DNA of 64,000 nucleotides. Source: Armatimonadota bacterium. GTDB lineage: Bacteria > Armatimonadota > UBA5829 > DTJY01. This document shows, one piece after another, positions 1 to 64,000 of this stretch. The stretch covers positions 37,896 to 101,895 of the forward strand of contig JARYMF010000007.1 in NCBI GenBank assembly GCA_029907255.1. The letters run 5' to 3'. Numbering within the stretch: position 1 is the stretch's first letter; every line of letters starts with the position of its first letter. Below the pieces are notes generated by a model. The model saw only the letters and a program-made list of their open reading frames with translations, searched no databases and was not told where the DNA came from. A program made the position numbers and the translations under genes.

Positions 1-381
1 GATATTGCCTATGGTAAGGGACTGACCAATGGTAACATCTATGCACTTGCAGATAAAGAATTGTTTGTTCGAGCTATCTACGAAGTATTGGTAAATGCTA
101 TTCAAGCATCCGAGGGACGGAAAGTATATGTTGATGTTGAATTAGTTCCTCCCGAAAGCCCTGAGTGGGTTCATGTATTGATAGCCGATTCTGGTCCCGG
201 GATACCGGAGGATATTTTGCTGGACATTTTCGATCCATTCTTTTCCACTCGAGAAAAAGCACAAGGGCTTGGTTTGACTATAAGCTTAGCAGTAATGCGC
301 CAGATGGGTGGGTCGGTCGAAGTAATGCACACGGGGCCAGAGGGCACCGTGATGGCAATCAAAGTGTCAGCAAGGAGGTAA
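1..381 (+). CDS. Sensor histidine kinase, C-terminal HATPase_c fragment (5' end lies outside the window)
   Basis: The frame is open from nt 1. G1/G2-box-like motifs DSGPGIPEDIL and GLGLTISLAVMRQMGG are present. The stop at 379-381 overlaps an AGGAGG that serves as RBS for the next gene. Confidence 0.75.
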   Translation, partial: DIAYGKGLTNGNIYALADKELFVRAIYEVLVNAIQASEGRKVYVDVELVPPESPEWVHVLIADSGPGIPEDILLDIFDPFFSTREKAQGLGLTISLAVMRQMGGSVEVMHTGPEGTVMAIKVSARR

Positions 382-385
382 GAAG

Positions 386-781
386 TTGAGCCGGGCACGA
401 ATTCTCGTTGTGGATGACGAACAGAAGCTTTGCGATATCTTAAAGGATATTCTGGAAATAGAGGGATATGAAGTTGAGATATGTTTTGATGAAGCCTCGG
501 CTTATGAAAAACTTGCCTCCAATCAGTTTGACATAGCCATTGTGGATGTCTTTATATCCAACGAGCCGTCTGGCATCTTGTTAGCTAGGCATATAGCTGA
601 GTGTTATCCAGAGACAAGCCTGATTCTAATGACTGGTTTTGCAGACGAAGCGGATATTTGCCGGGCCTTCGAGGCTGGAGCCTATGCCTGTATTACTAAG
701 CCTTTCATGCTTGACGACGTTCTTCGTGTTGTCGGAACGGTCTTAGATAATCGAGGGCAAAATCTTGCATTCGCAGCTTGA
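386..781 (+). CDS. Stand-alone CheY-like response regulator, receiver domain only
   Basis: 131 aa. Receiver hallmarks are present: VVDDE, phospho-acceptor IVDVF, LMTGF, ITKPF. There is no output domain. TTG start lies 6 nt after AGGAGG. Confidence 0.8.
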   Translation: MSRARILVVDDEQKLCDILKDILEIEGYEVEICFDEASAYEKLASNQFDIAIVDVFISNEPSGILLARHIAECYPETSLILMTGFADEADICRAFEAGAYACITKPFMLDDVLRVVGTVLDNRGQNLAFAA

Positions 782-800
782 TTAGCTGCCTGAGAGCAGG

Positions 801-2213
801 GTGTCAAAGATGCGAATAAGAACGGAAACATTACAAAAGCAGATAGCTGGAATAGCGCCTGAGTATATAATGGGGAAAAGCGTCCTGAAAATGAGTTCTT
901 TGGAACTTCAGGAGTTTGTTCAGGCGCAGTCCATTGAAAACCCAGCTCTGGTTATAGAAGAAGTACCACAATGTCCTGTTTGTGGCCGTGACCTTTCAGA
1001 TGCCGAATGTCCTGCATGCGGTTCTCATCCACTCGATGTTTCCGGTGACCAAGTTGAATCGGACGATTGGCATGAAGAGGGGTGGTTGGCAGTCCAGCGC
1101 TCATCAGAAAGTGATACTTCGTTTGAGCCTCTTTCCGTTGTGGCATCGCCCCAATCCCTTCGTGATTATTTAAAGGAGCAAATTCGGACTAGTCTTGAGC
1201 CTGAGCTTCATGAAACTGCAGATTTCATCGTTGATGTTTTGGACGAAGACGGCTATTTGCGGGAGCCCTTAATTGATATTGCTAGTCGTTTAGGCCTTAG
1301 CGTACCTGAACTTGAGTCTGTACTTGAAAAAGTTCAAGATCTTGACCCACCTGGGATAGCTGCCCGAAGCCTTCAAGAATGCTTGCTAATTCAACTTAAG
1401 CGGTTGACAATAGCACATCCAGACCATTTTCTTGCATGTGTCATCGTCCGCGACCATTGGGATGGAGTTGTGAGAATGAGGCTCGACCAAATCGCGAAGA
1501 AGATGGGCGTATCACGGGAGCAAGTTGATGGTGCTTTCAAGTTCATACGTGAGCATCTAAACCCCCGGCCTGCAAGCATGTTTCGCGACCCATGGGAGCG
1601 TTTTGCACCACGCAACGTATGCCGAACAAGCCCTGATATTGAGGTTCGTTTGAATGCCGATGGTTTAATGGCACAAATTGTAGATCCAACGACTGGCCGC
1701 ATCGCAGTAGATCAGTTTTATGCTGACTTATATGCTGAAATGAGCCACAAGAGAAATGGTTACTCAGAATCTGACCGCGCTCATGTTCGAGAGTGCGTAC
1801 TGAAGGCTCAAGCGCTCATCGAGGCTCTTGAATTTCGAAAAGTAACGCTCCGAAAAATTGCCAATGAGCTTCTTAAGCTGCAAGCTGATTTTTTCCTTCG
1901 AGGTCCATCGGAATTAAAACCTATGACAAGAAAAGAGCTTGCTGCACGCATAGGTGTTCATGAGTCGACCGTGTGTCGAGCGATTAAGGATAAGACAATC
2001 CGACTCCCATCCGGCGAAGTTATTTCAATGGAACTCCTTTTTGACTCCGCACTTCCGGTTAAGGAGCTTGTGCGAAGTCTTGCATCTCAGCGGCTTAGCG
2101 ACAGCGAAATCGCAGCTCGGCTTAAAGAGCTAGGAATCTCCATTGCTCGCAGAACTGTAGCAAAATACCGCGAGCAACTACGGGTACCGCGCATGGAATA
2201 TCGCATTGCATAG
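801..2213 (+). CDS. rpoN: RNA polymerase sigma-54 factor RpoN
   Basis: Region I LKMSSLELQEFVQAQSIENP is present. The C-terminal HTH ESTVCRAIKDK and the RpoN box ARRTVAKYRE are present. An unusual CPxCG...CPxCG insertion follows region I. Confidence 0.9.
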   Translation: MSKMRIRTETLQKQIAGIAPEYIMGKSVLKMSSLELQEFVQAQSIENPALVIEEVPQCPVCGRDLSDAECPACGSHPLDVSGDQVESDDWHEEGWLAVQRSSESDTSFEPLSVVASPQSLRDYLKEQIRTSLEPELHETADFIVDVLDEDGYLREPLIDIASRLGLSVPELESVLEKVQDLDPPGIAARSLQECLLIQLKRLTIAHPDHFLACVIVRDHWDGVVRMRLDQIAKKMGVSREQVDGAFKFIREHLNPRPASMFRDPWERFAPRNVCRTSPDIEVRLNADGLMAQIVDPTTGRIAVDQFYADLYAEMSHKRNGYSESDRAHVRECVLKAQALIEALEFRKVTLRKIANELLKLQADFFLRGPSELKPMTRKELAARIGVHESTVCRAIKDKTIRLPSGEVISMELLFDSALPVKELVRSLASQRLSDSEIAARLKELGISIARRTVAKYREQLRVPRMEYRIA

Positions 2214-2327
2214 GCATCTCTTCTTGCTTGCAAATCCCATCATTAATTGTTAAAGACCTCTTTTCAGCGAAAACCTCTGTAATATACTGCTCGGGCAGTA
2301 CGAGCGAAGCGCAGTAATTCTTTGCCC

Positions 2328-2343
2328 TGGCACACGAATTGCT
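2328..2343 (+). promoter_or_regulatory. Sigma-54 -24/-12 promoter upstream of flgB
   Basis: Sequence cccTGGCACacgaaTTGCTgtaaata. GG-N10-GC spacing is exact. It ends 42 nt before the flgB ATG. Confidence 0.6.
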
Positions 2344-2385
2344 GTAAATACGTTGCCCATCGCATAAAGGCAGGTTGAGGTAGAT

Positions 2386-2772
2386 ATGGTACGCAGTTTC
2401 TTCTCAGATTTAACGACTGTAATGTTGGCTAAATGCTTGGATGCTTGTGGCTTAAGACAACGCGTCATTGCCAACAATATCGCAAATGTTGAGACGCCTG
2501 GCTTCACGCGCTCGGAGGTGGCTTTCGAAAGCCGTCTTAAGGAGGCGCTCGAAGCTACAAGTGAGGAGTCAGCAATAAGCCGAATTGAGAAAATCCAGCC
2601 TGAAATTATACAGGATAACATTTCGCCAGCAAGACCAAATGGGAATAACGTCTCGATCGAGAAAGAAATGGCTGATATGACGAAGAACTCAATGCAATAC
2701 GAAGCCCTTGTTCAGCTAATGAACCTCAAAGCAGCCATGATTCGCATGGCGATGAATGAAGGGAGGCGTTAG
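2386..2772 (+). CDS. flgB: Flagellar basal-body rod protein FlgB
   Basis: 128 aa. N-terminal rod motif NNIANVETPGFTRSEV. First gene of the rod/MS-ring block. Confidence 0.9.
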   Translation: MVRSFFSDLTTVMLAKCLDACGLRQRVIANNIANVETPGFTRSEVAFESRLKEALEATSEESAISRIEKIQPEIIQDNISPARPNGNNVSIEKEMADMTKNSMQYEALVQLMNLKAAMIRMAMNEGRR

Positions 2773-2774
2773 CT

Positions 2775-3185
2775 GTGGGTAGTTTTTCCTCAATGGACAT
2801 AAGCGCATCGGGACTTTTCGCCCAACGAGTTCGCTTGGATGCTATTGCCAACAATATTGCAAACGCAATGACTACCCGTACTGAGAAAGGTGGACCATAT
2901 AAAAGGCTTGAGGTTGTTTTCAAGGCTTCAAGTGGTCAATTCGACCCCTCAAACGCGGGTGTGCAGGTGGAATCAGTTGTGGAAAGCGACGACCCACCTA
3001 AGATGATTTATGACCCCTCGCATCCCGATGCTGGGCCTGATGGAATGGTCGCCATGCCGAACGTGAATATTGTGGAGGAAATGGTGGACCTAATTAGCGC
3101 AACAAGAGCTTATGAGGCGAATATCATGGCAATTAATGCCGCACGTTCTATGATAAGCAAGGCTTTGGAGATCGGAAGAACATAA
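2775..3185 (+). CDS. flgC: Flagellar basal-body rod protein FlgC
   Basis: 136 aa. Motifs ANNIANAMTTRT..GGPYKR and C-terminal ATRAYEANIMAINAA. Confidence 0.9.
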   Translation: MGSFSSMDISASGLFAQRVRLDAIANNIANAMTTRTEKGGPYKRLEVVFKASSGQFDPSNAGVQVESVVESDDPPKMIYDPSHPDAGPDGMVAMPNVNIVEEMVDLISATRAYEANIMAINAARSMISKALEIGRT

Positions 3186-3194
3186 TGGGGGCAA

Positions 3195-3494
3195 GTGATA
3201 GCCATGAGGATAGAAGGAATTGGTAGTGGAATTTCAAAAAACCCGGTTTCAATAATAGAAACCACCAATAAAGATAGGAGTTTCGGGCAGTCGATAAGAG
3301 ACGCGATTTCCGAGGTAAATCGTCTTCAAACGGAAGCAGACCAGCTCGCCACAAAGCTTGCAGTAGGTGACGCTGTCGAGATACACCAGGCGATGATTGC
3401 CATGCAGAAAGCAAGCACCGCACTGCAGTTCACTGTTCAAGTTAGGAACAAGATTATAGAGGCTTATCAAGAAATTATGAGGATGCAAGTCTGA
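3195..3494 (+). CDS. fliE: Flagellar hook-basal body protein FliE
   Basis: 99 aa. The C-terminal alpha-helical segment MQKASTALQFTVQVRNKIIEAYQEIMRMQV is typical of FliE. Position between flgC and fliF fits. Confidence 0.85.
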   Translation: MIAMRIEGIGSGISKNPVSIIETTNKDRSFGQSIRDAISEVNRLQTEADQLATKLAVGDAVEIHQAMIAMQKASTALQFTVQVRNKIIEAYQEIMRMQV

Positions 3495-3509
3495 AGAGGT
3501 AAGTAACTA

Positions 3510-5057
3510 ATGGAGCAATTGGCTAAATTTGGTCCGTTTCAAGCTGTTGGAAAGTTTTGGAATGCCCTAACAGGCACTCAGCGTTTCATAAGTGTTATTT
3601 TTATCTCCACAAGTATAGTTTTGCTTATTGTTGTATCGGTTTTAGCTACAAGGCCAAGAATGGAGGTACTTTTTGCAGGGTTGGAATCCACCGATGCCGG
3701 CGCAATTGTTTCTAAGCTTCAGGAAAAAGGAATTCCTTATGAAATTAGTGGCGGCGGCTCTGTTATCAAAGTACCTGAGCGAAGCGTTCATGAGATGCGT
3801 TTGGCTATGGCGACTCAAGGCTTGCCTCAAGGTGGAAATGTTGGATTTGAAATCTTTGACAAGACAACCTTTGGGATGACGGAGTTTTCACAGCGCTTGA
3901 ATTACCAGCGTGCATTGCAGGGCGAACTGAGTCGAACAATTAGCCAGCTCGATATGGTTGATCAGGCAAGAGTTCATATTTCTATCCCGGAGCCAAGCGT
4001 CTTTAAGAAAGACAATAAGGAGGCGTCGGCGTCTGTGGTAGTCAAGCTGCGCCCTGGCGGGAGGTTGGAATCTGAGCAGGTAGCTGGCATAGTGCATCTT
4101 GTTGCGTCTGCAGTTTCTGGGTTAGACGCAGACCACGTGACCGTTATTGATACCCATGGCAATGTGCTCTCAGAAGCTGGTGAGTCTGAAACCGGAATTG
4201 ACCCTCGACTTAGTGCTTCTCAATCTCAGCTCAAGAGGAACTACGAACGCCAAGTTGAGAAGGACCTTCAGGCCATGCTTGACCGTGTTGTTGGGCCCAA
4301 CAAAGCAGTTGTAAAGGTAAATGCAAGGATGAACTTTGATCGCCGTGAAACAAGCAGTGAAACTTATATTCCGGTGGGAAATGGCAGAGGCATACTTTTG
4401 AGCGAAGAGCACGAAGAAGAAACGTATGGCGGCAATTCCGGGACTGTGGGCGGTGTTGTCGGAATAACGGGCAACGTTCGGCCCTCCGTTTCGAGGACCG
4501 TTGGGCAAAATGCAGGCTATTCCCGCATTCAAACAAGCAACAAATATCAGGTTTCCAAGACAACTGAGCATGTGATTAGGGCGGCTGGATCGGTGGACCA
4601 ACTTTCGGTTGCTGTAGTGCTTGATCAAAAAGTTGATGCATCGAGGATACCAGCTATTCAAAGCGCTGTTGAGGCGGCGGTTGGCGCAGATCCTAAGAGA
4701 GGTGATAGAGTAATCGTACAGAGCATACCCTTTGATGATTCCGCAACAAAACTAGAGAAAGAAATGAATGCGGCAGCCGCAAAGCAAAACTATCTGTCAA
4801 TTGGGAAAAGCATTCTTGGGGTACTCCTTCTCTTTGGATTCCTTTTCTTTTTAAAGCGGACTGTTAGTCAAATCAAGGTTAGCATTCCCGAACCACCGAT
4901 GCCATCAACTGCGTCGCCTCAGACAGCTCAGGTCATGACCGGCAAAGAATATATGACACCTCAGTCGGTTCCAAACGAGGTGGTAATACAAAGTATTGGG
5001 CAAAAGAGTCCCGAAGAAGTAGCCCAAGTTATTAAATCGTGGATTTCAAAATCGTAA
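3510..5057 (+). CDS. fliF: Flagellar MS-ring protein FliF
   Basis: 515 aa. N-terminal TM segment, then LPQGGNVGFEIFDKTTFGMTEFSQRLNYQRALQGELSRTI, then a C-terminal TM segment. Confidence 0.9.
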   Translation: MEQLAKFGPFQAVGKFWNALTGTQRFISVIFISTSIVLLIVVSVLATRPRMEVLFAGLESTDAGAIVSKLQEKGIPYEISGGGSVIKVPERSVHEMRLAMATQGLPQGGNVGFEIFDKTTFGMTEFSQRLNYQRALQGELSRTISQLDMVDQARVHISIPEPSVFKKDNKEASASVVVKLRPGGRLESEQVAGIVHLVASAVSGLDADHVTVIDTHGNVLSEAGESETGIDPRLSASQSQLKRNYERQVEKDLQAMLDRVVGPNKAVVKVNARMNFDRRETSSETYIPVGNGRGILLSEEHEEETYGGNSGTVGGVVGITGNVRPSVSRTVGQNAGYSRIQTSNKYQVSKTTEHVIRAAGSVDQLSVAVVLDQKVDASRIPAIQSAVEAAVGADPKRGDRVIVQSIPFDDSATKLEKEMNAAAAKQNYLSIGKSILGVLLLFGFLFFLKRTVSQIKVSIPEPPMPSTASPQTAQVMTGKEYMTPQSVPNEVVIQSIGQKSPEEVAQVIKSWISKS

Positions 5058-5069
5058 GGTTGGTGTGCT

Positions 5070-6128
5070 GTGACTACCCAAGATTCATTAAATGGTCTTC
5101 AAAAAGCATCTATTCTATTAATGTCGCTGGGTGCCTCTGCATCCGCGGAGATACTAAAGCACTTAAGTGAGCAAGAAATCGAGATGCTCACAAGAGCGAT
5201 TGTTCAAACTGAGCGTGTCGACCAAGAGGTCCGTGACATGGTGCTAGAAGAATTCCAGCGCGAACTTGCAGTTGCAGAGACCTCTTTGACCGGCGGCAAA
5301 GATTTTGCGGTACAAGTGCTCGAGCAGGCATTGGGCCAAGAAAAAGCAAGCAAACTTATTACACATTCGAGTAAGTCAACTTCTGGGAATACCCTACAGT
5401 CAGTTTGGGACATAGAGCCGGAAAAATTGGCAAAAACAATCGGCAATGAACACCCTCAAATTGTTTCTTTGCTACTCCTGAACCTCCCGCCAAATACTGC
5501 GGCAGGGGTACTCTCAAAGCTTGATCCAGAATATCAAGCGGAGGTAGCTACTCGCATATGTACGATGGGCGAAGTAGATCCTGGGGTCATAGCAGAAATT
5601 GAGGCTGCATTGAGGCCCAAAGAGTCAGGCGTAGCTGTTGAAGAGGTAGAGTTGTTGTCTGGCCCAGCTGCCCTTGTTGATATTCTAAATAACGTTGACC
5701 GCGTAACTGAGCGAGCCGTTCTCGAGGCAATGAACGCCAGGGATGAAGCTACGTGGCAGCAAGTTCGCAAGATGATGTTCCTATTTGAGGATATTGTTAA
5801 GCTCAGCGACAGGTCTGTACAGCTGGTGCTGAGGGAAATTGACCAGGATGACTTGCGCCTTGCTGTAAAGGGTTGTCAAGATGAAATAAAAGAAGTCATA
5901 TTTCGCAACATGTCTGAACGTGCAGTAGAGAGTTTGAAGGAAGACCTTGAATTAATGGAAAAGGTCAAGCAAAAGGATATAGACGAAGCCCAACAGCGGA
6001 TTGCCTCGGTGGTCAGGCGGATGCTGGCTAGCGGCGAAATTACGCTTGATGAAGATGAAGAGTCAGAAATGCCTGCAGAGGAATCGGTTACTGAGGGAGA
6101 CAAAGTTGAACAGCCTAATCAAAGCTAA
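5070..6128 (+). CDS. fliG: Flagellar motor switch protein FliG
   Basis: 352 aa. Conserved middle and C-terminal FliG motifs are present, e.g. MMFLFEDIVKLSDRSVQLVLREI. Confidence 0.9.
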   Translation: MTTQDSLNGLQKASILLMSLGASASAEILKHLSEQEIEMLTRAIVQTERVDQEVRDMVLEEFQRELAVAETSLTGGKDFAVQVLEQALGQEKASKLITHSSKSTSGNTLQSVWDIEPEKLAKTIGNEHPQIVSLLLLNLPPNTAAGVLSKLDPEYQAEVATRICTMGEVDPGVIAEIEAALRPKESGVAVEEVELLSGPAALVDILNNVDRVTERAVLEAMNARDEATWQQVRKMMFLFEDIVKLSDRSVQLVLREIDQDDLRLAVKGCQDEIKEVIFRNMSERAVESLKEDLELMEKVKQKDIDEAQQRIASVVRRMLASGEITLDEDEESEMPAEESVTEGDKVEQPNQS

Positions 6129-6789
6129 AGTAGTTGCTCAAAGTGAGCCGGTATACATTGTTGCTTGTGATACTGAAATAAAGAAGAGACGGAAAAGAAG
6201 TACTTCCTCGCCTCAGGACCAGGCTCGTGCGGTTGTGGAGAGTGCCAAAGAAGAAGCAGCACAAATTTTGGAGAATGCCAATCGCGAGGCAGAGGCAATC
6301 CGCGCTGCGGCTTACAATGAAGGCTACCAGGCTGGCCTTAGGGAGTTAAATGCTGAAAAGGAGGCTTTAGCTGAGCGGGCGGCTTTGGTAGAGAAGGAGG
6401 CAGAAAAGCAGCTTGCTGAATTTTGGGCTGAAATTGAGCCCGAATTGCTGAAGCTTGCAGTGGAAATTGCAGAGAAAATTATACGTCATGAGCTTGCAGA
6501 GAACAATAAATACGTGCTTTCAACGGTCAAGACTGCACTTTACCAGCTTCGGGACCGCAGAGAAATCAAGATAAGAGTTAACCCCAATGATTATGAGCTA
6601 GTTCGCAGTCATAAAGATGAGCTCGTTTGCTCGTTCGATGGGGTGCATGAGTTGGAAATTATCGAAGACCGTCGAGTTGATCAGGGCGGGTGCGTTATAG
6701 AGTCGGCTAACGGAGAACTAGATGCACGGATTGCCACACAGCTTGCCGAGGTAGAGCGAGCACTTATGGAGGCAGCACATAATGGCTAG
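6106..6789 (+). CDS. fliH: Flagellar assembly protein FliH (start uncertain)
   Basis: The ORF is open from 6001. An in-frame TTG at 6106 is preceded by GGGAG. Coiled-coil EAEAIRAAAYNEGYQAGL is followed by a C-terminal FliH domain. It overlaps the fliG stop by 23 nt. Confidence 0.7.
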   Translation: MNSLIKAKVVAQSEPVYIVACDTEIKKRRKRSTSSPQDQARAVVESAKEEAAQILENANREAEAIRAAAYNEGYQAGLRELNAEKEALAERAALVEKEAEKQLAEFWAEIEPELLKLAVEIAEKIIRHELAENNKYVLSTVKTALYQLRDRREIKIRVNPNDYELVRSHKDELVCSFDGVHELEIIEDRRVDQGGCVIESANGELDARIATQLAEVERALMEAAHNG

Positions 6790-8122
6790 CACCATTAGAC
6801 GCCCCGACCTTCGCCGATACAGTCGGGTTGTTAGCAAGCTTAATACTATGAAACTAAACGGCAAGGTTAGCCAGGTTGTTGGCGTTGTTATCGAATCTCG
6901 TGGCCCTGCTGCCCGACTAGGTGAGGTGTGCGAGATCTATGCCAGCAGGAACGCACCTCCAGTTCTTGCTGAGGTCGTAGGTTTCAAGGAGGATTCTGTT
7001 CTCTTGATGCCTCTCGGTGACATGGATGGGATTGCTCTCGGAAGCGACGTCATTGCAAGGGGAACCTCCCTAAAGGTTAAGGTCGGCGAAGACCTGCTTG
7101 GAAGAGTACTTGACGGACTTGGAAGGCCAATTGACGGTGGCGGGCCGATTACAGTAGAGAACGAGCTTCTTGTTAATAGAATGCCGCCGCCTGCTCTTGA
7201 ACGCCGGCGGATTCAAGAACGCTTGGCATTTGGAATAAGAGCGATTGATGGTCCTTTGGTTTGCGGCAGAGGCCAAAGGATAGGAATATTCGCAGGCAGT
7301 GGAGTGGGGAAAAGTACGCTTCTCGGTATGATTGCACGAAACACAGAAGCTGATGTGAACGTGATTGCTTTGGTAGGCGAGCGTGGCCGCGAGGTGCGGG
7401 ATTTCCTTGAAAAGGATCTTGGGCCGGAAGGTCTTGCTAGGTCGGTTGTTGTCGTTGCAACGTCAGACCAAAATGCAGTTGTCCGCTTGAAGGGTGCTTT
7501 GGTAGCTACGACAATCGCGGAGTATTTTCGCGACAAAGGAAAAGAAGTCATGCTTATGATGGATTCGATTACAAGAGTTGCTTGGGCACAGCGTGAGATA
7601 GGTTTAGCAGTTGGTGAGCCACCAACAACAAGGGGATACACGCCGTCGGTTTTCGCTTTGCTACCGAAGCTATTGGAACGTTCTGGGACCGCAGCCGTAG
7701 GTTCAATCACAGGTTTGTATACAGTTCTTGTGGAAGGCGACGATATGAACGAGCCAGTTGCGGATTCTGTAAGGAGCATACTTGACGGTCACATTGTGCT
7801 TTCGAGGGACCTGGCAAATCGAAACCACTATCCTGCAATTGATGTGCTTGCAAGTGTTAGTAGGCTGATGCCGGACATAGCCTCAAAGGAGCATTTGGAG
7901 GCAGCCGGTAAGTTAAGAGATTTACTAGCAACCTATCGGTCGGCTGAGGACCTAATCAACATAGGCGCGTATGTTGATGGTAGCAACCCAAAGATTGACG
8001 AGGCTAAACGCAAGATAGATGATGTGAATAATTTTCTTATACAGGGCACATATGAGGATGCTCCGTTTGATGAGACAGTATCTGCATTAGTAAACCTTAT
8101 AAGGAGTGAGGAAAAGGCATAA
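6782..8122 (+). CDS. fliI: Flagellum-specific ATPase FliI
   Basis: 446 aa. Walker A GSGVGKST and a T3SS/F1-type ATPase core are present. Confidence 0.92.
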   Translation: MASTIRRPDLRRYSRVVSKLNTMKLNGKVSQVVGVVIESRGPAARLGEVCEIYASRNAPPVLAEVVGFKEDSVLLMPLGDMDGIALGSDVIARGTSLKVKVGEDLLGRVLDGLGRPIDGGGPITVENELLVNRMPPPALERRRIQERLAFGIRAIDGPLVCGRGQRIGIFAGSGVGKSTLLGMIARNTEADVNVIALVGERGREVRDFLEKDLGPEGLARSVVVVATSDQNAVVRLKGALVATTIAEYFRDKGKEVMLMMDSITRVAWAQREIGLAVGEPPTTRGYTPSVFALLPKLLERSGTAAVGSITGLYTVLVEGDDMNEPVADSVRSILDGHIVLSRDLANRNHYPAIDVLASVSRLMPDIASKEHLEAAGKLRDLLATYRSAEDLINIGAYVDGSNPKIDEAKRKIDDVNNFLIQGTYEDAPFDETVSALVNLIRSEEKA

Positions 8123-8184
8123 GCAAGGAGTTATCCGTAAGCCGAAAAATGATAACGCTTTCTTCAAACGCTAGGTGATAAGTT

Positions 8185-8661
8185 ATGAAAAGCTTTCGGT
8201 TTAATCTCCAGAAGGTTCTTAACTACCGTGAGAATGTGGAAGAAATCCTTTTAGCTGAATTGGCAGCAATTAGGGCGGCATATGACCGTGAGCTTGGACG
8301 GCTGAGCGAAATCACTGCTGCGAGGGATATGTTTCATGATGCAATGAAGAGAGAGCTTGCATATGGGGATCCTGAGTACATCCGGAGGGCTTATCACTAC
8401 CTTCAGGACTTGTCAAAGCAAGTTGATGCTCAGCAGATTACGGTACACAGACTTGCCATTGAGAAGGAAGCGAAAACAGCGGAGGTTATTAAGGCATCTC
8501 AGGATCGAAAAATATTGGAGAAGTTGCGTGAGTATAAAGCGGCCGAGCATAAACAAGAGTCGCTCAGGGAGGAACAGAAGTTCCTGGATGAAGTTGCTGG
8601 AAATAAATACATGCGAAGACGAGCAGCGAAAAGATCCATGGGGTGGAAAAATGAATCTTGA
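8185..8661 (+). CDS. fliJ: Flagellar export chaperone FliJ
   Basis: 158 aa, coiled-coil, with N-terminus MKSFRFNLQKVLNYRE. Position after fliI fits. Confidence 0.7.
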   Translation: MKSFRFNLQKVLNYRENVEEILLAELAAIRAAYDRELGRLSEITAARDMFHDAMKRELAYGDPEYIRRAYHYLQDLSKQVDAQQITVHRLAIEKEAKTAEVIKASQDRKILEKLREYKAAEHKQESLREEQKFLDEVAGNKYMRRRAAKRSMGWKNES

Positions 8662-9178
8662 AAACGTTGAAGCTGTGAAAGCCCGAATAGCAGAAATTCG
8701 CAAACGATTTGTGGACCCAGTGGAAAGATTTTCTCAATCGTCGCATTGTGCGTTTGAATGTTTCCTCAAGCGTGCCAAGATTTCCAATGTGCCAGTTTGC
8801 CCAGAGGATTTAGAGCCGCTAATTAATCAAGCTGCTGAAAAATATGGCATTGATTCCTCAATAATCAAGGCAATTATCAGTGTGGAATCGGGGTTTTCTC
8901 AGTCAGCGGTATCGAGGGTTGGGGCAGTAGGTTTGATGCAGCTTATGCCTGGTACTGCTCGTGCTCTCGGTGTTGACCCAAGCGATCCAGCGCAGAATAT
9001 AGACGGCGGGACCAGGTATCTTAGGCAGCAGCTTGATCGTTTTGGAACATTGGAAAAAGCATTGGCGGCATATAACGCTGGTCCTGGCGCAGTTTTAAGG
9101 TATGGTGGAATTCCACCATACACGGAAACTCGAAACTACGTTGAGGCTGTGTTGGGAAGGATTGATTTTTATCGCTAG
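8651..9178 (+). CDS. SLT-domain lytic transglycosylase (flagellar peptidoglycan hydrolase candidate)
   Basis: The ATG at 8651 is in frame with the long ORF 8357..9178. SLT motifs: SVESGFSQSAVSRVGAVGLMQLMP and AYNAGPGAV. It overlaps the fliJ stop by 11 nt. Confidence 0.75.
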   Translation: MNLENVEAVKARIAEIRKRFVDPVERFSQSSHCAFECFLKRAKISNVPVCPEDLEPLINQAAEKYGIDSSIIKAIISVESGFSQSAVSRVGAVGLMQLMPGTARALGVDPSDPAQNIDGGTRYLRQQLDRFGTLEKALAAYNAGPGAVLRYGGIPPYTETRNYVEAVLGRIDFYR

Positions 9179-9281
9179 TTAGTTTTTGGCAGGGGTTGTT
9201 CTGGCTTAATGACCACTGCCCAAAAAAATAAACGAAGGGAGGTAAAGCATCATAAAGGAAATAGCGAGTACACTTAACGAA

Positions 9282-11000
9282 GTGGCTTTGCCAAGTGGAG
9301 CCCCGATGCCTCGGGGACAGCCAGATAGTATCGGGAAAGATGACGTTCAGTCTGCACCGCCATTTGAGTTAATTGTGGCACACTTGATGGGCGGCTCAGA
9401 CGCTGTGGTTGAGACGGATGAGGAAAGGGCTGGACAGCAGGTGCCCGACGTTGGCAATGGTGAAAGTGAGAGCGCCGGCCAACTATCCAAAACGATGGAT
9501 GCAAGCCTTCAAATCGAGTTCCTGCTGGGGTCCTTCAGAGAAGCGGTTGGCGAAGCAGTTCCATTAGGAAGCGAAGAAGATAAAACGTTGGTTTTTGATG
9601 CAAAGCAGGATTGGATGCTACCAAAAATGTTGGGTGGTGCATCTAGCCTGACATCAGAAAAGCCAGTGTCTGTTTTGCTTTCAAAGACTGCCTCGCTATC
9701 TACTCCAACGCAACTGGCGCCAGATGCCGCACGGCTTCCTAGCGGTACTGAAATCGCGATGGATAGAGCGGCTGGCGAGTTGGCGGCTATTCAGCCCACG
9801 TCTTGGTCTAGCATTGCGGATGTCCGTAGGTTAAGTAACCTACCAGACGGCATTCAGGTTAGAGATGGAAAGGTGACCCCACAGCTATCGTCTTCCAAAT
9901 CGGATTCACGGGATGCCCTGCTAGAAATGCTGGGGCCTAAACTAACTTTGACCTACAGTGCGACTCGTTCGTTGCAACTCGATGGTTCTGCGATGCTGGA
10001 GAGTGTCCCGATTTTTCTTCAAACGGGACAGGCTAGGGAACTGGTTGCGTTTATGAATACGCACTCAGATACCATAGAAAGGACAAACCTGGCCAGTCAA
10101 TCTAACAATGCATCCCAAGCAAGGACTGTCTTTGCCGAAGCTGGTACCATGCCACTTGTCAAACCTTTGGTTGTGCATGAGTCGGCATTAGCGGCTGCTT
10201 TCTCCAATGTACAAAGCACCGCTGAGTCTGCCACTCCAGGTAGCAGTACAGCAAGAAGCAAGGAAGATAAGGTAGTGGGACATGCGCCCAAAGGTATGCT
10301 AGTTGATGCCCAAATCCTAGATGAACAGGCTTTGATTAGCCCTAGTAAGCAGGAAAACCGCATCGTAGCGGAATCAATGATGATGGATGCGTTCCAGGAT
10401 TCAAAAGATGAGTCCGCAATCTTTAGCAAGGAAGTGACCGACAAGCAAAAGGATGGTGTAGTAGGTCAGGCGGCGAGAGAAGTGCCAACCGGAGTTAATA
10501 TCCAAGGCGACCAGCTTGTGAGACCTTTTGAAAGGTTGGATGGCCATGTGCCGCCAGAGCCATTGCTGAGAGCGCATATCATTCACCAGATTGTCCGTGC
10601 TGCAAGGATGCATGTCTCCGATTCTACAGCTGACATTACGTTGCGGTTGGATCCGCCTAACCTAGGAGTTGTGCATCTGAACGTAGTAGCAGAAAGGGGC
10701 ATGGTAACTGCTAATATAAGAGTTGGCACAGAAGCAGTCAGACAGGCGCTTGAGGCGGACCTCTCGATGCTAAGAGAGTCTTTAACCAACGCGGGCATCC
10801 ATGTGGATGCAATATCAGTCACAATTGGCGATGATATGACTCCTGGTTGGGATTGGCAGCTTGGTGAGCATGGAAATGCTCGAAATTATAGTGCTCAAAC
10901 CAGCGGAAATCATGCGGCAATTTCTAGGGAATCCGATATTGAGACTATTCAAGATGGAATGCGCGCAGTTTCCGTTGGTAGATTCGACTATCTAGCGTAG
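9282..11000 (+). CDS. fliK: Flagellar hook-length control protein FliK
   Basis: 572 aa. Low-complexity N-terminal half. C-terminal Flg_hook domain ITLRLDPPNLGVVHLNVVAERGMVTANIRVGTEAVRQAL. Confidence 0.8.
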   Translation: MALPSGAPMPRGQPDSIGKDDVQSAPPFELIVAHLMGGSDAVVETDEERAGQQVPDVGNGESESAGQLSKTMDASLQIEFLLGSFREAVGEAVPLGSEEDKTLVFDAKQDWMLPKMLGGASSLTSEKPVSVLLSKTASLSTPTQLAPDAARLPSGTEIAMDRAAGELAAIQPTSWSSIADVRRLSNLPDGIQVRDGKVTPQLSSSKSDSRDALLEMLGPKLTLTYSATRSLQLDGSAMLESVPIFLQTGQARELVAFMNTHSDTIERTNLASQSNNASQARTVFAEAGTMPLVKPLVVHESALAAAFSNVQSTAESATPGSSTARSKEDKVVGHAPKGMLVDAQILDEQALISPSKQENRIVAESMMMDAFQDSKDESAIFSKEVTDKQKDGVVGQAAREVPTGVNIQGDQLVRPFERLDGHVPPEPLLRAHIIHQIVRAARMHVSDSTADITLRLDPPNLGVVHLNVVAERGMVTANIRVGTEAVRQALEADLSMLRESLTNAGIHVDAISVTIGDDMTPGWDWQLGEHGNARNYSAQTSGNHAAISRESDIETIQDGMRAVSVGRFDYLA

Positions 11001-11006
11001 GAGGAA

Positions 11007-11417
11007 TTGCGAATGATAACCCCTTTAACTGAAATTAACGGGGCGAGTAACTCAAATATGAAAGCGGCTGTGGAAAAGCCGCTCGACCGCGATGCCTTCT
11101 TGAAGCTGCTTATCACTCAATTGAGATATCAGGATCCGCTTAGACCTATGGAAGACAAAGAGTTCATTGCGCAATTAGCTCAGTTTTCAAGCCTAGAGCA
11201 AATGCAAAATATGAACAAAAGCTTGGAAGTTTTTCTTCAAAATCAAACGGCTTTCCAAGCTATCGGGCTCATAGGTCATATTGTAGAAGGAATCGATCCT
11301 GAAAGTGGAGAGAAGGTAAACGGCGCCGTGAAGAGCATTCGTTTTGATGGTAGCACAATACTTCTCAAAGTCAATGACCGCGAACTGCCTCTCGGCGCAA
11401 TAAGCCTAGTACAATAG
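11007..11417 (+). CDS. flgD: Flagellar hook capping/assembly protein FlgD
   Basis: 136 aa. Motif DRDAFLKLLITQLRYQDPLRPMEDKEFIAQLAQFSSLEQM. Confidence 0.85.
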   Translation: MRMITPLTEINGASNSNMKAAVEKPLDRDAFLKLLITQLRYQDPLRPMEDKEFIAQLAQFSSLEQMQNMNKSLEVFLQNQTAFQAIGLIGHIVEGIDPESGEKVNGAVKSIRFDGSTILLKVNDRELPLGAISLVQ

Positions 11418-11436
11418 GGTTATAATATGCTGGACT

Positions 11437-11475
11437 GACACCCGAGTACGCTCATGTACTCGGGTGTCCTTTTTC
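11437..11475 (+). terminator. Rho-independent terminator after flgD
   Basis: 13-bp perfect stem gacacccgagtac/gtactcgggtgtc with a 6-nt loop, followed by cTTTTTc. It starts 20 nt after the flgD stop. Confidence 0.6.
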
Positions 11476-11655
11476 TCCCCATCCCATGTGAATTATTCCC
11501 AACCTTTGTTGCCGCTCAAGTGTAGAACTTCGGATGCTGATTTCCAATGGTAGTAAGATGTTCATCCCACCGCTTAAGAAGACATCCTTCATATATGGGT
11601 GAAGTAAGCGTAAAGTGCAACTCTTCTTTTTGCCCGTTCGAGAAGAAGCGGATGC

Positions 11656-11671
11656 TGGCACGAAAATTGCT
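11656..11671 (+). promoter_or_regulatory. Sigma-54 -24/-12 promoter upstream of the CheX-like gene
   Basis: Sequence gcTGGCACgaaaaTTGCTgttaatg. It ends 59 nt before the TTG start at 11731. Confidence 0.55.
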
Positions 11672-11730
11672 GTTAATGTGGCGGCGACGCGTCGTAATAC
11701 CTGTCGGCAGAAGACCCGGGAGGAGATTGT

Positions 11731-12192
11731 TTGAAAGTCGAGTATGTTAACCCATTTGTAGAGGCAGCATGTTCCGTGTTGGAGCATGTTTCGGGCACAT
11801 TAGTCAAGCCTGGTGATTTGTGCCTGCTTGGAAACCCTTTTGGTGCTGCTAGCATCAACATAGCCACAAGAGTTGAAGGAACCCTTTGCGGCATTGTGGT
11901 TCATAGCATGGCGGGTTTGACGGCTCGGCAGCTTGTAAGCCGCATAACCGGAAAGCAGTGCCAGGGCGTTGGCAGGGTGATGGGCGCAGGCTTAACCCAG
12001 CTTGGAATGATGTTTGTTGAGGTAGCTAGCAGGACGCTAGCGAAATACGGCTATCGCTGTGGACTCAGCAGCCCTACCATTTTCCATGGGCTGAATGTGG
12101 AGTTCATGTCTGAATCGCCTGCTTTGAGTATACCGCTAGAGACGGGAGCTGGCGAGGTGAATGTGAGTGTGGCGGTGAGAGGTAATGAGTAA
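11731..12192 (+). CDS. CheC/CheX-family (CheX-like) protein, probably catalytically degenerate
   Basis: 153 aa. N-terminus MKVEYVNPFVEA is CheX-like. The family ELGN catalytic pair is replaced by TQLGMM. TTG start is preceded by GGGAGGAG. Confidence 0.5.
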   Translation: MKVEYVNPFVEAACSVLEHVSGTLVKPGDLCLLGNPFGAASINIATRVEGTLCGIVVHSMAGLTARQLVSRITGKQCQGVGRVMGAGLTQLGMMFVEVASRTLAKYGYRCGLSSPTIFHGLNVEFMSESPALSIPLETGAGEVNVSVAVRGNE

Positions 12193-12565
12193 AATCACTC
12201 CAGGAATACAAATAGAACGCTCAAATATAGAGAGACCTGTGCCGATTCGACATGGTAAAGCAAATCATGGTGGTTTTGCTTCGGCATTGGCTAAAGAAAG
12301 TGAGCGTCTGGAAGGGTTGAAGATTTCCTCGCATGCCCAAAAAAGGCTCAACTCCTCAAACGTTGCTTTGTCGGAGTCGGATATTCGGCGCATTGATGGG
12401 GCTGTTCAGCGCGCCAGTGAAAAGGGCGCAAATCAGTCGCTAATAATGCTTGATAATCTGGCTCTTATTGTGAGTGTCAAAAATCGCGTCGTCATTACAG
12501 CAATTGATGAGGCTCGCAACAAAGAGGGAATCTTCACGAACATAGACAGCGTGGTAATCGCTTAA
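12185..12565 (+). CDS. Small flagellar-operon protein, TIGR02530-like, found between flgD and flgE
   Basis: 126 aa. Central KISSHAQKRL and C-terminal LIMLDNLALIVSVKNRVVITAID...IFTNIDSVVIA resemble the Clostridia flgD-flgE linker protein. Assignment is from memory of that family. Confidence 0.45.
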   Translation: MSKITPGIQIERSNIERPVPIRHGKANHGGFASALAKESERLEGLKISSHAQKRLNSSNVALSESDIRRIDGAVQRASEKGANQSLIMLDNLALIVSVKNRVVITAIDEARNKEGIFTNIDSVVIA

Positions 12566-12713
12566 GGAGGTGAGGTTAGAACCAGAAAAACTTACGTTCA
12601 CAAAATATATTTGGGGTCGGACCTCTACTGAGGAGACCCCGTGCCGCTTGATAGGCGAGCGGCACACAAAGTCAAGCTCATTTATCGAGTTTCTTCAGGA
12701 GGTCAATTAGAGC

Positions 12714-13964
12714 ATGATTCAAGCAATGTACAATGGTGTCTCGGGCTTACGAGCTCACAAGACACAAATGGACGTAATTAGCAACAACGTTGCTAATATC
12801 AATACGGTTGGCTTTAAAGCCAGCAGGGTGAACTTTAGAGAAATGCTTAGCCAAACTTTAAGAGGGGCAACCGCACCAAAATCTGGCGGATTGGGTGGAA
12901 CAGACCCCGTCCAGATAGGGTTGGGAACGAGTATAGGCAGTATTGATACTCTCTATTCCCAGGGTTCTCTCATTGCTACTGGGAAAGCTACCGATGTGGC
13001 AATTGAGGGTAGCGGTTTCTTCGTTCTTACCGACGGCCAAAGCAAATACTATACCAGAGATGGGTCTTTCCAGCTTGACTCTGAAGGCTATCTCGTATCA
13101 TCTGGTTCGGGCATGAAGGTTCTAGGCTGGGCGGCTGATCCAAATACAGGGGAAATAAACACAACCTCCCCGGTAACGTTTGAATCAGCGATACGCCTTC
13201 CTGTAGGTCAGCTAGTGATTTCACGACAGACAACCTCCATAACTTACGGAGGAAACTTAGACGCAGGTTCTGAGGCTGGACAAAGCTTTACCATAAGCGT
13301 TGAGATATACGACTCGCTGGGTGCGCCTCATACGCTTACGGTACTTTTCACAAAAACTGCAAATGACGGTGAATGGACATGGGAGGCTGGAAGTCCTGAT
13401 GCTGAGCCGGGTTCGTCTGTCGGAAGCGGAACGATAGTCTTTGATTCATCCGGTAACTGCACAACAGCAACAGGTGAGATCTCGCTAGCATTGGCATTTC
13501 CAAATGGAGCGAGCAGCCCAATTTCAGCTACGCTTGATTTTAGGGGCATTACTCAATTGGCAGGAGAGACTACCATTTGCCCGACGTCGCAAAACGGCTT
13601 GCCACTTGGTGGTTTGGATAGTTTTACAATTGGCAAGGACGGCGTCATATCAGGGTTTTTCACAAATGGTATGTGTAGTCCTCTCGGACAGATTGCCCTT
13701 GCCCAGTTTAGTAACCCATCGGGTCTAAGCCGCGTTGGCGGAAACCTGTTGGTTGAGACCAGCAATTCTGGACTACCACAGATTGGCCAAGCATCGGTTG
13801 GTAGCCTAGGGAATATCACTGCCGGTTTCCTGGAGTCATCTAATGTGGATTTGCCAACTGAGTTTGCCAATATGATAGTTGCGCAAAGAGGTTTCCAAGC
13901 AAACTCAAGAATAATTACAACCGCAGATGAAATACTTCAGGAACTGGTGCAGCTTAAGCGATAG
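12714..13964 (+). CDS. flgE: Flagellar hook protein FlgE
   Basis: 416 aa. N-terminus MIQAMYNGVSGLRAHKTQMDVISNNVANINTVGFK. C-terminus ANMIVAQRGFQANSRIITTADEILQELVQL. Confidence 0.9.
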   Translation: MIQAMYNGVSGLRAHKTQMDVISNNVANINTVGFKASRVNFREMLSQTLRGATAPKSGGLGGTDPVQIGLGTSIGSIDTLYSQGSLIATGKATDVAIEGSGFFVLTDGQSKYYTRDGSFQLDSEGYLVSSGSGMKVLGWAADPNTGEINTTSPVTFESAIRLPVGQLVISRQTTSITYGGNLDAGSEAGQSFTISVEIYDSLGAPHTLTVLFTKTANDGEWTWEAGSPDAEPGSSVGSGTIVFDSSGNCTTATGEISLALAFPNGASSPISATLDFRGITQLAGETTICPTSQNGLPLGGLDSFTIGKDGVISGFFTNGMCSPLGQIALAQFSNPSGLSRVGGNLLVETSNSGLPQIGQASVGSLGNITAGFLESSNVDLPTEFANMIVAQRGFQANSRIITTADEILQELVQLKR

Positions 13965-14002
13965 CACTGTGGTATTTGCCTTTCGCCGGGCATAATCGGT
14001 AA

Positions 14003-14027
14003 GGGGTGGAATTCAAAATTCCACCCC
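14003..14027 (+). other. Perfect 11-bp stem-loop downstream of flgE, no U-tract
   Basis: ggggtggaatt-caa-aattccacccc. Possible mRNA stability or processing element. Confidence 0.35.
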
Positions 14028-14060
14028 AGCGATTAGCCTTGAGAAAGTAAGGTGTTGTAA

Positions 14061-14291
14061 ATGATTGCTGTGAAGCTAATAAACGGCACGGAAATAATAT
14101 TGAACTCTGATCTTATAGAGTTCATAGAAGCAACGCCGGATACGGTAATCTCGCTTTCGAACGGAAAAAAACTTATCGTTAAAGAATCCGTGTCTGAAGT
14201 TGTTGAAAAAATTATAAATTTTCGAAAGCAGATTGGCATTACCATTAAGGGATTAAAGGTTGCCAAATCTTCGTGCGTTGATGAGGACTAA
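14061..14291 (+). CDS. flbD: Flagellar protein FlbD (SwrD-like)
   Basis: 76 aa. MIAVKLINGTEIILNSDLIEFIE...GKKLIVKESVSEV. Immediately upstream of motA. Confidence 0.8.
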   Translation: MIAVKLINGTEIILNSDLIEFIEATPDTVISLSNGKKLIVKESVSEVVEKIINFRKQIGITIKGLKVAKSSCVDED

Positions 14292-14309
14292 ATAGAGGGC
14301 AGATGAATA

Positions 14310-15095
14310 ATGGATATTGCTACCGTAGTTGGTTTAATTCTCGCATGGGGAGCAATACTAACCGCATTGATAATGGAGGGTGGTAAGGTTACAGACCTTA
14401 TCAACCCTTCTGCGTTTGTTTTAGTTGCCTTGGGTACAGCGGGTGCAACTACAATCTCGTTTTCGATGAAGCATATTCTAAGTTTGCCAGGTGTTATTCG
14501 CAACGCATTTTTCAGCAAAGAGACTGACATGCGGGAGATTATCAATACCATGGTTGAATTTGCCCGTTTGGCGCGCCGTGAAGGCATACTTGTTCTCGAG
14601 CAAGAAGCCATGAACCTTGATAACAAGTTTTTGCAAATGGGCATTCAGCTTGTAGTTGATGGCACGCCATCGGAGATGGTTCGGGAAATTCTAGAGACCG
14701 AAATAGCTTCACTTGAGGAGCGGCACAAGGTTGGTGAGAGCATTTTCTCCACTATGGGTGGATTTTCACCTACCCTTGGCATTATTGGTACGGTCATGGG
14801 TCTTATTCACATGCTCGCCAGTTTAGACGAGCCAGGAAGAATGGGACCCGCAATCGCTGCTGCATTCATTGCAACTTTATATGGTGTTTCATTTGCAAAT
14901 TTAATCTTTCTTCCTATTGGTTCGAAGCTTAAGGTGCGGACGGCCGAAGAGGTTACTACTTATGAGATGATGATTGAAGGCATTTTGTCAATTCAAGCGG
15001 GCGATAATCCGAGAATGGTAGAAGCAAAAATGATGGCTTACCTCCCACCTAAGCTCAGGCAGAACGTGACCACACATGCAGCAAGTCAGGAGTAA
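14310..15095 (+). CDS. motA: Flagellar stator protein MotA
   Basis: 261 aa, four TM segments. MotA/TolQ/ExbB signature GFSPTLGIIGTVMGLI. Confidence 0.9.
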   Translation: MDIATVVGLILAWGAILTALIMEGGKVTDLINPSAFVLVALGTAGATTISFSMKHILSLPGVIRNAFFSKETDMREIINTMVEFARLARREGILVLEQEAMNLDNKFLQMGIQLVVDGTPSEMVREILETEIASLEERHKVGESIFSTMGGFSPTLGIIGTVMGLIHMLASLDEPGRMGPAIAAAFIATLYGVSFANLIFLPIGSKLKVRTAEEVTTYEMMIEGILSIQAGDNPRMVEAKMMAYLPPKLRQNVTTHAASQE

Positions 15096-15960
15096 GATGG
15101 AGCGTCGTCGTAAATCATCTGGAGGAGAAAGTGGCGGGGGCGGCCATGACGGAGGCGGCACTCTCCGTTGGTTGCTTACCTATGCAGATATGATTACGTT
15201 GTTAATGGCTTTCTTTATTATGCTCTATTCGATGTCAATTTTGAATTTGAATAAGTTTCGCCAGGTAGCTATCTCAATTAGAAGTGGTTTCGGTGGGTTT
15301 GTGGAAGGACAAGGCAAGTCTATTCTTGGGACAAGCGGACAATTTAGCGTGAAGCCAAGCCCAATAATAGGAGAAAGTGTGGGCGTGCCTTGGAAAGTAG
15401 TAAAGAAAATCCAACGGTTTGTGCAAGAAGAAGACTTAGGCAAGTCAGTTAGATTGCGCGCAGATGAGAGAGGGCTCATTGTTAGCTTAGCTACCGATGA
15501 GATTATGTTTGCCAAGGGAAGTGCAGAGTTGTCACCCAAGGCAAAGGAAATAATTGGGGTTGTCGCTGATGTCCTTAAAGACATACCAAACTCAATTCGT
15601 GTCGAAGGGCATGCCTGTAACTTGCCTGTCTCATCAGCAAAATATCCATCAAATTGGGAGCTTTCTACGGCACGTGCTACGACTGTTGTTCGATACCTAA
15701 TCGAAGTGCTTGGTTTTCCGGCAGACAGGCTTTCGGCGGCTGGTTATGCTGATACTAAGCCTATTGCGCCCAATAATTGTGAGGCAAACCGCGCGCTAAA
15801 TAGGCGTGTGGATATAGTAGTGCTAAATTCCGAATGGGAACAGCCAAGGGAGGAGTCCAATGAGCATCGTAAACGAGAAATCGGGAAGGTTGCAGATAGC
15901 AATAATAATCGCGGTGGTGCTGGCATTGGTTCTAGGAGCAGGGGCGTTCACGTTCACTAA
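15076..15960 (+). CDS. motB: Flagellar stator protein MotB (OmpA-like)
   Basis: Single TM segment (LLTYADMITLLMAFF) and an OmpA C-like domain (NRALNRRVDIVVL). The N-terminus is Gly-rich and the C-terminal tail is long. Confidence 0.85.
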   Translation: MQQVRSKMERRRKSSGGESGGGGHDGGGTLRWLLTYADMITLLMAFFIMLYSMSILNLNKFRQVAISIRSGFGGFVEGQGKSILGTSGQFSVKPSPIIGESVGVPWKVVKKIQRFVQEEDLGKSVRLRADERGLIVSLATDEIMFAKGSAELSPKAKEIIGVVADVLKDIPNSIRVEGHACNLPVSSAKYPSNWELSTARATTVVRYLIEVLGFPADRLSAAGYADTKPIAPNNCEANRALNRRVDIVVLNSEWEQPREESNEHRKREIGKVADSNNNRGGAGIGSRSRGVHVH

Positions 15961-16315
15961 AATAATTAAAAAACCAAGTGGTAAGGCAGCTCAAGCGAAA
16001 CCAGTAGAGCTTTCCGAATGGAAATTGCCTGAATTTATAGTGAATCTAGCAGACACCGACGAGCCACGCTACCTTAAAGTCGACTTGGTGCTTGAGGTTG
16101 AAGGAAAGTGCAACAAAGGCGAGGAGGGTGGCAATGCTGAGGAGGCAAAGGCTAGGGATGCCATCATATCCGTGTTGTCTCGAAAACATTTTTCAGAGTT
16201 ACTGACAGAATCAGGCAAGAAAAGCCTCAAATCAGAACTCAAGAATGCCCTCAATTCCAGATTAAAAGATATTGAAGTAGTAAACATTTACTTTACTTCT
16301 TTTGCGATGCAATAG
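15860..16315 (+). CDS. fliL: Flagellar basal-body-associated protein FliL
   Basis: 151 aa. N-terminal TM segment IAIIIAVVLALVLGAG. FliL motif EFIVNLADTDEPRYLKVDLVLEV. The annotated start overlaps the motB 3' end by 100 nt. Confidence 0.7.
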   Translation: MSIVNEKSGRLQIAIIIAVVLALVLGAGAFTFTKIIKKPSGKAAQAKPVELSEWKLPEFIVNLADTDEPRYLKVDLVLEVEGKCNKGEEGGNAEEAKARDAIISVLSRKHFSELLTESGKKSLKSELKNALNSRLKDIEVVNIYFTSFAMQ

Positions 16316-16359
16316 CTAACGATTTGGTTAGTTGGCCTGCCATTTAGCAGGAAAGAATT

Positions 16360-17343
16360 ATGAAGAAACGGTTTGTGAAAAAAGAGACGGATATCTGCTC
16401 AGGGGCTATGAGCAAGTCAAGCGAAGGTGCTGTTGGAACGCCGGAGGTGCGACCATATGACTTTGTGCACCCTGATAAGCTTTCAAAGTCAAACCTTCGA
16501 GCTCTTAGGCTCGTGTTCTCAGGTTTAGAGCGCCCATGGACAGCAACTATTTCGACAAAGCTTAGAACAGAGACCCAAGCAAGCCTATTGTTCTTTGAGC
16601 AGATGCCGTTCAGTAAATATGCAGAGTCTGTACCAGAAAACACTGTTTTCTTCACTATTGTAATGCCGCCGCTCCGCGGATATGCGATTGTCGACATCTC
16701 TCCAGAGTTTGCATTGAGGTTGATCGACCGACTAGCGGGCGGCAAGGGTGAAATGCTACAGCAAGTCAGGGGACTAACTGAAATTGAACGGCGAATTACT
16801 GGACGTTTTCTTAGCAGTCTAATGCCAGGTTTTATTGATGCTTGGAAGCCTGTAACTAGCGTGGAAGCCGTCATTTCAGAATCTTTCTCGTCGGTGGAAG
16901 ATATTGAAATTGAACCACAGGAATTAGTGTTGGTTGTGGGTATGGCGTTGAATTCCGCTTTGGGTGAACATCAAATTAAAATTGTCTTGCCAGTTAGCTC
17001 TCTTGACCCTGTGCTTAAGTTATTAGACCCACAGAGGTGGTTAAAGAGCGAAACGTCGGATAAGTCAACTCCTGCGCAAACCCTAGCTATTTTGCTTAAT
17101 GATATTCCCATATCCGCATCTGTTCAATTGGGTCGGGCACAAGTCAGTGTTCAGGATGTATTAAATATGGAAGTAGGAGATGTAGTAAGGCTTGATAGCA
17201 AGGTAAATGATCCGCTCTTAGTTCGAATCGGGGATGAGGTAAGGTTCCTTGCGAGGCCTGGTCTTGTCGGCAAGCGTATATCAGTTCAGGTTATTGATAA
17301 GATTGAGCAAGGCACGGAGAAATGTGCTATTTCAGAATCATAA
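16360..17343 (+). CDS. fliM: Flagellar motor switch protein FliM
   Basis: 327 aa. VRPYDFVHPDKLSK and the FliM middle domain are present. The C-terminal SpoA-like part is VGDVVRLDSKVNDPLLVRIGDEVRF. Confidence 0.9.
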   Translation: MKKRFVKKETDICSGAMSKSSEGAVGTPEVRPYDFVHPDKLSKSNLRALRLVFSGLERPWTATISTKLRTETQASLLFFEQMPFSKYAESVPENTVFFTIVMPPLRGYAIVDISPEFALRLIDRLAGGKGEMLQQVRGLTEIERRITGRFLSSLMPGFIDAWKPVTSVEAVISESFSSVEDIEIEPQELVLVVGMALNSALGEHQIKIVLPVSSLDPVLKLLDPQRWLKSETSDKSTPAQTLAILLNDIPISASVQLGRAQVSVQDVLNMEVGDVVRLDSKVNDPLLVRIGDEVRFLARPGLVGKRISVQVIDKIEQGTEKCAISES

Positions 17344-17370
17344 TCACAACAAACAAAAGAGGTAAAGAAT

Positions 17371-17838
17371 ATGAGCCAGCAAGAAGAAAGAGCCCAAAAA
17401 AGCGAAGAAGTTGAACAGCCAGCTATGGAAGAGGTAATTCATGCTAATAAATCAATTGAATCACCGAAGGTTGAGTTATCCGTAGTAGAAGGAAATGCTG
17501 AGGAGGAAACCTCTTCGGGTAGTTCGGTAAGGTCGGTACGTTTTGGCCAAATTTCGCCGACTGCGAGTGTAGGCGATCAGAGTTCAATAGACCTTATACT
17601 TGATGTCAGTTTAGATTTAAGCGTGGAGCTTGGGCGAACTAGCATCCCTGTGCGTGATGTTCTTCAGCTTGGCCCAGGTTCGGTAATCGAACTTGACAAG
17701 TTAGCGGGAGAGCCGGTCGATATCATGGTAAACGGCAAGCTGATTGCAAGGGGCGAGGTTGTTGTCGTTGATGAAAACTTTGGTGTTCGAGTAACGGAAA
17801 TTGCAAGTTGCTCGGAGCGATTGCTCAAGGCTGCGTAG
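17371..17838 (+). CDS. fliN: Flagellar motor switch protein FliN
   Basis: 155 aa. C-terminal SpoA domain SIPVRDVLQLGPGSVIELDKLAGEPVDIMVNGKLIARGEVVVVDENFGVRVTEI. Confidence 0.85.
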   Translation: MSQQEERAQKSEEVEQPAMEEVIHANKSIESPKVELSVVEGNAEEETSSGSSVRSVRFGQISPTASVGDQSSIDLILDVSLDLSVELGRTSIPVRDVLQLGPGSVIELDKLAGEPVDIMVNGKLIARGEVVVVDENFGVRVTEIASCSERLLKAA

Positions 17839-17848
17839 AGGTGTTGAG

Positions 17849-18775
17849 ATGAAAACTCTGCTTGTTGTGAAGTGCCTGTTATATGTACTGATGATTGTGT
17901 GTTTTTGTGGATGTGTGCTTTCTGCAGGTGCGGCAGAAAGCCAAGGAATAAATGATAGTGGGGCGGCATTGACAACAGCAATTGATACCCAGGCAGATAG
18001 CGCGACCACAGATAACTTGGATTCATTGGATAAATCGTCTCAGGAAACGCCGGAAATCATCCCAATAATTCCAGAAGATAAGAAAACTACACCAGCAGTT
18101 TCTGTCAGCGAGGTAACCGAACCTAGAAAAGCAAAAGAAGAAAGCAGGCGAAGCAAGTCTGTCCGGCGCGCGCAAACGTACCCAGCAAGAGTGGCAGTGC
18201 AAATCAATGACTCGCAAACTTCGAAAAAGCCAGAGCCTTCACCGTATGTTATTGAAAAGAAGCGCCCAGATAAGATAGCACTCCTTTCAAATTACCAAAG
18301 AACTAGTCGAGAGCCTGCCAAGAAGGAAACTTCTACCATTGCTGTTGTTTTCTCCATGGTACTCAAGCTCTCTCTAGTTTTAGGGCTTGCATATTTTACG
18401 ATTTTGCTATTGAAATGGGTTTCATCGCGAAGAGACTTGTTGCCTAATAACCATGATTTAAAGATGGTTGCATCAGCTAAACTTTCAGCAAACAGTACCC
18501 TTCACATTGTTAATGTAAGAGGGAAAAGCCTTTTAATCGGGTGCGGTGGAGGCCAAGTGAGTCTTCTATGTGATCTGGGGGACGTATCTGAAGAAGGAAT
18601 GTCTCAACCCAGCGGTCTTTTTGTGGAGTATCTTGAGAAATACTCGAAGGAAGAAGCGCAAAACGGTCCTGCTGGGCGAATTGCTGGCCTCCTGCGGGAC
18701 TGCACTTCATATCTGCGCGAGCGTAGTCATATCTTTGCCAAAGCATCAGGTAGAGGTGTGAATGATGAAGGCTAA
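17849..18775 (+). CDS. fliO: FliO/FliZ-family flagellar biosynthesis protein with a long low-complexity N-terminal extension
   Basis: Signal/TM at the N-terminus. A ~170-aa S/T/E/K/P-rich region follows. Then a TM segment and a FliO core: [34 protein letters not shown]. The ATG at 17849 has an RBS, whereas the ORF start at 17801 overlaps fliN. Confidence 0.55.
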
Positions 18776-19508
18776 AATTTTGACGGCAGGGTATGCGCTG
18801 TTTGGCTTTTTCGGTATCGCAGCGGCAGAGCCCGTAATTCCAAAGCTAAATATTGGCATCGAAGCGGCAAACAGTCCCCAGGATGTTTCTGTGAGCCTGC
18901 AAATCCTTCTAATCCTTACGGTTCTGTCGCTTGCGCCGGCAATGTTAATCATGCTGACGTCGTTTACAAGAATTGTAATCGTTCTCTCGTTTACTAGGAG
19001 TGCGCTTGGTACTGCCCAGGTGCCGCCAAACTCAGTACTGATTGGATTAGCGCTTTTCCTTACCTTTTTTACTATGGCTCCAATATTTATCAATATAAAC
19101 GACGTGGCACTTCAGCCGTACCTGCATAGGGAAATAAGCTTCGATGAGGCACTTGACCGCGCGTCCTCGCCAATAAGGGATTTCATGTTCGCTCAGGTAA
19201 GAGAGAAAGATATCGCACTTTTTGTAAATCTTGCGCGTATTGAGCAGCCGAATAGTGAATCTGATGTGCCAATGTATGTGCTTATTCCTGCATTCTTAAT
19301 TAGCGAACTATATAAGGCTTTCAGCATTGGATTTATGATCTTCATCCCATTCTTGGTCATAGACATGGTTATTGCAGTAACCCTGATGTCTATGGGCATG
19401 ATGATGCTTCCGCCCGTGGTAATCTCACTTCCTTTTAAAATTTTGCTTTTTGTGCTTGTAGATGGTTGGCACTTAATCGCTCAATCGCTCACAATGAGCT
19501 TTCATTGA
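18762..19508 (+). CDS. fliP: Flagellar export apparatus protein FliP
   Basis: 248 aa. Signal peptide plus the FliP core [39 protein letters not shown]. Confidence 0.92.
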
Positions 19509-19518
19509 GGTGTAGACT

Positions 19519-19788
19519 ATGACTGATTCAAACGTTCTGAGTATTGCACAGCATGCATTAACTTTGGCGGTTGCCATATCTGCGCCAATCTTAGGTGCTG
19601 GATTGGTAGTGGGCTTGGTAGTAAGCATTTTCCAGGCAGCCACACAAATTCATGAAATGACAATAACGTTTATACCAAAAATTCTGGCAGTTGCTGCTGC
19701 CTTGACTGCTTGTGGACCGTGGATGGTGCGGCAGGTTGTGGATTTCACTACTGTTTTGTTTCAAAGCATACCAACAATGGTGAGATAG
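19519..19788 (+). CDS. fliQ: Flagellar export apparatus protein FliQ
   Basis: 89 aa, two TM segments. Located after fliP. Confidence 0.9.
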   Translation: MTDSNVLSIAQHALTLAVAISAPILGAGLVVGLVVSIFQAATQIHEMTITFIPKILAVAAALTACGPWMVRQVVDFTTVLFQSIPTMVR

Positions 19789-20571
19789 ATGGACCTAGCA
19801 TCGTTTAGCATTGAGAGGCTTGAAGCGTTTATATTGATTCTGTCGCGCACGGCGGGGATATTTGCCATAACGCCGCTGTTTGGCTCAAATCAGGTGCCTT
19901 TACAGATACGTATCGCAATGGCGGTGGGACTTGCAATTGTGTTTGTGCCTCTCTACCGGCTTAACGGAGTGCTAGCATCCGATGCCCTTCAAATGGCGTT
20001 GCTTATTGGGAAAGAGACATTAGTTGGATTAGTAATCGGATTCGTAGCTACGTTGGTTCTAACGACTGTTCAAATAGCAGGTGAATTTGTAGATATGCAG
20101 TCAGGATTTAGCTTTGCAAGCATGGTTGACCCTGTTAATGGAACGCATACTGCCGTGGTAGCAAGACTTCATTATTTGATTGCAGGCCTTTTGTTTTTTG
20201 TGACTAACGCCCACCATGTGATGATTCAAGGCCTTGCAGACAGCTTTAGTCTGGTTCCAATTGGCCAATTAGTCATAAATTCGGCTGTAGCTAACGGAGT
20301 TATGGATTTGTTTGTCCATTTATTTATGGTTGCGATTCGTATTGCCATGCCAGTCCTTAGCGCTGTTTTTCTTGCTGATATATCATTGGCGCTAATTGCT
20401 CGGGCTGTTCCCCAGATGAATGTGCTCATAGTGGGTTTCCCCTTGAAGATTGGGGTTGGCCTTGTTGGCATTCTTGTTGCTTTGCCGGTCATAATGGCTT
20501 CTGCTCAGGGATTATTTGGTGATATATACAGTCAGACGGGGAGTATTCTCCGCCTGTTTGTTGGTCAATAG
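19789..20571 (+). CDS. fliR: Flagellar export apparatus protein FliR
   Basis: 260 aa, polytopic membrane protein. Position fits. Confidence 0.9.
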   Translation: MDLASFSIERLEAFILILSRTAGIFAITPLFGSNQVPLQIRIAMAVGLAIVFVPLYRLNGVLASDALQMALLIGKETLVGLVIGFVATLVLTTVQIAGEFVDMQSGFSFASMVDPVNGTHTAVVARLHYLIAGLLFFVTNAHHVMIQGLADSFSLVPIGQLVINSAVANGVMDLFVHLFMVAIRIAMPVLSAVFLADISLALIARAVPQMNVLIVGFPLKIGVGLVGILVALPVIMASAQGLFGDIYSQTGSILRLFVGQ

Positions 20572-20593
20572 GCACAGCTAGGAGAATTTAGGA

Positions 20594-21670
20594 ATGGCTT
20601 CACAAGACAGGACCGAACCTGCAACCCCGCGAAGGCGGGAGGAAGCAAGGCAGGAGGGCAAAGTTGCCAAAAGCATGGACGTCAATTCTGTTGTTGTCCT
20701 GCTTGCTGGGATTCTCCTCCTCAAAGTTGCCGGGCCATATATGCTAAGAGGATTGATGGCAATTGCCACGGATGCATTTTCTCATTTGCATTCTAGCGAA
20801 GTAACGATGGGCAATGTTGGAACATACTTAGCGTCATATGGAGTTCGCGGAGCGCTTATCTGTCTTCCTTTGGCGATTGGGTTAGGTGCAGTAGGCATAG
20901 CGTCTAATGTTATGCAAGTCGGCTTAAAAGTTACACCAAAGGTGCTAAATCCCGATTTGAATAGGCTCAATCTGGTGCAGGGGATTGCAAGGTTGTTTTC
21001 ATGGCGCTGCGGTGTAGAAATCATAAAGCTAGTGGCTAAAGTAAGCATTGTTGCTTGGGTGGTTTATGCTTTTTTAAAAAACCAATATCCCTTGCTTGTA
21101 AATTTGGCGGCTATGCCTCCTGTCAGCGGTTTTCTTCTTGTAGGGAGCCTCTGCTGGCAGCTTGTTTTACGAGCATGGATTGTTATGGTGGCTATAGCAA
21201 TTTTCGATTTTATCTATCAGCGCTTTCAATTCGAACAAAGCATGAAGATGACCAAACAAGAGGTTAAGGATGAGTACCGGCGTTCGGAAGGAGACCCTTA
21301 CATAAAAGCAAGGATTAGACAGCGCCAAAGGGAGATAGCTCGTGGAAGAATGTTCCTTGATGTTGCGAGGGCAGATGTAGTGATTACCAACCCAGTTCAC
21401 CTGGCAGTGGCACTAAGATACGACTCGGATGAGATGGCTGCGCCAACCGTTGTTGCCAAAGGCCAGCGGCTCATTGCTGAGAAGATCAAGGCTATCGCCG
21501 AAGCACATTGCGTTCCAATAATTGAAAACCCGCCGGTCGCAAGGTTGCTATATAAGACTGTCGAAGTTGGTCAGCAGATACCTGAAAGCTTGTATCAAGC
21601 AGTTGCTGAGATTCTAGCTTATGTATATAGAATGAGCGAGAGAACTGGTAACAGGCACGCGGCTGCCTAA
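20594..21670 (+). CDS. flhB: Flagellar export switch protein FlhB
   Basis: 358 aa. The NPVH autocleavage motif is present (ADVVITNPVHLAVAL). Confidence 0.92.
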   Translation: MASQDRTEPATPRRREEARQEGKVAKSMDVNSVVVLLAGILLLKVAGPYMLRGLMAIATDAFSHLHSSEVTMGNVGTYLASYGVRGALICLPLAIGLGAVGIASNVMQVGLKVTPKVLNPDLNRLNLVQGIARLFSWRCGVEIIKLVAKVSIVAWVVYAFLKNQYPLLVNLAAMPPVSGFLLVGSLCWQLVLRAWIVMVAIAIFDFIYQRFQFEQSMKMTKQEVKDEYRRSEGDPYIKARIRQRQREIARGRMFLDVARADVVITNPVHLAVALRYDSDEMAAPTVVAKGQRLIAEKIKAIAEAHCVPIIENPPVARLLYKTVEVGQQIPESLYQAVAEILAYVYRMSERTGNRHAAA

Positions 21671-21737
21671 TATATTTGCGTTTTCCAAAACAATAGCGCA
21701 ATTTAGAATGATAAGATGAGGGCAAAAAGGACTAATT

Positions 21738-23828
21738 ATGGCAACAGTTATAGCACCTCGGAAGCCATTAGGGCTTCAAACAATAACCAAATATAGCGAT
21801 TATCTCGTTGCTTTTACTGCTGTCATCGTCGTGGGGATGTTGATAATGCCAATTCCTGCGTGGTTGCTCGACGTCCTCCTAACACTAAATATTGCAATGG
21901 CGATGACCGTTTTGCTGGCAACAATCTATACCCCACAGCCGCTTGAGTTTGCTTCTTTTCCGTCTATGCTTTTGGTTACTACGCTTTTCCGACTTGCCCT
22001 TAACATTTCAGCAACAAGACTAGTACTCCTTAGCGGTTCTGCTGGAGCACTCATTTCGGCATTTGGTACGGTTGTTGTCGGCGGTAACTACGTTGTCGGT
22101 GTCGTAATTTTTATTATTCTTGTAATTATCCAATTCATAGTCATAACCAACGGCACAGGTCGAGTTGCTGAGGTTGCCGCAAGGTTTACGCTAGATGCAA
22201 TGCCAGGGAAGCAAATGGCTATTGATGCGGACCTCAATGCAGGCATTATTGATGAAGAGGAAGCTCAAGCCCGCCGAAAAGCGGTAGCACGAGAGGCTGA
22301 CTTTTATGGTGCCATGGATGGTGCAAGCAAGTTTGTTCGCGGCGATGCTCTTGCCGCGGTTGTCATGATTATAATCAACATCCTTGGCGGAATCATGATT
22401 GGCGTACTTCAACGGCATATGAACTTTATAACCGCTCTCCAAAACTATACGCTGTTGACAATTGGTGTGGGTCTTGTTACGCAAATACCTTCTTTGCTAG
22501 TGTCGACTGCGACGGGCTTAATGGTTACAAAGGTATCATCAGAAAGCAATTTGGGTAGCGAATTAACTTCGCAAATGCTTGGCCAGCCAAAAGCAGTTTG
22601 GATTACATCGGGAATATGCGCAATACTCGCATTAATTCCCGGACTTCCAAAAATGCCATTTATTCTTGCTGGTCTATTTGGAATTGGGCTGGCATTCTTA
22701 ATCAAGGGGCAAGCGCAACCTCGTACTGAGGAGCAGAAGGAAATCAAAACTCCCAAGCCTCCTGAATCCATGACCGATTTGCTTGCGGTTGATCCTATTG
22801 AGGTTGAGCTAGGATATGGTCTAATACCGCTAGCTGATCCAAAGCAAGGTGGCGACCTCCTAGATAGAATTACTGCAGTACGAAGGCAGGCAGCGCTCGA
22901 ACTTGGTCTTCTTGTTCCTGCAATTAGAGTTAGAGATAATATGCAGCTTAAACCGAACGCTTACTCAGTTAAGCTTCGCGGTATCGAGATTGGCACAGGC
23001 GAAGTATATTCGGGCCAGTTGTTAGCTATGAACCCAGGGACGGCGACTGCTGAGCTCCAAGGTATAGAAACTGTTGAACCTGCCTTCGGACTTCCGGCGA
23101 TTTGGATCTCTGAACTCCAACAGACAGAAGCTGAGATGGCCGGCTATACGGTTGTTGATCCACTAACCGTTATGATTACACACCTAAGTGAACTTATTAA
23201 GAAACATGCAGCAGAAATTTTAACGCGACAAGACACGCAGACGCTAATAGATACTGTTAAGGAGAAGTCACCTGCAGTAGTTGAAGAACTTGTTCCAAAT
23301 CTTCTTGGCATCGGTGACATCCAGAAGGTCCTCCAAAACTTGCTATCAGAGCGGGTTTCAATCCGAGATCTGGGTGTCATTTTAGAAGCGCTAGCCGATG
23401 GCGCACGGCTTACAAAAGATACCGACTTGTTGACTGAGTATGTGCGCCAGGCTCTATGCAGGCAAATTAGCAAACAATATCAGTCACCAGAAGGCTATAT
23501 TCATGTAATTACCCTTGACCCGGCTGTCGAACAGATACTTGCAGAAGGTATTCGGCAGACGGATACGGGTTACCAATTGGTTCTGGAGCCCCGAATTGCT
23601 CAGCGAATTCTTGAGGAGACTCGGAACCAAGCAGAGCGAATGGCAGCATTAGGATATCAACCTGTCATACTCTGCTCGCCTAGGGTGAGGATTCACTTTA
23701 GGCGGCTTATTGAACGAATGGCTCCAACGCTAGCTGTTTTGTCGTTCAATGAGCTAAGTCCAGGTACCAAGCTTGAAACACAGGGAATGGTGAGCCTGGC
23801 AAATGAAAGTTCTTATGCAGTAAAGTGA
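21738..23828 (+). CDS. flhA: Flagellar export gate protein FlhA
   Basis: 696 aa. FHIPEP motifs and a large C-terminal cytoplasmic domain are present. Confidence 0.95.
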   Translation: MATVIAPRKPLGLQTITKYSDYLVAFTAVIVVGMLIMPIPAWLLDVLLTLNIAMAMTVLLATIYTPQPLEFASFPSMLLVTTLFRLALNISATRLVLLSGSAGALISAFGTVVVGGNYVVGVVIFIILVIIQFIVITNGTGRVAEVAARFTLDAMPGKQMAIDADLNAGIIDEEEAQARRKAVAREADFYGAMDGASKFVRGDALAAVVMIIINILGGIMIGVLQRHMNFITALQNYTLLTIGVGLVTQIPSLLVSTATGLMVTKVSSESNLGSELTSQMLGQPKAVWITSGICAILALIPGLPKMPFILAGLFGIGLAFLIKGQAQPRTEEQKEIKTPKPPESMTDLLAVDPIEVELGYGLIPLADPKQGGDLLDRITAVRRQAALELGLLVPAIRVRDNMQLKPNAYSVKLRGIEIGTGEVYSGQLLAMNPGTATAELQGIETVEPAFGLPAIWISELQQTEAEMAGYTVVDPLTVMITHLSELIKKHAAEILTRQDTQTLIDTVKEKSPAVVEELVPNLLGIGDIQKVLQNLLSERVSIRDLGVILEALADGARLTKDTDLLTEYVRQALCRQISKQYQSPEGYIHVITLDPAVEQILAEGIRQTDTGYQLVLEPRIAQRILEETRNQAERMAALGYQPVILCSPRVRIHFRRLIERMAPTLAVLSFNELSPGTKLETQGMVSLANESSYAVK

Positions 23829-23836
23829 GGTAGCAA

Positions 23837-24865
23837 GTGTTTTGGCGCAAGAAAACTGAAGACAGAGTGAACATCTTTTCCCTCGTGAGGGTCAACGACA
23901 GAATTCAATTGAAAGTCTATGGCCGCGCATATCTAAGTCGTGTTGAAGATATTCGAGGGCAGGAATTGTTTGTTGGCGCCCCTGTAGAGCAGAACCGAGT
24001 AAGGATGCTGTCGATAGGACGTGAGGTCACGGTTAGCTTGTTTGCAGCTCATGGACTGCAGCAATTCTCTGCCGTCGTTGTTCGCATGGAAACAGACCGA
24101 ATCCCGCTTGTTGTCTTGTCGAATTTCAAGGCGATAGGCACAGTTCAACGCAGAGAGTATGTTAGGGTGCCGCAGAAACTTCCTATACGTTATAGGCTAC
24201 TCTCAGGTCCTAAGAGTGGCGGGCCTTGGTTCAACGGAATAACAAACGACTTGAGCGGCGGCGGGGTCCAATTGACTGTAAGGCATTGTGGACTAGAGGT
24301 TGGAGATCTCTTGGAGATAGAGCTCTTTTTGCCCGGGGAGGAACCTATCAGTGCAGTTGGACAGGTTGTCCGTGCAGCACAGGGCTATTTTTCAATACTC
24401 AGCGATCAGACAATTGGCATTAAGTTTACAGAAATAAATTCGGCGGAGCGCGACCGAATTGTCCGTTATGTCTTCAAAAAGCAAGCAGAGATGCTTGATT
24501 CGCGCCGGAGTTTCGTTCGTATAAGGCAACGCGTGGAAGTTTCCTACAGACGCTCAAACAAACATTCATTTGAGAGAGGATACACTCTGGATATGAGCAC
24601 GGGTGGCTTGCGGTTGGTGGCTTTGTCAGGTGAGAGTTTCAACACAGGTGATATCCTCGACATTTGGATTGTTCTTTCCAACTCGACAATTATCGGAGCA
24701 ACCGGTGAAGTTGTCTGGGTAGGGAATGGAAAAGAAACTTCAGCTCAGGAACAGCAAATAGGTATAAAATTTACCAAGATTGATTCAGAATCAAGGACCT
24801 TGCTTGCTGATTTTCTTTCTGGCGCACGGACGGAAGATAACCAGCTGGATGATAAGGCAGCATAG
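23837..24865 (+). CDS. Tandem PilZ-domain protein (putative c-di-GMP receptor) in the position usually held by flhF/flhG
   Basis: 342 aa. Two PilZ signatures: QRREYVRVP...DLSGGGVQL and RRSFVRIRQRVEV...DMSTGGLRL. A ~100-aa N-terminal domain precedes them. Confidence 0.7.
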   Translation: MFWRKKTEDRVNIFSLVRVNDRIQLKVYGRAYLSRVEDIRGQELFVGAPVEQNRVRMLSIGREVTVSLFAAHGLQQFSAVVVRMETDRIPLVVLSNFKAIGTVQRREYVRVPQKLPIRYRLLSGPKSGGPWFNGITNDLSGGGVQLTVRHCGLEVGDLLEIELFLPGEEPISAVGQVVRAAQGYFSILSDQTIGIKFTEINSAERDRIVRYVFKKQAEMLDSRRSFVRIRQRVEVSYRRSNKHSFERGYTLDMSTGGLRLVALSGESFNTGDILDIWIVLSNSTIIGATGEVVWVGNGKETSAQEQQIGIKFTKIDSESRTLLADFLSGARTEDNQLDDKAA

Positions 24866-24877
24866 GACTGAAGAACT

Positions 24878-25099
24878 ATGGATGGATTTTATCAGTTAGT
24901 GTGCCTGCTGATATCGCTTGCAGGTTTCATGATAGTCATAGGGGTGTTGCTGATACGAGGTGAGCCCATTCTTGTCACCGCAGTTAAGGGTGTGCTGGCT
25001 TTTGTAGCGCTCAAAATTATTCTAGGTGTATTAAGCAAGCTTTTTAACGCAGTAGCCTGTTCTGAAAACACCAACGAAATAAACAGGGATAATACCTAG
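24878..25099 (+). CDS. Small two-TM membrane protein, hypothetical
   Basis: 73 aa with two hydrophobic helices. Tightly packed between the PilZ gene and fliA. Confidence 0.35.
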   Translation: MDGFYQLVCLLISLAGFMIVIGVLLIRGEPILVTAVKGVLAFVALKIILGVLSKLFNAVACSENTNEINRDNT

Positions 25100-25106
25100 A
25101 TAGACT

Positions 25107-25898
25107 TTGCGGAGGTTTGCGAACTTGCCAAAGACAGACCTTCTGTGGAAACGATACAAACAGGGTAGGGATTTAGATGCGCGAGAGCAATTGATTTTAA
25201 ACTATGCGTATCTGGCAAAGTATGTTGTTGACCGTTTGACCATTCGGCCCAGTGCGGTTATGGATTACGACGACTTGCTTGGGCATGCCGTCGTAGGGCT
25301 TATCGATGCTGTAGAGAAATTCGACCCCTCTAGAGATGTCAAATTCGAAACCTATGCCGTAACCCGAATTAGAGGGGCCGTACTTGATGCGATTAAAAGT
25401 CTTGATTGGATGCCTAGAACCATTCGTTCACTAGAGCAAGAGCTTAGACAAACGTTCGCACGCTTAGAAGCGGAACTTGGCCGTCCAGCAACTGATCAAG
25501 AGGTAGCTTCATCACTTGGAATAACTGTTGATGCTTTGAATGAACGGCTTGCGGATATAGCTCAGTCGGCGCTTCTCTCGTTTGAAGAGCTCTTATCTTT
25601 TAGAGAAGAAAATTTTGGCGAGAATGGTATCTATTCCTTAAACGATCCCTCGGACGATCCCATTTTGGCTGCCGAGTTGAATGAACGAAGCCAGCTGCTT
25701 GCTAAGGCAATTACCGACCTTCCCGAGAAAGAAAAGCTTGTGATTAGCTTATACTATAATGATGGGTTGACGCTAAAAGAGATTGCAAAAGTCCTAGGCG
25801 TTACTGAATCAAGAGTCTGCCAATTGCATTCCAAAGCGGTTGTAAGGCTACAAGGGAAATTGGCAAGACATGCTGATTTGCTTGTTGCCGCGGCATAA
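25107..25898 (+). CDS. fliA: Flagellar sigma factor FliA (sigma-28)
   Basis: Sigma-70 regions 2, 3 and 4 are present (e.g. LTLKEIAKVLGVTESRVCQLHSKAV). A TTG at 25125 with GGAGG 9 nt upstream is an alternative start. Confidence 0.9.
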   Translation: MRRFANLPKTDLLWKRYKQGRDLDAREQLILNYAYLAKYVVDRLTIRPSAVMDYDDLLGHAVVGLIDAVEKFDPSRDVKFETYAVTRIRGAVLDAIKSLDWMPRTIRSLEQELRQTFARLEAELGRPATDQEVASSLGITVDALNERLADIAQSALLSFEELLSFREENFGENGIYSLNDPSDDPILAAELNERSQLLAKAITDLPEKEKLVISLYYNDGLTLKEIAKVLGVTESRVCQLHSKAVVRLQGKLARHADLLVAAA

Positions 25899-25914
25899 CG
25901 TGGAGGTGTTTAAG

Positions 25915-26205
25915 GTGGATGTTCGTGCGTCAGATACTTCAAACCTGGCGGCTCAACAGGTTGAATTAAAGCGTGGGGAACCGGTCAGGGAACGTTTACA
26001 GGGGCAGGTTCATGATCCATTTGCAGCCCACGCCGCTTCTCAAGTCGACGGACAAGTATCACGTCCAAAATTGTCAAAGGAACTCAAGAGAGGCAAGAAA
26101 AACGAAGAACATACAAGAAACCAGTTTGCAGTAGAGCAAGAGTCCGAACAATCCAATGTGTCCGAAACAGAGATTGAACACCATGTTCTTGATGTGAGGG
26201 TATAG
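25915..26205 (+). CDS. Hypothetical acidic protein downstream of fliA
   Basis: The GTG at 25915 has GGAGG 8 nt upstream. 96 aa with an acidic C-terminus. No recognisable FlgM motif. Confidence 0.3.
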   Translation: MDVRASDTSNLAAQQVELKRGEPVRERLQGQVHDPFAAHAASQVDGQVSRPKLSKELKRGKKNEEHTRNQFAVEQESEQSNVSETEIEHHVLDVRV

Positions 26206-26211
26206 AAATAT

Positions 26212-26493
26212 ATGAGCGAAGGTTGGTTCACATTTTGTTTGGTTGCTGCCATAATTCTGTGTTCTGGGTGCGTTCTTGCAGCTGCAATTATGCGAACAGT
26301 TGCTATCCAGCGTCAACGTGAAGCACTTATAACAGATAACCTGCGAGCGCTCGAAGAGTCCACTGTCTTCTTGATAGAGCAATTGAGGTCAGAAACCGAA
26401 CGAATGATTGCAGAAGTTGAGCAACGAAGGGAAGTTCTTGCTGAATTAATCGCAGAGTTCGACAAACGGCTCTCGGTAATCGCTAGAAAATGA
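26212..26493 (+). CDS. Hypothetical membrane-anchored coiled-coil protein
   Basis: 93 aa. N-terminal TM segment FTFCLVAAIILCSGCVLAAAI followed by a heptad-rich tail. Last gene of the plus-strand block. Confidence 0.35.
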   Translation: MSEGWFTFCLVAAIILCSGCVLAAAIMRTVAIQRQREALITDNLRALEESTVFLIEQLRSETERMIAEVEQRREVLAELIAEFDKRLSVIARK

Positions 26494-26504
26494 GCAATAT
26501 TTGC

Positions 26505-26954
26505 CTAAAGCATATTATCTAGAAAGCGCGAACTTTGCATTTGGGGTTGCTTTTCGTATGTTTTAATGAGACTGTGGTGTTGTCTTAACCTTGCGAGGTT
26601 TCTTCTATATTCGCCAAGCAGCGCATGTAAAGCATCTTCACAGGCAGTTTGCTTCTCCATCAGCGATTTTAGACCATTGGATACCTGCTCTATTATTTGC
26701 TCCAAATTGGGATGCTTGGTGATGCCGTCTTGGCTCCGAGGTGGCAGTCGTTTGGCGATTGATTGGAGTTGATTTGAACACCGCTTGATTTCTTCACATA
26801 CCCGGGCTCTTTCTTCAAGTATGCTTGCAACAGAGCCGATATCCGAATTGCCAATTTTCCCCATGAGTTGCAAGGACAAATCGCACGCTCGTTGCAAATA
26901 CCGGTCGAACCTAATCCCAATTTGAATTGCTTCTTGAATAGCGTCGGTGGTCAT
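26505..26954 (-). CDS. FliT-like flagellar chaperone, putative
   Basis: 149 aa, helical. It follows fliS on the minus strand, as fliT does in Bacillus. The call rests on position only. Confidence 0.35.
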   Translation of the reverse strand: MTTDAIQEAIQIGIRFDRYLQRACDLSLQLMGKIGNSDIGSVASILEERARVCEEIKRCSNQLQSIAKRLPPRSQDGITKHPNLEQIIEQVSNGLKSLMEKQTACEDALHALLGEYRRNLARLRQHHSLIKTYEKQPQMQSSRFLDNML

Positions 26955-27361
26955 GCTGCCTTTGCCTCTAGTTTAGGCTGGCCGGAGCGTGCAAGCAATT
27001 CGGCTTCTGCCCAAGTTTGCCTAAGTTCAGAAAGAATTTGGATTACTTCTTCCAAAGCCCGTTGGTCGTCTTTTATGTTGGCATGCGTCAGACGGTCGAA
27101 TATATAGGAATATAGGCTATAAAGGTTTTCGGCAAGCTGGCGGTCAACATTCATATCAAGGCTTGACATAAGTTCTAGAACGATATTTTGCACTTTGCGT
27201 ATATTCTCGCTTTGCTGGTCCAGCCTACCTTCTTTCATCTTTTCAGCTGCCGTTTTGGCAAATCTGATGGCCGCATCGTACGCCATGAGGAGTAGTTTGC
27301 CGGGGGATGCGGTTTTGAATTGGTTTTCTACATATTGCGAGTATGGACTGTTTACTGACAT
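26951..27361 (-). CDS. fliS: Flagellin-specific chaperone FliS
   Basis: 136 aa. Motifs LLLMAYDAAIRFAKTA...NIVLELMSSLDMNVDRQLAENLYSLYSYI. Confidence 0.85.
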   Translation of the reverse strand: MSVNSPYSQYVENQFKTASPGKLLLMAYDAAIRFAKTAAEKMKEGRLDQQSENIRKVQNIVLELMSSLDMNVDRQLAENLYSLYSYIFDRLTHANIKDDQRALEEVIQILSELRQTWAEAELLARSGQPKLEAKAA

Positions 27362-27390
27362 GGCATCCTGCCTCTTTGCTCCTATTAAGT

Positions 27391-29364
27391 TTATTTCCAG
27401 CCGTTTGCTATTTGTGCTAGCTGGCCTGCAAGAAATTGCCCCTGCGATTGCAGTTTGCTGAGAGCGTTCTCCATAGCCGTGAATTTAGCCACGAGTTGCT
27501 CTTCTTTTGCTGCTATTCTCTTTTCTAATTCAGCGATGTAATCGTTTATGTCTTTTATCTGAGAATTAATTGTGTCTTGAGCAGCGTCTATTGCTCCAGT
27601 ATCTGCCGATGTAATGAAGCTTAGGTAGTCGGACAAAATTGCTCCGACTCCTTTTGTAAAGTAGATAACCCCATAGTTTCCAGGGGTAGTCGCGGTGATT
27701 TTAATCTTTAATCCTTCGGTGTTTTCGTTGCCTACGTTGCCAGTTAGATATTGACCATTTCCAGTCGCTGGTTCGCCGTTGATTGTGCCCGCAACATCTG
27801 TACCAGCAGCCCCTGTTCCAGTTCCTGCCTCGCCATCGTAGTCATCCTGGGTGACCAATACATTACCCAAGCCAGATGTTATTTGCCCCGGCTGGGTATT
27901 AGAGAGGTTGGAAATGGCACGAATCGAAAGGTTGCCATATCCAATCCTGGTGAGTGTTAGGTAATCTCCTGTCCCTTGGCCGTTGATGTCAGTCCTTGAC
28001 GCAATGACGCCAGTTTGGGAGGAGTACTCGTTTATTTTTGCGACTACTTGTTCAGCACTCATGCCGGTTGTGAGCTTTATGGTGGTATTGTTAATGGTGA
28101 TTTCTTCATCTTGTGTGAGGACGCCGGTTTGAGCAACGCCTGCGGTTATCCGTGATTGCGTTGCCACAGCTGTGACGACAATTTCATATCCGTTGGTGCC
28201 TGATATTTTTGTCCTTTCGGTGGATGAGACGTATGATATAGCTCCATTAGTTGTATCCCCAACGGCGGCAAAAAGGCGCTTGATGGTGTCTATATTGTTT
28301 TTTAGGGCTTCATCTAATTTAGTCTCATCAATCAAAAGCTTATTATCGCTGGTTGTGGATGTTATTCCAATCTGCGATAGTAGTTTTACAGATTGGCTCA
28401 ATCCTTCAATAGGTTTACCTACTCTTGTTGCAAGGTCCGACTGGATTAATTGCAAAGATGAATCCGAGAAGAGTGCCCCACCAGAATTGGTCTCAGTATT
28501 GTATTTAAATTGCTGATTGATATAATCCATCAGGTTATTGTATTGGTCAACAAAGTCCTTAATGGATTGTTTCACAGCGTTTGTATTGTTTTCTATTGTA
28601 ACTGTGATAACCTTTGTTGGGTCGGCCTTTTGCAAGTTAAGGGTCACACCTGGAATGAGATCTGTGATGGTATTGCTACTTTTATAAACGGTAATCTCCG
28701 AACCAGCGCCATCACCAAGTGTTAGACTAGCATCTTGCGCTGACTGCAGGTCAGTGAAAGTTGGCAAAGTGCCGGTAACATTGAGGGTAATTGTACCAAC
28801 CGTCCCAGTCTTGTTGCTAGTTATGACCAGCCGATAAGGGTTAGTTTCTGAACCATCGTTTATAATGCTAGCAGTAACGCCCGCATTTGAATTATTGATG
28901 GCATTGCGTATTCCAGCAAGAGTGTTATTTGTTTCATCAATTGTGATTTGAACTGGAGTGCCCGTTCCCACGGCTATGGTAATTGTTCCTGTCCCAACGC
29001 GAGTTGTAGTTGTATCTGCAAATCCTTCGGTTTTAAGCTGATGTGCGCGGGCAAGAGTATTAACCTTGAGATAGTAGGTTCCTGTTTGTGCTGAGGAGGA
29101 AGCTGAGCCGCGAATTATGTCTTCATCGCTTGAGATGAGACTCTTTACGTCAAAGGTCGAGCTAAGGGCTAAAGAATCGGCTTTTGTTTTAAGAGCGAGT
29201 ATACGTGTATTCGCTTCCTGCCATGCGGCAAGTTTTGAGTTCAGGGTCGCTCTTTGTGCTTCCAGTCGTTTTATAGGTATTCGCTCAATCTCAATAAGTT
29301 TTGCGATAATCTCATCCGTTTTTAACCCTGATATTACGCCGTTTATTGACGCTGTCCCTGGCAT
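27391..29364 (-). CDS. fliD: Flagellar filament cap protein FliD
   Basis: 657 aa. N-terminal and C-terminal FliD coiled-coil segments flank a Thr-rich central domain. Confidence 0.85.
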   Translation of the reverse strand: MPGTASINGVISGLKTDEIIAKLIEIERIPIKRLEAQRATLNSKLAAWQEANTRILALKTKADSLALSSTFDVKSLISSDEDIIRGSASSSAQTGTYYLKVNTLARAHQLKTEGFADTTTTRVGTGTITIAVGTGTPVQITIDETNNTLAGIRNAINNSNAGVTASIINDGSETNPYRLVITSNKTGTVGTITLNVTGTLPTFTDLQSAQDASLTLGDGAGSEITVYKSSNTITDLIPGVTLNLQKADPTKVITVTIENNTNAVKQSIKDFVDQYNNLMDYINQQFKYNTETNSGGALFSDSSLQLIQSDLATRVGKPIEGLSQSVKLLSQIGITSTTSDNKLLIDETKLDEALKNNIDTIKRLFAAVGDTTNGAISYVSSTERTKISGTNGYEIVVTAVATQSRITAGVAQTGVLTQDEEITINNTTIKLTTGMSAEQVVAKINEYSSQTGVIASRTDINGQGTGDYLTLTRIGYGNLSIRAISNLSNTQPGQITSGLGNVLVTQDDYDGEAGTGTGAAGTDVAGTINGEPATGNGQYLTGNVGNENTEGLKIKITATTPGNYGVIYFTKGVGAILSDYLSFITSADTGAIDAAQDTINSQIKDINDYIAELEKRIAAKEEQLVAKFTAMENALSKLQSQGQFLAGQLAQIANGWK

Positions 29365-29426
29365 TCTCCAGCTCCAAATGTTTAAGTATTTGTGGAAGTA
29401 GCGATTCTAATTTTATCGTGTAGTAG

Positions 29427-29450
29427 CGTGGCCGCCATGAGGCGGCCACG
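29427..29450 (-). other. GC-rich hairpin between flagellin and fliD (attenuator/terminator candidate)
   Basis: cgtggccgcc-atga-ggcggccacg, a 10-bp perfect stem. The T-rich run is on the plus side only. Confidence 0.4.
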
Positions 29451-29474
29451 TTGTTATTTGGTGAGCTTTAGGCG

Positions 29475-30290
29475 CTACCTGATTAGTGCCAGTAGCGCTT
29501 GCGGCGCTGCGTTCGCCTGCGTAAGCATTGCAACGCCAGCCTGCAGTAGAATCTGGTTGCGTGTAAACGCTACCATTTCCGCTGCCATGTCGCTGTCTCT
29601 AATCGAGCTTTCAGATGCGGCGATGTTTTCCTTTGCTACGCCAAGGGACGCTATGTTGGACTCGAGGTCCTTTTGTGCCGCACCTAACTGGGCTCTCATT
29701 GTAGATACCGTGTTTATTGCGGTATCAAGCAGTGAGATAGCGCCCTGAGCGTCAGTAGTAACGTCTATTGAGGCCACACCCAGAGCTTCTGCAGAGACGT
29801 TTTCAATGCTTATGGTTGTCGTCTGGTTGGCGTTTGCACCTACCTGGAAAACTAAACCGCTAGCAGTACCATCCAATAGCTTCTTCGTACCGAACTGCGT
29901 GTTCGCAGAAATTCGGTTAAGAGCTGATATCGCAGAATCAATCTGCGTCTGGTCTGCTTGCAAAGCGGTTTCATCGTTTGCACCTTCGTTTGCCGCGTGC
30001 AGTGCCAGGTTGCGCATTGTGCGAAGCAGGTTCTGGACTTCGGCCAGAGCGCCCTCAGCTGTCTTTATCATATTGACTGCATCGCTTGAGTTTGCTATCG
30101 CCTGGCCTAGACCACTAATCTGGCTGCGCAGGTTTTCAGAAATTGCCAGTCCTGCCGGGTCATCTGCTGCTCGGTTGATTCTAAAACCAGATGACAACCG
30201 TTCGATTGACGCAGCTAATGCAGAGTCAGTGCCCTGCAACTGACGGTGCGCATTGAGCGCTGCTGCATTCAGGTTGATCCGTAAAGACAT
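29475..30290 (-). CDS. fliC: Flagellin (short form, D0/D1 only)
   Basis: 271 aa. N-terminus MSLRINLNAAALNAHRQL...RINRAADDPAGLAISE. C-terminus ILLQAGVAMLTQANAAPQALLALIR. RBS aaggaggagga. Confidence 0.95.
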   Translation of the reverse strand: MSLRINLNAAALNAHRQLQGTDSALAASIERLSSGFRINRAADDPAGLAISENLRSQISGLGQAIANSSDAVNMIKTAEGALAEVQNLLRTMRNLALHAANEGANDETALQADQTQIDSAISALNRISANTQFGTKKLLDGTASGLVFQVGANANQTTTISIENVSAEALGVASIDVTTDAQGAISLLDTAINTVSTMRAQLGAAQKDLESNIASLGVAKENIAASESSIRDSDMAAEMVAFTRNQILLQAGVAMLTQANAAPQALLALIR

Positions 30291-30368
30291 GTTCTATCCT
30301 CCTCCTTGAAGTTTTGTCCTTTGGACTTTGGAGCATCCTGCTCCATTTTAGCCGGCTGAGTAGTGCAG

Positions 30369-30415
30369 CCGATTCCGACCGCCGGCTATTAGCACTCTGC
30401 TATTATCGGAATCGG
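30369..30415 (-). promoter_or_regulatory. Stem-loop in the 340-nt flagellin leader; GGA-rich, CsrA-site-like context
   Basis: ccgattccga / tcggaatcgg is a 10-bp inverted repeat. Downstream mRNA carries aaggacaaaac and a GGA-rich SD caaggaggagga. Confidence 0.35.
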
Positions 30416-30631
30416 ATTTTCTCATGGGCGCACATTCATGAGTCATGTTGCGCCCAAACTGCACATACGCATCACTCTCCTTTCGAAAGCAATGTTTTGC
30501 GTCTCCAAGTTAAATCGCAAACAAACTGGTTTTGCTTTTTCTTGCAAGTATTATTACGGATATTACTTCCAAGTTCTTATTCCATAATTAAGCAAATATT
30601 TGTGATATTTATTAAGCTAGATAAATAACTT

Positions 30632-31096
30632 TTAGGCTGCTTTGGCCAAGCAATTAGAGTGCTCTTCCTTTGGAATTTCGCCGATTACATGTTTTGTTCC
30701 ATATCGCTCATCATCAAGAACTATTTGGCGTGCATGGAACGTGCGAGCATTGATTACTATTGGCCCAAGGAGGTTGGTTGTAATTCTGCCGTTTTCCCTG
30801 TCAACCGTTACTGTGGTTAGCATTACAGCCTCAGTTGCCTCCTTGAGATCAAGTGATGCTACTTGGTCATCATTAAGAACTATTTCGTAATCGGGAAAAA
30901 AGTCAGTTGGATTGATTACAATGAATGCCACAGCAGGGTCATCCACTGCCTGAAGCCATTTGAATGGCGTATCGGTTCGATCATGCAATAACACATAGCG
31001 CGTGCATGCTGGGAAGCCAAGCATTCCATCTGGCATGTTTACAATAGAATCCTTGGAAACTTCCACAGTTCCGAATCTTGTTGTTTCAATTTTCAT
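30632..31096 (-). CDS. fliW: Flagellar assembly factor FliW
   Basis: 154 aa. MKIETTRFGTVEVSKDSIVNMPDGMLGFP. Confidence 0.85.
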   Translation of the reverse strand: MKIETTRFGTVEVSKDSIVNMPDGMLGFPACTRYVLLHDRTDTPFKWLQAVDDPAVAFIVINPTDFFPDYEIVLNDDQVASLDLKEATEAVMLTTVTVDRENGRITTNLLGPIVINARTFHARQIVLDDERYGTKHVIGEIPKEEHSNCLAKAA

Positions 31097-31122
31097 ATTG
31101 TGAATACTCCTTCCTCAGCAAG

Positions 31123-32037
31123 CTACTTAAGGAAATCTGCCAGCGTAAGATTCATTATTCTGCCAGCAGTTGCAATTGCTGCCTGATAAACGTTCTCTCG
31201 AGTACGAAGATCTACAATTGCTTCCGCAAGATCCGCATCCTCTGTTTTCGATAATAATTCCGCCATAGTTACTTTAGAATTAAGCAGTGCTTCATTTGTT
31301 GCTTCGAGCCTACTCAAGCTTGCACCCGCTTTTGACCTTACTGCTATGGCATTATCAAGAAGTGCATCGATGTCGGCTATCCTTGCAGAAATTGCTTTGC
31401 AGTCTCCGGCGAGTACTTCTTCTTTAAGCAAACGTATTGTTTCAAATATATCGGGCGAGCTTGGAACTGCAACGCTGCCCATATTTAGCACCATATCTCC
31501 CGTCACACCAGCGGGGATTGATATGCCAGGCCCAACTCGGATAAGTAGCTGATTGCTATTGCCTTGATATATATATGGCGGCTGACCTGCTGGATTGCTG
31601 ATTATCGGCGGCTTGTCACTTAAGCTTCCTGCAAAAATGTATTTGCCTAAGCATTGTGTATTTGCTAAATCAGCAATTTCGGATGAAACGTGGTCCAGCT
31701 GTGCCGCAACTGCCATTTTTGCTTCGTCAGTTATACTTGCATTTGCTGATGTCATAGCTAGCGACCTCACGGTGCGGATAGCTGAAACTATCGAGTCGAG
31801 AGCACTGCATGTTATCGATAATCTGTTTCGTGCGATGTCGGTATTTCGTGTATACTGCTCAATCGAAGCAATGGATGATCGCAATCCCAGTGCTCGTCCG
31901 GTTCCCACAACATCGTCCGACGGTTGCCTTATGCGCTTTCCTGAGGAAGCTCTATCCTGTGCTTTTAGAAGAGCCTCGGAGTTTGTCATGAGATTCATTC
32001 GCACTGTTTCAGCTACCATCCCAAGGGTGAGTCGCAT
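31123..32037 (-). CDS. flgL: Flagellar hook-associated protein 3, FlgL
   Basis: 304 aa. Flagellin-like N- and C-terminal helices. It follows flgK. Confidence 0.85.
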   Translation of the reverse strand: MRLTLGMVAETVRMNLMTNSEALLKAQDRASSGKRIRQPSDDVVGTGRALGLRSSIASIEQYTRNTDIARNRLSITCSALDSIVSAIRTVRSLAMTSANASITDEAKMAVAAQLDHVSSEIADLANTQCLGKYIFAGSLSDKPPIISNPAGQPPYIYQGNSNQLLIRVGPGISIPAGVTGDMVLNMGSVAVPSSPDIFETIRLLKEEVLAGDCKAISARIADIDALLDNAIAVRSKAGASLSRLEATNEALLNSKVTMAELLSKTEDADLAEAIVDLRTRENVYQAAIATAGRIMNLTLADFLK

Positions 32038-32042
32038 GGTAC

Positions 32043-33434
32043 TTACCTCCCGCTAATCCCCATTTGGCTTATTATGGTATCAAGCATTTCGTCCATAATG
32101 CTGATGATTCGGGCAGCGGCATTATAAGCCTGTTGGTATTTGATCATGTTTACCATTTCTTCGTCGATTGATACGCCTGACATGGATGCCCTTTGCAGCT
32201 TTAATTGATGGGTGGAAAGCTCCTGGACGCTGTGTTGGTTTTTTGCTTCTCGTGCATTCGCGCCAATACGGGCAATCAGGCTGTTGTAGGCATCTCCAAT
32301 GGTTTCCCCATCGATAACTGGCTGGTTGCGAAGGTCCGAGATATTTAGGGCAATGGAATTGTCAGCAATGGTTCCACTTGTGCCCGTTGCAACCATTCTC
32401 GGATCAGAAATCAGAGCCCACTCTACCTCAATGTTGGATGCATTGCGGCCGGAAGCAAAAAAGTTGCCTGCGGGATTGCCATTAGGTAAGCGCCCTTCAG
32501 AATATATTGCGTTTACTGCTTCTATCAACCCACTAGCAATAGTATTTAGCGAATCAATGCACTCTTGGATTGTTGTGTCTCGCACATATAATAGGCCTTT
32601 TATCTGGCCACCATTTATCAAAACTTGCGAATTGTCATTACTCCACACGATGTCCGACCATGCTCCGGTGCCCTGAACGACTGATATCTCGTTAACGTGT
32701 GTACCTTGCACCAGGTTTTTGCCACCTATTGAAAGCATTAGTTCAGAGCCATTGAGCCCATGTACTTCGACACGCACGAATTTTGAGAGCTCTTCGATCA
32801 GCAAAGCGCGTCGGTCAAGCAAGTCGTTTGGGCTATTGCCGGCGCTCACTACGCCAGTGATTTCGTTGTTAATTTTCGCTATCTCTTGGGCTAATGTATT
32901 TACCTGTGCAACACAGTCTGCAATGGTCTGGTCTGTGTGTTTTTGAAGGCTGAGCAAGTCGCCATAGAGCTTTCGCATACGGTCGGCCAATGCAACACCT
33001 GCATCCACTACAGCAGATCGCGCTGGCAGACTGTCGGGGCTGGAGGCTAGTTCTTCCCAAGAATTCCAAAATTGATCAAGCACTCCTGAGAGCCCCATGC
33101 TTCCTGGCTCACCGAAAATTGATTCGATTTGCCCCAAGGCTTCATTTCTTGATTGCCACATGCCGAGTTGGTCAGTAGCACGTCGGATTAACCCATCCAA
33201 ATAGTCCGTCTGAGCGCGTCTGATTGTTTGGATAACAACGCCTGTGCCAAATTGTGGAATGATACCTCCACCGAGGGCATACGAACCTTGTGCAGGATTG
33301 TTGGTGACAAAAATTGGTTCCTGACGCCGATAGCCTTCAGTGTTGGCGTTGGCGATGTTGTGCCCCGTTACATTCAATGCATATTGTTGAGCGCGAAGAG
33401 CACTAACGGCTATATCAAGCCCAGAAAACGACAA
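32043..33434 (-). CDS. flgK: Flagellar hook-associated protein 1, FlgK
   Basis: 463 aa. N-terminus MSFSGLDIAVSALRAQQYALNVTGHNIANANTEGY. C-terminal conserved helix. Confidence 0.9.
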   Translation of the reverse strand: MSFSGLDIAVSALRAQQYALNVTGHNIANANTEGYRRQEPIFVTNNPAQGSYALGGGIIPQFGTGVVIQTIRRAQTDYLDGLIRRATDQLGMWQSRNEALGQIESIFGEPGSMGLSGVLDQFWNSWEELASSPDSLPARSAVVDAGVALADRMRKLYGDLLSLQKHTDQTIADCVAQVNTLAQEIAKINNEITGVVSAGNSPNDLLDRRALLIEELSKFVRVEVHGLNGSELMLSIGGKNLVQGTHVNEISVVQGTGAWSDIVWSNDNSQVLINGGQIKGLLYVRDTTIQECIDSLNTIASGLIEAVNAIYSEGRLPNGNPAGNFFASGRNASNIEVEWALISDPRMVATGTSGTIADNSIALNISDLRNQPVIDGETIGDAYNSLIARIGANAREAKNQHSVQELSTHQLKLQRASMSGVSIDEEMVNMIKYQQAYNAAARIISIMDEMLDTIISQMGISGR

Positions 33435-33447
33435 TTTTTACCTCCAG

Positions 33448-33891
33448 TTAAACCTTCTTATCTAGCAAGAGTGCTCCGTTCCACTCACCCTCGTTAGCTG
33501 CGCGCTGCTCGGTAACGAGTTTTGAAAGCAGCTCGAGTGAAAATCGTGTGTATCCTAAAGAATTTCTGAGTAGTTCGGTGTTAGCGGCGACTAACGATCG
33601 AAGCCTTTGAGCTACTTCGGCTGTTTCATGGCGAATTGCATTAAGCCTATCATCGTCATATCTTGCTTTTTCCTGGGCAAGAAGCTTTGTAATGGCTTCT
33701 TCTCGCCGAGCCAGTTTGTCCAAGTTGAGCAAAACTGAATCATGCTTGCGTACGTTCTCAGCAAGTTCCTCGTGCATGCCATCCTTGAGAATAGATTGTT
33801 GCTCTTTTGAAAGATTTATTAATTCGCGTAGTTTCTCAAGCTTGTGCTCTGCTGTTGCAATCAATTCATCCCGAAGGCGTTCCGAGTCCAT
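33448..33891 (-). CDS. flgN: FlgN-like flagellar chaperone
   Basis: 147 aa, helical. Located between flgM and flgK. Confidence 0.55.
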   Translation of the reverse strand: MDSERLRDELIATAEHKLEKLRELINLSKEQQSILKDGMHEELAENVRKHDSVLLNLDKLARREEAITKLLAQEKARYDDDRLNAIRHETAEVAQRLRSLVAANTELLRNSLGYTRFSLELLSKLVTEQRAANEGEWNGALLLDKKV

Positions 33892-33905
33892 GTTAATTCT
33901 CCCAC

Positions 33906-34208
33906 TTACTTTATTCTGCCTTGGAATATGTCAGTCAGTATTCGGCGTGCAAGCTCATCCTCGTTCACTGCATATTTGCCAAATTGAATTCTGCTTTTGA
34001 TGTCAGCTATGACATCATCGCGAACACTTGGCAGTTTTGCAATAACTTGCTTAATTTTCTGCATTTCGGTTGCCTGTTTTGAAAGGATTAGCTTATCCGG
34101 ATGCGATGAAGGAACAACCCCGGTTATTGGCCTAATTGTATTGACTTTATGCGTATGCAATTCGAGAACTTTATGGATTTGACTGTTTGAAATATGCATC
34201 ATACACAC
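33906..34208 (-). CDS. flgM: Anti-sigma-28 factor FlgM
   Basis: The C-terminus SVRDDVIADIKSRIQFGKYAVNEDELARRIL matches the FlgM sigma-28-binding helix pattern. GTG start, with an ATG 6 nt inside. Confidence 0.65.
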   Translation of the reverse strand: MCMMHISNSQIHKVLELHTHKVNTIRPITGVVPSSHPDKLILSKQATEMQKIKQVIAKLPSVRDDVIADIKSRIQFGKYAVNEDELARRILTDIFQGRIK

Positions 34209-34255
34209 CCTTTAGGGTTGGCAATTGCCAATTTAGTTACTCTTTTCCAAAGTAT

Positions 34256-34282
34256 GTTTCGACTCATTTCACCGAAACTTTA
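34256..34282 (-). promoter_or_regulatory. Candidate sigma-28-type promoter upstream of flgM
   Basis: On the minus strand: TAAA-N15-GTCGAAAC, 5/8 match to GCCGATAA. Confidence 0.25.
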
Positions 34283-34350
34283 GCGTTTTTTAATATTGCA
34301 AGCGATTGCCTAGTAAATTAAAACCCATCTAGGTTTTATCCAACCCTTGC

Positions 34351-34644
34351 TTAGTCCTTGTCATTACGAGTTTTCGATAGCTGGGCATACAGCATGTCTG
34401 CTATGCCCAGAGGGGTTGTAAGAGAAAGCTGCTTGGCTATTTCCTCATCAAGCATGCTGTTGAAAAGTTCTTCTTCGCGCCTGTCACCAAACAAATCGGT
34501 TTTAGGAATTGACTGGCGCATTATTGTTAGGAGCTGATGGATAAGAACGGATTCAAACTCCTTACATGCCTTCCTCAATTTTTGCTCGTCGCCTATGACC
34601 GCTGATGTATTTGATTTGCTTATTGGTAGATTGTTAATGCGCAT
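34351..34644 (-). CDS. Rod-binding protein, FlgJ N-terminal-domain-like
   Basis: 97 aa. KACKEFESVLIHQLLTIMRQS matches the FlgJ rod-binding domain. No muramidase domain. Confidence 0.6.
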   Translation of the reverse strand: MRINNLPISKSNTSAVIGDEQKLRKACKEFESVLIHQLLTIMRQSIPKTDLFGDRREEELFNSMLDEEIAKQLSLTTPLGIADMLYAQLSKTRNDKD

Positions 34645-34671
34645 GAGAATGACCTCACTTTGACAAGTCGG

Positions 34672-35775
34672 TTATATAATCTCAAGCTCTGCATGAAGAG
34701 CGCCTGCCTGCTTGAGAGCCTGAAGAATAGCTACAATATCTCTGGGTGTTACCTTAAGTTCGTTTAATGCTTGCACAAGTTGCCTCAAAGTTGAGCCTGG
34801 CTGGAGGTTGATCAAATATCCGCGTTCTTCCTTTACATCAACCGTAGTTTGCTCAACGACCGCTGTTTCGCCTTTCTTGGCGAATGGACCAGGTTGCGAA
34901 ACTTGCTTTTCTGTCTTTATCTCAATGCTTAAATTGCCATGTGATATAGCAACTGGCGATAACTTGACTCCGCCGCCAATGATGACTGTTCCGGTGCGTT
35001 CATTTACAATGACTTTTGCCACCTCAGCTTCAACAACTGAAAGCTCGCCAACGTCGGCAATTGTTCTTATCACATCTTGTTCGCCTGCTTTAACCTGGAC
35101 TGTTGCTGCGTCCAAAGCTGTAGCCGTGCCCGCCCCGAACTTGCTGCTTACTGCTTCAGCGATACGGACTGCAGTGGTAAAGTCGGGGTTGTTCAGCAAT
35201 ATATTGATACAGCCGTCCTCAACAAGTGTCGTTGGGACCGCTTGCTCGATGATTGCTCCGCCAGGGATGCGCCCTACGGTAGTGTGGTTTTTCGTTACGC
35301 TGGTGCCGCCTCCACCTGCGGTGAACCCACCGACTGAAACTGGACCTTGGGCAACTGCGTAAACTAAACCATTAGCTGCTTGAAGCGGCGTCTGTAGCAA
35401 TGTGCCGCCTTGGAGCGTTCGAGCATCTCCCAGTGAGGAAACCGTTACGTCAATCTTGCTTCCTGGGCGAACAAAGGGCGGAAGGTCAGCTGTAACCATG
35501 ACAGCAGCTACATTTTTCACTTTCATCTTGTCTGGCGGCACACTAATGCCAAATTTTTGAAGCATGTTGGCTACAGACTGGGCGGTGAAAAGTGTTTGCT
35601 GGGTGTCGCCAGAACCGTCGAGGCCTACTACTAGCCCGTAGCCGAAGAGCTGATTGCTTCTGGCTCCTTCAATTCGGGCAATATCCTTAATTTTCACAGT
35701 CTGGTCGGCCGTTGCCATTTCTAGCGTCAAGATAATCAAAAAGGCAAAGCATATCTTAGCCATAGTGCGATTCAT
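34672..35775 (-). CDS. flgI: Flagellar P-ring protein FlgI
   Basis: 367 aa. Signal peptide plus IKDIARIEGARSNQLFGYGLVVGLDGSGD. Confidence 0.92.
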   Translation of the reverse strand: MNRTMAKICFAFLIILTLEMATADQTVKIKDIARIEGARSNQLFGYGLVVGLDGSGDTQQTLFTAQSVANMLQKFGISVPPDKMKVKNVAAVMVTADLPPFVRPGSKIDVTVSSLGDARTLQGGTLLQTPLQAANGLVYAVAQGPVSVGGFTAGGGGTSVTKNHTTVGRIPGGAIIEQAVPTTLVEDGCINILLNNPDFTTAVRIAEAVSSKFGAGTATALDAATVQVKAGEQDVIRTIADVGELSVVEAEVAKVIVNERTGTVIIGGGVKLSPVAISHGNLSIEIKTEKQVSQPGPFAKKGETAVVEQTTVDVKEERGYLINLQPGSTLRQLVQALNELKVTPRDIVAILQALKQAGALHAELEII

Positions 35776-35808
35776 AATGCTTCCTCCATCAACAAGGTCG
35801 TAAGCGGT

Positions 35809-36390
35809 CTAGAATAAAAACCTAAGTATCTTGCTAATAAAGCCTTCTTTTGTACGGTTACCTACCGGGCCTTTGCCAATGGTTTCAATCCTAACATCAG
35901 CCAAATTAGTTGAAAGTACTGTGTTATCAGATCTAATGTCTTGAGGCCGAACAATCCCCGTCAGAATTATGGTTTGTTTATCACCATTCATGTTGAGCGA
36001 TCGCTCGGCTTTAATTTCGAGATTGCCGTTCTTTTGAACATTTGTTACGGTAGCGGCAAGTCGGGTTTCGAACTTATTGCTTACTACGCTTTCGCCGGAT
36101 GTCGAGCTATTCTGCGATGAGGTATAGCCGAGCTCGGGGACCAGTTTTAGAAATGGGCCAATGCCTGCTGCATTATCATGCTCGAGGCTCTTGTCGAAGC
36201 TTTGTCCAGCTTTTTGTGAAGCGGCGGATTGTTCAACGATTAATACTGTAATTAAATCGCCAACCTTGCTTGGCCTTAAATCAGCAAAGAGGCTTTTCTC
36301 CGCTGGCTGCCAAAGTGAATCAGCACAGAGAGATGTGACTGTAGCTATAAGCAAAATAATACTTAAAACTGCGAATCTTCTTAGTAACAT
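35809..36390 (-). CDS. flgH: Flagellar L-ring protein FlgH
   Basis: 193 aa. Signal peptide with Cys (LCADS) and the motif SKVGDLITVLIVEQSAAS. Confidence 0.85.
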   Translation of the reverse strand: MLLRRFAVLSIILLIATVTSLCADSLWQPAEKSLFADLRPSKVGDLITVLIVEQSAASQKAGQSFDKSLEHDNAAGIGPFLKLVPELGYTSSQNSSTSGESVVSNKFETRLAATVTNVQKNGNLEIKAERSLNMNGDKQTIILTGIVRPQDIRSDNTVLSTNLADVRIETIGKGPVGNRTKEGFISKILRFLF

Positions 36391-36392
36391 TG

Positions 36393-37367
36393 CTATGTCC
36401 TCCTGTCAAGTGAAATCTCTATAATCCCAGGTGCGGTTACTGTCCCGCGAACTTCTTGGGAGTCTCTAAACAATCTAACTTTAATCCGGTCGCCAATGCG
36501 GCCTTCTTGCACAGCAATGCCTTTGTCGCTCACACTGACTGGACCGTTGTTTACATAGATAATCACTGGGTCGCCTGATTTAATCACTGGAGGGGATGCT
36601 ATCCATCCTCGACGAAGTACCGAACCCTGTGGAATTGGCACACATGCACTCCATCCTGCTTCTGGCTTGCCAATTATGATGTCACTTGGAAGGGTGGTTA
36701 TGTCTCTTTCTTCAAGCGAGATATTTGACGCATCTAACTCTTCATCTTTTGCGATGGTTTTCGTCGCTACTGGCACTTGTGCGATAACTTTGATTAGAGC
36801 TGGGACGTAAACCGTCCGGTAGGTTCTGCCATCAATTACAATCTCGATGGGAACATTCACGCGACCTTTTAGTTGTTTATTTGAGGATTTGACTCTTAGT
36901 TCAAGTTTGCCGATAGGGACTTCCTGGTCAGTTGGCAATCGAACAATTTCTGCTGATGCAACGCCAGGCAAGTCTTCCTTTTTAGATATGTATTCTCGAA
37001 CAGCATCAAAAAGCATTTCACCAGTAACGAGTAAGGCACGCCTTTTTACATTAGTCAAGTCAGGGCAAAGGAACACAATTGAGTCACTCCAAAGGCCAAC
37101 CCGTCGAAGGGCGGTAGTAATCTGTGCGCGTGTTAGTTCTCGAGACTTGCCGGGGAGTGGTGAGCAACATATGATGGTTTTCTTTACTTTTTCAGCAAAT
37201 GCTTGGTCATCCGCTTTTATTGTTGCAATGTCCCCAAGAGTGATGGCTTGGCTTTCCACTTCACAGGAAGGTCTGACTTGTATGGTTAATTGCGGCGTTC
37301 CGATTGCTGGAACAATGGCCAACATTAACCCCAAAATTAGCACATATTTGGTAATTTGCTTAGACAT
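36393..37367 (-). CDS. flgA: Flagellar P-ring assembly chaperone FlgA (extended)
   Basis: 324 aa. Signal peptide and a C-terminal SAF/FlgA domain (PIPQGSVLRRGWIASPPVIKSGDPVIIY). Confidence 0.75.
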   Translation of the reverse strand: MSKQITKYVLILGLMLAIVPAIGTPQLTIQVRPSCEVESQAITLGDIATIKADDQAFAEKVKKTIICCSPLPGKSRELTRAQITTALRRVGLWSDSIVFLCPDLTNVKRRALLVTGEMLFDAVREYISKKEDLPGVASAEIVRLPTDQEVPIGKLELRVKSSNKQLKGRVNVPIEIVIDGRTYRTVYVPALIKVIAQVPVATKTIAKDEELDASNISLEERDITTLPSDIIIGKPEAGWSACVPIPQGSVLRRGWIASPPVIKSGDPVIIYVNNGPVSVSDKGIAVQEGRIGDRIKVRLFRDSQEVRGTVTAPGIIEISLDRRT

Positions 37368-37373
37368 TTATCG

Positions 37374-38162
37374 TTACCGCCTCAGATTGTTTGCAATGCT
37401 CAGCATGTCGTCTGCTGTTTGGATAGCCTTGGAATTGACCTCGTAGGCACGTTGAGCGACAATCATGTTGACCATTTCCTCAACAACCTTTACGTTGGAC
37501 ATCTCGACAAACCCATGGGCAATTGTTCCAAGCCCATTGAGACCAGGTGTGTCTACTATCGGTTCGCCCGAAGCGGCTGTTGGTGCCAAAAGATTGCGGC
37601 CAAGGTTGTTCAGACCTGCTGGATTGATGAATTTAGCTATCTGTATCTGCCCTAGCTCCTGAGGGGTAGTTTGGCCAGCCATTGTGACAGATACTGTTCC
37701 ATCTGAACCAATGCTAATGCTTGTTGCTTCGGCTGGAATTGTAATTTCCGGGTCGAGAGGATAGCCATCTGCTGTGACTATGCGACCTTGCGAGTCTAGC
37801 TTAAATGTGCCATCCCGAGTGTAGGCAGTGGTTCCATTGGGAAGCAGTACTTGGAAAAATCCATCACCTTCAATCACAAGATCGAGCGGGTTGTTGGTCT
37901 GCTGGAAATCACCCTGCGAAAATATTCGGGTAATCGCAGCTGGTCTTGTGCCAAGGCCAACTTGGATGCCTGTGGGAACCATTGAGCCTTGGGCTTCCGT
38001 TGTGCCTGCAGTCCTAAGCGTCTGATAAAGAAGATCTTGAAAATCAACCCGGCTTTTCTTGAAGCCTGGCGTGTTTACGTTAGCCAGATTGTTTGAAATT
38101 ACATCAATGTTTAGTTGTTGTGCTGCCATGCCGGTTGCGGCGGTCCACAGTGATCTTATCAT
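37374..38162 (-). CDS. flgG: Flagellar distal rod protein FlgG
   Basis: 262 aa. N-terminus [35 protein letters not shown]. Confidence 0.92.
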
Positions 38163-38174
38163 TGCTCAATCCTC

Positions 38175-38855
38175 CTAAACTGTTCTAGGCATTTGGTTGA
38201 TGACTTTGTCGAGTGTTTGGTCTATCGATTGGATGACTTTTTGATTTGCTTCGTATGTTCGGAGCGCACTAATCATAGAGACCATCTCAAGTACAACATT
38301 AACATTCGAACCTTCTAAACTTCCTTGTATAACCTTCCCAGCGGTATTTGAACTATCGGTGTGAATGCGAAGCTTGTTAACAATTGTGCCTCCAACTTTC
38401 ACGTTACCTTCGGGTTCCACTGACCAATTATCACTGGTTATTGTTATTGGCCCATTTTCACCGAGAACAGGGTTTCCTTCTTGTGTAACCAACTGCCCGG
38501 CTTGATTGAGCTTGAAATTTCCACTTCTTGTGAGAATTTCGCCAGTGGATGTACTAACTACGAAAAAGCCAGGGCCATCAATTGCCAAGTTGGTCTTAGA
38601 TTCCGTGTCAATCACCTGACCAATGGTTTCGTCTTGCTTGGTGTTAAGTATTGGGATTACACATTTGACTTGAGCGGCAGATGATCGAGGCTCAGCACCA
38701 TAAGCGTCTGAAAGTTCAGCTATAAAATTGGAAAATGAAACCCGCGTTTGTTTAAATCCTGGAGTGCTTACGTTTGCTAAGTTGTTTGAGATAATATCTT
38801 GTTGGTCTAGTTGCGCCATCATTGCTGATGCAGATGCATACAAACCCTGAATCAC
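38175..38855 (-). CDS. flgF: Flagellar proximal rod protein FlgF
   Basis: 226 aa. N-terminus [44 protein letters not shown]. First gene of the minus-strand block. Confidence 0.8.
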   Translation of the reverse strand: MIQGLYASASAMMAQLDQQDIISNNLANVSTPGFKQTRVSFSNFIAELSDAYGAEPRSSAAQVKCVIPILNTKQDETIGQVIDTESKTNLAIDGPGFFVVSTSTGEILTRSGNFKLNQAGQLVTQEGNPVLGENGPITITSDNWSVEPEGNVKVGGTIVNKLRIHTDSSNTAGKVIQGSLEGSNVNVVLEMVSMISALRTYEANQKVIQSIDQTLDKVINQMPRTV

Positions 38856-38876
38856 TTTGCGTTACCTCCGCATTAC

Positions 38877-38904
38877 TTTTCGACCGTCTGGCAATGCAAC
38901 TTTA
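38877..38904 (-). promoter_or_regulatory. Candidate sigma-28-type promoter upstream of flgF
   Basis: On the minus strand: TAAA-N16-GTCGAAAA, 6/8 match to GCCGATAA. It shares GTCGAAA with the flgM candidate. Confidence 0.25.
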
Positions 38905-38984
38905 GCGGTATTTTTAAATGCCTTGCCAGCAGCCAAATGCCGTAAGTTCAACATCGTTTAAGCAAATGCTGTCCTACAATTCCC

Positions 38985-39000
38985 TGGCATAGTAATTGCT
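38985..39000 (+). promoter_or_regulatory. Sigma-54 -24/-12 promoter upstream of the sugar-modification island
   Basis: cccTGGCATagtaaTTGCTgtatatt. Its flanks are almost identical to the flgB promoter. It ends 90 nt before the ATG at 39091. Confidence 0.55.
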
Positions 39001-39090
39001 GTATATTCAGTGCTCTGAATGCTATCGAAAAGTGCTGTTTGCATCGGGAATGATAACTAATACGTATGTGGGGAGATATTCTCCAGGCAA

Positions 39091-39585
39091 ATGGATATTA
39101 AGCGGCATTCTGATTACAAACCTATAAAAATTGCTTTCTTCGATGTTGACGGCGTCCTTACTGATGGAACAAAGTTCTATCACGAAGACGGCACAGTTTC
39201 TAAGCTTTTTCACGACCAAGATAGCACAGGCTTGCGAATGTTAACCCAAAATGGGGTGGAGGTCATTATCATTTCCGCCGATGAGCGCGTTAATAGAAAT
39301 TGGGCGGAACATCAAAGCCTGCCTTTCTATTGCACAGCTGACAAGGCAGAAACTGTAGCAGAGTTATTGGACAAGAAGGGATATGATGGCAAATCGGCTG
39401 CCTTCGTGGGAGATGACCTGAGGGATCTTGAAGCCATGAAGCTTGTTAGATATTCAATGGCTCCTGCAAATGCATCGCGGCAAGTTCGTCGAATAGCAAA
39501 GTTTCGGCTTCGCCGTGCTGGTGGCTCGGGTGCTGGGCGTGAGGCGGCAGAATTAATTCTGCGGATAAACCGTTTCATCTTTTAG
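39091..39585 (+). CDS. KdsC-family HAD sugar-phosphate phosphatase
   Basis: 164 aa. FFDVDGVLTDG and VGDDLRDLEAM, the C0 HAD KdsC/YrbI pattern. Confidence 0.75.
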   Translation: MDIKRHSDYKPIKIAFFDVDGVLTDGTKFYHEDGTVSKLFHDQDSTGLRMLTQNGVEVIIISADERVNRNWAEHQSLPFYCTADKAETVAELLDKKGYDGKSAAFVGDDLRDLEAMKLVRYSMAPANASRQVRRIAKFRLRRAGGSGAGREAAELILRINRFIF

Positions 39586-39651
39586 AAACGTTGCTTATTA
39601 TCGCAATTGAATGTGTGGCGTTCTAAATTTCACAAAGCAAAGGAGTAGCCG

Positions 39652-41421
39652 ATGAGAAGCGTAGTGTTGCTTGCAGCAGGAATGGGGACAAGGCTTGGTT
39701 CAATGACAGAAAAGTTGCCTAAATGCCTTATTCCCTTTAATGGCAAAACGCTTCTAGAATACACCATCGAGAAGCTCCGACGCTTTAACTTTGATAATAT
39801 CGTGGTCGTTGCTGGTTATCGCCATGACCAAGTGCGCCGAATTGTTCCGGATATCTTGGTGAACGAGGATTATGCTACTACTCAGCCTCCTTATTCCCTC
39901 CGCATTGGTCTTGAAAGAGTACCTCATGGACCTGTTCTTGTTATGGATGCAGATATTTATTTCGAGGATCGTGTGCTCGAGGAAATTCTCAAAATGGGGG
40001 ACAGGTCTTTTATTATTACCTCCACTGCCGAATCTAAGCTGGAGCCAGGCAGCCGCGTGAATGTTAAAGATGGCCGAGTCGTTCAAATTGGACGCTATAT
40101 TTCGCCGTTATTCCCCTGGCAAATCCACAGCGGGATTACTCATATTAGCTCGGCTGACTTTGATTACTACAAGTATCTTGCCAATCAGGATACGTTCCGC
40201 ACAACCGAAATGCATGTTCTTTTGAACGAATTGTGCAAGAAAAGACTAATTCTTGCAATCAATATGGAGAAAACACGGGTTGAACGAAAAACAGGGGACA
40301 TCTTTCTCGATGGAGGTTCATTTTCTGACGTATTAGTAACCGAGCAGGACAATATAATAAGGAAGGAAAGCGCGAAGGATACTGAAAGGCTAATAAACGA
40401 GATATATTATCTCCGTGACTTGCCTGAAGAACTTCGGCCTCATTTTACAGAGCTTTTGGATTACAACGTCGAAGGACCAGTTGTTTGGTATACGATGCCA
40501 CATTATCCTCAGCCTTCGCTTAAGAAGCTCATTCTTTCAGGCCAGTTTACCGCACTTGATGCAGTAGAAGTTCTTACTAGAATAGTTAAATTCCTGGTTG
40601 AAAAGGTTTATGTACTGCGTCGCATTGATGCCCCAGCAAGCTACACTGCGTCTGTGCACTTTAACAGGGTTGATGTTCGTCGTGAAATGGCTTTAAAGCA
40701 AGCCCCGATATTAAAACAGGTTTTTGGAGCAAAGAAGTTCATAATTAACGGCTTGGAGTATGAGAATCCATTTGACATAATCGAAAAGATTAGAAGCCGT
40801 GTAAAATTGGTGAGCACTCTTCAACCGCCGTATCTGTGCATGATTCACGGCGATCCACATTTCGATAACCTGCTGATTGACACGTCGCAGACGCCTTGTG
40901 GTTTCCGCTTGGTAGACCCGAAGGGTTTCTGTGCCGGAGACCCCATGTACGATATATCCAAGCTTTTCCACGATTTTCAAGGTCTTTATGACTTCATATA
41001 TGAATACATGTTTGATTTGAATTGGCAGGTGCAAGGTGATGTTTTTGAAGCCGAATTCCAAATTCACAACTGTGCTGCCCTTCGAGAGTTTCAAAAGATT
41101 AATGAATATTTTCCAACAATTGTTTCACAGTTTTTTGAGAGCGACCCAAACTGGTATTTGCGCATGAAATTCATCGAGGCAATTCATTTTAATTGCCTTC
41201 AGCCGTTTCATATTAAAGGAGATGGCATAGAGTCGAAAGCAATTGCCATGTTTCTTGTTGGCGTTCAGCAGATGAACAACTTTTGGGAAATGGTCCCACC
41301 CGACCTCAAGAAAGAAGATTTGAAGTATAAGTTGGTTAATATCAACACTATTGAGGACTTTACATACGCACGAAGCCTGTTTAAGTCGGATTTGAATAAA
41401 GCGCAAGCGAAAGCAGCTTGA
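39652..41421 (+). CDS. Bifunctional nucleotidyltransferase (LicC/RmlA-like) plus APH/choline-kinase-like kinase (LicA-like) fusion
   Basis: 589 aa. N-terminus LLAAGMGTRLG...KCLIPFNGKTLLEY. C-terminal Brenner motif HGDPHFDNLLID...RLVDP. Confidence 0.7.
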   Translation: MRSVVLLAAGMGTRLGSMTEKLPKCLIPFNGKTLLEYTIEKLRRFNFDNIVVVAGYRHDQVRRIVPDILVNEDYATTQPPYSLRIGLERVPHGPVLVMDADIYFEDRVLEEILKMGDRSFIITSTAESKLEPGSRVNVKDGRVVQIGRYISPLFPWQIHSGITHISSADFDYYKYLANQDTFRTTEMHVLLNELCKKRLILAINMEKTRVERKTGDIFLDGGSFSDVLVTEQDNIIRKESAKDTERLINEIYYLRDLPEELRPHFTELLDYNVEGPVVWYTMPHYPQPSLKKLILSGQFTALDAVEVLTRIVKFLVEKVYVLRRIDAPASYTASVHFNRVDVRREMALKQAPILKQVFGAKKFIINGLEYENPFDIIEKIRSRVKLVSTLQPPYLCMIHGDPHFDNLLIDTSQTPCGFRLVDPKGFCAGDPMYDISKLFHDFQGLYDFIYEYMFDLNWQVQGDVFEAEFQIHNCAALREFQKINEYFPTIVSQFFESDPNWYLRMKFIEAIHFNCLQPFHIKGDGIESKAIAMFLVGVQQMNNFWEMVPPDLKKEDLKYKLVNINTIEDFTYARSLFKSDLNKAQAKAA

Positions 41422-41439
41422 GAATACCAAAACGGAGAA

Positions 41440-44400
41440 GTGCGAATGGGAGAAGAAAAGGTTCTAGGAAGGCATAAGAGAAGAGTAGCTTGTTATGCGA
41501 CATTACCGTTCCAATTGCGGTCTCTCAAGCCAATTGCTGATGGATTTGAGGATTCACTTATTAGCTATAGTCATAAGGAGATAATGGATTGGCAGCCAGA
41601 TGTTATTATTACCGCTGATGTTTCTCAGCTGCCTCTTTTCCGTGAGTACTGCGATGCCCACAATGTCCTATTAATAGGTATGAGACATGGTCCAGCTACA
41701 AAATACACTTCTCCTGAAAAAGAATACTCCGTCGCAGACTATGTTTGCGCTAGCGACTGGGATGTGGACGATTTTACGAAGGCTGGCGTTAGACCGAAGC
41801 GAGGTTTCTTGCTTACCGGCAATCCTTGGGTAGACGACGTATTCAAAATTCCCGAGCGCAAACTTTGCAAGGATGCTCCTACAATTCTATTTGCTCCAAC
41901 CTATAATCCTGAGGTCAGTGCGGCTAGGTTTTTCGAAGATAAGCTAGCAAATCTTATCCACTCCGTATATCCAAGAAGTAAAATCATTATCAAACCACAT
42001 CCTGCTATTCTACAATACGACCATCCGTATGTTGTTCAACATCGTGAAATATTTCGTCGTTGGATTAGACAGTGGCTTGCTATATGCCAGGATTCAAATC
42101 TTGTTACATTAATCGATGACCCTGCAGCATCAATTAGTCAGTTCTTTCCAGATGCGGATATTTTAATTTCTGATGGCTCCTCGTTAATATTTGAGTTCAT
42201 GGTGCTAAATCGCCCAATTCTTTTGTATACGAGCCCTGAGAAAGTAGGAATATGGGAGTATGATTCAAGGGCGCTCGGCAATGCCTGGCGCGATGTGGGA
42301 ACGGAGTTCACTACGCAAGAGGAGTTCATTTTTGCTTTAAAGAACGCTTTTGTCAATCATTCCGAAATACAAAGCACAAAGCAGAAGCAGTACACGAATA
42401 TTCTTTATGGCAACTACCAAGATGGGCAATCAACAGAACGAGTAATCCAAAGCATCAGAAATCTGCCTTATCTGGATATAGCGCTTCTAACGGATAAAAA
42501 TGCTAGCCGTGTAAAAGAGTTCTACGAAGGGTTAAGCAATATTCTCAGAAATAGCACCATACATGTTCTTGAAGACATAGAACCTGAGGGAAAAGACTCT
42601 CAGCTAAATGCCTTTTTTGAGAAGAGCGATTCACAGTTTGTTATGGTGATTGATTATGACAGGGGAAAGAGGTTGCAATGTGCAGATTTCATTAGCCGTT
42701 CGCTACAAATTATGTCGCAAGACCCATCAGTTGCAGCTGCTGGCAGGTTGGTAGACGGGTGGGTTGAACGCAGTTTTGCAATTTTTGATAGAAAAAAGGT
42801 TTTGGACGTGGGAGGATTCTCCAAGTCAGATTCTGACTTATGCATGAGGCTTTTAGAGAAAGGTTGGAAAGTAATCTCTGCATGGGACGATAGACCGGTG
42901 ATTAGGTTTGAAAGTGGCTTTTATGACGAGGAACACGGCGTGCGATGGATGGCAGAAGAAGCAGTTATGCGCGTTGGATGGAGTGTGTGCGATGTTGAGA
43001 AATTCCCACCTTTATGCCTCACATTTGATGTTGTGTGTTCGAATTCCAAGCATTATCCAAACTTCCCATTTAGTCTAAAAATATACGATGGCGAAGCAAC
43101 GATTAAAGAGATTCGTTTTGACAAGTCCTATAAAAAAGAAAAAGTTGAGATTTTGCTTCCTTGTATTGAAGGGCCCCATACTCTTCGATTTATAAGCGAT
43201 GAGTCCTATGTTCCTCGCGAGATTGGCATAAACGGCGACCCCAGAAGGCTTTCAGTAATGATTAACAATGTAAAACTAAATGCACAAATCTTAAATAAAC
43301 ATATACAAACTGAATGCCCAGTTCGTTTAATTGCCTTCTACTTGCCGCAGTTTCATCCCATACCTGAAAACGATAAGTGGTGGGGAAAAGGCTTTACAGA
43401 TTGGGATAATGTTCGAAAAGCTAAACCATTATTCGAGGGACACTACCAACCACACATGCCGGCCGACCTAGGCTACTATGACCTTCGCAATCCTGAAGTT
43501 CGTGAAGCGCAAGCTGAAATGGCAAAAAAATATGGGATAGAAGGCTTTTGTTACTGGCATTATTGGTTTAATGGAAAAATGTTGCTTGAGAGACCTTTTA
43601 ATGAAGTGCTTGAGTCAGGAAAGCCTGATTTCCCCTTCTGTCTCGCATGGGCTAATGAAAATTGGACGCGAAATTGGGATGGGCACGAAAACCTAATTCT
43701 TCAGCCTCAAGAGTATGGTGGAGAGGCTGATGATTTTGCTCATTTCGAATGGTTGCTAAAGGCGTTTAGAGACCCAAGATACATTAAAGTAGACGGGAAG
43801 CCCTTATTCCTCATATACAGACCCATGGATATCCCAAATGTTGAAAACACGCTTGCATTGTGGCGGCAATTAGCTGGGAGTGCTGGGTTGCAAGGCTTGT
43901 ATGTAATCGCCATCAGAATTAGTCTCGACAAAACGGTAGACGGGTACTGGTTAAAGCAAGGTTTCGATGCCGAGCTATTATTTCAGCCATCTTTTGGAAG
44001 GCTATGGGATAAATATGGAGCGGGTGAAATCCCGGGGGTTCTTAATGAATATGGCGAAGGTGATGGCGAGCCAGGGCTTATTCTAAATTACAATGACGCA
44101 TGGCATGTAATGGCTAGCATGGAAGGCAACTGTTTGCGAACGGTAGTTCCTTCTTGGGATAACACTCCGCGTAGAAAATATGGTGCTTTCATTCTAAGAG
44201 ATTCTACGCCTAAGGCATATGGCGAGTGGCTCAAACTTGAAATTGAGCGTGTGAGCAGTAGACCTCCAGAACAGCGGATTGTCTTTATCAATGCATGGAA
44301 TGAATGGGGTGAGGGCAATCATCTGGAGCCAGATGTTCGCTTCGGGCACGGCTACCTCGAGGCGACCAAGCGAGCAATTGTTGGTGCTCAAACAGCAAGG

Positions 44401-46728
44401 CTTTATTCAATGGGTAAGTTGCACGAAGCTGTTTCGCTACTGGAAGAGCATATCATGGCAGACCAGAATGATGCTCAGGCATACAATGACCTTGGCGTCC
44501 TGTATTTCGAAAAAGGCGAAATTGAGAAAGCGCAATATTGTCTTGAGAAATCGCTTGCGCTAGATGAGACCGATGATACTGTTCGGAAAAACCTTGTGGA
44601 CCTTTATCTTGCTTGCGGGCAATCGGAAAGAGCAGCAAAGCTAACTGGCAATGCCCAAGAGGATTCTAGTTGTCCAGGCTGCAAGTCTGCCAGACCTAGG
44701 ATAATTGCAATACTTGCCGCTTACAATGAAGGCGACGTTATATACCATGTAATTCGGGATTTAATCGAGCAAGATATTGAAGTATACCTTCTAAACCATC
44801 ATTCAACAGACAATACAGTTGAAGAAGCATCAAAATGGTTGGGCAAGGGCCTTATTGGCATAGAATTGTTTCCTGAAGAGAGTGGTCTCGACATTCCAAA
44901 TGATGTGTTTGCTCTTCGCTATATTCTTATGCGCAAGGAGCAGCTTGTTCGACAATTTGGTCCCGGTTGGTACATCAATGCAGATGCCGATGAGTTCCGC
45001 GAGTCGCCTTGGCCTGGTTTGAATCTCCGTGAGGGAATCGAACGTGTAGACGCATTGGGATACAATACAATCAATTTTGCAATTTTTGATTTTAAGCCAA
45101 CTGATAATTCATTTGTGCCTGGCGATGATGTCCGCAAATACTTGACCGGTTACTCAGCACCTGCCGTTTCGTGGGACAAAATGCAGGCAAGGTGTTGGAA
45201 GTATTGGGGCCAGGATTTCAAACTTTGGCATACCGGTGGTCATCTAGTTCAATTCGAAGGCAGGCGCGTATTTCCTATCCCGTTTATCCTCAGGCATTAC
45301 CCAATTAGAAGCGAAGCACATGGAGAGACTAAGATCTTCAGCCAACGAAAAAACCGCTTTGATGAAAATGAAAAAGCCGCTAACTGGCATGTGCAGTATA
45401 ACGATATCACTCGGGAAAATAAGAGATTCCTATGGGACAAGTCTCAGCTTACCCAATACGACAGAGACGAAGTGTGCCGCCAAATCCATAAGAGATTCGC
45501 TGGTGTGGAACTATCCGAGGATAATAGCGAAATAAGGATTGCAATTGTAGTTCTAGTCCACAACCAGCTCGATGACACAAGAAAGTGCTTGGAAAGCATA
45601 AGGCGACATACAAATCTGCCGTATGAGCTTGTGGTGGTGGATAACGGCTCCACAGATGGCACGGAGCAGTATCTTGAAGAGATTAAGACCAAATGGAATT
45701 CAAAACATTGCAGGGCAATCAAAGTCATACGTCATGAGACTAATCTTGGTTATGCGGCAGGCAACAACTCAGGTATTTTGGCCTCTGAGGGTGCATATGT
45801 TGTTATTCTAAACAACGATACAGTAGTTACTCCTGGCTGGCTTGAGCGTCTGGTTAGATGTGCGGATGATGACCCACGCATTGGTATTGTTGGGCCTGTG
45901 AGCAATAATGTTTCAGGTTCTCAACAAGTCGAAAGCGTTGATTATGACCAGTCTACTCTAGAGGGGCTTGAGGAATTTGCCAAGAAGTGGGCTGCCTTGC
46001 ATGATAGGCAGATTAAACCAATAACGAGAGTTGTTGGTTTCTGTATGTTGATAAAACGTGAGGTAATCGAAACAATCGGCGGCTTTGACCCAAGATTTGG
46101 GATAGGTAACTTCGAGGATGATGATTTCTCAATTCGTGCTGCGATTGCAGGATATTATTCTGTGGTAGCGCAGGACTGTTTTATTCACCACACTGGCAGT
46201 CGAACTTTTGTTGGTCAAAAGATTAATCATGATGCACTCATGCGAAAAAATTGGGACCTTTTTAAAGCAAAGTGGGGTATACCAGCTGAGCTACCTTTAG
46301 GTATACCGTACAACATGTCGTTTCTTCTCAAGCAAGCGTTCAATCCGGAGCGCCATCGTTGCCCACTGGAAATCTCGAGCTCATCTATTGTTTGGTTTGT
46401 TGCACCAGAGTGGGATAAGCCCGAAACATGGTGTCCGGTAATTGAAGAATATTTGCGGTCAAATGTATCAAAAAAAGATGCGCTTCTTAGCATGTATGCT
46501 GGACCACGCACAGCAAGTGACTCAAGTGCGGCAGCCGAACTGGTGGCTGACTTTTTGGCAACGCTAGGTGTAGATGAGGGTCAAACTCCCGACATTGAAA
46601 TAACAGGGGAGCTTCCTAAAAACGGGAATGTGCAAATTATACTATCGAACGGCGGGTTGGACGAATTTTTGCAATTTCAGTACCCTGGCCGATGCATTCG
46701 CATAGATGAGTTGCGCAAGGCAGCGTAA
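41440..46728 (+). CDS. Giant multidomain transferase: TagB/TagF-like glycerophosphotransferase + GT-A-like + WbsX-family GT + TPR + GT2 + GT2
   Basis: 1762 aa. TagF motifs [10 protein letters not shown] and [24 protein letters not shown]. WbsX motif [28 protein letters not shown]. GT2 signatures AYNEGD..STDNT and [11 protein letters not shown]..NNDT. Confidence 0.8.
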   Translation: [1762 protein letters not shown]

Positions 46729-46778
46729 TTAGGTGTGACAAGGCAATAGTTGATCTGAGACGGAGGCGAGGTATTAAA

Positions 46779-49007
46779 ATGCCTGTACGAGTTACAAAAG
46801 CCATGACAGTCGGTAATGAGAAACAGTTAGGGCTTGATGCACTAAGGGAAAAACGGTGGGCAGAGGCAGCCGACTATCTGGAAAGAGCACTCAATGGTTC
46901 GCCAGCAGATGTTGAAATTATGAATGCACTGGCAGTTGCATATAGTGCACTGGGTAACGGCAAAGCTGCTCGCACAATACTTGGGCAGGCAGTTCGGGTG
47001 TCGCCAGAATATCCCGAAACATATAAAAATCTTGCGGTGCTACTTGCGCGCGAGGGCAGGGTACTGGAAGCGGCAGATAATGCTTGTCAAGCAGTCGAAC
47101 TTTCTCCTTCTAATCCAGAAAATGTCCGAGTGCTTCGAGAAGTACAAGAACTGGTTCGAAAGCTTTCACATTCGACAAAGAAAGAGAAGAAGTTAAACCG
47201 GCGTGTTGGAGGACCAACGCGCACCGAGATTAATGCGCGCCTTGCTAAGATTAATTCAGTTATTAAAAGGACACAGTCTATTAGCGAACAAGTGCCTACT
47301 CTTTCACTATGCATGATTGTAAAAAACGAAGAAGCAAATCTCGATTCTTGTCTTCGTAGCGTAAAAGGCATCGTGAATGAAATAATCATTGTTGATACCG
47401 GGTCAACAGACCGCACGCCAGAGATTGCACAATCTCATGGGGCAAAAGTTTATTATTTTCCATGGACTGATAACTATGCCGAAGCTCGGAATAAGTCACT
47501 AAGCTATGCAACTGGAACGTGGGTTCTCATACTGGATGCTGATGAGCAGCTTGATAAATCTGCAGGCCAAGTAATTCTTAAGGCAATAAAAGAACCCGTT
47601 GCTGATGCGTTTGCATTGCTTTTCCACAACTATATGTCCGAAAGCCAAGGTCCTGATATGTTTATCCATCGCACTTGCCGGTTGTTCCGCAACAAACCCG
47701 AATATCGGTATGAAGGACGAGTGCATGAACGCATAGTCCCTTCTATTGAGCGGTCGGGTGGAAAAATGGCATATCTCGATGCGGTAATCCACCATTTTGG
47801 CTATAGGCCTGCTGTAATGTTAGAACGTTGCAAGCACGAGCGATATATTCGCCTTCTTGAAGCAGACCTTGCGGAGAACCCAAATGATCCATATTGCCTC
47901 TACAATCTAGCTTCTGTTTACATAACAAAAGGCAACTATAAGGAGGCGCTTGGATATCTTAAGAAGGCTGAGGAATACATTACGCGAAGTCATGAATTTG
48001 CTGCTGCCACTTATTCGCATATGGCGCATGCCTTTTGTGAACTTGGGAGTCCAGAAGAGGCTATAAACGCATTGGAGCGGGCGCAAAACAAAGGCATATG
48101 CCATCCTGAATTGAATTTTGCGAAGGGGAATGCTCTTCTAGTCCTTGGGAGATATGCAGAAGCAATCACTGAGTTTGTGTCTGCTGTCCAGCTCGGCCAG
48201 AGTGGTGGATGGATTGGTGATCCTGGTGCATTTGGATATAAGGCATATTTTGGAATAGCTAGTGCTTGCATGGGATTGCAAGATTACCAGAAGGCTGCTG
48301 AATATGCCGAGCTGGTGGTAAAAGAAAACCCTGGTGACGCTAAGGCACATGAACTCCTAACCATTGCTTATCTTCGTTTAGGCAAGATGGCTCAGGCTGA
48401 AAAACATGGAAAGGAGTGGCTTCGATTATCGCCGGGTGATGCCCGGGCAGTGATAGGTTTTGCCCAGGTTTTGCAGGCAAGCGGTCAATTTAAAGAGGCA
48501 AGGAATCTCTATGTTTCGCTTCTAGATTTGGATTGCGAAACTGCTGAACTTCATTTCAACTTGGGTGTTTGTGCAGAGGCACTCAATGAGCTTGAAGATG
48601 CTAGTCGGCATTTTACCAGGGCAATTGAATTGCAGCCTGATTTTGTCGAGGCGCATACCAACTTAGGACGGTGTCACGCGAAACAAGGGCGAATCTCTGA
48701 AGCGCTTGCTTGTTTTGCACACGCTGTGGAAATAGACCCGGGGTATGCGAATGCTTATTTTAATGCAGGGGATATTCTGTATTCGGCTGGCCGTTATGAG
48801 GATGCTATAAATGTCTATCAGAATGGGTTAATGTGTTATCCAAATAATCCTGCTGCATTCCTTGCCATAGGAAATTGCTACTTCCGCATGGGGGCGTATG
48901 AAGCCGCTATTATGGGTTACCGCCAAGCTTTGGCTCTTCGCCCGAATTACCCTGAGGCCCAAGCTAATCTTTCTAAGGCTCTACAGCATGTAAAATCCTC
49001 AGTTTGA
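46779..49007 (+). CDS. TPR-GT2-TPR glycosyltransferase (GmaR-like flagellin glycosyltransferase candidate)
   Basis: 742 aa. Central GT2 domain LSLCMIVKNEEANLDSCLRSV...VDTGSTDRT...LDADE, flanked by TPR repeats. Confidence 0.75.
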   Translation: MPVRVTKAMTVGNEKQLGLDALREKRWAEAADYLERALNGSPADVEIMNALAVAYSALGNGKAARTILGQAVRVSPEYPETYKNLAVLLAREGRVLEAADNACQAVELSPSNPENVRVLREVQELVRKLSHSTKKEKKLNRRVGGPTRTEINARLAKINSVIKRTQSISEQVPTLSLCMIVKNEEANLDSCLRSVKGIVNEIIIVDTGSTDRTPEIAQSHGAKVYYFPWTDNYAEARNKSLSYATGTWVLILDADEQLDKSAGQVILKAIKEPVADAFALLFHNYMSESQGPDMFIHRTCRLFRNKPEYRYEGRVHERIVPSIERSGGKMAYLDAVIHHFGYRPAVMLERCKHERYIRLLEADLAENPNDPYCLYNLASVYITKGNYKEALGYLKKAEEYITRSHEFAAATYSHMAHAFCELGSPEEAINALERAQNKGICHPELNFAKGNALLVLGRYAEAITEFVSAVQLGQSGGWIGDPGAFGYKAYFGIASACMGLQDYQKAAEYAELVVKENPGDAKAHELLTIAYLRLGKMAQAEKHGKEWLRLSPGDARAVIGFAQVLQASGQFKEARNLYVSLLDLDCETAELHFNLGVCAEALNELEDASRHFTRAIELQPDFVEAHTNLGRCHAKQGRISEALACFAHAVEIDPGYANAYFNAGDILYSAGRYEDAINVYQNGLMCYPNNPAAFLAIGNCYFRMGAYEAAIMGYRQALALRPNYPEAQANLSKALQHVKSSV

Positions 49008-49075
49008 ACCAAACCCGAAGGTTTTTCTCCCGCCAGTGTTTAATAAATTTGCGGTTGATGTAATTCATCCGTGGA

Positions 49076-50026
49076 TTGACTAAAATGGAACGCCGCGAAT
49101 TAGGGAGAACAGGTATCTGGGTATCAAGGCTTGCCTTCGGGACGCTGCCTTTCAAACTCCACGAAATGCCAATTAGCGATGGCGCGGAACTTCTTGTTTC
49201 TGCGGCAGAAATGGGCATCGATTTTTTTGACCTCGCAGAAATTTATGGTTCATATCCTCACATGCAGAAAGCTCTTAAGCATATGGAGTTACCTCCTATA
49301 ATTGCCGCCAAGTCCATGGCAAAGGACGCAAGCTCCATGATTACTTCAATCAACACTGCGCTTCGAGAAATTGGCGTACCAAGGCTTGACATTTTCAAGC
49401 TTCATAACGTGGATAGCGTCGAGGACTTGAATAGTAGATTGCCTGCGTGGGAAGAGCTAGTTAAGGCTAAATCAAAGGGATTAATTCGTGCAATTGGTGT
49501 ATCTACACATTCCTGCCGCGTGTTAGAGGAAGTCATTAGTTGGCCCGAGTTGGACGTTGTTCTAGTGGTTTTTAATAGAGGTTTTAAGGGTGTTGTGGAA
49601 GGAACAATGGCAGAGATGCTGGATGGCATCAAGGCAGCCCATAGCGCTGGCAAGGGTGTCTACATTATGAAGGCACTTGGCGGTGGGCTACTGTACGCGA
49701 ATGCTAGGGAAGCTTTGGAGTTCGCATTTAGCGTTGAAGAAGCTGATTCGGTTGCCGTTGGAATGCATAGCCTCCAAGAAGTAATATACAATGTGGCTGT
49801 GTGCAAGGGCGAGGCTGTTCCGCCTTCCGTAGAAACGAGTCTAAAGCAGCGTAAAAGACGCTGGCATGTCCGTCCATTCTGCCGAGGTTGTGGGGCTTGT
49901 ATATCCGCTTGCCGTTATGGAGCACTCCGCATGGGCGAGAAAACGCCAGTTGCGGATGAGGAGAAGTGCATACTTTGTGGATATTGCGGCTTCGAATGTC
50001 CTGCGATGGCGATTAAAATATTGTAG
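49076..50026 (+). CDS. Aldo/keto reductase fused to a C-terminal 2x[4Fe-4S] ferredoxin domain
   Basis: 316 aa. AKR core (LGRTGIWVSRLAFGT). C-terminus CRGCGACISAC...CILCGYCGFECP. Confidence 0.7.
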   Translation: MTKMERRELGRTGIWVSRLAFGTLPFKLHEMPISDGAELLVSAAEMGIDFFDLAEIYGSYPHMQKALKHMELPPIIAAKSMAKDASSMITSINTALREIGVPRLDIFKLHNVDSVEDLNSRLPAWEELVKAKSKGLIRAIGVSTHSCRVLEEVISWPELDVVLVVFNRGFKGVVEGTMAEMLDGIKAAHSAGKGVYIMKALGGGLLYANAREALEFAFSVEEADSVAVGMHSLQEVIYNVAVCKGEAVPPSVETSLKQRKRRWHVRPFCRGCGACISACRYGALRMGEKTPVADEEKCILCGYCGFECPAMAIKIL

Positions 50027-50182
50027 GCGACTAATTTTTAGAAAGGTCTTTTTTGCAAACAAGACAAAGGACTAAAAGCATCCAGTGGCATGCGCTCCTG
50101 CTTTGTCTTCGTTTAACTTGGTAAGGACCGATAAACTCGTCATTTTGGAGGACACTTGTTATAATAAGCAAGTCATATTGGG

Positions 50183-51010
50183 TTGGAGATGCCAATGAAG
50201 TTTTCAATTTGCAACGAGCTTTTTGAAAATTGGCCTATAGAGAAAGTATTCGTTACTGCTGCCGAAATCGGATATGATGGCGTTGAGATTGCCCCGTTCA
50301 CTCTCGCAACATCGGTTTACGAAATCATAGATGCACGACGCCGAGAGATTGCTCGAGCTGCCGCTGATGCTGGTGTTGAGATTGTTGGGCTTCACTGGTT
50401 GCTGGTGAAACCAGAAGGATTATATATCAATCATCCAGATGCAGATGTTCGCAAGCGAACGCGCGACTACCTTGATGCGCTGATTTGCTTGTGCAGTGAT
50501 CTCGGTGGTCGCGTTCTCATTTTCGGCTCGCCGAAGCAGAGGAACGTGCACGAAAGCCTAACTTACGAGCAGGCTTGGAATTACGCATGCGAAACATTTT
50601 CGCATTGTGCGGAAAAGGCACGGGAAAATGATGTCTACCTTTGCATAGAGGCGCTACCTCCGCGGGAGACCAACTTCATAAACACAGTTGAGGAAGCGCT
50701 GGCAATGGTTCGTGCAGTTGGTAAGCCTAACTTTCGCACAATGGTTGATGTAAAAAGCATGTGCTCCGAGGCTCGGTCAATTCCGGAGATTGTTTGTAGC
50801 GCAGGTGAACATATCATGCACGTTCATGCTAATGACGCAAGTGGACGAGGGCCAGGGATGGGCGATACAGATTTTCATGTTGTGTCGTCAGCCCTTCGCG
50901 AAATCAGGTATAATGGCTATGTCTCGGTAGAGGTTTTCGATTACAAGCCCGACCCAATAACAATTGCAAAGCAAAGTTTAGCTTATTTGAGGGAAACGTT
51001 TGGTTGTTAG
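50183..51010 (+). CDS. Sugar phosphate isomerase/epimerase (xylose-isomerase-like TIM barrel)
   Basis: 275 aa with AP-endonuclease-2/IolE-type barrel motifs. The first codon is TTG; the ATG at 50195 is probably the real start. A TGnTATAAT extended -10 sits at 50157-50165. Confidence 0.7.
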   Translation: MEMPMKFSICNELFENWPIEKVFVTAAEIGYDGVEIAPFTLATSVYEIIDARRREIARAAADAGVEIVGLHWLLVKPEGLYINHPDADVRKRTRDYLDALICLCSDLGGRVLIFGSPKQRNVHESLTYEQAWNYACETFSHCAEKARENDVYLCIEALPPRETNFINTVEEALAMVRAVGKPNFRTMVDVKSMCSEARSIPEIVCSAGEHIMHVHANDASGRGPGMGDTDFHVVSSALREIRYNGYVSVEVFDYKPDPITIAKQSLAYLRETFGC

Positions 51011-51081
51011 ATATTCGCTGAGGATTTTTCTTTTCCAGTAATAGAAGAGAACAAAAAACTTAATTTTGAGATGATTCAGCC

Positions 51082-52461
51082 ATGACTATCAGATTTTTCA
51101 ATACATTAACCCGCGAAAAAGACGAATTTCGAGCAATAAATGACATGAAGGTTGGACTCTATACCTGTGGGCCAACCGTATATGACTTCGCCCATATTGG
51201 AAACTGGCGCACTTACTTATTCGAGGATATTCTTCGGCGACACCTCGAATACCGCGGTTTCGAAGTAGCACACGTGATGAATATCACGGATGTTGACGAC
51301 AAGACAATACGCGGTGCTAGGGAAAAAGGCATAAGTCTCAACGAGTATACTCTTCCATTTATTGAGGCTTTTTATGAGGACAGGGACCATCTAAACATCG
51401 AGCCGGCGCATGTATACCCCAGGGCGACCGAGCACATTCAGGAGATGGTTGCCCTGATAAAGAAGCTTCTTGACAAAGGTATAGCATATAAAGCTGAAGA
51501 CGGCTCGATTTACTACGACATCTCAAAATTTCCTGGCTACGGCAAACTTTCTCATTTTAAGATAGGAGAGTTGAAAGCCGGCGCACGGGTTAGCTCCGAT
51601 GAATATGAAAAAGAGCAGGTTTCCGATTTTGCTCTTTGGAAGGCTTGGGATGAGGCAGACGGCAATGTATATTGGGACACTGAGCTTGGAAGAGGCCGAC
51701 CCGGATGGCATATCGAATGTTCAGCAATGAGCATGAAGTATTTGGGCGAAACATTTGACATCCATACTGGTGGCGTTGATAACATCTTTCCACATCATGA
51801 AAACGAAATAGCCCAGTCTGAGGCTGCAACCGGAAAACCATTCGTCAACTATTGGCTTCACTCAGAGCACCTCCTCGTAGAAAATCGCAAAATGAGCAAA
51901 TCACTTGGCAATTTCTACACGCTCAGAGATGTAATGGCTCGAGGGTATGATCCACTTGCGTTTAGGTATTTGGTCCTTGGTGCACATTATCGGTCAAAAT
52001 TGAATTTCACTTGGCAAGCGCTGGATGCGGCTGAAACAGCGCTTGAGAATTTATATGAATTCGTAGCGCGGCTCGACAGGGAAAACCCAACTGGACTTGA
52101 TGACGCGGTCGCCCGCTGGACTAGTGCGTTTGATGAAGCAATGGATGACGATTTGAATACGCCTGTTGCACTGGCTGCGGTGTTTAGTTTGATTAAAGAG
52201 GTCAATATTCACGGCCGTGGTGGTCGAGAAGTCTTCGCTGCAATGGTGAACTTTGACCGAATTCTAGGTCTCAAGCTTTCCGAGCGAGGGGTGCCTTTTG
52301 AAGTGGAAATACCCTCGGATATAATGAGACTCGTCGAAGAACGTCAGAAGGCAAGAAAGGCACGCGATTTTGCTACCGCCGATCGCATCCGCGATGAGAT
52401 TCTAGCTGCCGGATACATAGTAGAGGATACCCCCGAGGGTCCCAGAGTAAAGAAGAAATAG
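51082..52461 (+). CDS. cysS: Cysteinyl-tRNA synthetase (class I; HIGN variant of HIGH)
   Basis: 459 aa. CGPTVYDFAHIGN, Zn/Cys-site residues (GWHIECSAM, HTGGVDNIFPHHENEIAQSEA) and KMSKS are present. The C-terminal anticodon-binding part is present. Confidence 0.8.
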   Translation: MTIRFFNTLTREKDEFRAINDMKVGLYTCGPTVYDFAHIGNWRTYLFEDILRRHLEYRGFEVAHVMNITDVDDKTIRGAREKGISLNEYTLPFIEAFYEDRDHLNIEPAHVYPRATEHIQEMVALIKKLLDKGIAYKAEDGSIYYDISKFPGYGKLSHFKIGELKAGARVSSDEYEKEQVSDFALWKAWDEADGNVYWDTELGRGRPGWHIECSAMSMKYLGETFDIHTGGVDNIFPHHENEIAQSEAATGKPFVNYWLHSEHLLVENRKMSKSLGNFYTLRDVMARGYDPLAFRYLVLGAHYRSKLNFTWQALDAAETALENLYEFVARLDRENPTGLDDAVARWTSAFDEAMDDDLNTPVALAAVFSLIKEVNIHGRGGREVFAAMVNFDRILGLKLSERGVPFEVEIPSDIMRLVEERQKARKARDFATADRIRDEILAAGYIVEDTPEGPRVKKK

Positions 52462-52527
52462 GGGGTTTGCAATTTTTAACCATGGGCTCCAAGCGATAAT
52501 AGAGCAGTAAGTTTGAGGAGGCTAATT

Positions 52528-53229
52528 ATGCGAATTTTAGCAGTTGGGGCGCATCCCGACGATATAGAAATCCTATGCGCTGGCACACTTGCTAAGTATG
52601 CAAGCCAAGGCCATGACATTATTATGTGCCATGCATGTATTGGAGATAAAGGGCATTTCCACATTCCAAATGATGAGCTTGCGAAAATTAGGCGCAAAGA
52701 GGCTCAGCTATCGGCAAGCAGGATTGGAGCCGAAAGCATATCGCTGGGCATACCAGACTGTGAAATTTTCAATAATCGAGAGACTTTGGCGGTATTCATT
52801 GATATGATTCGCGTAACTAAGCCCGACTTGATAATTACGCACTCGCCAACTGACTATATGCCTGATCATTGTGTAGTTAGTGGCTTGGTTTATGATGCAT
52901 CCTTCCATGCCTCGTTGCCTAATTGGAAGACAGAGCACGAATATCACGACAAAGTTCCACCGGTTATCTATATGGATAACGTTGCTGGGGTGGACTTTGA
53001 ACCAGGCGAATATGTGGATATTACGGATTTTATTGAAAAAAAGAAGGAAATGATGATGTGTCATCAGAGTCAAGTCGTCTGGCTAAAAGAGCACGATAAC
53101 CTGGATGTTATTCAGTTTATAGAAGATTGCGCTAAGTTCCGAGGATGGCAGTGTGGTGTTAAATACGCAGAAGCTTTCCGTACTGTCAACCGCTGGCCTA
53201 GATTGAGAACTCAGCGGTTGCTGCCTTGA
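52528..53229 (+). CDS. PIG-L/LmbE-family N-acetylglucosaminyl deacetylase
   Basis: ATG at 52528 with GAGGAGG 6 nt upstream. MRILAVGAHPDDIEILCAGTLAKY...HSPTDYMPDH. Confidence 0.8.
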   Translation: MRILAVGAHPDDIEILCAGTLAKYASQGHDIIMCHACIGDKGHFHIPNDELAKIRRKEAQLSASRIGAESISLGIPDCEIFNNRETLAVFIDMIRVTKPDLIITHSPTDYMPDHCVVSGLVYDASFHASLPNWKTEHEYHDKVPPVIYMDNVAGVDFEPGEYVDITDFIEKKKEMMMCHQSQVVWLKEHDNLDVIQFIEDCAKFRGWQCGVKYAEAFRTVNRWPRLRTQRLLP

Positions 53230-53307
53230 TTTTATACGCTTGGAAAGATCTCTTTCCAAAAATCCAATCATTTTATTCGTTTTAATTTCGATATTGGAGG
53301 TACAGCT

Positions 53308-54573
53308 ATGTCAGCAGATAAACTAGCAATCAATGGTGGAACGCCTGTTAGAACAGCTCCATTTCCACCATGGCCCTATTTTTGGGATGATATGAAAGCT
53401 GCTGTAAAGGAAGTTCTGGATAGCGGAAAAGTCAACTATTGGACAGGCTTTCGCGGAATGGAGTTCCAGAAGCGATATGCTGATTACTGCGGAGTTAAGC
53501 ATGCAATAATGTTGAATTCTGGCACGAGTGCACTGCATGTAGCATATGCCGCCGCAGGAATTGGCCCCGGAGACGAAGTCATAGTTCCATCTTATACCTT
53601 TATTGCCACTGCAGCTGCTGTTTTGCACCAGAATGCTATCCCGATTTTCGCTGATGTCGAGGAAAAGACGTGGAACATTGATCCAAAGTCGGTTGAAGCC
53701 CTCATTACTGAGCGCACGAAGGCTATTGTGCCAGTTCATCTTCATGGTCATCCGGCAGACATGGACGCAATTAATGCAATTGCCGCAAAGCACGGATTAG
53801 TGGTGATAGAGGATGCCGCTCAGGCACACGGCGCTGAGTATAAGGGGAAGAAAATAGGTTCTCTTGGAGATTTGGCAGCATTCAGCTTTTGCCAGGACAA
53901 AATTATAACAACCGGCGGCGAAGGCGGGGCGGTGACTACTGACAACGATGATTATGCTGAAATTGCGCGCAGTTTCAAAGACCATGGTTATTGGGAAGAA
54001 GAGCGTAAGGACCTTCTCCAGATGGAGGCACTCTATCCATATATCCACCATCGGATGGGATTTAACTACCGCATGACTGAAATGCAAACAGTTATTGGAA
54101 TGGCGGCCCTTGAGCGTCTTGATGAATGGGTTGAAAAGCGACGGGCTAATGCTCATTTCCTAACTAAGCGGTTGTTAGAGATTCCACAGGTCGAGCCGCC
54201 GTATGAGTCTCCGGATGTAAAGCATGCGTTCTATAAGTATGCTTTCAAGATAAAACCTGAGATGCTGAATTGCACGCGAGACGAGTTCATCCATGCCCTA
54301 CGTGCTGAAGGCATTCCGTGTGTTGCTGGTGTTCCACCGGAAAACTACAAAGAAGAAGTTTTCCTAAAAATGGTTGGTTATGGAAATACCAAATGCCCGT
54401 TTAAGTGCCCGTGGTATAAAGGCAATGTAGATTACAGCAAGGTTGACTGCCCAACTGCACGAAGGATTGGCATGCAGACCATTTGGTTGTTAGTACATCC
54501 AACGATAGATGAGCAATGTCTTGAAGACATGGCAACAGCTGTCGCTAAGGTTGCGACGGCTTATGCGAAGTAA
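53308..54573 (+). CDS. DegT/DnrJ/EryC1/StrS-family PLP-dependent aminotransferase
   Basis: 421 aa. NSGTSALHVAYAAAGIGPGDEVIVPSYTFIATAAAV...SFCQDK (PLP-binding Lys). The long C-terminus has Cys pairs. Confidence 0.9.
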   Translation: MSADKLAINGGTPVRTAPFPPWPYFWDDMKAAVKEVLDSGKVNYWTGFRGMEFQKRYADYCGVKHAIMLNSGTSALHVAYAAAGIGPGDEVIVPSYTFIATAAAVLHQNAIPIFADVEEKTWNIDPKSVEALITERTKAIVPVHLHGHPADMDAINAIAAKHGLVVIEDAAQAHGAEYKGKKIGSLGDLAAFSFCQDKIITTGGEGGAVTTDNDDYAEIARSFKDHGYWEEERKDLLQMEALYPYIHHRMGFNYRMTEMQTVIGMAALERLDEWVEKRRANAHFLTKRLLEIPQVEPPYESPDVKHAFYKYAFKIKPEMLNCTRDEFIHALRAEGIPCVAGVPPENYKEEVFLKMVGYGNTKCPFKCPWYKGNVDYSKVDCPTARRIGMQTIWLLVHPTIDEQCLEDMATAVAKVATAYAK

Positions 54574-54587
54574 ATGGAGTTAAAAGA

Positions 54588-54616
54588 AGCGGGGGTTTAA
54601 CCCCCGCTATTTTTTA
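54588..54616 (+). terminator. Rho-independent terminator after the DegT gene
   Basis: agcggggg-tttaa-cccccgct followed by aTTTTTTaa. A second imperfect hairpin follows at 54618-54655. Confidence 0.7.
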
Positions 54617-54670
54617 AGCCGAAGCAAGCAAAAAATTTTAGTTGCTTTTCGGCTTGGGAGGTTGCCTGAT

Positions 54671-55687
54671 ATGGAAAGGAAACTTGGTGCTGCGGTATGG
54701 GGCGCCGGATGGGTATCTGGTGAACATATCAAAGCGTATAAGAACAATCCTCATTGCGAGGTAGTCGCCATTGGGAGCCGAAGGGCAGAGAGTGCGAAGG
54801 CAAAGGCGGCTGAGGCGAATGTTGAATGTACAATATACACCAACTATGATGAGCTACTGAAAGACAAGCGCGTGGATATTGTTTCTATCTGCACCCCAAA
54901 CGACCGCCATGCCATTGAGACAATCAAGGCGGCTGAAGCTGGCAAGCATATCCTTATCGAGAAGCCGGTTGCTCTGAATCTTGATGACTTAGTTAAGATG
55001 CGAGATGCTGTTCGAAAGGCCGGGGTGAAAACTGTCGTGAGTTTTGTTCTCCGATGGAATCCACTTTTTCAATGTATAAAGGGGTTGCAGAAGACTCCTG
55101 CGATTGGGCGCATCTTCTATGCTGAGGTGGATTATTGGCATCCTCTTGGCCGCTGGTATAAGGGATTTGATTGGGTAATTACCAAGGCGTCTGGCGGTAG
55201 CATGCTTTTAGCCGCAGGTTGTCATGCAGTTGATGCGATTAGGTATTTTGTTGAATCTGAGGTAGCGGAAGTAACAGCATATTCAAATAATATGGGGCCA
55301 TGCGAATATGATGCAAATATCGTTGTTGCCATGAAGTTCCAGAATGGTACAATTGGCAAGGTCTCAGCGAGTTGGGATGTCGCTTCGCCTTACATATTCA
55401 ACATTGAGCTATTGGGAGAGAATGGCACTATTCGAGACAACAAGCTTTTTTCAAAGGCACTCCTCCCTGGCCAAACAAAGTTTTTAGAGATTCCAACTAT
55501 TCTTCCCGACAGCGGTGACGTAACTCACCATCCGTTCCAGCCAGAAATTGACCATTTAGTTGAGTGCATTCTCACGGATAGGGAGTCTCACGTTAATCTA
55601 GACGATGCAGTAAAGACGCATGAAGTTTGCATAGCGGCTGATATCTCTGCGGCAGAAGGTCGTCCTGTTAAATTACCCCTGTTGTAA
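54671..55687 (+). CDS. Gfo/Idh/MocA-family NAD(P)-dependent oxidoreductase
   Basis: ATG at 54671 with GGGAGG 9 nt upstream. N-terminal Rossmann segment AAVWGAGWVSGEHIKAY. EKPVALNLDDL. Confidence 0.85.
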   Translation: MERKLGAAVWGAGWVSGEHIKAYKNNPHCEVVAIGSRRAESAKAKAAEANVECTIYTNYDELLKDKRVDIVSICTPNDRHAIETIKAAEAGKHILIEKPVALNLDDLVKMRDAVRKAGVKTVVSFVLRWNPLFQCIKGLQKTPAIGRIFYAEVDYWHPLGRWYKGFDWVITKASGGSMLLAAGCHAVDAIRYFVESEVAEVTAYSNNMGPCEYDANIVVAMKFQNGTIGKVSASWDVASPYIFNIELLGENGTIRDNKLFSKALLPGQTKFLEIPTILPDSGDVTHHPFQPEIDHLVECILTDRESHVNLDDAVKTHEVCIAADISAAEGRPVKLPLL

Positions 55688-56715
55688 TGGCCATGAAACA
55701 AGTATTCATTAATGGAGTTGGTGAAGTAGTTGTCAAAGAGGTTGAGGAACCGCCCCTCGTAGAAAATGGCATTTTGTGCCGAACAGCCTATTCTCTTATC
55801 AGCTCAGGAACGGAGACAATGGGTTTATTGGCACGGCGCAGGAACCCAGATCCAAATCGCTCCGACTCGAGTTTAGGATACTCGAATTCTGGCATTGTAG
55901 TTAGAGTCGGCTCGAACGTTACGGAGTTCTCTGTGGGGGACCGTGTCGGCAACTATGGAAGTCCCTCATGCTACGGCGGGCATGCTGAGGTTTGTTGTAT
56001 TGGCCGCAACCTTGCCGTAAAGCTTCCTGAAAACGTTGACCTTCGTGAGGCAGCGTTCACAGGTTTAGGGGGGATAGCTGTGCAAGCCTTGCGGCGGGCA
56101 AACTTAACTTTTGGCGAAACCGCCGTTGTGATGGGATTGGGGGTTCTTGGCCAGTTGATTGCCCGGATTAGCCATGCTGTGGGTTATCGAACCATGGCTA
56201 CAGATTTCATTAAAACTCGGCTGAGCATTGCGGAGTCAAATGGAATTCATGCGATAAACGCAAATGAAGATATTGTATCTGCGGTTATGGATTCAACGAA
56301 TGGGCAGGGGGCAGATGCCGTTTTAATTGTTGTAGCCTCCGAGTCTTCGGAGCCAATAACTCAAGCGCTTAAAATGATACGCTTTGGCGGCCGCATTGTC
56401 ATGGTTGGCGTGGCAAAGATGGAAATTGACCGCAATCTCTTCTTTGCAAAAGAGGCAGATTTTGTTATTTCACGTGCTGCTGGTCCAGGCAGATACGATC
56501 CAGTTTATGAACGTGATGGTGTGGACATGCCGTATCCATTTGTTAGATGGACCGAAGGAAGGAACCTCGGTGAGTTTATTCGCCTGGTGGCGGAGAAGCG
56601 CGTTCGAGTAGATGACCTCATTAGCCATGAATTTCCTGTTGAAGATGCGGCAAAAGCTTATGACCAGGTATTGAACCACCCGCAGGAAACGCTTGCGGTT
56701 TTGTTGAAGTATTAG
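55687..56715 (+). CDS. Medium-chain dehydrogenase/reductase without catalytic zinc ligands (BchC/sorbitol-DH-like)
   Basis: 342 aa. MDR fold with a GLGVLG NAD-binding motif. No GHE zinc motif. Start overlaps the previous stop (ATGA). Confidence 0.7.
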   Translation: MAMKQVFINGVGEVVVKEVEEPPLVENGILCRTAYSLISSGTETMGLLARRRNPDPNRSDSSLGYSNSGIVVRVGSNVTEFSVGDRVGNYGSPSCYGGHAEVCCIGRNLAVKLPENVDLREAAFTGLGGIAVQALRRANLTFGETAVVMGLGVLGQLIARISHAVGYRTMATDFIKTRLSIAESNGIHAINANEDIVSAVMDSTNGQGADAVLIVVASESSEPITQALKMIRFGGRIVMVGVAKMEIDRNLFFAKEADFVISRAAGPGRYDPVYERDGVDMPYPFVRWTEGRNLGEFIRLVAEKRVRVDDLISHEFPVEDAAKAYDQVLNHPQETLAVLLKY

Positions 56716-56717
56716 CA

Positions 56718-59264
56718 ATGTCAAGTAAAGTAAGGCAATTTCTTCTCCTCTTAAGCCAGAATGTGAAAAATCGAATATTGCTGGCGTTTGATTCTTGTCT
56801 AGTGAAAGATTTGTCGTTTATCAAGAAACTCTCGGTCGTACTGCTGTTGTGCTTTGCGATTGAGATTGCATACGCGAAGGCTGATAAGAAGGACCAGATT
56901 GTCCTAACTGTTCATCGTCTTCCACTCAAAGAAGCTAGAAGTGTTCCGGATAAAGCAAACTGGGCTATTGTCCAGCGCTTCATGGAGCTTCACCCAAATA
57001 TCAAGCTTGAGGGTTTCCGTGGGCTTACTGCGCCTGGACTCGATATGGAGGTCGGTCCTCTTCTTGCGATGGCAGGTGGGGTCGCTCCAGATGTACTCTA
57101 CGTCAATTTCCGTATCTCCGACAGCTACATCCAGCAAAAGTTCCTCTATCCTCTCGACGAGTATGTTGAAAAATGGGCGAAAGAGGAGAATTTGGATGAG
57201 TTAATTTACCCTCCTGTTTGGCAAGTAATCAAACGCAATGGTCACATCTGGGCGATTCCTTATCAGACTTATGTGATGACTCTACAATATCGCAAAGATT
57301 TGTTCCGCGAAGCTGGCCTTGACCCAGAAAGACCTCCCAGGAATTGGGATGAACTTTTTGAGTATGCTAAGAAGCTAACAATCCCTGAGAAAGGCCAATA
57401 TGGTATGGCGCTTTTTGCAGGTCCCCATTCGGCTTGGTGGTTTATAGATCTCCTATGGTCGGCAGGCGGTGAGGCAGTAGCCCAAGACGAAAACGGAAAT
57501 TGGCGTGCTGTTTTTAACGATGAGGCGGCAGTTACTGCTCTGAAGTTTTACCAGAAGCTCGGACGTGCTCGGTGGACAAGAAATGGCAAAACTTACCGCG
57601 GTGTGGCTTATCGCGATACAGATTACGGCAAACTTTGGCAGTTGGGCAAGATAGGTATGGTCTTCGGCTATATAAATGACCAAATGATTGCCAATGTCAA
57701 TCCAAATCTGATTGGCATTGCGCCGGTTCCCGTCGGTCCCACTGGTAAGCGCGGAAACGAGCTTAATTGCGCTATGATGGGTATCAACGCAACGGTCAAG
57801 GATAAGCGGGTGCGCGACGCCGCTTGGGAGTATATTAAGTTTTGGGCAAGCGATGAGGCAGCTCGAATAAGATGCAAAGTCTATGTTGAGTCGGGCTTTG
57901 CTCGGTTTATTGCACCTAAATATCTGAAGAAATACGGCTATACTCAATATCTTAAAGAGGTGCCGAAGGGCTGGTCAGAAACCCTTGAAGAGGCACTTCG
58001 CTCAGGGCGGCCTGAGCCGTATGGGCGTAACTGCGAGAACATCTATCAGGAGATGACACCGCCTCTTGATGCTGTATGGTTAAGCGACCGCACAGACTAT
58101 AAGAGGCTGCTCGATAATGCTGTTGCCCACTGCAATGAAAAGTTAATGGGTGTAGTTGACCCCAAAATACTAACAGTTAGGCGTCGTGTTGCATGGGTGG
58201 TTGTTATTGCTCTTTTTATTATCTTTTCGCTAGTGTTTCGCTTTGTAATTAAAAGCTTCAGCAAGGATTATGAATCCCCACACAAAATACCCGCAAAAGG
58301 GAAAAAGTCTCGTTGGGTGAAGTACAAGCGAACTGCTTTTGCGTTTTTGTTAATGTCTCCTGCCCTAATCTCAGTTGCACTGTGGGCATACTACCCTCTA
58401 CTTCGCGGCTCAGTGATGGCATTTCAAGATTATCGAATAGTGGCTGGCACTAGGTGGGTCGGACTAGATAATTTTAGCGAGGTCTTATTCACGCCGCAGG
58501 TATGGAAATCATTTTGGAACAGCTTTGTATTTATGCTTCTTTCCCTGGGCCTTGGATTCTTTAGCCCAATTGTTTTAGCACTAATGCTTCACGAAGTACC
58601 AAAAGGCAAGATGCTCTTCCGAACGCTGTATTACCTGCCCGCGGTAACAACAGGTCTTGTGATTATGTTTTTATGGAAATTCTTTTACAATCCAAGTCCA
58701 GCTGGGTTGCTAAACCAGCTTTTGCTTAATATAAACGACTACGTCATAAAACATCTGAACTCTGCTATGGCGATTATGCATATCCCTGCCAGAATCCCAT
58801 TGTTCGAACCGTTGACTTGGTTGCAAGATCCAAGGCTCGCAATGTTGTGTGTTGTACTCCCGATTATATGGGCGCATGTCGGGCCAGGGTGCATCATTTA
58901 TCTTGCCGCGTTGAAAAGCGTGCCTGAAGACGTATATGAAGCTGCTGACCTCGATGGAGCAGGGGTGCTCCAAAAAATTAGGCATATCACAATCCCATAT
59001 TTAAGGCCATTGATTATTATCAACTTTGTTGGTGCGTTTATACACGCATTTCGGTCATTCGATTTCATATTTGTAATGACAGGCGGCGGCCCAATGCATG
59101 CTACACATGTCGCTGGGCTAGAAATTTGGTATAACGCTTTTCTTTACCTAAAATTCGGATACGCAGTTGCAATGGCTTGGCTGATGGGATCATTTCTTGT
59201 AGGGTTTACGGTTTTTCAGTTGAGAATTCTTTCGCGTCTCCAATTCAAGACCGCAGGCGCATGA
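56718..59264 (+). CDS. ABC importer subunit: family-1 solute-binding domain fused to a MalF/UgpA-type permease
   Basis: 848 aa. N-terminal signal/TM segment. An SBP_bac_1 domain spans roughly aa 55-470. A six-TM permease follows, with EAA loop EAADLDGAGVLQKIRHITIPYLRP. Confidence 0.75.
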   Translation: MSSKVRQFLLLLSQNVKNRILLAFDSCLVKDLSFIKKLSVVLLLCFAIEIAYAKADKKDQIVLTVHRLPLKEARSVPDKANWAIVQRFMELHPNIKLEGFRGLTAPGLDMEVGPLLAMAGGVAPDVLYVNFRISDSYIQQKFLYPLDEYVEKWAKEENLDELIYPPVWQVIKRNGHIWAIPYQTYVMTLQYRKDLFREAGLDPERPPRNWDELFEYAKKLTIPEKGQYGMALFAGPHSAWWFIDLLWSAGGEAVAQDENGNWRAVFNDEAAVTALKFYQKLGRARWTRNGKTYRGVAYRDTDYGKLWQLGKIGMVFGYINDQMIANVNPNLIGIAPVPVGPTGKRGNELNCAMMGINATVKDKRVRDAAWEYIKFWASDEAARIRCKVYVESGFARFIAPKYLKKYGYTQYLKEVPKGWSETLEEALRSGRPEPYGRNCENIYQEMTPPLDAVWLSDRTDYKRLLDNAVAHCNEKLMGVVDPKILTVRRRVAWVVVIALFIIFSLVFRFVIKSFSKDYESPHKIPAKGKKSRWVKYKRTAFAFLLMSPALISVALWAYYPLLRGSVMAFQDYRIVAGTRWVGLDNFSEVLFTPQVWKSFWNSFVFMLLSLGLGFFSPIVLALMLHEVPKGKMLFRTLYYLPAVTTGLVIMFLWKFFYNPSPAGLLNQLLLNINDYVIKHLNSAMAIMHIPARIPLFEPLTWLQDPRLAMLCVVLPIIWAHVGPGCIIYLAALKSVPEDVYEAADLDGAGVLQKIRHITIPYLRPLIIINFVGAFIHAFRSFDFIFVMTGGGPMHATHVAGLEIWYNAFLYLKFGYAVAMAWLMGSFLVGFTVFQLRILSRLQFKTAGA

Positions 59265-59336
59265 GAAATATTCGTTGTTATTTGCTAATTGGCAATCATT
59301 CAGTTTAGCAACTGATGTTAGTAGAGGCTCTTCCAT

Positions 59337-61190
59337 ATGCCTATCATCACTGTTGTTGGTAGAAAACAGAGAAAGATTCGCATACTTATAGCCGCACTTT
59401 ATATAATACTCTCGGCTGGAGCGGTAACGATGGTCTACCCTTTCTTGCTGATGGTTTCGACTTCGTTTACTAGCCCAGTCGACCAAAACCAATTTCGAAT
59501 TATTCCGCGCTATTTTTATTCAGATGATGAGCTCTACCGCAAATATGTCGAAGCGAAGTATGGCGAGGAAATCGTTAAATATAACGCTTGGCTTGGCGAA
59601 GACCTTTCAACATTCGAGGAACTTCAGCCACCTAAGAGTGTAAACCGCCAGTTTGTGGAAGAATGGCGGCAATTTAAGGACTCACTCCCAATTGACCATA
59701 TGATGCTTGCCCACTCGTTTTCGCTTTCCAGAATAACGCCCGAGATAGTCTATAAATACAGAAACTTCTTGAAAGAAAAGTTTCATGGTGATTTGGAAAA
59801 GCTCAATAAAACCTATATCGAGGCAAACGAGACTTGGATGGAAGTTCAGATGCCTGTCGAGGATTGGACTCAGCGCAATTTTATACCAGAGCAAACCAAA
59901 AAATATTGGGAGTTTTTGAAATTTAAAAAGTCACAAGAGCCACGTTATTTAATTACGGTATCGGTCGACGGTCTTTTCCAAGAACACCTGAGGTTGAGCT
60001 GTGGTGATATAAATACCATCAACAAAGCGCTTGGCAGCCATTATAAAAAGCGCGCGGATATCCATCTAACTGCTCGGGTTCCAAACTCACCCATGGCGGA
60101 CGAATGGGAAAGCTTTGTCAGAAAAGAATGTCCTGTCCATTTTATCCGAATGGATGCCGAGGCTACGCCGCTATTCCAAAGTTTTTTAAGGAAAAAATAT
60201 GGAACAATTGCTTATCTTAGTAAAGCATACAGAACCAATTTGAGTTCGTTTGGACAGGTAAGTCTTCCTCAGAAGCCGCCCAAGAGCGGCATGCTGCTGG
60301 TAGACTGGATTGAGTTCCTCCAGAGTGCTGTTCCAATCAAGATGGTGGAACTTCAGTCGCCAGAGGTGCTTTTTAGAACTCACCTAGCTCGTAAGTTTGG
60401 GACAATCGAAAAGATGAATCAGGCACTGGGCACTAGGTTTGCTTCTTTCCAAGCTGTTGCGCCACCCTATGCTGAAAACGACTTTGTTGAGCTTTTAGAA
60501 AACACAGGTGCAATTCGCCGCGAATTCATCGTCCGCAACTATCGTGAGGTTATTGATTATATAGCGCTTCATGGTAGGGCTCTCATTAATACGGCAATTC
60601 TGTGCATTGCATTAGTGCTAACAACTTTGACCGTCAATCCGCTCTGCGCCTATGCACTTTCGCGTTTTAACCTCAAATCTACATACAAAATTTTGCTTTT
60701 CTTGCTGGCTACAATGGCGTTCCCAGCAGAGGTTAGTGCAATCCCGAGCTTCCTGCTTATCAAGGAGCTTCACCTGCTGGGCACCTATTGGGCGATAATA
60801 TTGCCTGGCTTGGCAAATGGATACTCGATTTTCTTGCTCAAGGGATTTTTTGATAGTTTGCCAAAGGAACTTTATGAAGCCGCTGTGATGGATGGGGCTA
60901 CTGAGATGCAAATGTATCGAAAAATTACCTTGCAGCTGTCAAAGCCAGTACTGGCGGTGATAGCTCTCGGAGCATTCACAGCCGCATACGGTTCGTTTAT
61001 GTGGGCTTTCCTCGTATTGCAAAATCCCAAAATGTGGACACTGATGGTTTGGCTATATCAAATGCAGATTTGGGCGCCTCAGTTTTTGGTCTATGCGGGG
61101 CTGGTGCTGGCCGCAATCCCGACATTACTCGTTTTCATTTTCTGCCAAAATATAATAATGAGGGGAATAATTGTTCCTTCCGAGAAATAA
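59337..61190 (+). CDS. ABC importer MalG/UgpE-type permease with a ~370-aa periplasmic insertion after TM1
   Basis: 617 aa. TM1 with YPFLLMVSTSF. A large soluble domain follows. Then TMs with EAA loop EAAVMDGATEMQMYRKITLQLSKP. Confidence 0.75.
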   Translation: MPIITVVGRKQRKIRILIAALYIILSAGAVTMVYPFLLMVSTSFTSPVDQNQFRIIPRYFYSDDELYRKYVEAKYGEEIVKYNAWLGEDLSTFEELQPPKSVNRQFVEEWRQFKDSLPIDHMMLAHSFSLSRITPEIVYKYRNFLKEKFHGDLEKLNKTYIEANETWMEVQMPVEDWTQRNFIPEQTKKYWEFLKFKKSQEPRYLITVSVDGLFQEHLRLSCGDINTINKALGSHYKKRADIHLTARVPNSPMADEWESFVRKECPVHFIRMDAEATPLFQSFLRKKYGTIAYLSKAYRTNLSSFGQVSLPQKPPKSGMLLVDWIEFLQSAVPIKMVELQSPEVLFRTHLARKFGTIEKMNQALGTRFASFQAVAPPYAENDFVELLENTGAIRREFIVRNYREVIDYIALHGRALINTAILCIALVLTTLTVNPLCAYALSRFNLKSTYKILLFLLATMAFPAEVSAIPSFLLIKELHLLGTYWAIILPGLANGYSIFLLKGFFDSLPKELYEAAVMDGATEMQMYRKITLQLSKPVLAVIALGAFTAAYGSFMWAFLVLQNPKMWTLMVWLYQMQIWAPQFLVYAGLVLAAIPTLLVFIFCQNIIMRGIIVPSEK

Positions 61191-61237
61191 TATGATAAGC
61201 CTTGATTGTTTAATTTACTTGTATTTAGAGAGCTATT

Positions 61238-62254
61238 ATGCCTTTTAAACTACGCACTGGCAAGCTGCCACATAACCTACTCGCAAAGATGTTGTCTAAG
61301 ATTGACCTAGATGAACGGGTTGTCGTTGGTCCGGCGGTTGGAGTAGATGCGGCAGTAATTGATTACGGCAACCGATTGCTTGTAACAAAGACCGACCCAA
61401 TTACCTTCGCCACTGATTTAATTGGTTGGTATGCGGTAAATATCAATGCAAACGACATCGCAGTGATGGGCGCTATACCAAAGTGGATGTTGGCGACCGT
61501 CCTTCTTCCCGTAGGTGTTTCATCGGAGACTGTAGAGCAAATTTTTAATCAAATACTTTCGGCGTGTGAAGAATTGCAGATAAGTGTTATTGGGGGTCAC
61601 ACCGAGATAACACATGACCTTAGTCGCCCAATCGTCGTAGGTTGCATGCTAGGTGAAACTGACCGATCAAGTTTAGTTACTAGCTCGGGTGCCAAAGTAG
61701 GTGATGACATAATAATCACAAAAGGTATTGCAATCGAAGGAACGGCAATTTTAGCACGCGAAGCATACGACCGACTTAGGGAGATGTGGTTTACTAAACA
61801 GTTTCTGAAACGAGCTGCCAACTTTCTTTTTGACCCAGGTATTAGCGTGGTGAAAGACGCGAGGATTGCAGTAGAATCGGTCAAGGTGAACGCAATGCAT
61901 GACCCGACGGAAGGAGGACTTGCTACTGGTTTGATGGAGATAGCACAAGCGTCGGGACTCGGAATCGAAATCGAAAAAGATGCCATTCCAGTGATACCCG
62001 AAACGCAAAGCCTTTGTCGCGAATTGGGTCTCGACCCGCTTGGTTTGATTGCGTCTGGCTGTCTAATCCTTACAGTTTCTCCTTCCGATACTCCGCGTCT
62101 TCTCGATGCCTTTGGACAGGCGGGAATACGAGCCAATGTGATTGGGAAAATGATGCCAAAAGAACACGGCTTAAAAATGCGTACTCCCAGCGGCGTTGTT
62201 GATTTGCCTTCATTTGCAAGAGATGAAATAGCTCGATTTTTCGAGGAGATGTGA
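61238..62254 (+). CDS. AIR-synthase-related (PurM/HypE/ThiL superfamily) ATP-binding protein
   Basis: 338 aa. VGVDAAVIDYGNRLLVTKTDPITFATD...NINANDIAVMGAIPKW...ISVIGGHTE. Confidence 0.6.
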   Translation: MPFKLRTGKLPHNLLAKMLSKIDLDERVVVGPAVGVDAAVIDYGNRLLVTKTDPITFATDLIGWYAVNINANDIAVMGAIPKWMLATVLLPVGVSSETVEQIFNQILSACEELQISVIGGHTEITHDLSRPIVVGCMLGETDRSSLVTSSGAKVGDDIIITKGIAIEGTAILAREAYDRLREMWFTKQFLKRAANFLFDPGISVVKDARIAVESVKVNAMHDPTEGGLATGLMEIAQASGLGIEIEKDAIPVIPETQSLCRELGLDPLGLIASGCLILTVSPSDTPRLLDAFGQAGIRANVIGKMMPKEHGLKMRTPSGVVDLPSFARDEIARFFEEM

Positions 62255-62357
62255 AAATCTATTTAAAGCCACGGTGTTCTTCAATTCTTGCATGCAACCT
62301 CTGGAAGTCGCAAATGTTGCCTTCCTTTTTGGCCAAAAAGACTGCGCAATTGCTTAA

Positions 62358-62552
62358 TTACTTGTATATTTGCGCAAATCTTTTGAACGAACGGTCCCAA
62401 GTCTTTTCGACGTCATCCGGGAATGCGCAAGCCGGGAGCTGGTTATTGCTTAGGTGATAGCGCAGGCACTCACAGCAATTTCCTTTTCGTGAACAACTTG
62501 GGTAGCTACAATTGCAGAATTCAAGGTTGGTACTCATTTTGGGGCAAGACAT
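62358..62552 (-). CDS. Small Cys-rich protein, hypothetical
   Basis: 64 aa with 8 Cys (CPK...CNCSYPSCSRKGNCCEC...C). AGGAGG lies 10 nt upstream of the ATG. Confidence 0.35.
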   Translation of the reverse strand: MSCPKMSTNLEFCNCSYPSCSRKGNCCECLRYHLSNNQLPACAFPDDVEKTWDRSFKRFAQIYK

Positions 62553-62664
62553 ATTATAAAAACCTCCTAATTCGATATTGGCAGGCTAATTCTACCAAAA
62601 GGTTGCCCAATGTACAATATTCCTTCCGCTTTCTTCAAAGGTTATTCTTCTGGGAATGGTGTTT

Positions 62665-64000
62665 CTATCCCATTATGACGTGGACTTTATGTACGCCGCT
62701 TGTGAAAACCGGAAGGGTATTTCCAGCGATTGGCTTTCCATCTACTTGGATGCTTTTGACTCCATGTTGCACATGATTTGGATTTTGTACTTCAATCTCG
62801 TAAATCGCTCCCCTAAATTTTCGAATAACGCTGAAGGAATCCCAATCATGCGGAATACAAGGGTCAATAGTGAGACCATCGTATGTAGGACGAACGCCGA
62901 GAATCCAATCGAGACCATCGCGGTACATCCAGACTGCTGAACCTGTCAGCCATGAGTGGCTTGCTTCACCAAAGGTTGGATGATCAGGACTAGTAACATA
63001 TTCCGAATATACATATGGTTCCATTCGGTAAATATCTGGATCGTATGCTTGGTTGATTGGGATAGTCTTCTTGAAATACTCATACGCTCTGTCGCCATTT
63101 CCGATAACACATTCGGCAAGAATTGCCCATGCGGCAGGATGATTGAAAATTGCGCCATTCTCTTTCTTGCCGGGTACACATCTTGTCGCAAGTCCAATCC
63201 CTGAGTCTACCTTTGTATAAGCTGGATGCAAAATCTTGGGCCCTCTTGGTGTGTTTAGGTATTTATAGACGGAATCCATAGTCATGCGAGCGCGGTCCTC
63301 TGGAGCTATGCCGCTAATTACAGCCCATGTTGTTGACTCCAAGAATATACGGCCTTCCTCGTTGGTATGTGAACCAATTACGCTGCCGTCATCTCTTGTT
63401 CCGCGTATATACCACTCTCCATCCCAGCAGTATTTATTGAGCGCATCTGCAATTTGAGCATATTCTGAGCGGTACTGTTTTGCCTTGTTCAGGATTTCCG
63501 TGTGGTCGAGTCCTATGTTTGAAGAAATTTCTTTAGATGAACCGCATTTTTCTAGCAGTTCCGCCGCTTCTCTTAAAACATAGCATAAGAACTCAGCAAC
63601 CCACATACTTTCGCCGATTCCCTCTCTGCCGACATAATCGAGTGTGTCGTTCCAGTCACCTGGCCCAAATTTTGGTAGGTGTCTGGGTGTTAGATTGCTT
63701 AATGGATAATCAATTGCCCGAATTAGATGCTCGAGAACAGTTGCCTCGCCTTTGTCGTGGAACGGTACAACTTTTTGGAGAAAGCCAAAGTCGCCTGTTT
63801 CCTTTAGGTATGCAACAATGGCGAAAGGAAGCCACAAAGGAGTGTCCGAGTGGCCCGTTTTTTCTCCTTGACCAGTGAGGCGGAAGTAATTATGGAGTGT
63901 GCTTCCATCGGCAAATTGGTGGGAAAGGACTTCGCAAATACGCTCGGCAACAACTTGAGGTTCGGCAATTAAAGGGCCGAGGAGGTCTTGGCATTGATCA
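62665..64000 (-). CDS. GH94-like (alpha/alpha)6-barrel glycoside phosphorylase, C-terminal part (N-terminus beyond the window end)
   Basis: The frame stays open to nt 64000, upstream of the TTG at 63837. A catalytic-type GDWND motif and a six-hairpin barrel segment are present. Confidence 0.55.
   Translation of the reverse strand, partial: DQCQDLLGPLIAEPQVVAERICEVLSHQFADGSTLHNYFRLTGQGEKTGHSDTPLWLPFAIVAYLKETGDFGFLQKVVPFHDKGEATVLEHLIRAIDYPLSNLTPRHLPKFGPGDWNDTLDYVGREGIGESMWVAEFLCYVLREAAELLEKCGSSKEISSNIGLDHTEILNKAKQYRSEYAQIADALNKYCWDGEWYIRGTRDDGSVIGSHTNEEGRIFLESTTWAVISGIAPEDRARMTMDSVYKYLNTPRGPKILHPAYTKVDSGIGLATRCVPGKKENGAIFNHPAAWAILAECVIGNGDRAYEYFKKTIPINQAYDPDIYRMEPYVYSEYVTSPDHPTFGEASHSWLTGSAVWMYRDGLDWILGVRPTYDGLTIDPCIPHDWDSFSVIRKFRGAIYEIEVQNPNHVQHGVKSIQVDGKPIAGNTLPVFTSGVHKVHVIMG

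Follow-up and report, generated by a model that had tools for sequence, protein, structure and literature searches.

We found that an uncultured member of the Armatimonadota encodes a three-enzyme set, consisting of a kinase, a nucleotide-activating enzyme and a TagF-type transferase, that adjoins its flagellar genes. We suggest that this operon installs a small substituent ("phospho-X") through a phosphodiester linkage on the O-glycan of flagellin, and we give this reading a probability of about 60%. What we observed directly, in a stretch of 64,000 nucleotides (the window, to which all coordinates refer) and in related loci (L numbers), are the identities of the domains, their conserved catalytic motifs and their folds, the recurring gene neighbourhoods and the flagellar setting.

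The operon lies beside a flagellar regulon

The flagellar regulon takes up the remainder of the window, to 38.9 kb. It includes a 271-aa flagellin (29475..30290, minus strand), the presumed protein substrate, which has a Ser/Thr-rich central stretch. A promoter-like motif of the sigma-54 type (TGGCAT-N5-TTGCT; 38985..39000, plus strand) lies 91 nt 5' of the start codon of a phosphatase gene; its presumptive function is taken from the match to the consensus. The pattern TGGCAYN5TTGCW occurred four times in the window (0.16 expected), and none of 100 shuffles reached four matches. The three other matches (2328, 11656 and 20466) fall in flagellar operons, and rpoN is also encoded within the window. 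Judging from this motif, the operon probably has a sigma-54-type promoter.

The phosphatase (164 aa; 39091..39585, plus strand) is of the KdsC/YrbI HAD-IIIA type by models and motifs, as originally predicted for the gene upstream of the fused gene described below. It matched TIGR01670 (88.9 bits, E 3e-25) and the KDN-9-P phosphatase model (93 bits, E 1.6e-26), in both cases below the curated cutoff, and it carries DxDGV (DVDGV) and GDDxxD (GDDLRD) motifs. The phosphatase gene and the fused gene also occur in synteny in L004/L005, L007, L037 and L008.

A nucleotidyltransferase fused to a divergent kinase

The fused gene (39652..41421, plus strand) encodes a 589-aa protein (NCBI MDH7481944.1) that NCBI labels only "NTP transferase domain-containing protein". 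It does join a nucleotidyltransferase to a kinase of the APH superfamily, as had been proposed. The N-domain (aa 1-185; 39652..40206, plus strand) is of the LicC/MobA type, based on Pfam, motifs and sequence matches in the structure database. Residues 4-115 match NTP_transf_3 (Pfam; E 3e-17, 63.6 bits), AAGMGTRLG is found at aa 8-16, and the canonical G10-x-G12-T-R14...P23-K24 motif is present together with D99-x-D101. The top match of the N-domain profile among solved structures was LicC (1jyk; 81.9 bits), a match confined to the nucleotide-binding half. The sugar-1-phosphate nucleotidyltransferase ST0452 matched over its whole length at 75.4 bits, HddC-like structures were also among the matches, and the best NCBIfam match was an archaeal GlmU-type model. 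By these scores the N-domain resembles sugar-1-phosphate nucleotidyltransferases nearly as closely as it resembles LicC.

No further nucleotidyltransferase related to the fused enzyme was found in the window. As originally predicted, LicD did not turn up when almost every window ORF of 150 aa or more was scanned with Pfam, nor when an HMM built from the LicD genes of relatives was run against six-frame ORFs of 70 aa or longer. The fused enzyme is therefore the sole visible source of an activated donor.

The C-domain (~aa 221-555; 40312..41316, plus strand) is a divergent small-molecule kinase of the APH/protein-kinase-like type. Residues 392-442 of the fused protein match APH (Pfam; E 1.9e-5, 25.0 bits; cutoff 23.2), and 10 of 10 family members also match (best E 9.6e-11). 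The sequence HGDPHFDNLLID corresponds to aa 399-410, and K238, E250, H399-G-D401, N406 and D422 are conserved throughout the wider family. An AlphaFold model of the domain (pLDDT 79) matched APH(3') and APH(2'') folds with a Foldseek probability of 1.0, with TM-scores of only 0.33-0.58.

The description of this kinase as LicA-like did not hold. Choline_kinase (PF01633) matched neither the fused protein nor the family members, there was no match to a genuine NTP_transf_3 + Choline_kinase (LicC-LicA-type) fusion (hhalign probability 1.7%), and the kinase profile had no significant relative among solved structures. Its weak top sequence matches were hygromycin-B kinase and methylthioribose kinase, neither of which was significant. 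On these comparisons the kinase is not placeable with any characterized kinase, and it could act on a glycan instead of a free small molecule. The family is large and uncharacterized, with members in phages, DPANN archaea and numerous uncultured bacteria. Fusions of family members to a HAD domain (P0050) or to an RmlD-like reductase speak for a role in a small-molecule pathway; in P0086 the HAD match is weak, and its N terminus carries a motif of the DxDGV type. In relatives the kinase is usually accompanied by an RmlD-like reductase, which is also the most frequent partner across the family; this type of reductase typically has NDP-sugars as its substrates, and the window does not encode one.

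A TagF-type domain opens a five-module transferase

The next gene (41440..46728, plus strand) encodes a 1762-aa protein with a TagF-like domain, an unassigned region, a WbsX domain, TPR repeats and one or more GT2 domains. Consistent with the original prediction, it begins with a TagF/TagB-type phosphotransferase domain (aa 1-345; 41440..42474, plus strand), assigned from PF04464, motifs and a model. Residues 90-339 match Glyphos_transf (PF04464; E 9.7e-16, 58 bits; cutoff 22). The motifs RHG (82-84), FAPTYN (151-156), KPHP (185-188) and DILISDGSS (240-248) are conserved among 16 relatives: F151-A-P-T, N156, D240, L242, D245 and S247 are invariant, and Y155 is present in at least 90%. The domain model (pLDDT 88.9) had TagF (3l7j) as its top PDB match (E 7.6e-12), with Bcs3 (8a0c) and TarL (8va1) as further top matches. 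A profile alignment to TarL pairs FAPTYN, KPHP and SDGSS with FAPTFR, KMHP and SDYSS. His83, upstream of the point where that alignment begins, is a candidate counterpart of the TagF/TarL catalytic histidine.

The remainder of the protein contains, all on the plus strand, a WbsX-family glycosyltransferase-like domain (aa 630-976; 43327..44367; PF14307, E 2.6e-138), TPR repeats found with Pfam (aa 984-1068; 44389..44643), a weaker GT-A-like stretch from ~aa 1080, and a GT2 family glycosyltransferase domain (aa 1367-1590; 45538..46209). Downstream is a 742-aa TPR-GT2-TPR protein (46779..49007, plus strand) that matches Glycos_transf_2 (E 1.2e-24), a SunS-family model (E 2.6e-26) and many TPR models. 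Its architecture and position make it a candidate flagellin-directed O-glycosyltransferase. An aldo/keto reductase fused to a 4Fe-4S ferredoxin domain (49076..50026, plus strand) may belong to the operon and replace the RmlD-like reductase of relatives; its membership in the pathway is conjectural.

The fused gene and the TagF gene keep matching partners

Counting the window, every one of the seven distinct loci from close relatives has the fused gene next to either a TagF-like gene or a LicD gene: TagF-like in the window, L037, L004/L005 and L007, and LicD in L001/L002, L003 and L006. Because this adjacency recurs in 7/7 distinct loci, the pairing with a phosphotransferase is not a chance juxtaposition. 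The LicD-family neighbours occur in phage-borne and other relatives, and one of them weakly matches a cholinephosphotransferase model. Across 17 loci of the wider kinase family, LicD and TagF are outside the 25 commonest neighbour families (each with at least four occurrences among 126 neighbours), so the link to a phosphotransferase holds for the clade of the window only.

The TagF clade gave a similar picture from the other side. Wherever both flanks could be read (7/7 loci), it is paired with a cytidylyltransferase: a LicC-like domain plus kinase in Armatimonadota, an IspD-like enzyme in Pseudomonas aeruginosa L030 and in L040, and a TagD-like enzyme in Ignavibacterium L038. These paired loci are mostly beside flagellin genes, and members of the clade lie beside flagellar genes in the window, L037, L004, L030, L038 and L039.

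A proposed pathway and its alternatives

We infer the following sequence of reactions, including each substrate, the nucleotide and the targeting of flagellin. The C-terminal kinase domain would use ATP to phosphorylate a hydroxyl group on a small molecule, X, and the N-terminal LicC-type domain would then convert X-phosphate and an NTP, most probably CTP, to NDP-X. The TagF-type domain of the 1762-aa protein would transfer X-phosphate to a hydroxyl on one of the glycan sugars, with release of NMP. The glycan itself would be assembled on flagellin by that protein's GT2 and WbsX domains and by the neighbouring TPR-GT2 protein. The KdsC-type phosphatase might release X from a precursor that is phosphorylated in a different way, or strip a second, distal phosphate. 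Both this order of kinase, nucleotidyltransferase and phosphotransferase and the assignment of the transfer to the TagF-like domain had been predicted, and both are supported by the neighbourhoods of the fused gene and the TagF clade and by the precedent of FtaABCD and PA1088-1091 (below).

The evidence fits X as an alcohol, for instance a polyol, as a hydroxy-amino acid (CDP-threonine being an example) or as a sugar entering as sugar-1-phosphate; if X is an alcohol, the role given to the phosphatase is ad hoc. TagF-like domains are known to transfer either glycerol-phosphate or hexose-phosphate (PMC5974469). This, the non-LicA kinase and the sugar-type likeness of the N-domain leave room for more than one choice of X and of nucleotide. 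Thus, of the CDP-alcohol-dependent phospho-modification originally predicted, the pathway logic stood, whereas "cytidylyl" and "alcohol" were not decided by the N-domain scores (LicC 81.9, ST0452 75.4). Phosphocholine or glycerol-phosphate in particular received no direct support.

It is possible, if rather unlikely, that the operon supplies a plain NDP-sugar. The fused enzyme would then be a salvage-type anomeric sugar kinase and NDP-sugar pyrophosphorylase (the logic of AmgK/MurU, NahK and FKP), perhaps in a heptose-type variant in which the HAD-IIIA phosphatase converts a 1,n-bisphosphate, made from a sugar-n-phosphate, to sugar-1-phosphate. The product would go to a Leloir glycosyltransferase domain and an ordinary glycosidic bond, and the TagF-like domain would obtain its donor from elsewhere in the genome. 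The full-length ST0452 match, the GlmU-type model, the RmlD-like partner and the non-significant kinase matches all fit this reading, as do the several GT domains in an operon with no other sugar-activating gene; the GDP-heptose pathway, too, follows the logic of a kinase, a HAD-IIIA phosphatase and a nucleotidyltransferase. However, the 7/7 adjacency to a phosphotransferase, the cytidylyltransferase that each TagF-clade relative has of its own, and the lack of another donor source for the TagF domain in the window argue against it. The kinase is also neither GHMP nor PfkB type, and a GmhA-like isomerase is absent. Even identity as a sugar-1-kinase would not be decisive against a phospho-substituent, since sugar-1-phosphate could end up phosphodiester-linked. 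We consider it improbable that the same chemistry is directed at a cell-envelope polysaccharide or lipid-linked glycan, with the flagellar position incidental. In its favour, the HAD, fused gene and TagF module of L007 adjoins an ABC-2-type exporter pair, modules on phage contigs have no flagellar context, and the TagF and IspD-like pair of L040 is without flagellar genes. Yet in three Armatimonadota loci (the window, L037 and L004) the module is directly beside flagellar genes, and the operon and the flagellar operons have the sigma-54-like motif in common. Pfam scans of window ORFs found no Wzx/Wzy, ABC-2 exporter or initiating phosphoglycosyltransferase, and TPR-GT2 and large soluble multi-GT proteins appear typical of cytoplasmic flagellin glycosylation.

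Two more specific pathways fared worse. A strict LicC-LicA (CDP-choline) route to phosphocholine on the glycan would agree with LicC as the top structural match, with the "choline kinase" label that JGI annotators gave two homologues, and with the LicD neighbours in relatives, including the weak cholinephosphotransferase match. We regard it as very unlikely, given a kinase without PF01633 and unlike the genuine fusion, a window without LicD, and conserved reductase and phosphatase partners that it leaves unexplained. Hardly credible is a Kdo- or nonulosonic-acid-type route in which the phosphatase and nucleotidyltransferase make a CMP-ulosonic acid. The best models for the phosphatase are indeed KDN-9-P and Kdo-8-P phosphatases, and nonulosonic acids are common flagellin glycans. 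Against this, both scores are under the curated cutoffs, the nucleotidyltransferase is of the LicC/MobA type, and no KdsA/NeuB-type synthase or CTP_transf_3 (KdsB/NeuA) was found in Pfam scans of window ORFs. The phosphatase, moreover, travels with the kinase family, to which a HAD domain can be fused.

Comparison with known systems

The phospho-X pathway that we favour has partial counterparts in several systems. Fusions of the Lic phosphocholine pathway (e.g., P0013) join a nucleotidyltransferase to a kinase with the domain order seen in the window, whose N-domain is most similar to LicC and whose phage-borne and other relatives have LicD neighbours. In contrast, the window kinase is outside the choline/ethanolamine kinase family, LicD is absent, and the conserved reductase and phosphatase partners are without counterpart in the Lic pathway. 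The GDP-D-glycero-alpha-D-manno-heptose pathway (GmhA, HddA, GmhB and HddC) has the same three kinds of enzyme, kinase, HAD-IIIA phosphatase and nucleotidyltransferase, and shifts the phosphate from a distal to the activated position. Its kinase is of the GHMP type, unlike the APH-type kinase of the window, which has no GmhA isomerase, and its product is used by Leloir glycosyltransferases, not TagF or LicD enzymes.

The CDP-2-glycerol (Gtp) pathway is not known to include a phosphatase. Wang et al. (J Bacteriol, 2010) reportedly described it with Gtp1 as reductase, Gtp3 as glycerol-2-phosphotransferase, Gtp2 as cytidylyltransferase and WchX as transferase. The conserved module of relatives follows the same logical order of reductase, kinase, cytidylyltransferase and phosphotransferase; the window differs in having no reductase. 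The gene set of S. pneumoniae comprises Gtp1, Gtp3, Gtp2 and WchX (PMC1391919).

Capsule polymerases (Cps1B, Cps3D, Cps7D, CslB and Bcs3) resemble the 1762-aa protein in combining TagF-like, GT and TPR domains in one polypeptide, and such multidomain enzymes, with GT-A/GT-B domains, are already known (PMC5974469). Bcs3 (8a0c) and TagF are both among the structural matches of the TagF-domain model. The polymerases belong to ABC-transporter capsule loci, whereas the window has a flagellar context and no export genes, and identity to Cps3D and TarL is low, with only weak PDB sequence matches.

The closest known system is that of Clostridioides difficile FtaABCD and P. aeruginosa PA1088-1091 (CDP-threonine and a TagF-like transferase), a pathway that has been demonstrated experimentally (bioRxiv 10.64898/2026.02.12.704994; PMC10714395; PMC11833859). 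The LicC-like FtaB makes CDP-threonine, and the TagF-like FtaD transfers N-methyl-phosphothreonine to flagellin GlcNAc in vitro (bioRxiv 10.64898/2026.02.12.704994; PMC10714395). The Type A cluster of C. difficile (FgtA + FtaABCD, cd0240-cd0244), which modifies flagellin after its glycosylation, the b-type cluster of P. aeruginosa PAO1 (PA1088-PA1091) and the cluster in the window are all beside flagellin genes. The window differs in its APH-type kinase fused to the nucleotidyltransferase, where the Fta/PA systems have no kinase and are thought to employ a ThrH-like HAD phosphotransferase; its HAD protein is of the KdsC type instead of the PSP/ThrH type. It also has no methyltransferase, in contrast to its own relatives L004/L005, L003 and L007, and its five-module transferase is far larger. 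In common are a LicC-like nucleotidyltransferase, a TagF-like enzyme and a HAD-family protein upstream. In the Fta/PA systems the nucleotidyltransferase product is a CDP-activated non-sugar donor and the TagF-like enzyme acts on a flagellin-linked sugar. PA1091 is a GT2 domain fused to a phosphotransferase (PMC11833859), and the 1762-aa protein of the window likewise unites these two types of domain in one polypeptide.

A candidate glycosylation operon next to a flagellar regulon

The window comes from a metagenome-assembled genome (MAG) of an Armatimonadota bacterium, and a flagellar regulon fills positions 801-38855. Its plus strand carries rpoN (801-2213), fliF/G/H/I, fliK, flgE, motAB, fliM/N/O/P/R, flhB/A, a gene for a YcgR-like PilZ protein, and fliA, for a sigma-28-like factor (25107-25898). 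The minus strand carries fliD, the gene for a 271-aa flagellin (29475-30290), fliW, flgL, flgK, flgI, flgH, flgA, flgG and flgF. Divergently from flgF begins a string of plus-strand genes separated by gaps of 18-68 nt. They encode a KdsC-type HAD phosphatase (39091-39585), a 589-aa fused enzyme (39652-41421), a 1762-aa multidomain transferase (41440-46728), a TPR-GT2-TPR protein (46779-49007) and an aldo/keto reductase-ferredoxin fusion (49076-50026). MDH7481944.1, an entry with no annotation beyond "NTP transferase domain-containing protein", has the same sequence as the fused enzyme (100% identity).

A sigma-54-type motif that matches the consensus (TGGCAT-N5-TTGCT) lies 91 nt 5' of the phosphatase gene. 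The window contains four exact matches to TGGCAYN5TTGCW (0.16 expected by chance), all on the plus strand (2328-2343, 11656-11671, 20466-20481 and 38985-39000). Three are in flagellar operons, the fourth precedes the glycosylation operon, and all are at or near the starts of transcription units. Scans for sigma-70 promoters and intrinsic terminators between 38.8 and 52.6 kb gave matches no commoner than in shuffled sequence.

The fused enzyme joins a nucleotidyltransferase to an APH-type kinase

We found that the N-terminal domain of the fused enzyme belongs to the Pfam family NTP_transf_3 (E = 3e-17), as the original prediction had concluded from the motif AAGMGTRLG. Its motifs are canonical: G10-x-G12-T-R14...P23-K24 (AAGMGTRLG...PK at aa 8-24) and D99-x-D101. 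The top match among solved structures was LicC (1jyk; E = 5e-12 in a single-sequence search, 81.9 bits in a profile search), in an alignment covering only the nucleotide-binding half of the domain. A sugar-1-phosphate nucleotidyltransferase aligned over the full length with nearly the same score (75.4 bits). Judged by its sequence, the N-domain is ambiguous as to both the nucleotide and the class of phosphate ester.

The C-terminal domain had been described as an APH/choline kinase resembling LicA. The APH half of this description was borne out. The domain scores just above the gathering score of the APH family PF01636 (25.0 bits; cutoff 23.2), and all 10 members of the clade match this family (best E = 9.6e-11). 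An AlphaFold model (pLDDT 79) has a bilobal kinase fold and retrieves only aminoglycoside phosphotransferases (Foldseek probability 1.0). In an alignment of 36 sequences (26-72% identity), K238, E250, H399-G-D401, N406 and D422 are each either invariant or shared by at least 90%. By analogy with known kinases, they would supply an HGDxxxxN catalytic loop, an Asp further on that binds metal, and a Lys/Glu pair in the N-lobe.

The choline-kinase half fell away. Choline_kinase (PF01633) gave no match at E<=0.01 with the whole protein and none at E<=1 with 10 family members, and none of the curated NCBIfam models fits the domain. Comparison by hhalign with P0013, a genuine fusion of NTP_transf_3 and Choline_kinase (LicC-LicA type), gave a probability of 1.7%. 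When PDB sequences were searched with the kinase profile, there was no significant relative among solved structures. The non-significant matches were hygromycin-B 7''-O-kinase (E = 0.027) and methylthioribose kinase (E = 0.09), and the remaining solved kinases with known substrates, among them NahK, gave no match at E<=10. On these results we dropped the label LicA-like.

The flanking phosphatase and TagF-like domain

The phosphatase is KdsC/YrbI-like, as predicted. Its best matches are TIGR01670 (88.9 bits; cutoff 106.95) and the KDN-9-P phosphatase model (93.3; cutoff 180), yet both scores are below the curated equivalog cutoffs. The HAD motifs DVDGV and GDDLRD are intact and a C-terminal GGSGAGRE is also present. 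There is no phosphoserine-phosphatase or ThrH model among its 15 NCBIfam matches. We weighed, and rejected, the alternative that the phosphatase is part of a separate Kdo or nonulosonic-acid pathway.

The 1762-aa protein does open with a TagB/TagF-type domain (aa 1-345). PF04464 matches aa 90-339 with 58.1 bits (cutoff 22.1; profile positions 126-365 of 367), and homologues are labelled "CDP-glycerol glycerophosphotransferase family protein" at NCBI. A model of the domain (pLDDT 88.9) has a GT-B-like fold of two Rossmann domains, and its best PDB matches are TagF (3l7j; E = 7.6e-12, TM 0.57), the Bcs3 multienzyme (8a0c) and TarL (8va1). Similar scores were obtained for UDP-GlcNAc 2-epimerases, whose fold is also GT-B.

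Among 16 relatives of the TagF-like domain, RHG (82-84), KPHP (185-188), the core of DILISDGSS (D240, L242, D245 and S247) and, within FAPTYN, F151-A-P-T and N156 are invariant; Y155 is found in at least 90%. FAPTYN, KPHP and SDGSS align with FAPTFR, KMHP and SDYSS of TarL. His83 may be the counterpart of the catalytic histidine mutated in TagF H444N and TarL H300N, a residue outside the span of the TarL alignment. Elsewhere in the protein, aa 346-629 (42475-43326) and aa 1591-1762 (46210-46728) have no Pfam match. In the former region, which carries a DYD motif (aa 405-407), a degenerate GT-A domain may precede a beta-rich module.

The fused gene adjoins a phosphotransferase gene in seven distinct loci

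A word-indexed search of 5.8 billion protein clusters yielded only ~10 full-length homologues of the fused gene. Their loci, together with that of a second Armatimonadota MAG reached via the TagF domain (L037), make up seven distinct neighbourhoods. The fused gene adjoins a phosphotransferase gene in 7/7. The neighbour is TagF-like in the window, L037, L004/L005 and L007, and of the LicD family in L001/L002, L003 and L006. Consistent with the original prediction, no LicD homologue was found in the window, either in Pfam scans or with an HMM built from the LicD domains of the fused gene's relatives. The KdsC-type phosphatase gene is directly 5' of the fused gene in four of these seven loci, and flagellar genes flank the fused gene in three (the window, L037 and L004). 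In L037 a run of N (an assembly gap, 3416-3925) interrupts the KdsC-type gene, so that gene prediction split it into two short ORFs; in the organism itself the gene is probably whole.

Outside the Armatimonadota, the nearest homologues of the fused gene (L001, L003 and also L006) come from contigs classed as viral. Contigs of 77 kb (L003/L031; IMGVR_UViG_3300033150_002805) and 97 kb (L001/L032; IMGVR_UViG_3300035701_000011), both entered in IMG/VR as viral genomes, carry two of the closest homologues, with 61% and 48% kinase-domain identity. The modules on the viral contigs comprise an RmlD-like reductase, the fused gene, LicD, glycosyltransferases, a PIG-L deacetylase and methyltransferases; L003 also has Mu gpT-like capsid genes. 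Given these modules, phages appear to encode a pathway that decorates glycans with phospho-X, where X is the small molecule proposed as a phosphate-linked substituent.

Relatives of the TagF-like domain also adjoin a cytidylyltransferase, whose family differs with the lineage. The enzyme is IspD-like, with a methyltransferase, in a P. aeruginosa isolate (L030; flaG/fliS/fliT nearby), TagD-like in Ignavibacterium album (L038; flagellin, fliS and fliD adjoining), and IspD-like in L040; L039 has a flagellin gene nearby. Over 66% of the query, the L030 TagF homologue (532 aa) shares 55% identity with the domain in the window. L030 (GCA_050470845.1, contig JBDLZG010000016.1) is a flagellar island unlike the b-type cluster of PAO1. 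It carries genes for the methyltransferase, the IspD-like nucleotidyltransferase, the TagF-like protein and two proteins that match no Pfam family; flaG, fliS and fliT come after them. The recurrent pairing, and the finding that the window contains no other related nucleotidyltransferase, give strong comparative support to two ideas: that the TagF-like domain receives its donor from the adjacent activating enzyme, and that its clade is specialized for flagellin-associated glycans.

The kinase domain belongs to a large family

An exhaustive search of representative proteins (clusters at 50% identity) with an HMM of the kinase domain gave 2846 matches at E<=0.001, 1237 at E<=1e-10 and at least 204 at E<=1e-30. 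The best 150 are mostly fusions of 500-600 aa with an N-terminal nucleotidyltransferase-like domain. Among 59 fusions with a recognizably homologous N-domain, GxG(T/S)R is kept in only 13, including the window's clade, and lost in 46. Several loci with fusions that lack the signature carry a second, intact NTP_transf_3 paralogue nearby; the C-terminal parts of these paralogues have no relative among solved structures.

The rest of the family includes kinases that stand alone and kinases joined to an RmlD-like reductase. In P0050 the fusion partner is a clear HAD domain. In P0086, a HAD-like N-terminal domain appears to precede the nucleotidyltransferase-like domain and kinase, judging from a weak Pfam match and a DxDGV-type motif. 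Giant proteins also occur (e.g., P0095, 6244 aa). Named genomes that carry the family include Aminicenantes, Omnitrophota, Woese-, Nano- and Pacearchaeota, Synergistaceae, Oscillospiraceae, Verrucomicrobium sp. 3C and Methylacidiphilaceae. The family is frequent in DPANN archaea and has members in phages.

We surveyed 126 neighboring proteins at 17 loci from named genomes. Recurrent neighbors were RmlD-like reductases, extra NTP_transf_3 proteins, methyltransferases, HAD, Phosphodiest, radical-SAM/B12 and HMGL-like proteins. The constant partner was the RmlD-like reductase, not TagF or LicD. Neither of the latter was among the top neighbor families in this survey, indicating that the phosphotransferase link is specific to the window's clade. 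The 17 neighborhoods yielded no hint on the substrate.

Genes downstream of the string

Between 50183 and 56715, one strand encodes in a row an IolO-like TIM-barrel epimerase, CysS, a PIG-L-family deacetylase, a DegT aminotransferase, a GFO/IDH/MocA oxidoreductase and a Zn-dependent dehydrogenase. The row recalls the tailoring of aminosugars or (amino)cyclitols. That the IolO-like, PIG-L, DegT, GFO/IDH/MocA and Zn-dependent enzymes make a cyclitol or aminocyclitol X is left as speculation, because cysS parts most of these genes from the operon and no link was found. In L001 and L003, too, PIG-L genes occur together with the fused gene. The pairing of cysS with PIG-L recalls MshC/MshB; CysS contains DALR and anticodon-binding domains and is therefore probably a housekeeping enzyme. 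Farther downstream (56718-61190) are two unusual fused ABC-transporter components. One (848 aa) joins a solute-binding protein to a permease, and in the other (617 aa) an N-terminal half with a weak GH42-like match is joined to a permease.

Discussion

All of the elements named in the original prediction were found where it had placed them. Its biosynthetic reasoning is largely sound, with comparative support and precedent in the literature, and the labels LicA-like, cytidylyl, alcohol and choline/glycerol are unproven. Our preferred reading, to which we give a probability of about 0.6, is a generic mechanism that leaves X unspecified: the kinase would phosphorylate X, the nucleotidyltransferase would activate the product, and a TagF-type phosphotransfer would place phospho-X on the flagellin glycan.

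The main rival, which we consider unlikely, is that the fused enzyme supplies one of the Leloir domains with a plain NDP-sugar. RmlD-like reductases normally act on NDP-sugars, and an RmlD-like gene is 5' of the fused gene in five loci, the window and L037 not among them; the invariable neighbor is a phosphotransferase gene. An RmlD-like reductase and a HAD-IIIA phosphatase would fit a heptose-like kinase/phosphatase/nucleotidyltransferase route to a sugar-1-phosphate. By analogy with CDP-2-glycerol, the same partners would fit equally well a reductase/(phosphatase)/kinase/cytidylyltransferase route to a polyol phosphate. In either case the substituent would be phosphodiester-linked, since hexose-1-phosphate is among the groups that TagF-like domains can transfer, and we therefore prefer the generic mechanism with X unspecified.

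A more far-reaching proposal is possible, and we hold it only tentatively. The fused enzyme would found an uncharacterized kinase family, matched by no curated Pfam or NCBIfam family model and no solved structure, with members in phages, DPANN archaea, Omnitrophota, Aminicenantes and Verrucomicrobia, and make an undescribed nucleotide-activated metabolite other than CDP-choline, -glycerol, -ribitol or -threonine. TagF- or LicD-type enzymes would attach it through a phosphodiester, as a new decoration, to flagellin and, in phages, to glycans of the virion or the host.

Phosphodiester-linked decorations of flagellin glycans affect motility and virulence in C. difficile, and P. aeruginosa mutants in homologous genes have aberrant flagellin glycosylation. 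The logic of a CDP-activated non-sugar donor and a TagF-like transferase was demonstrated only in 2023-2026. Our analysis suggests that the same logic is at work in a deep-branching, uncultured phylum, with the phospho-precursor made in a different way, by a dedicated kinase joined to the activating enzyme. It also reveals a TagF clade whose partner, at flagellin loci in unrelated phyla, is repeatedly one of several interchangeable cytidylyltransferases, and a large, partly phage-borne kinase/nucleotidyltransferase family with no characterized member, which could yield new nucleotide-activated metabolites and chemoenzymatic tools. If the substituent is ordinary (glycerol-phosphate or hexose-phosphate), the finding shrinks to a new member of a known chemistry.

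Comparison with known systems

The proposed pathway would be a variant of the recently defined "post-glycosylation phospho-modification" pathways of flagellin, built around an uncharacterized kinase family. Compared to a LicC-LicA fusion, the fused enzyme shares the LicC-type GxGTRx(n)PK signature in its N-domain and differs in that its kinase is without PF01633 and the window has no LicD partner.

For the Type A modification of C. difficile, the LicC-like FtaB is the presumed source of CDP-threonine. FtaC methylates this intermediate, and the TagF-like FtaD moves N-methyl-phosphothreonine onto GlcNAc linked to flagellin; the FtaC and FtaD steps have been reconstituted in vitro (bioRxiv 10.64898/2026.02.12.704994; PMC10714395). 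By analogy, the logic of the proposed pathway would match this modification. Like FtaABCD and its P. aeruginosa PAO1 counterpart, PA1088-1091, the window's gene string is in a flagellar/flagellin cluster and, compared at the level of protein families, combines a LicC-like nucleotidyltransferase with a TagF-like phosphotransferase. The HAD enzyme differs, being PSP/ThrH-like in those systems (FtaA/PA1089) and KdsC-type in the window. Those systems also include a SAM-dependent methyltransferase (FtaC/PA1088), whereas none was found in the window's operon (39091-50026); methyltransferases are present in the relatives L003, L004/L005, L007 and L030.

The large transferase has precedents as well. 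Some capsule polymerases are multidomain TagF/GT/TPR enzymes in which the TagF-like domain moves glycerol-phosphate or hexose-phosphate (PMC5974469). In PA1091 of P. aeruginosa PAO1, a phosphotransferase is fused to a GT2 flagellin glycosyltransferase (PMC11833859), a fusion that parallels the window's 1762-aa protein.
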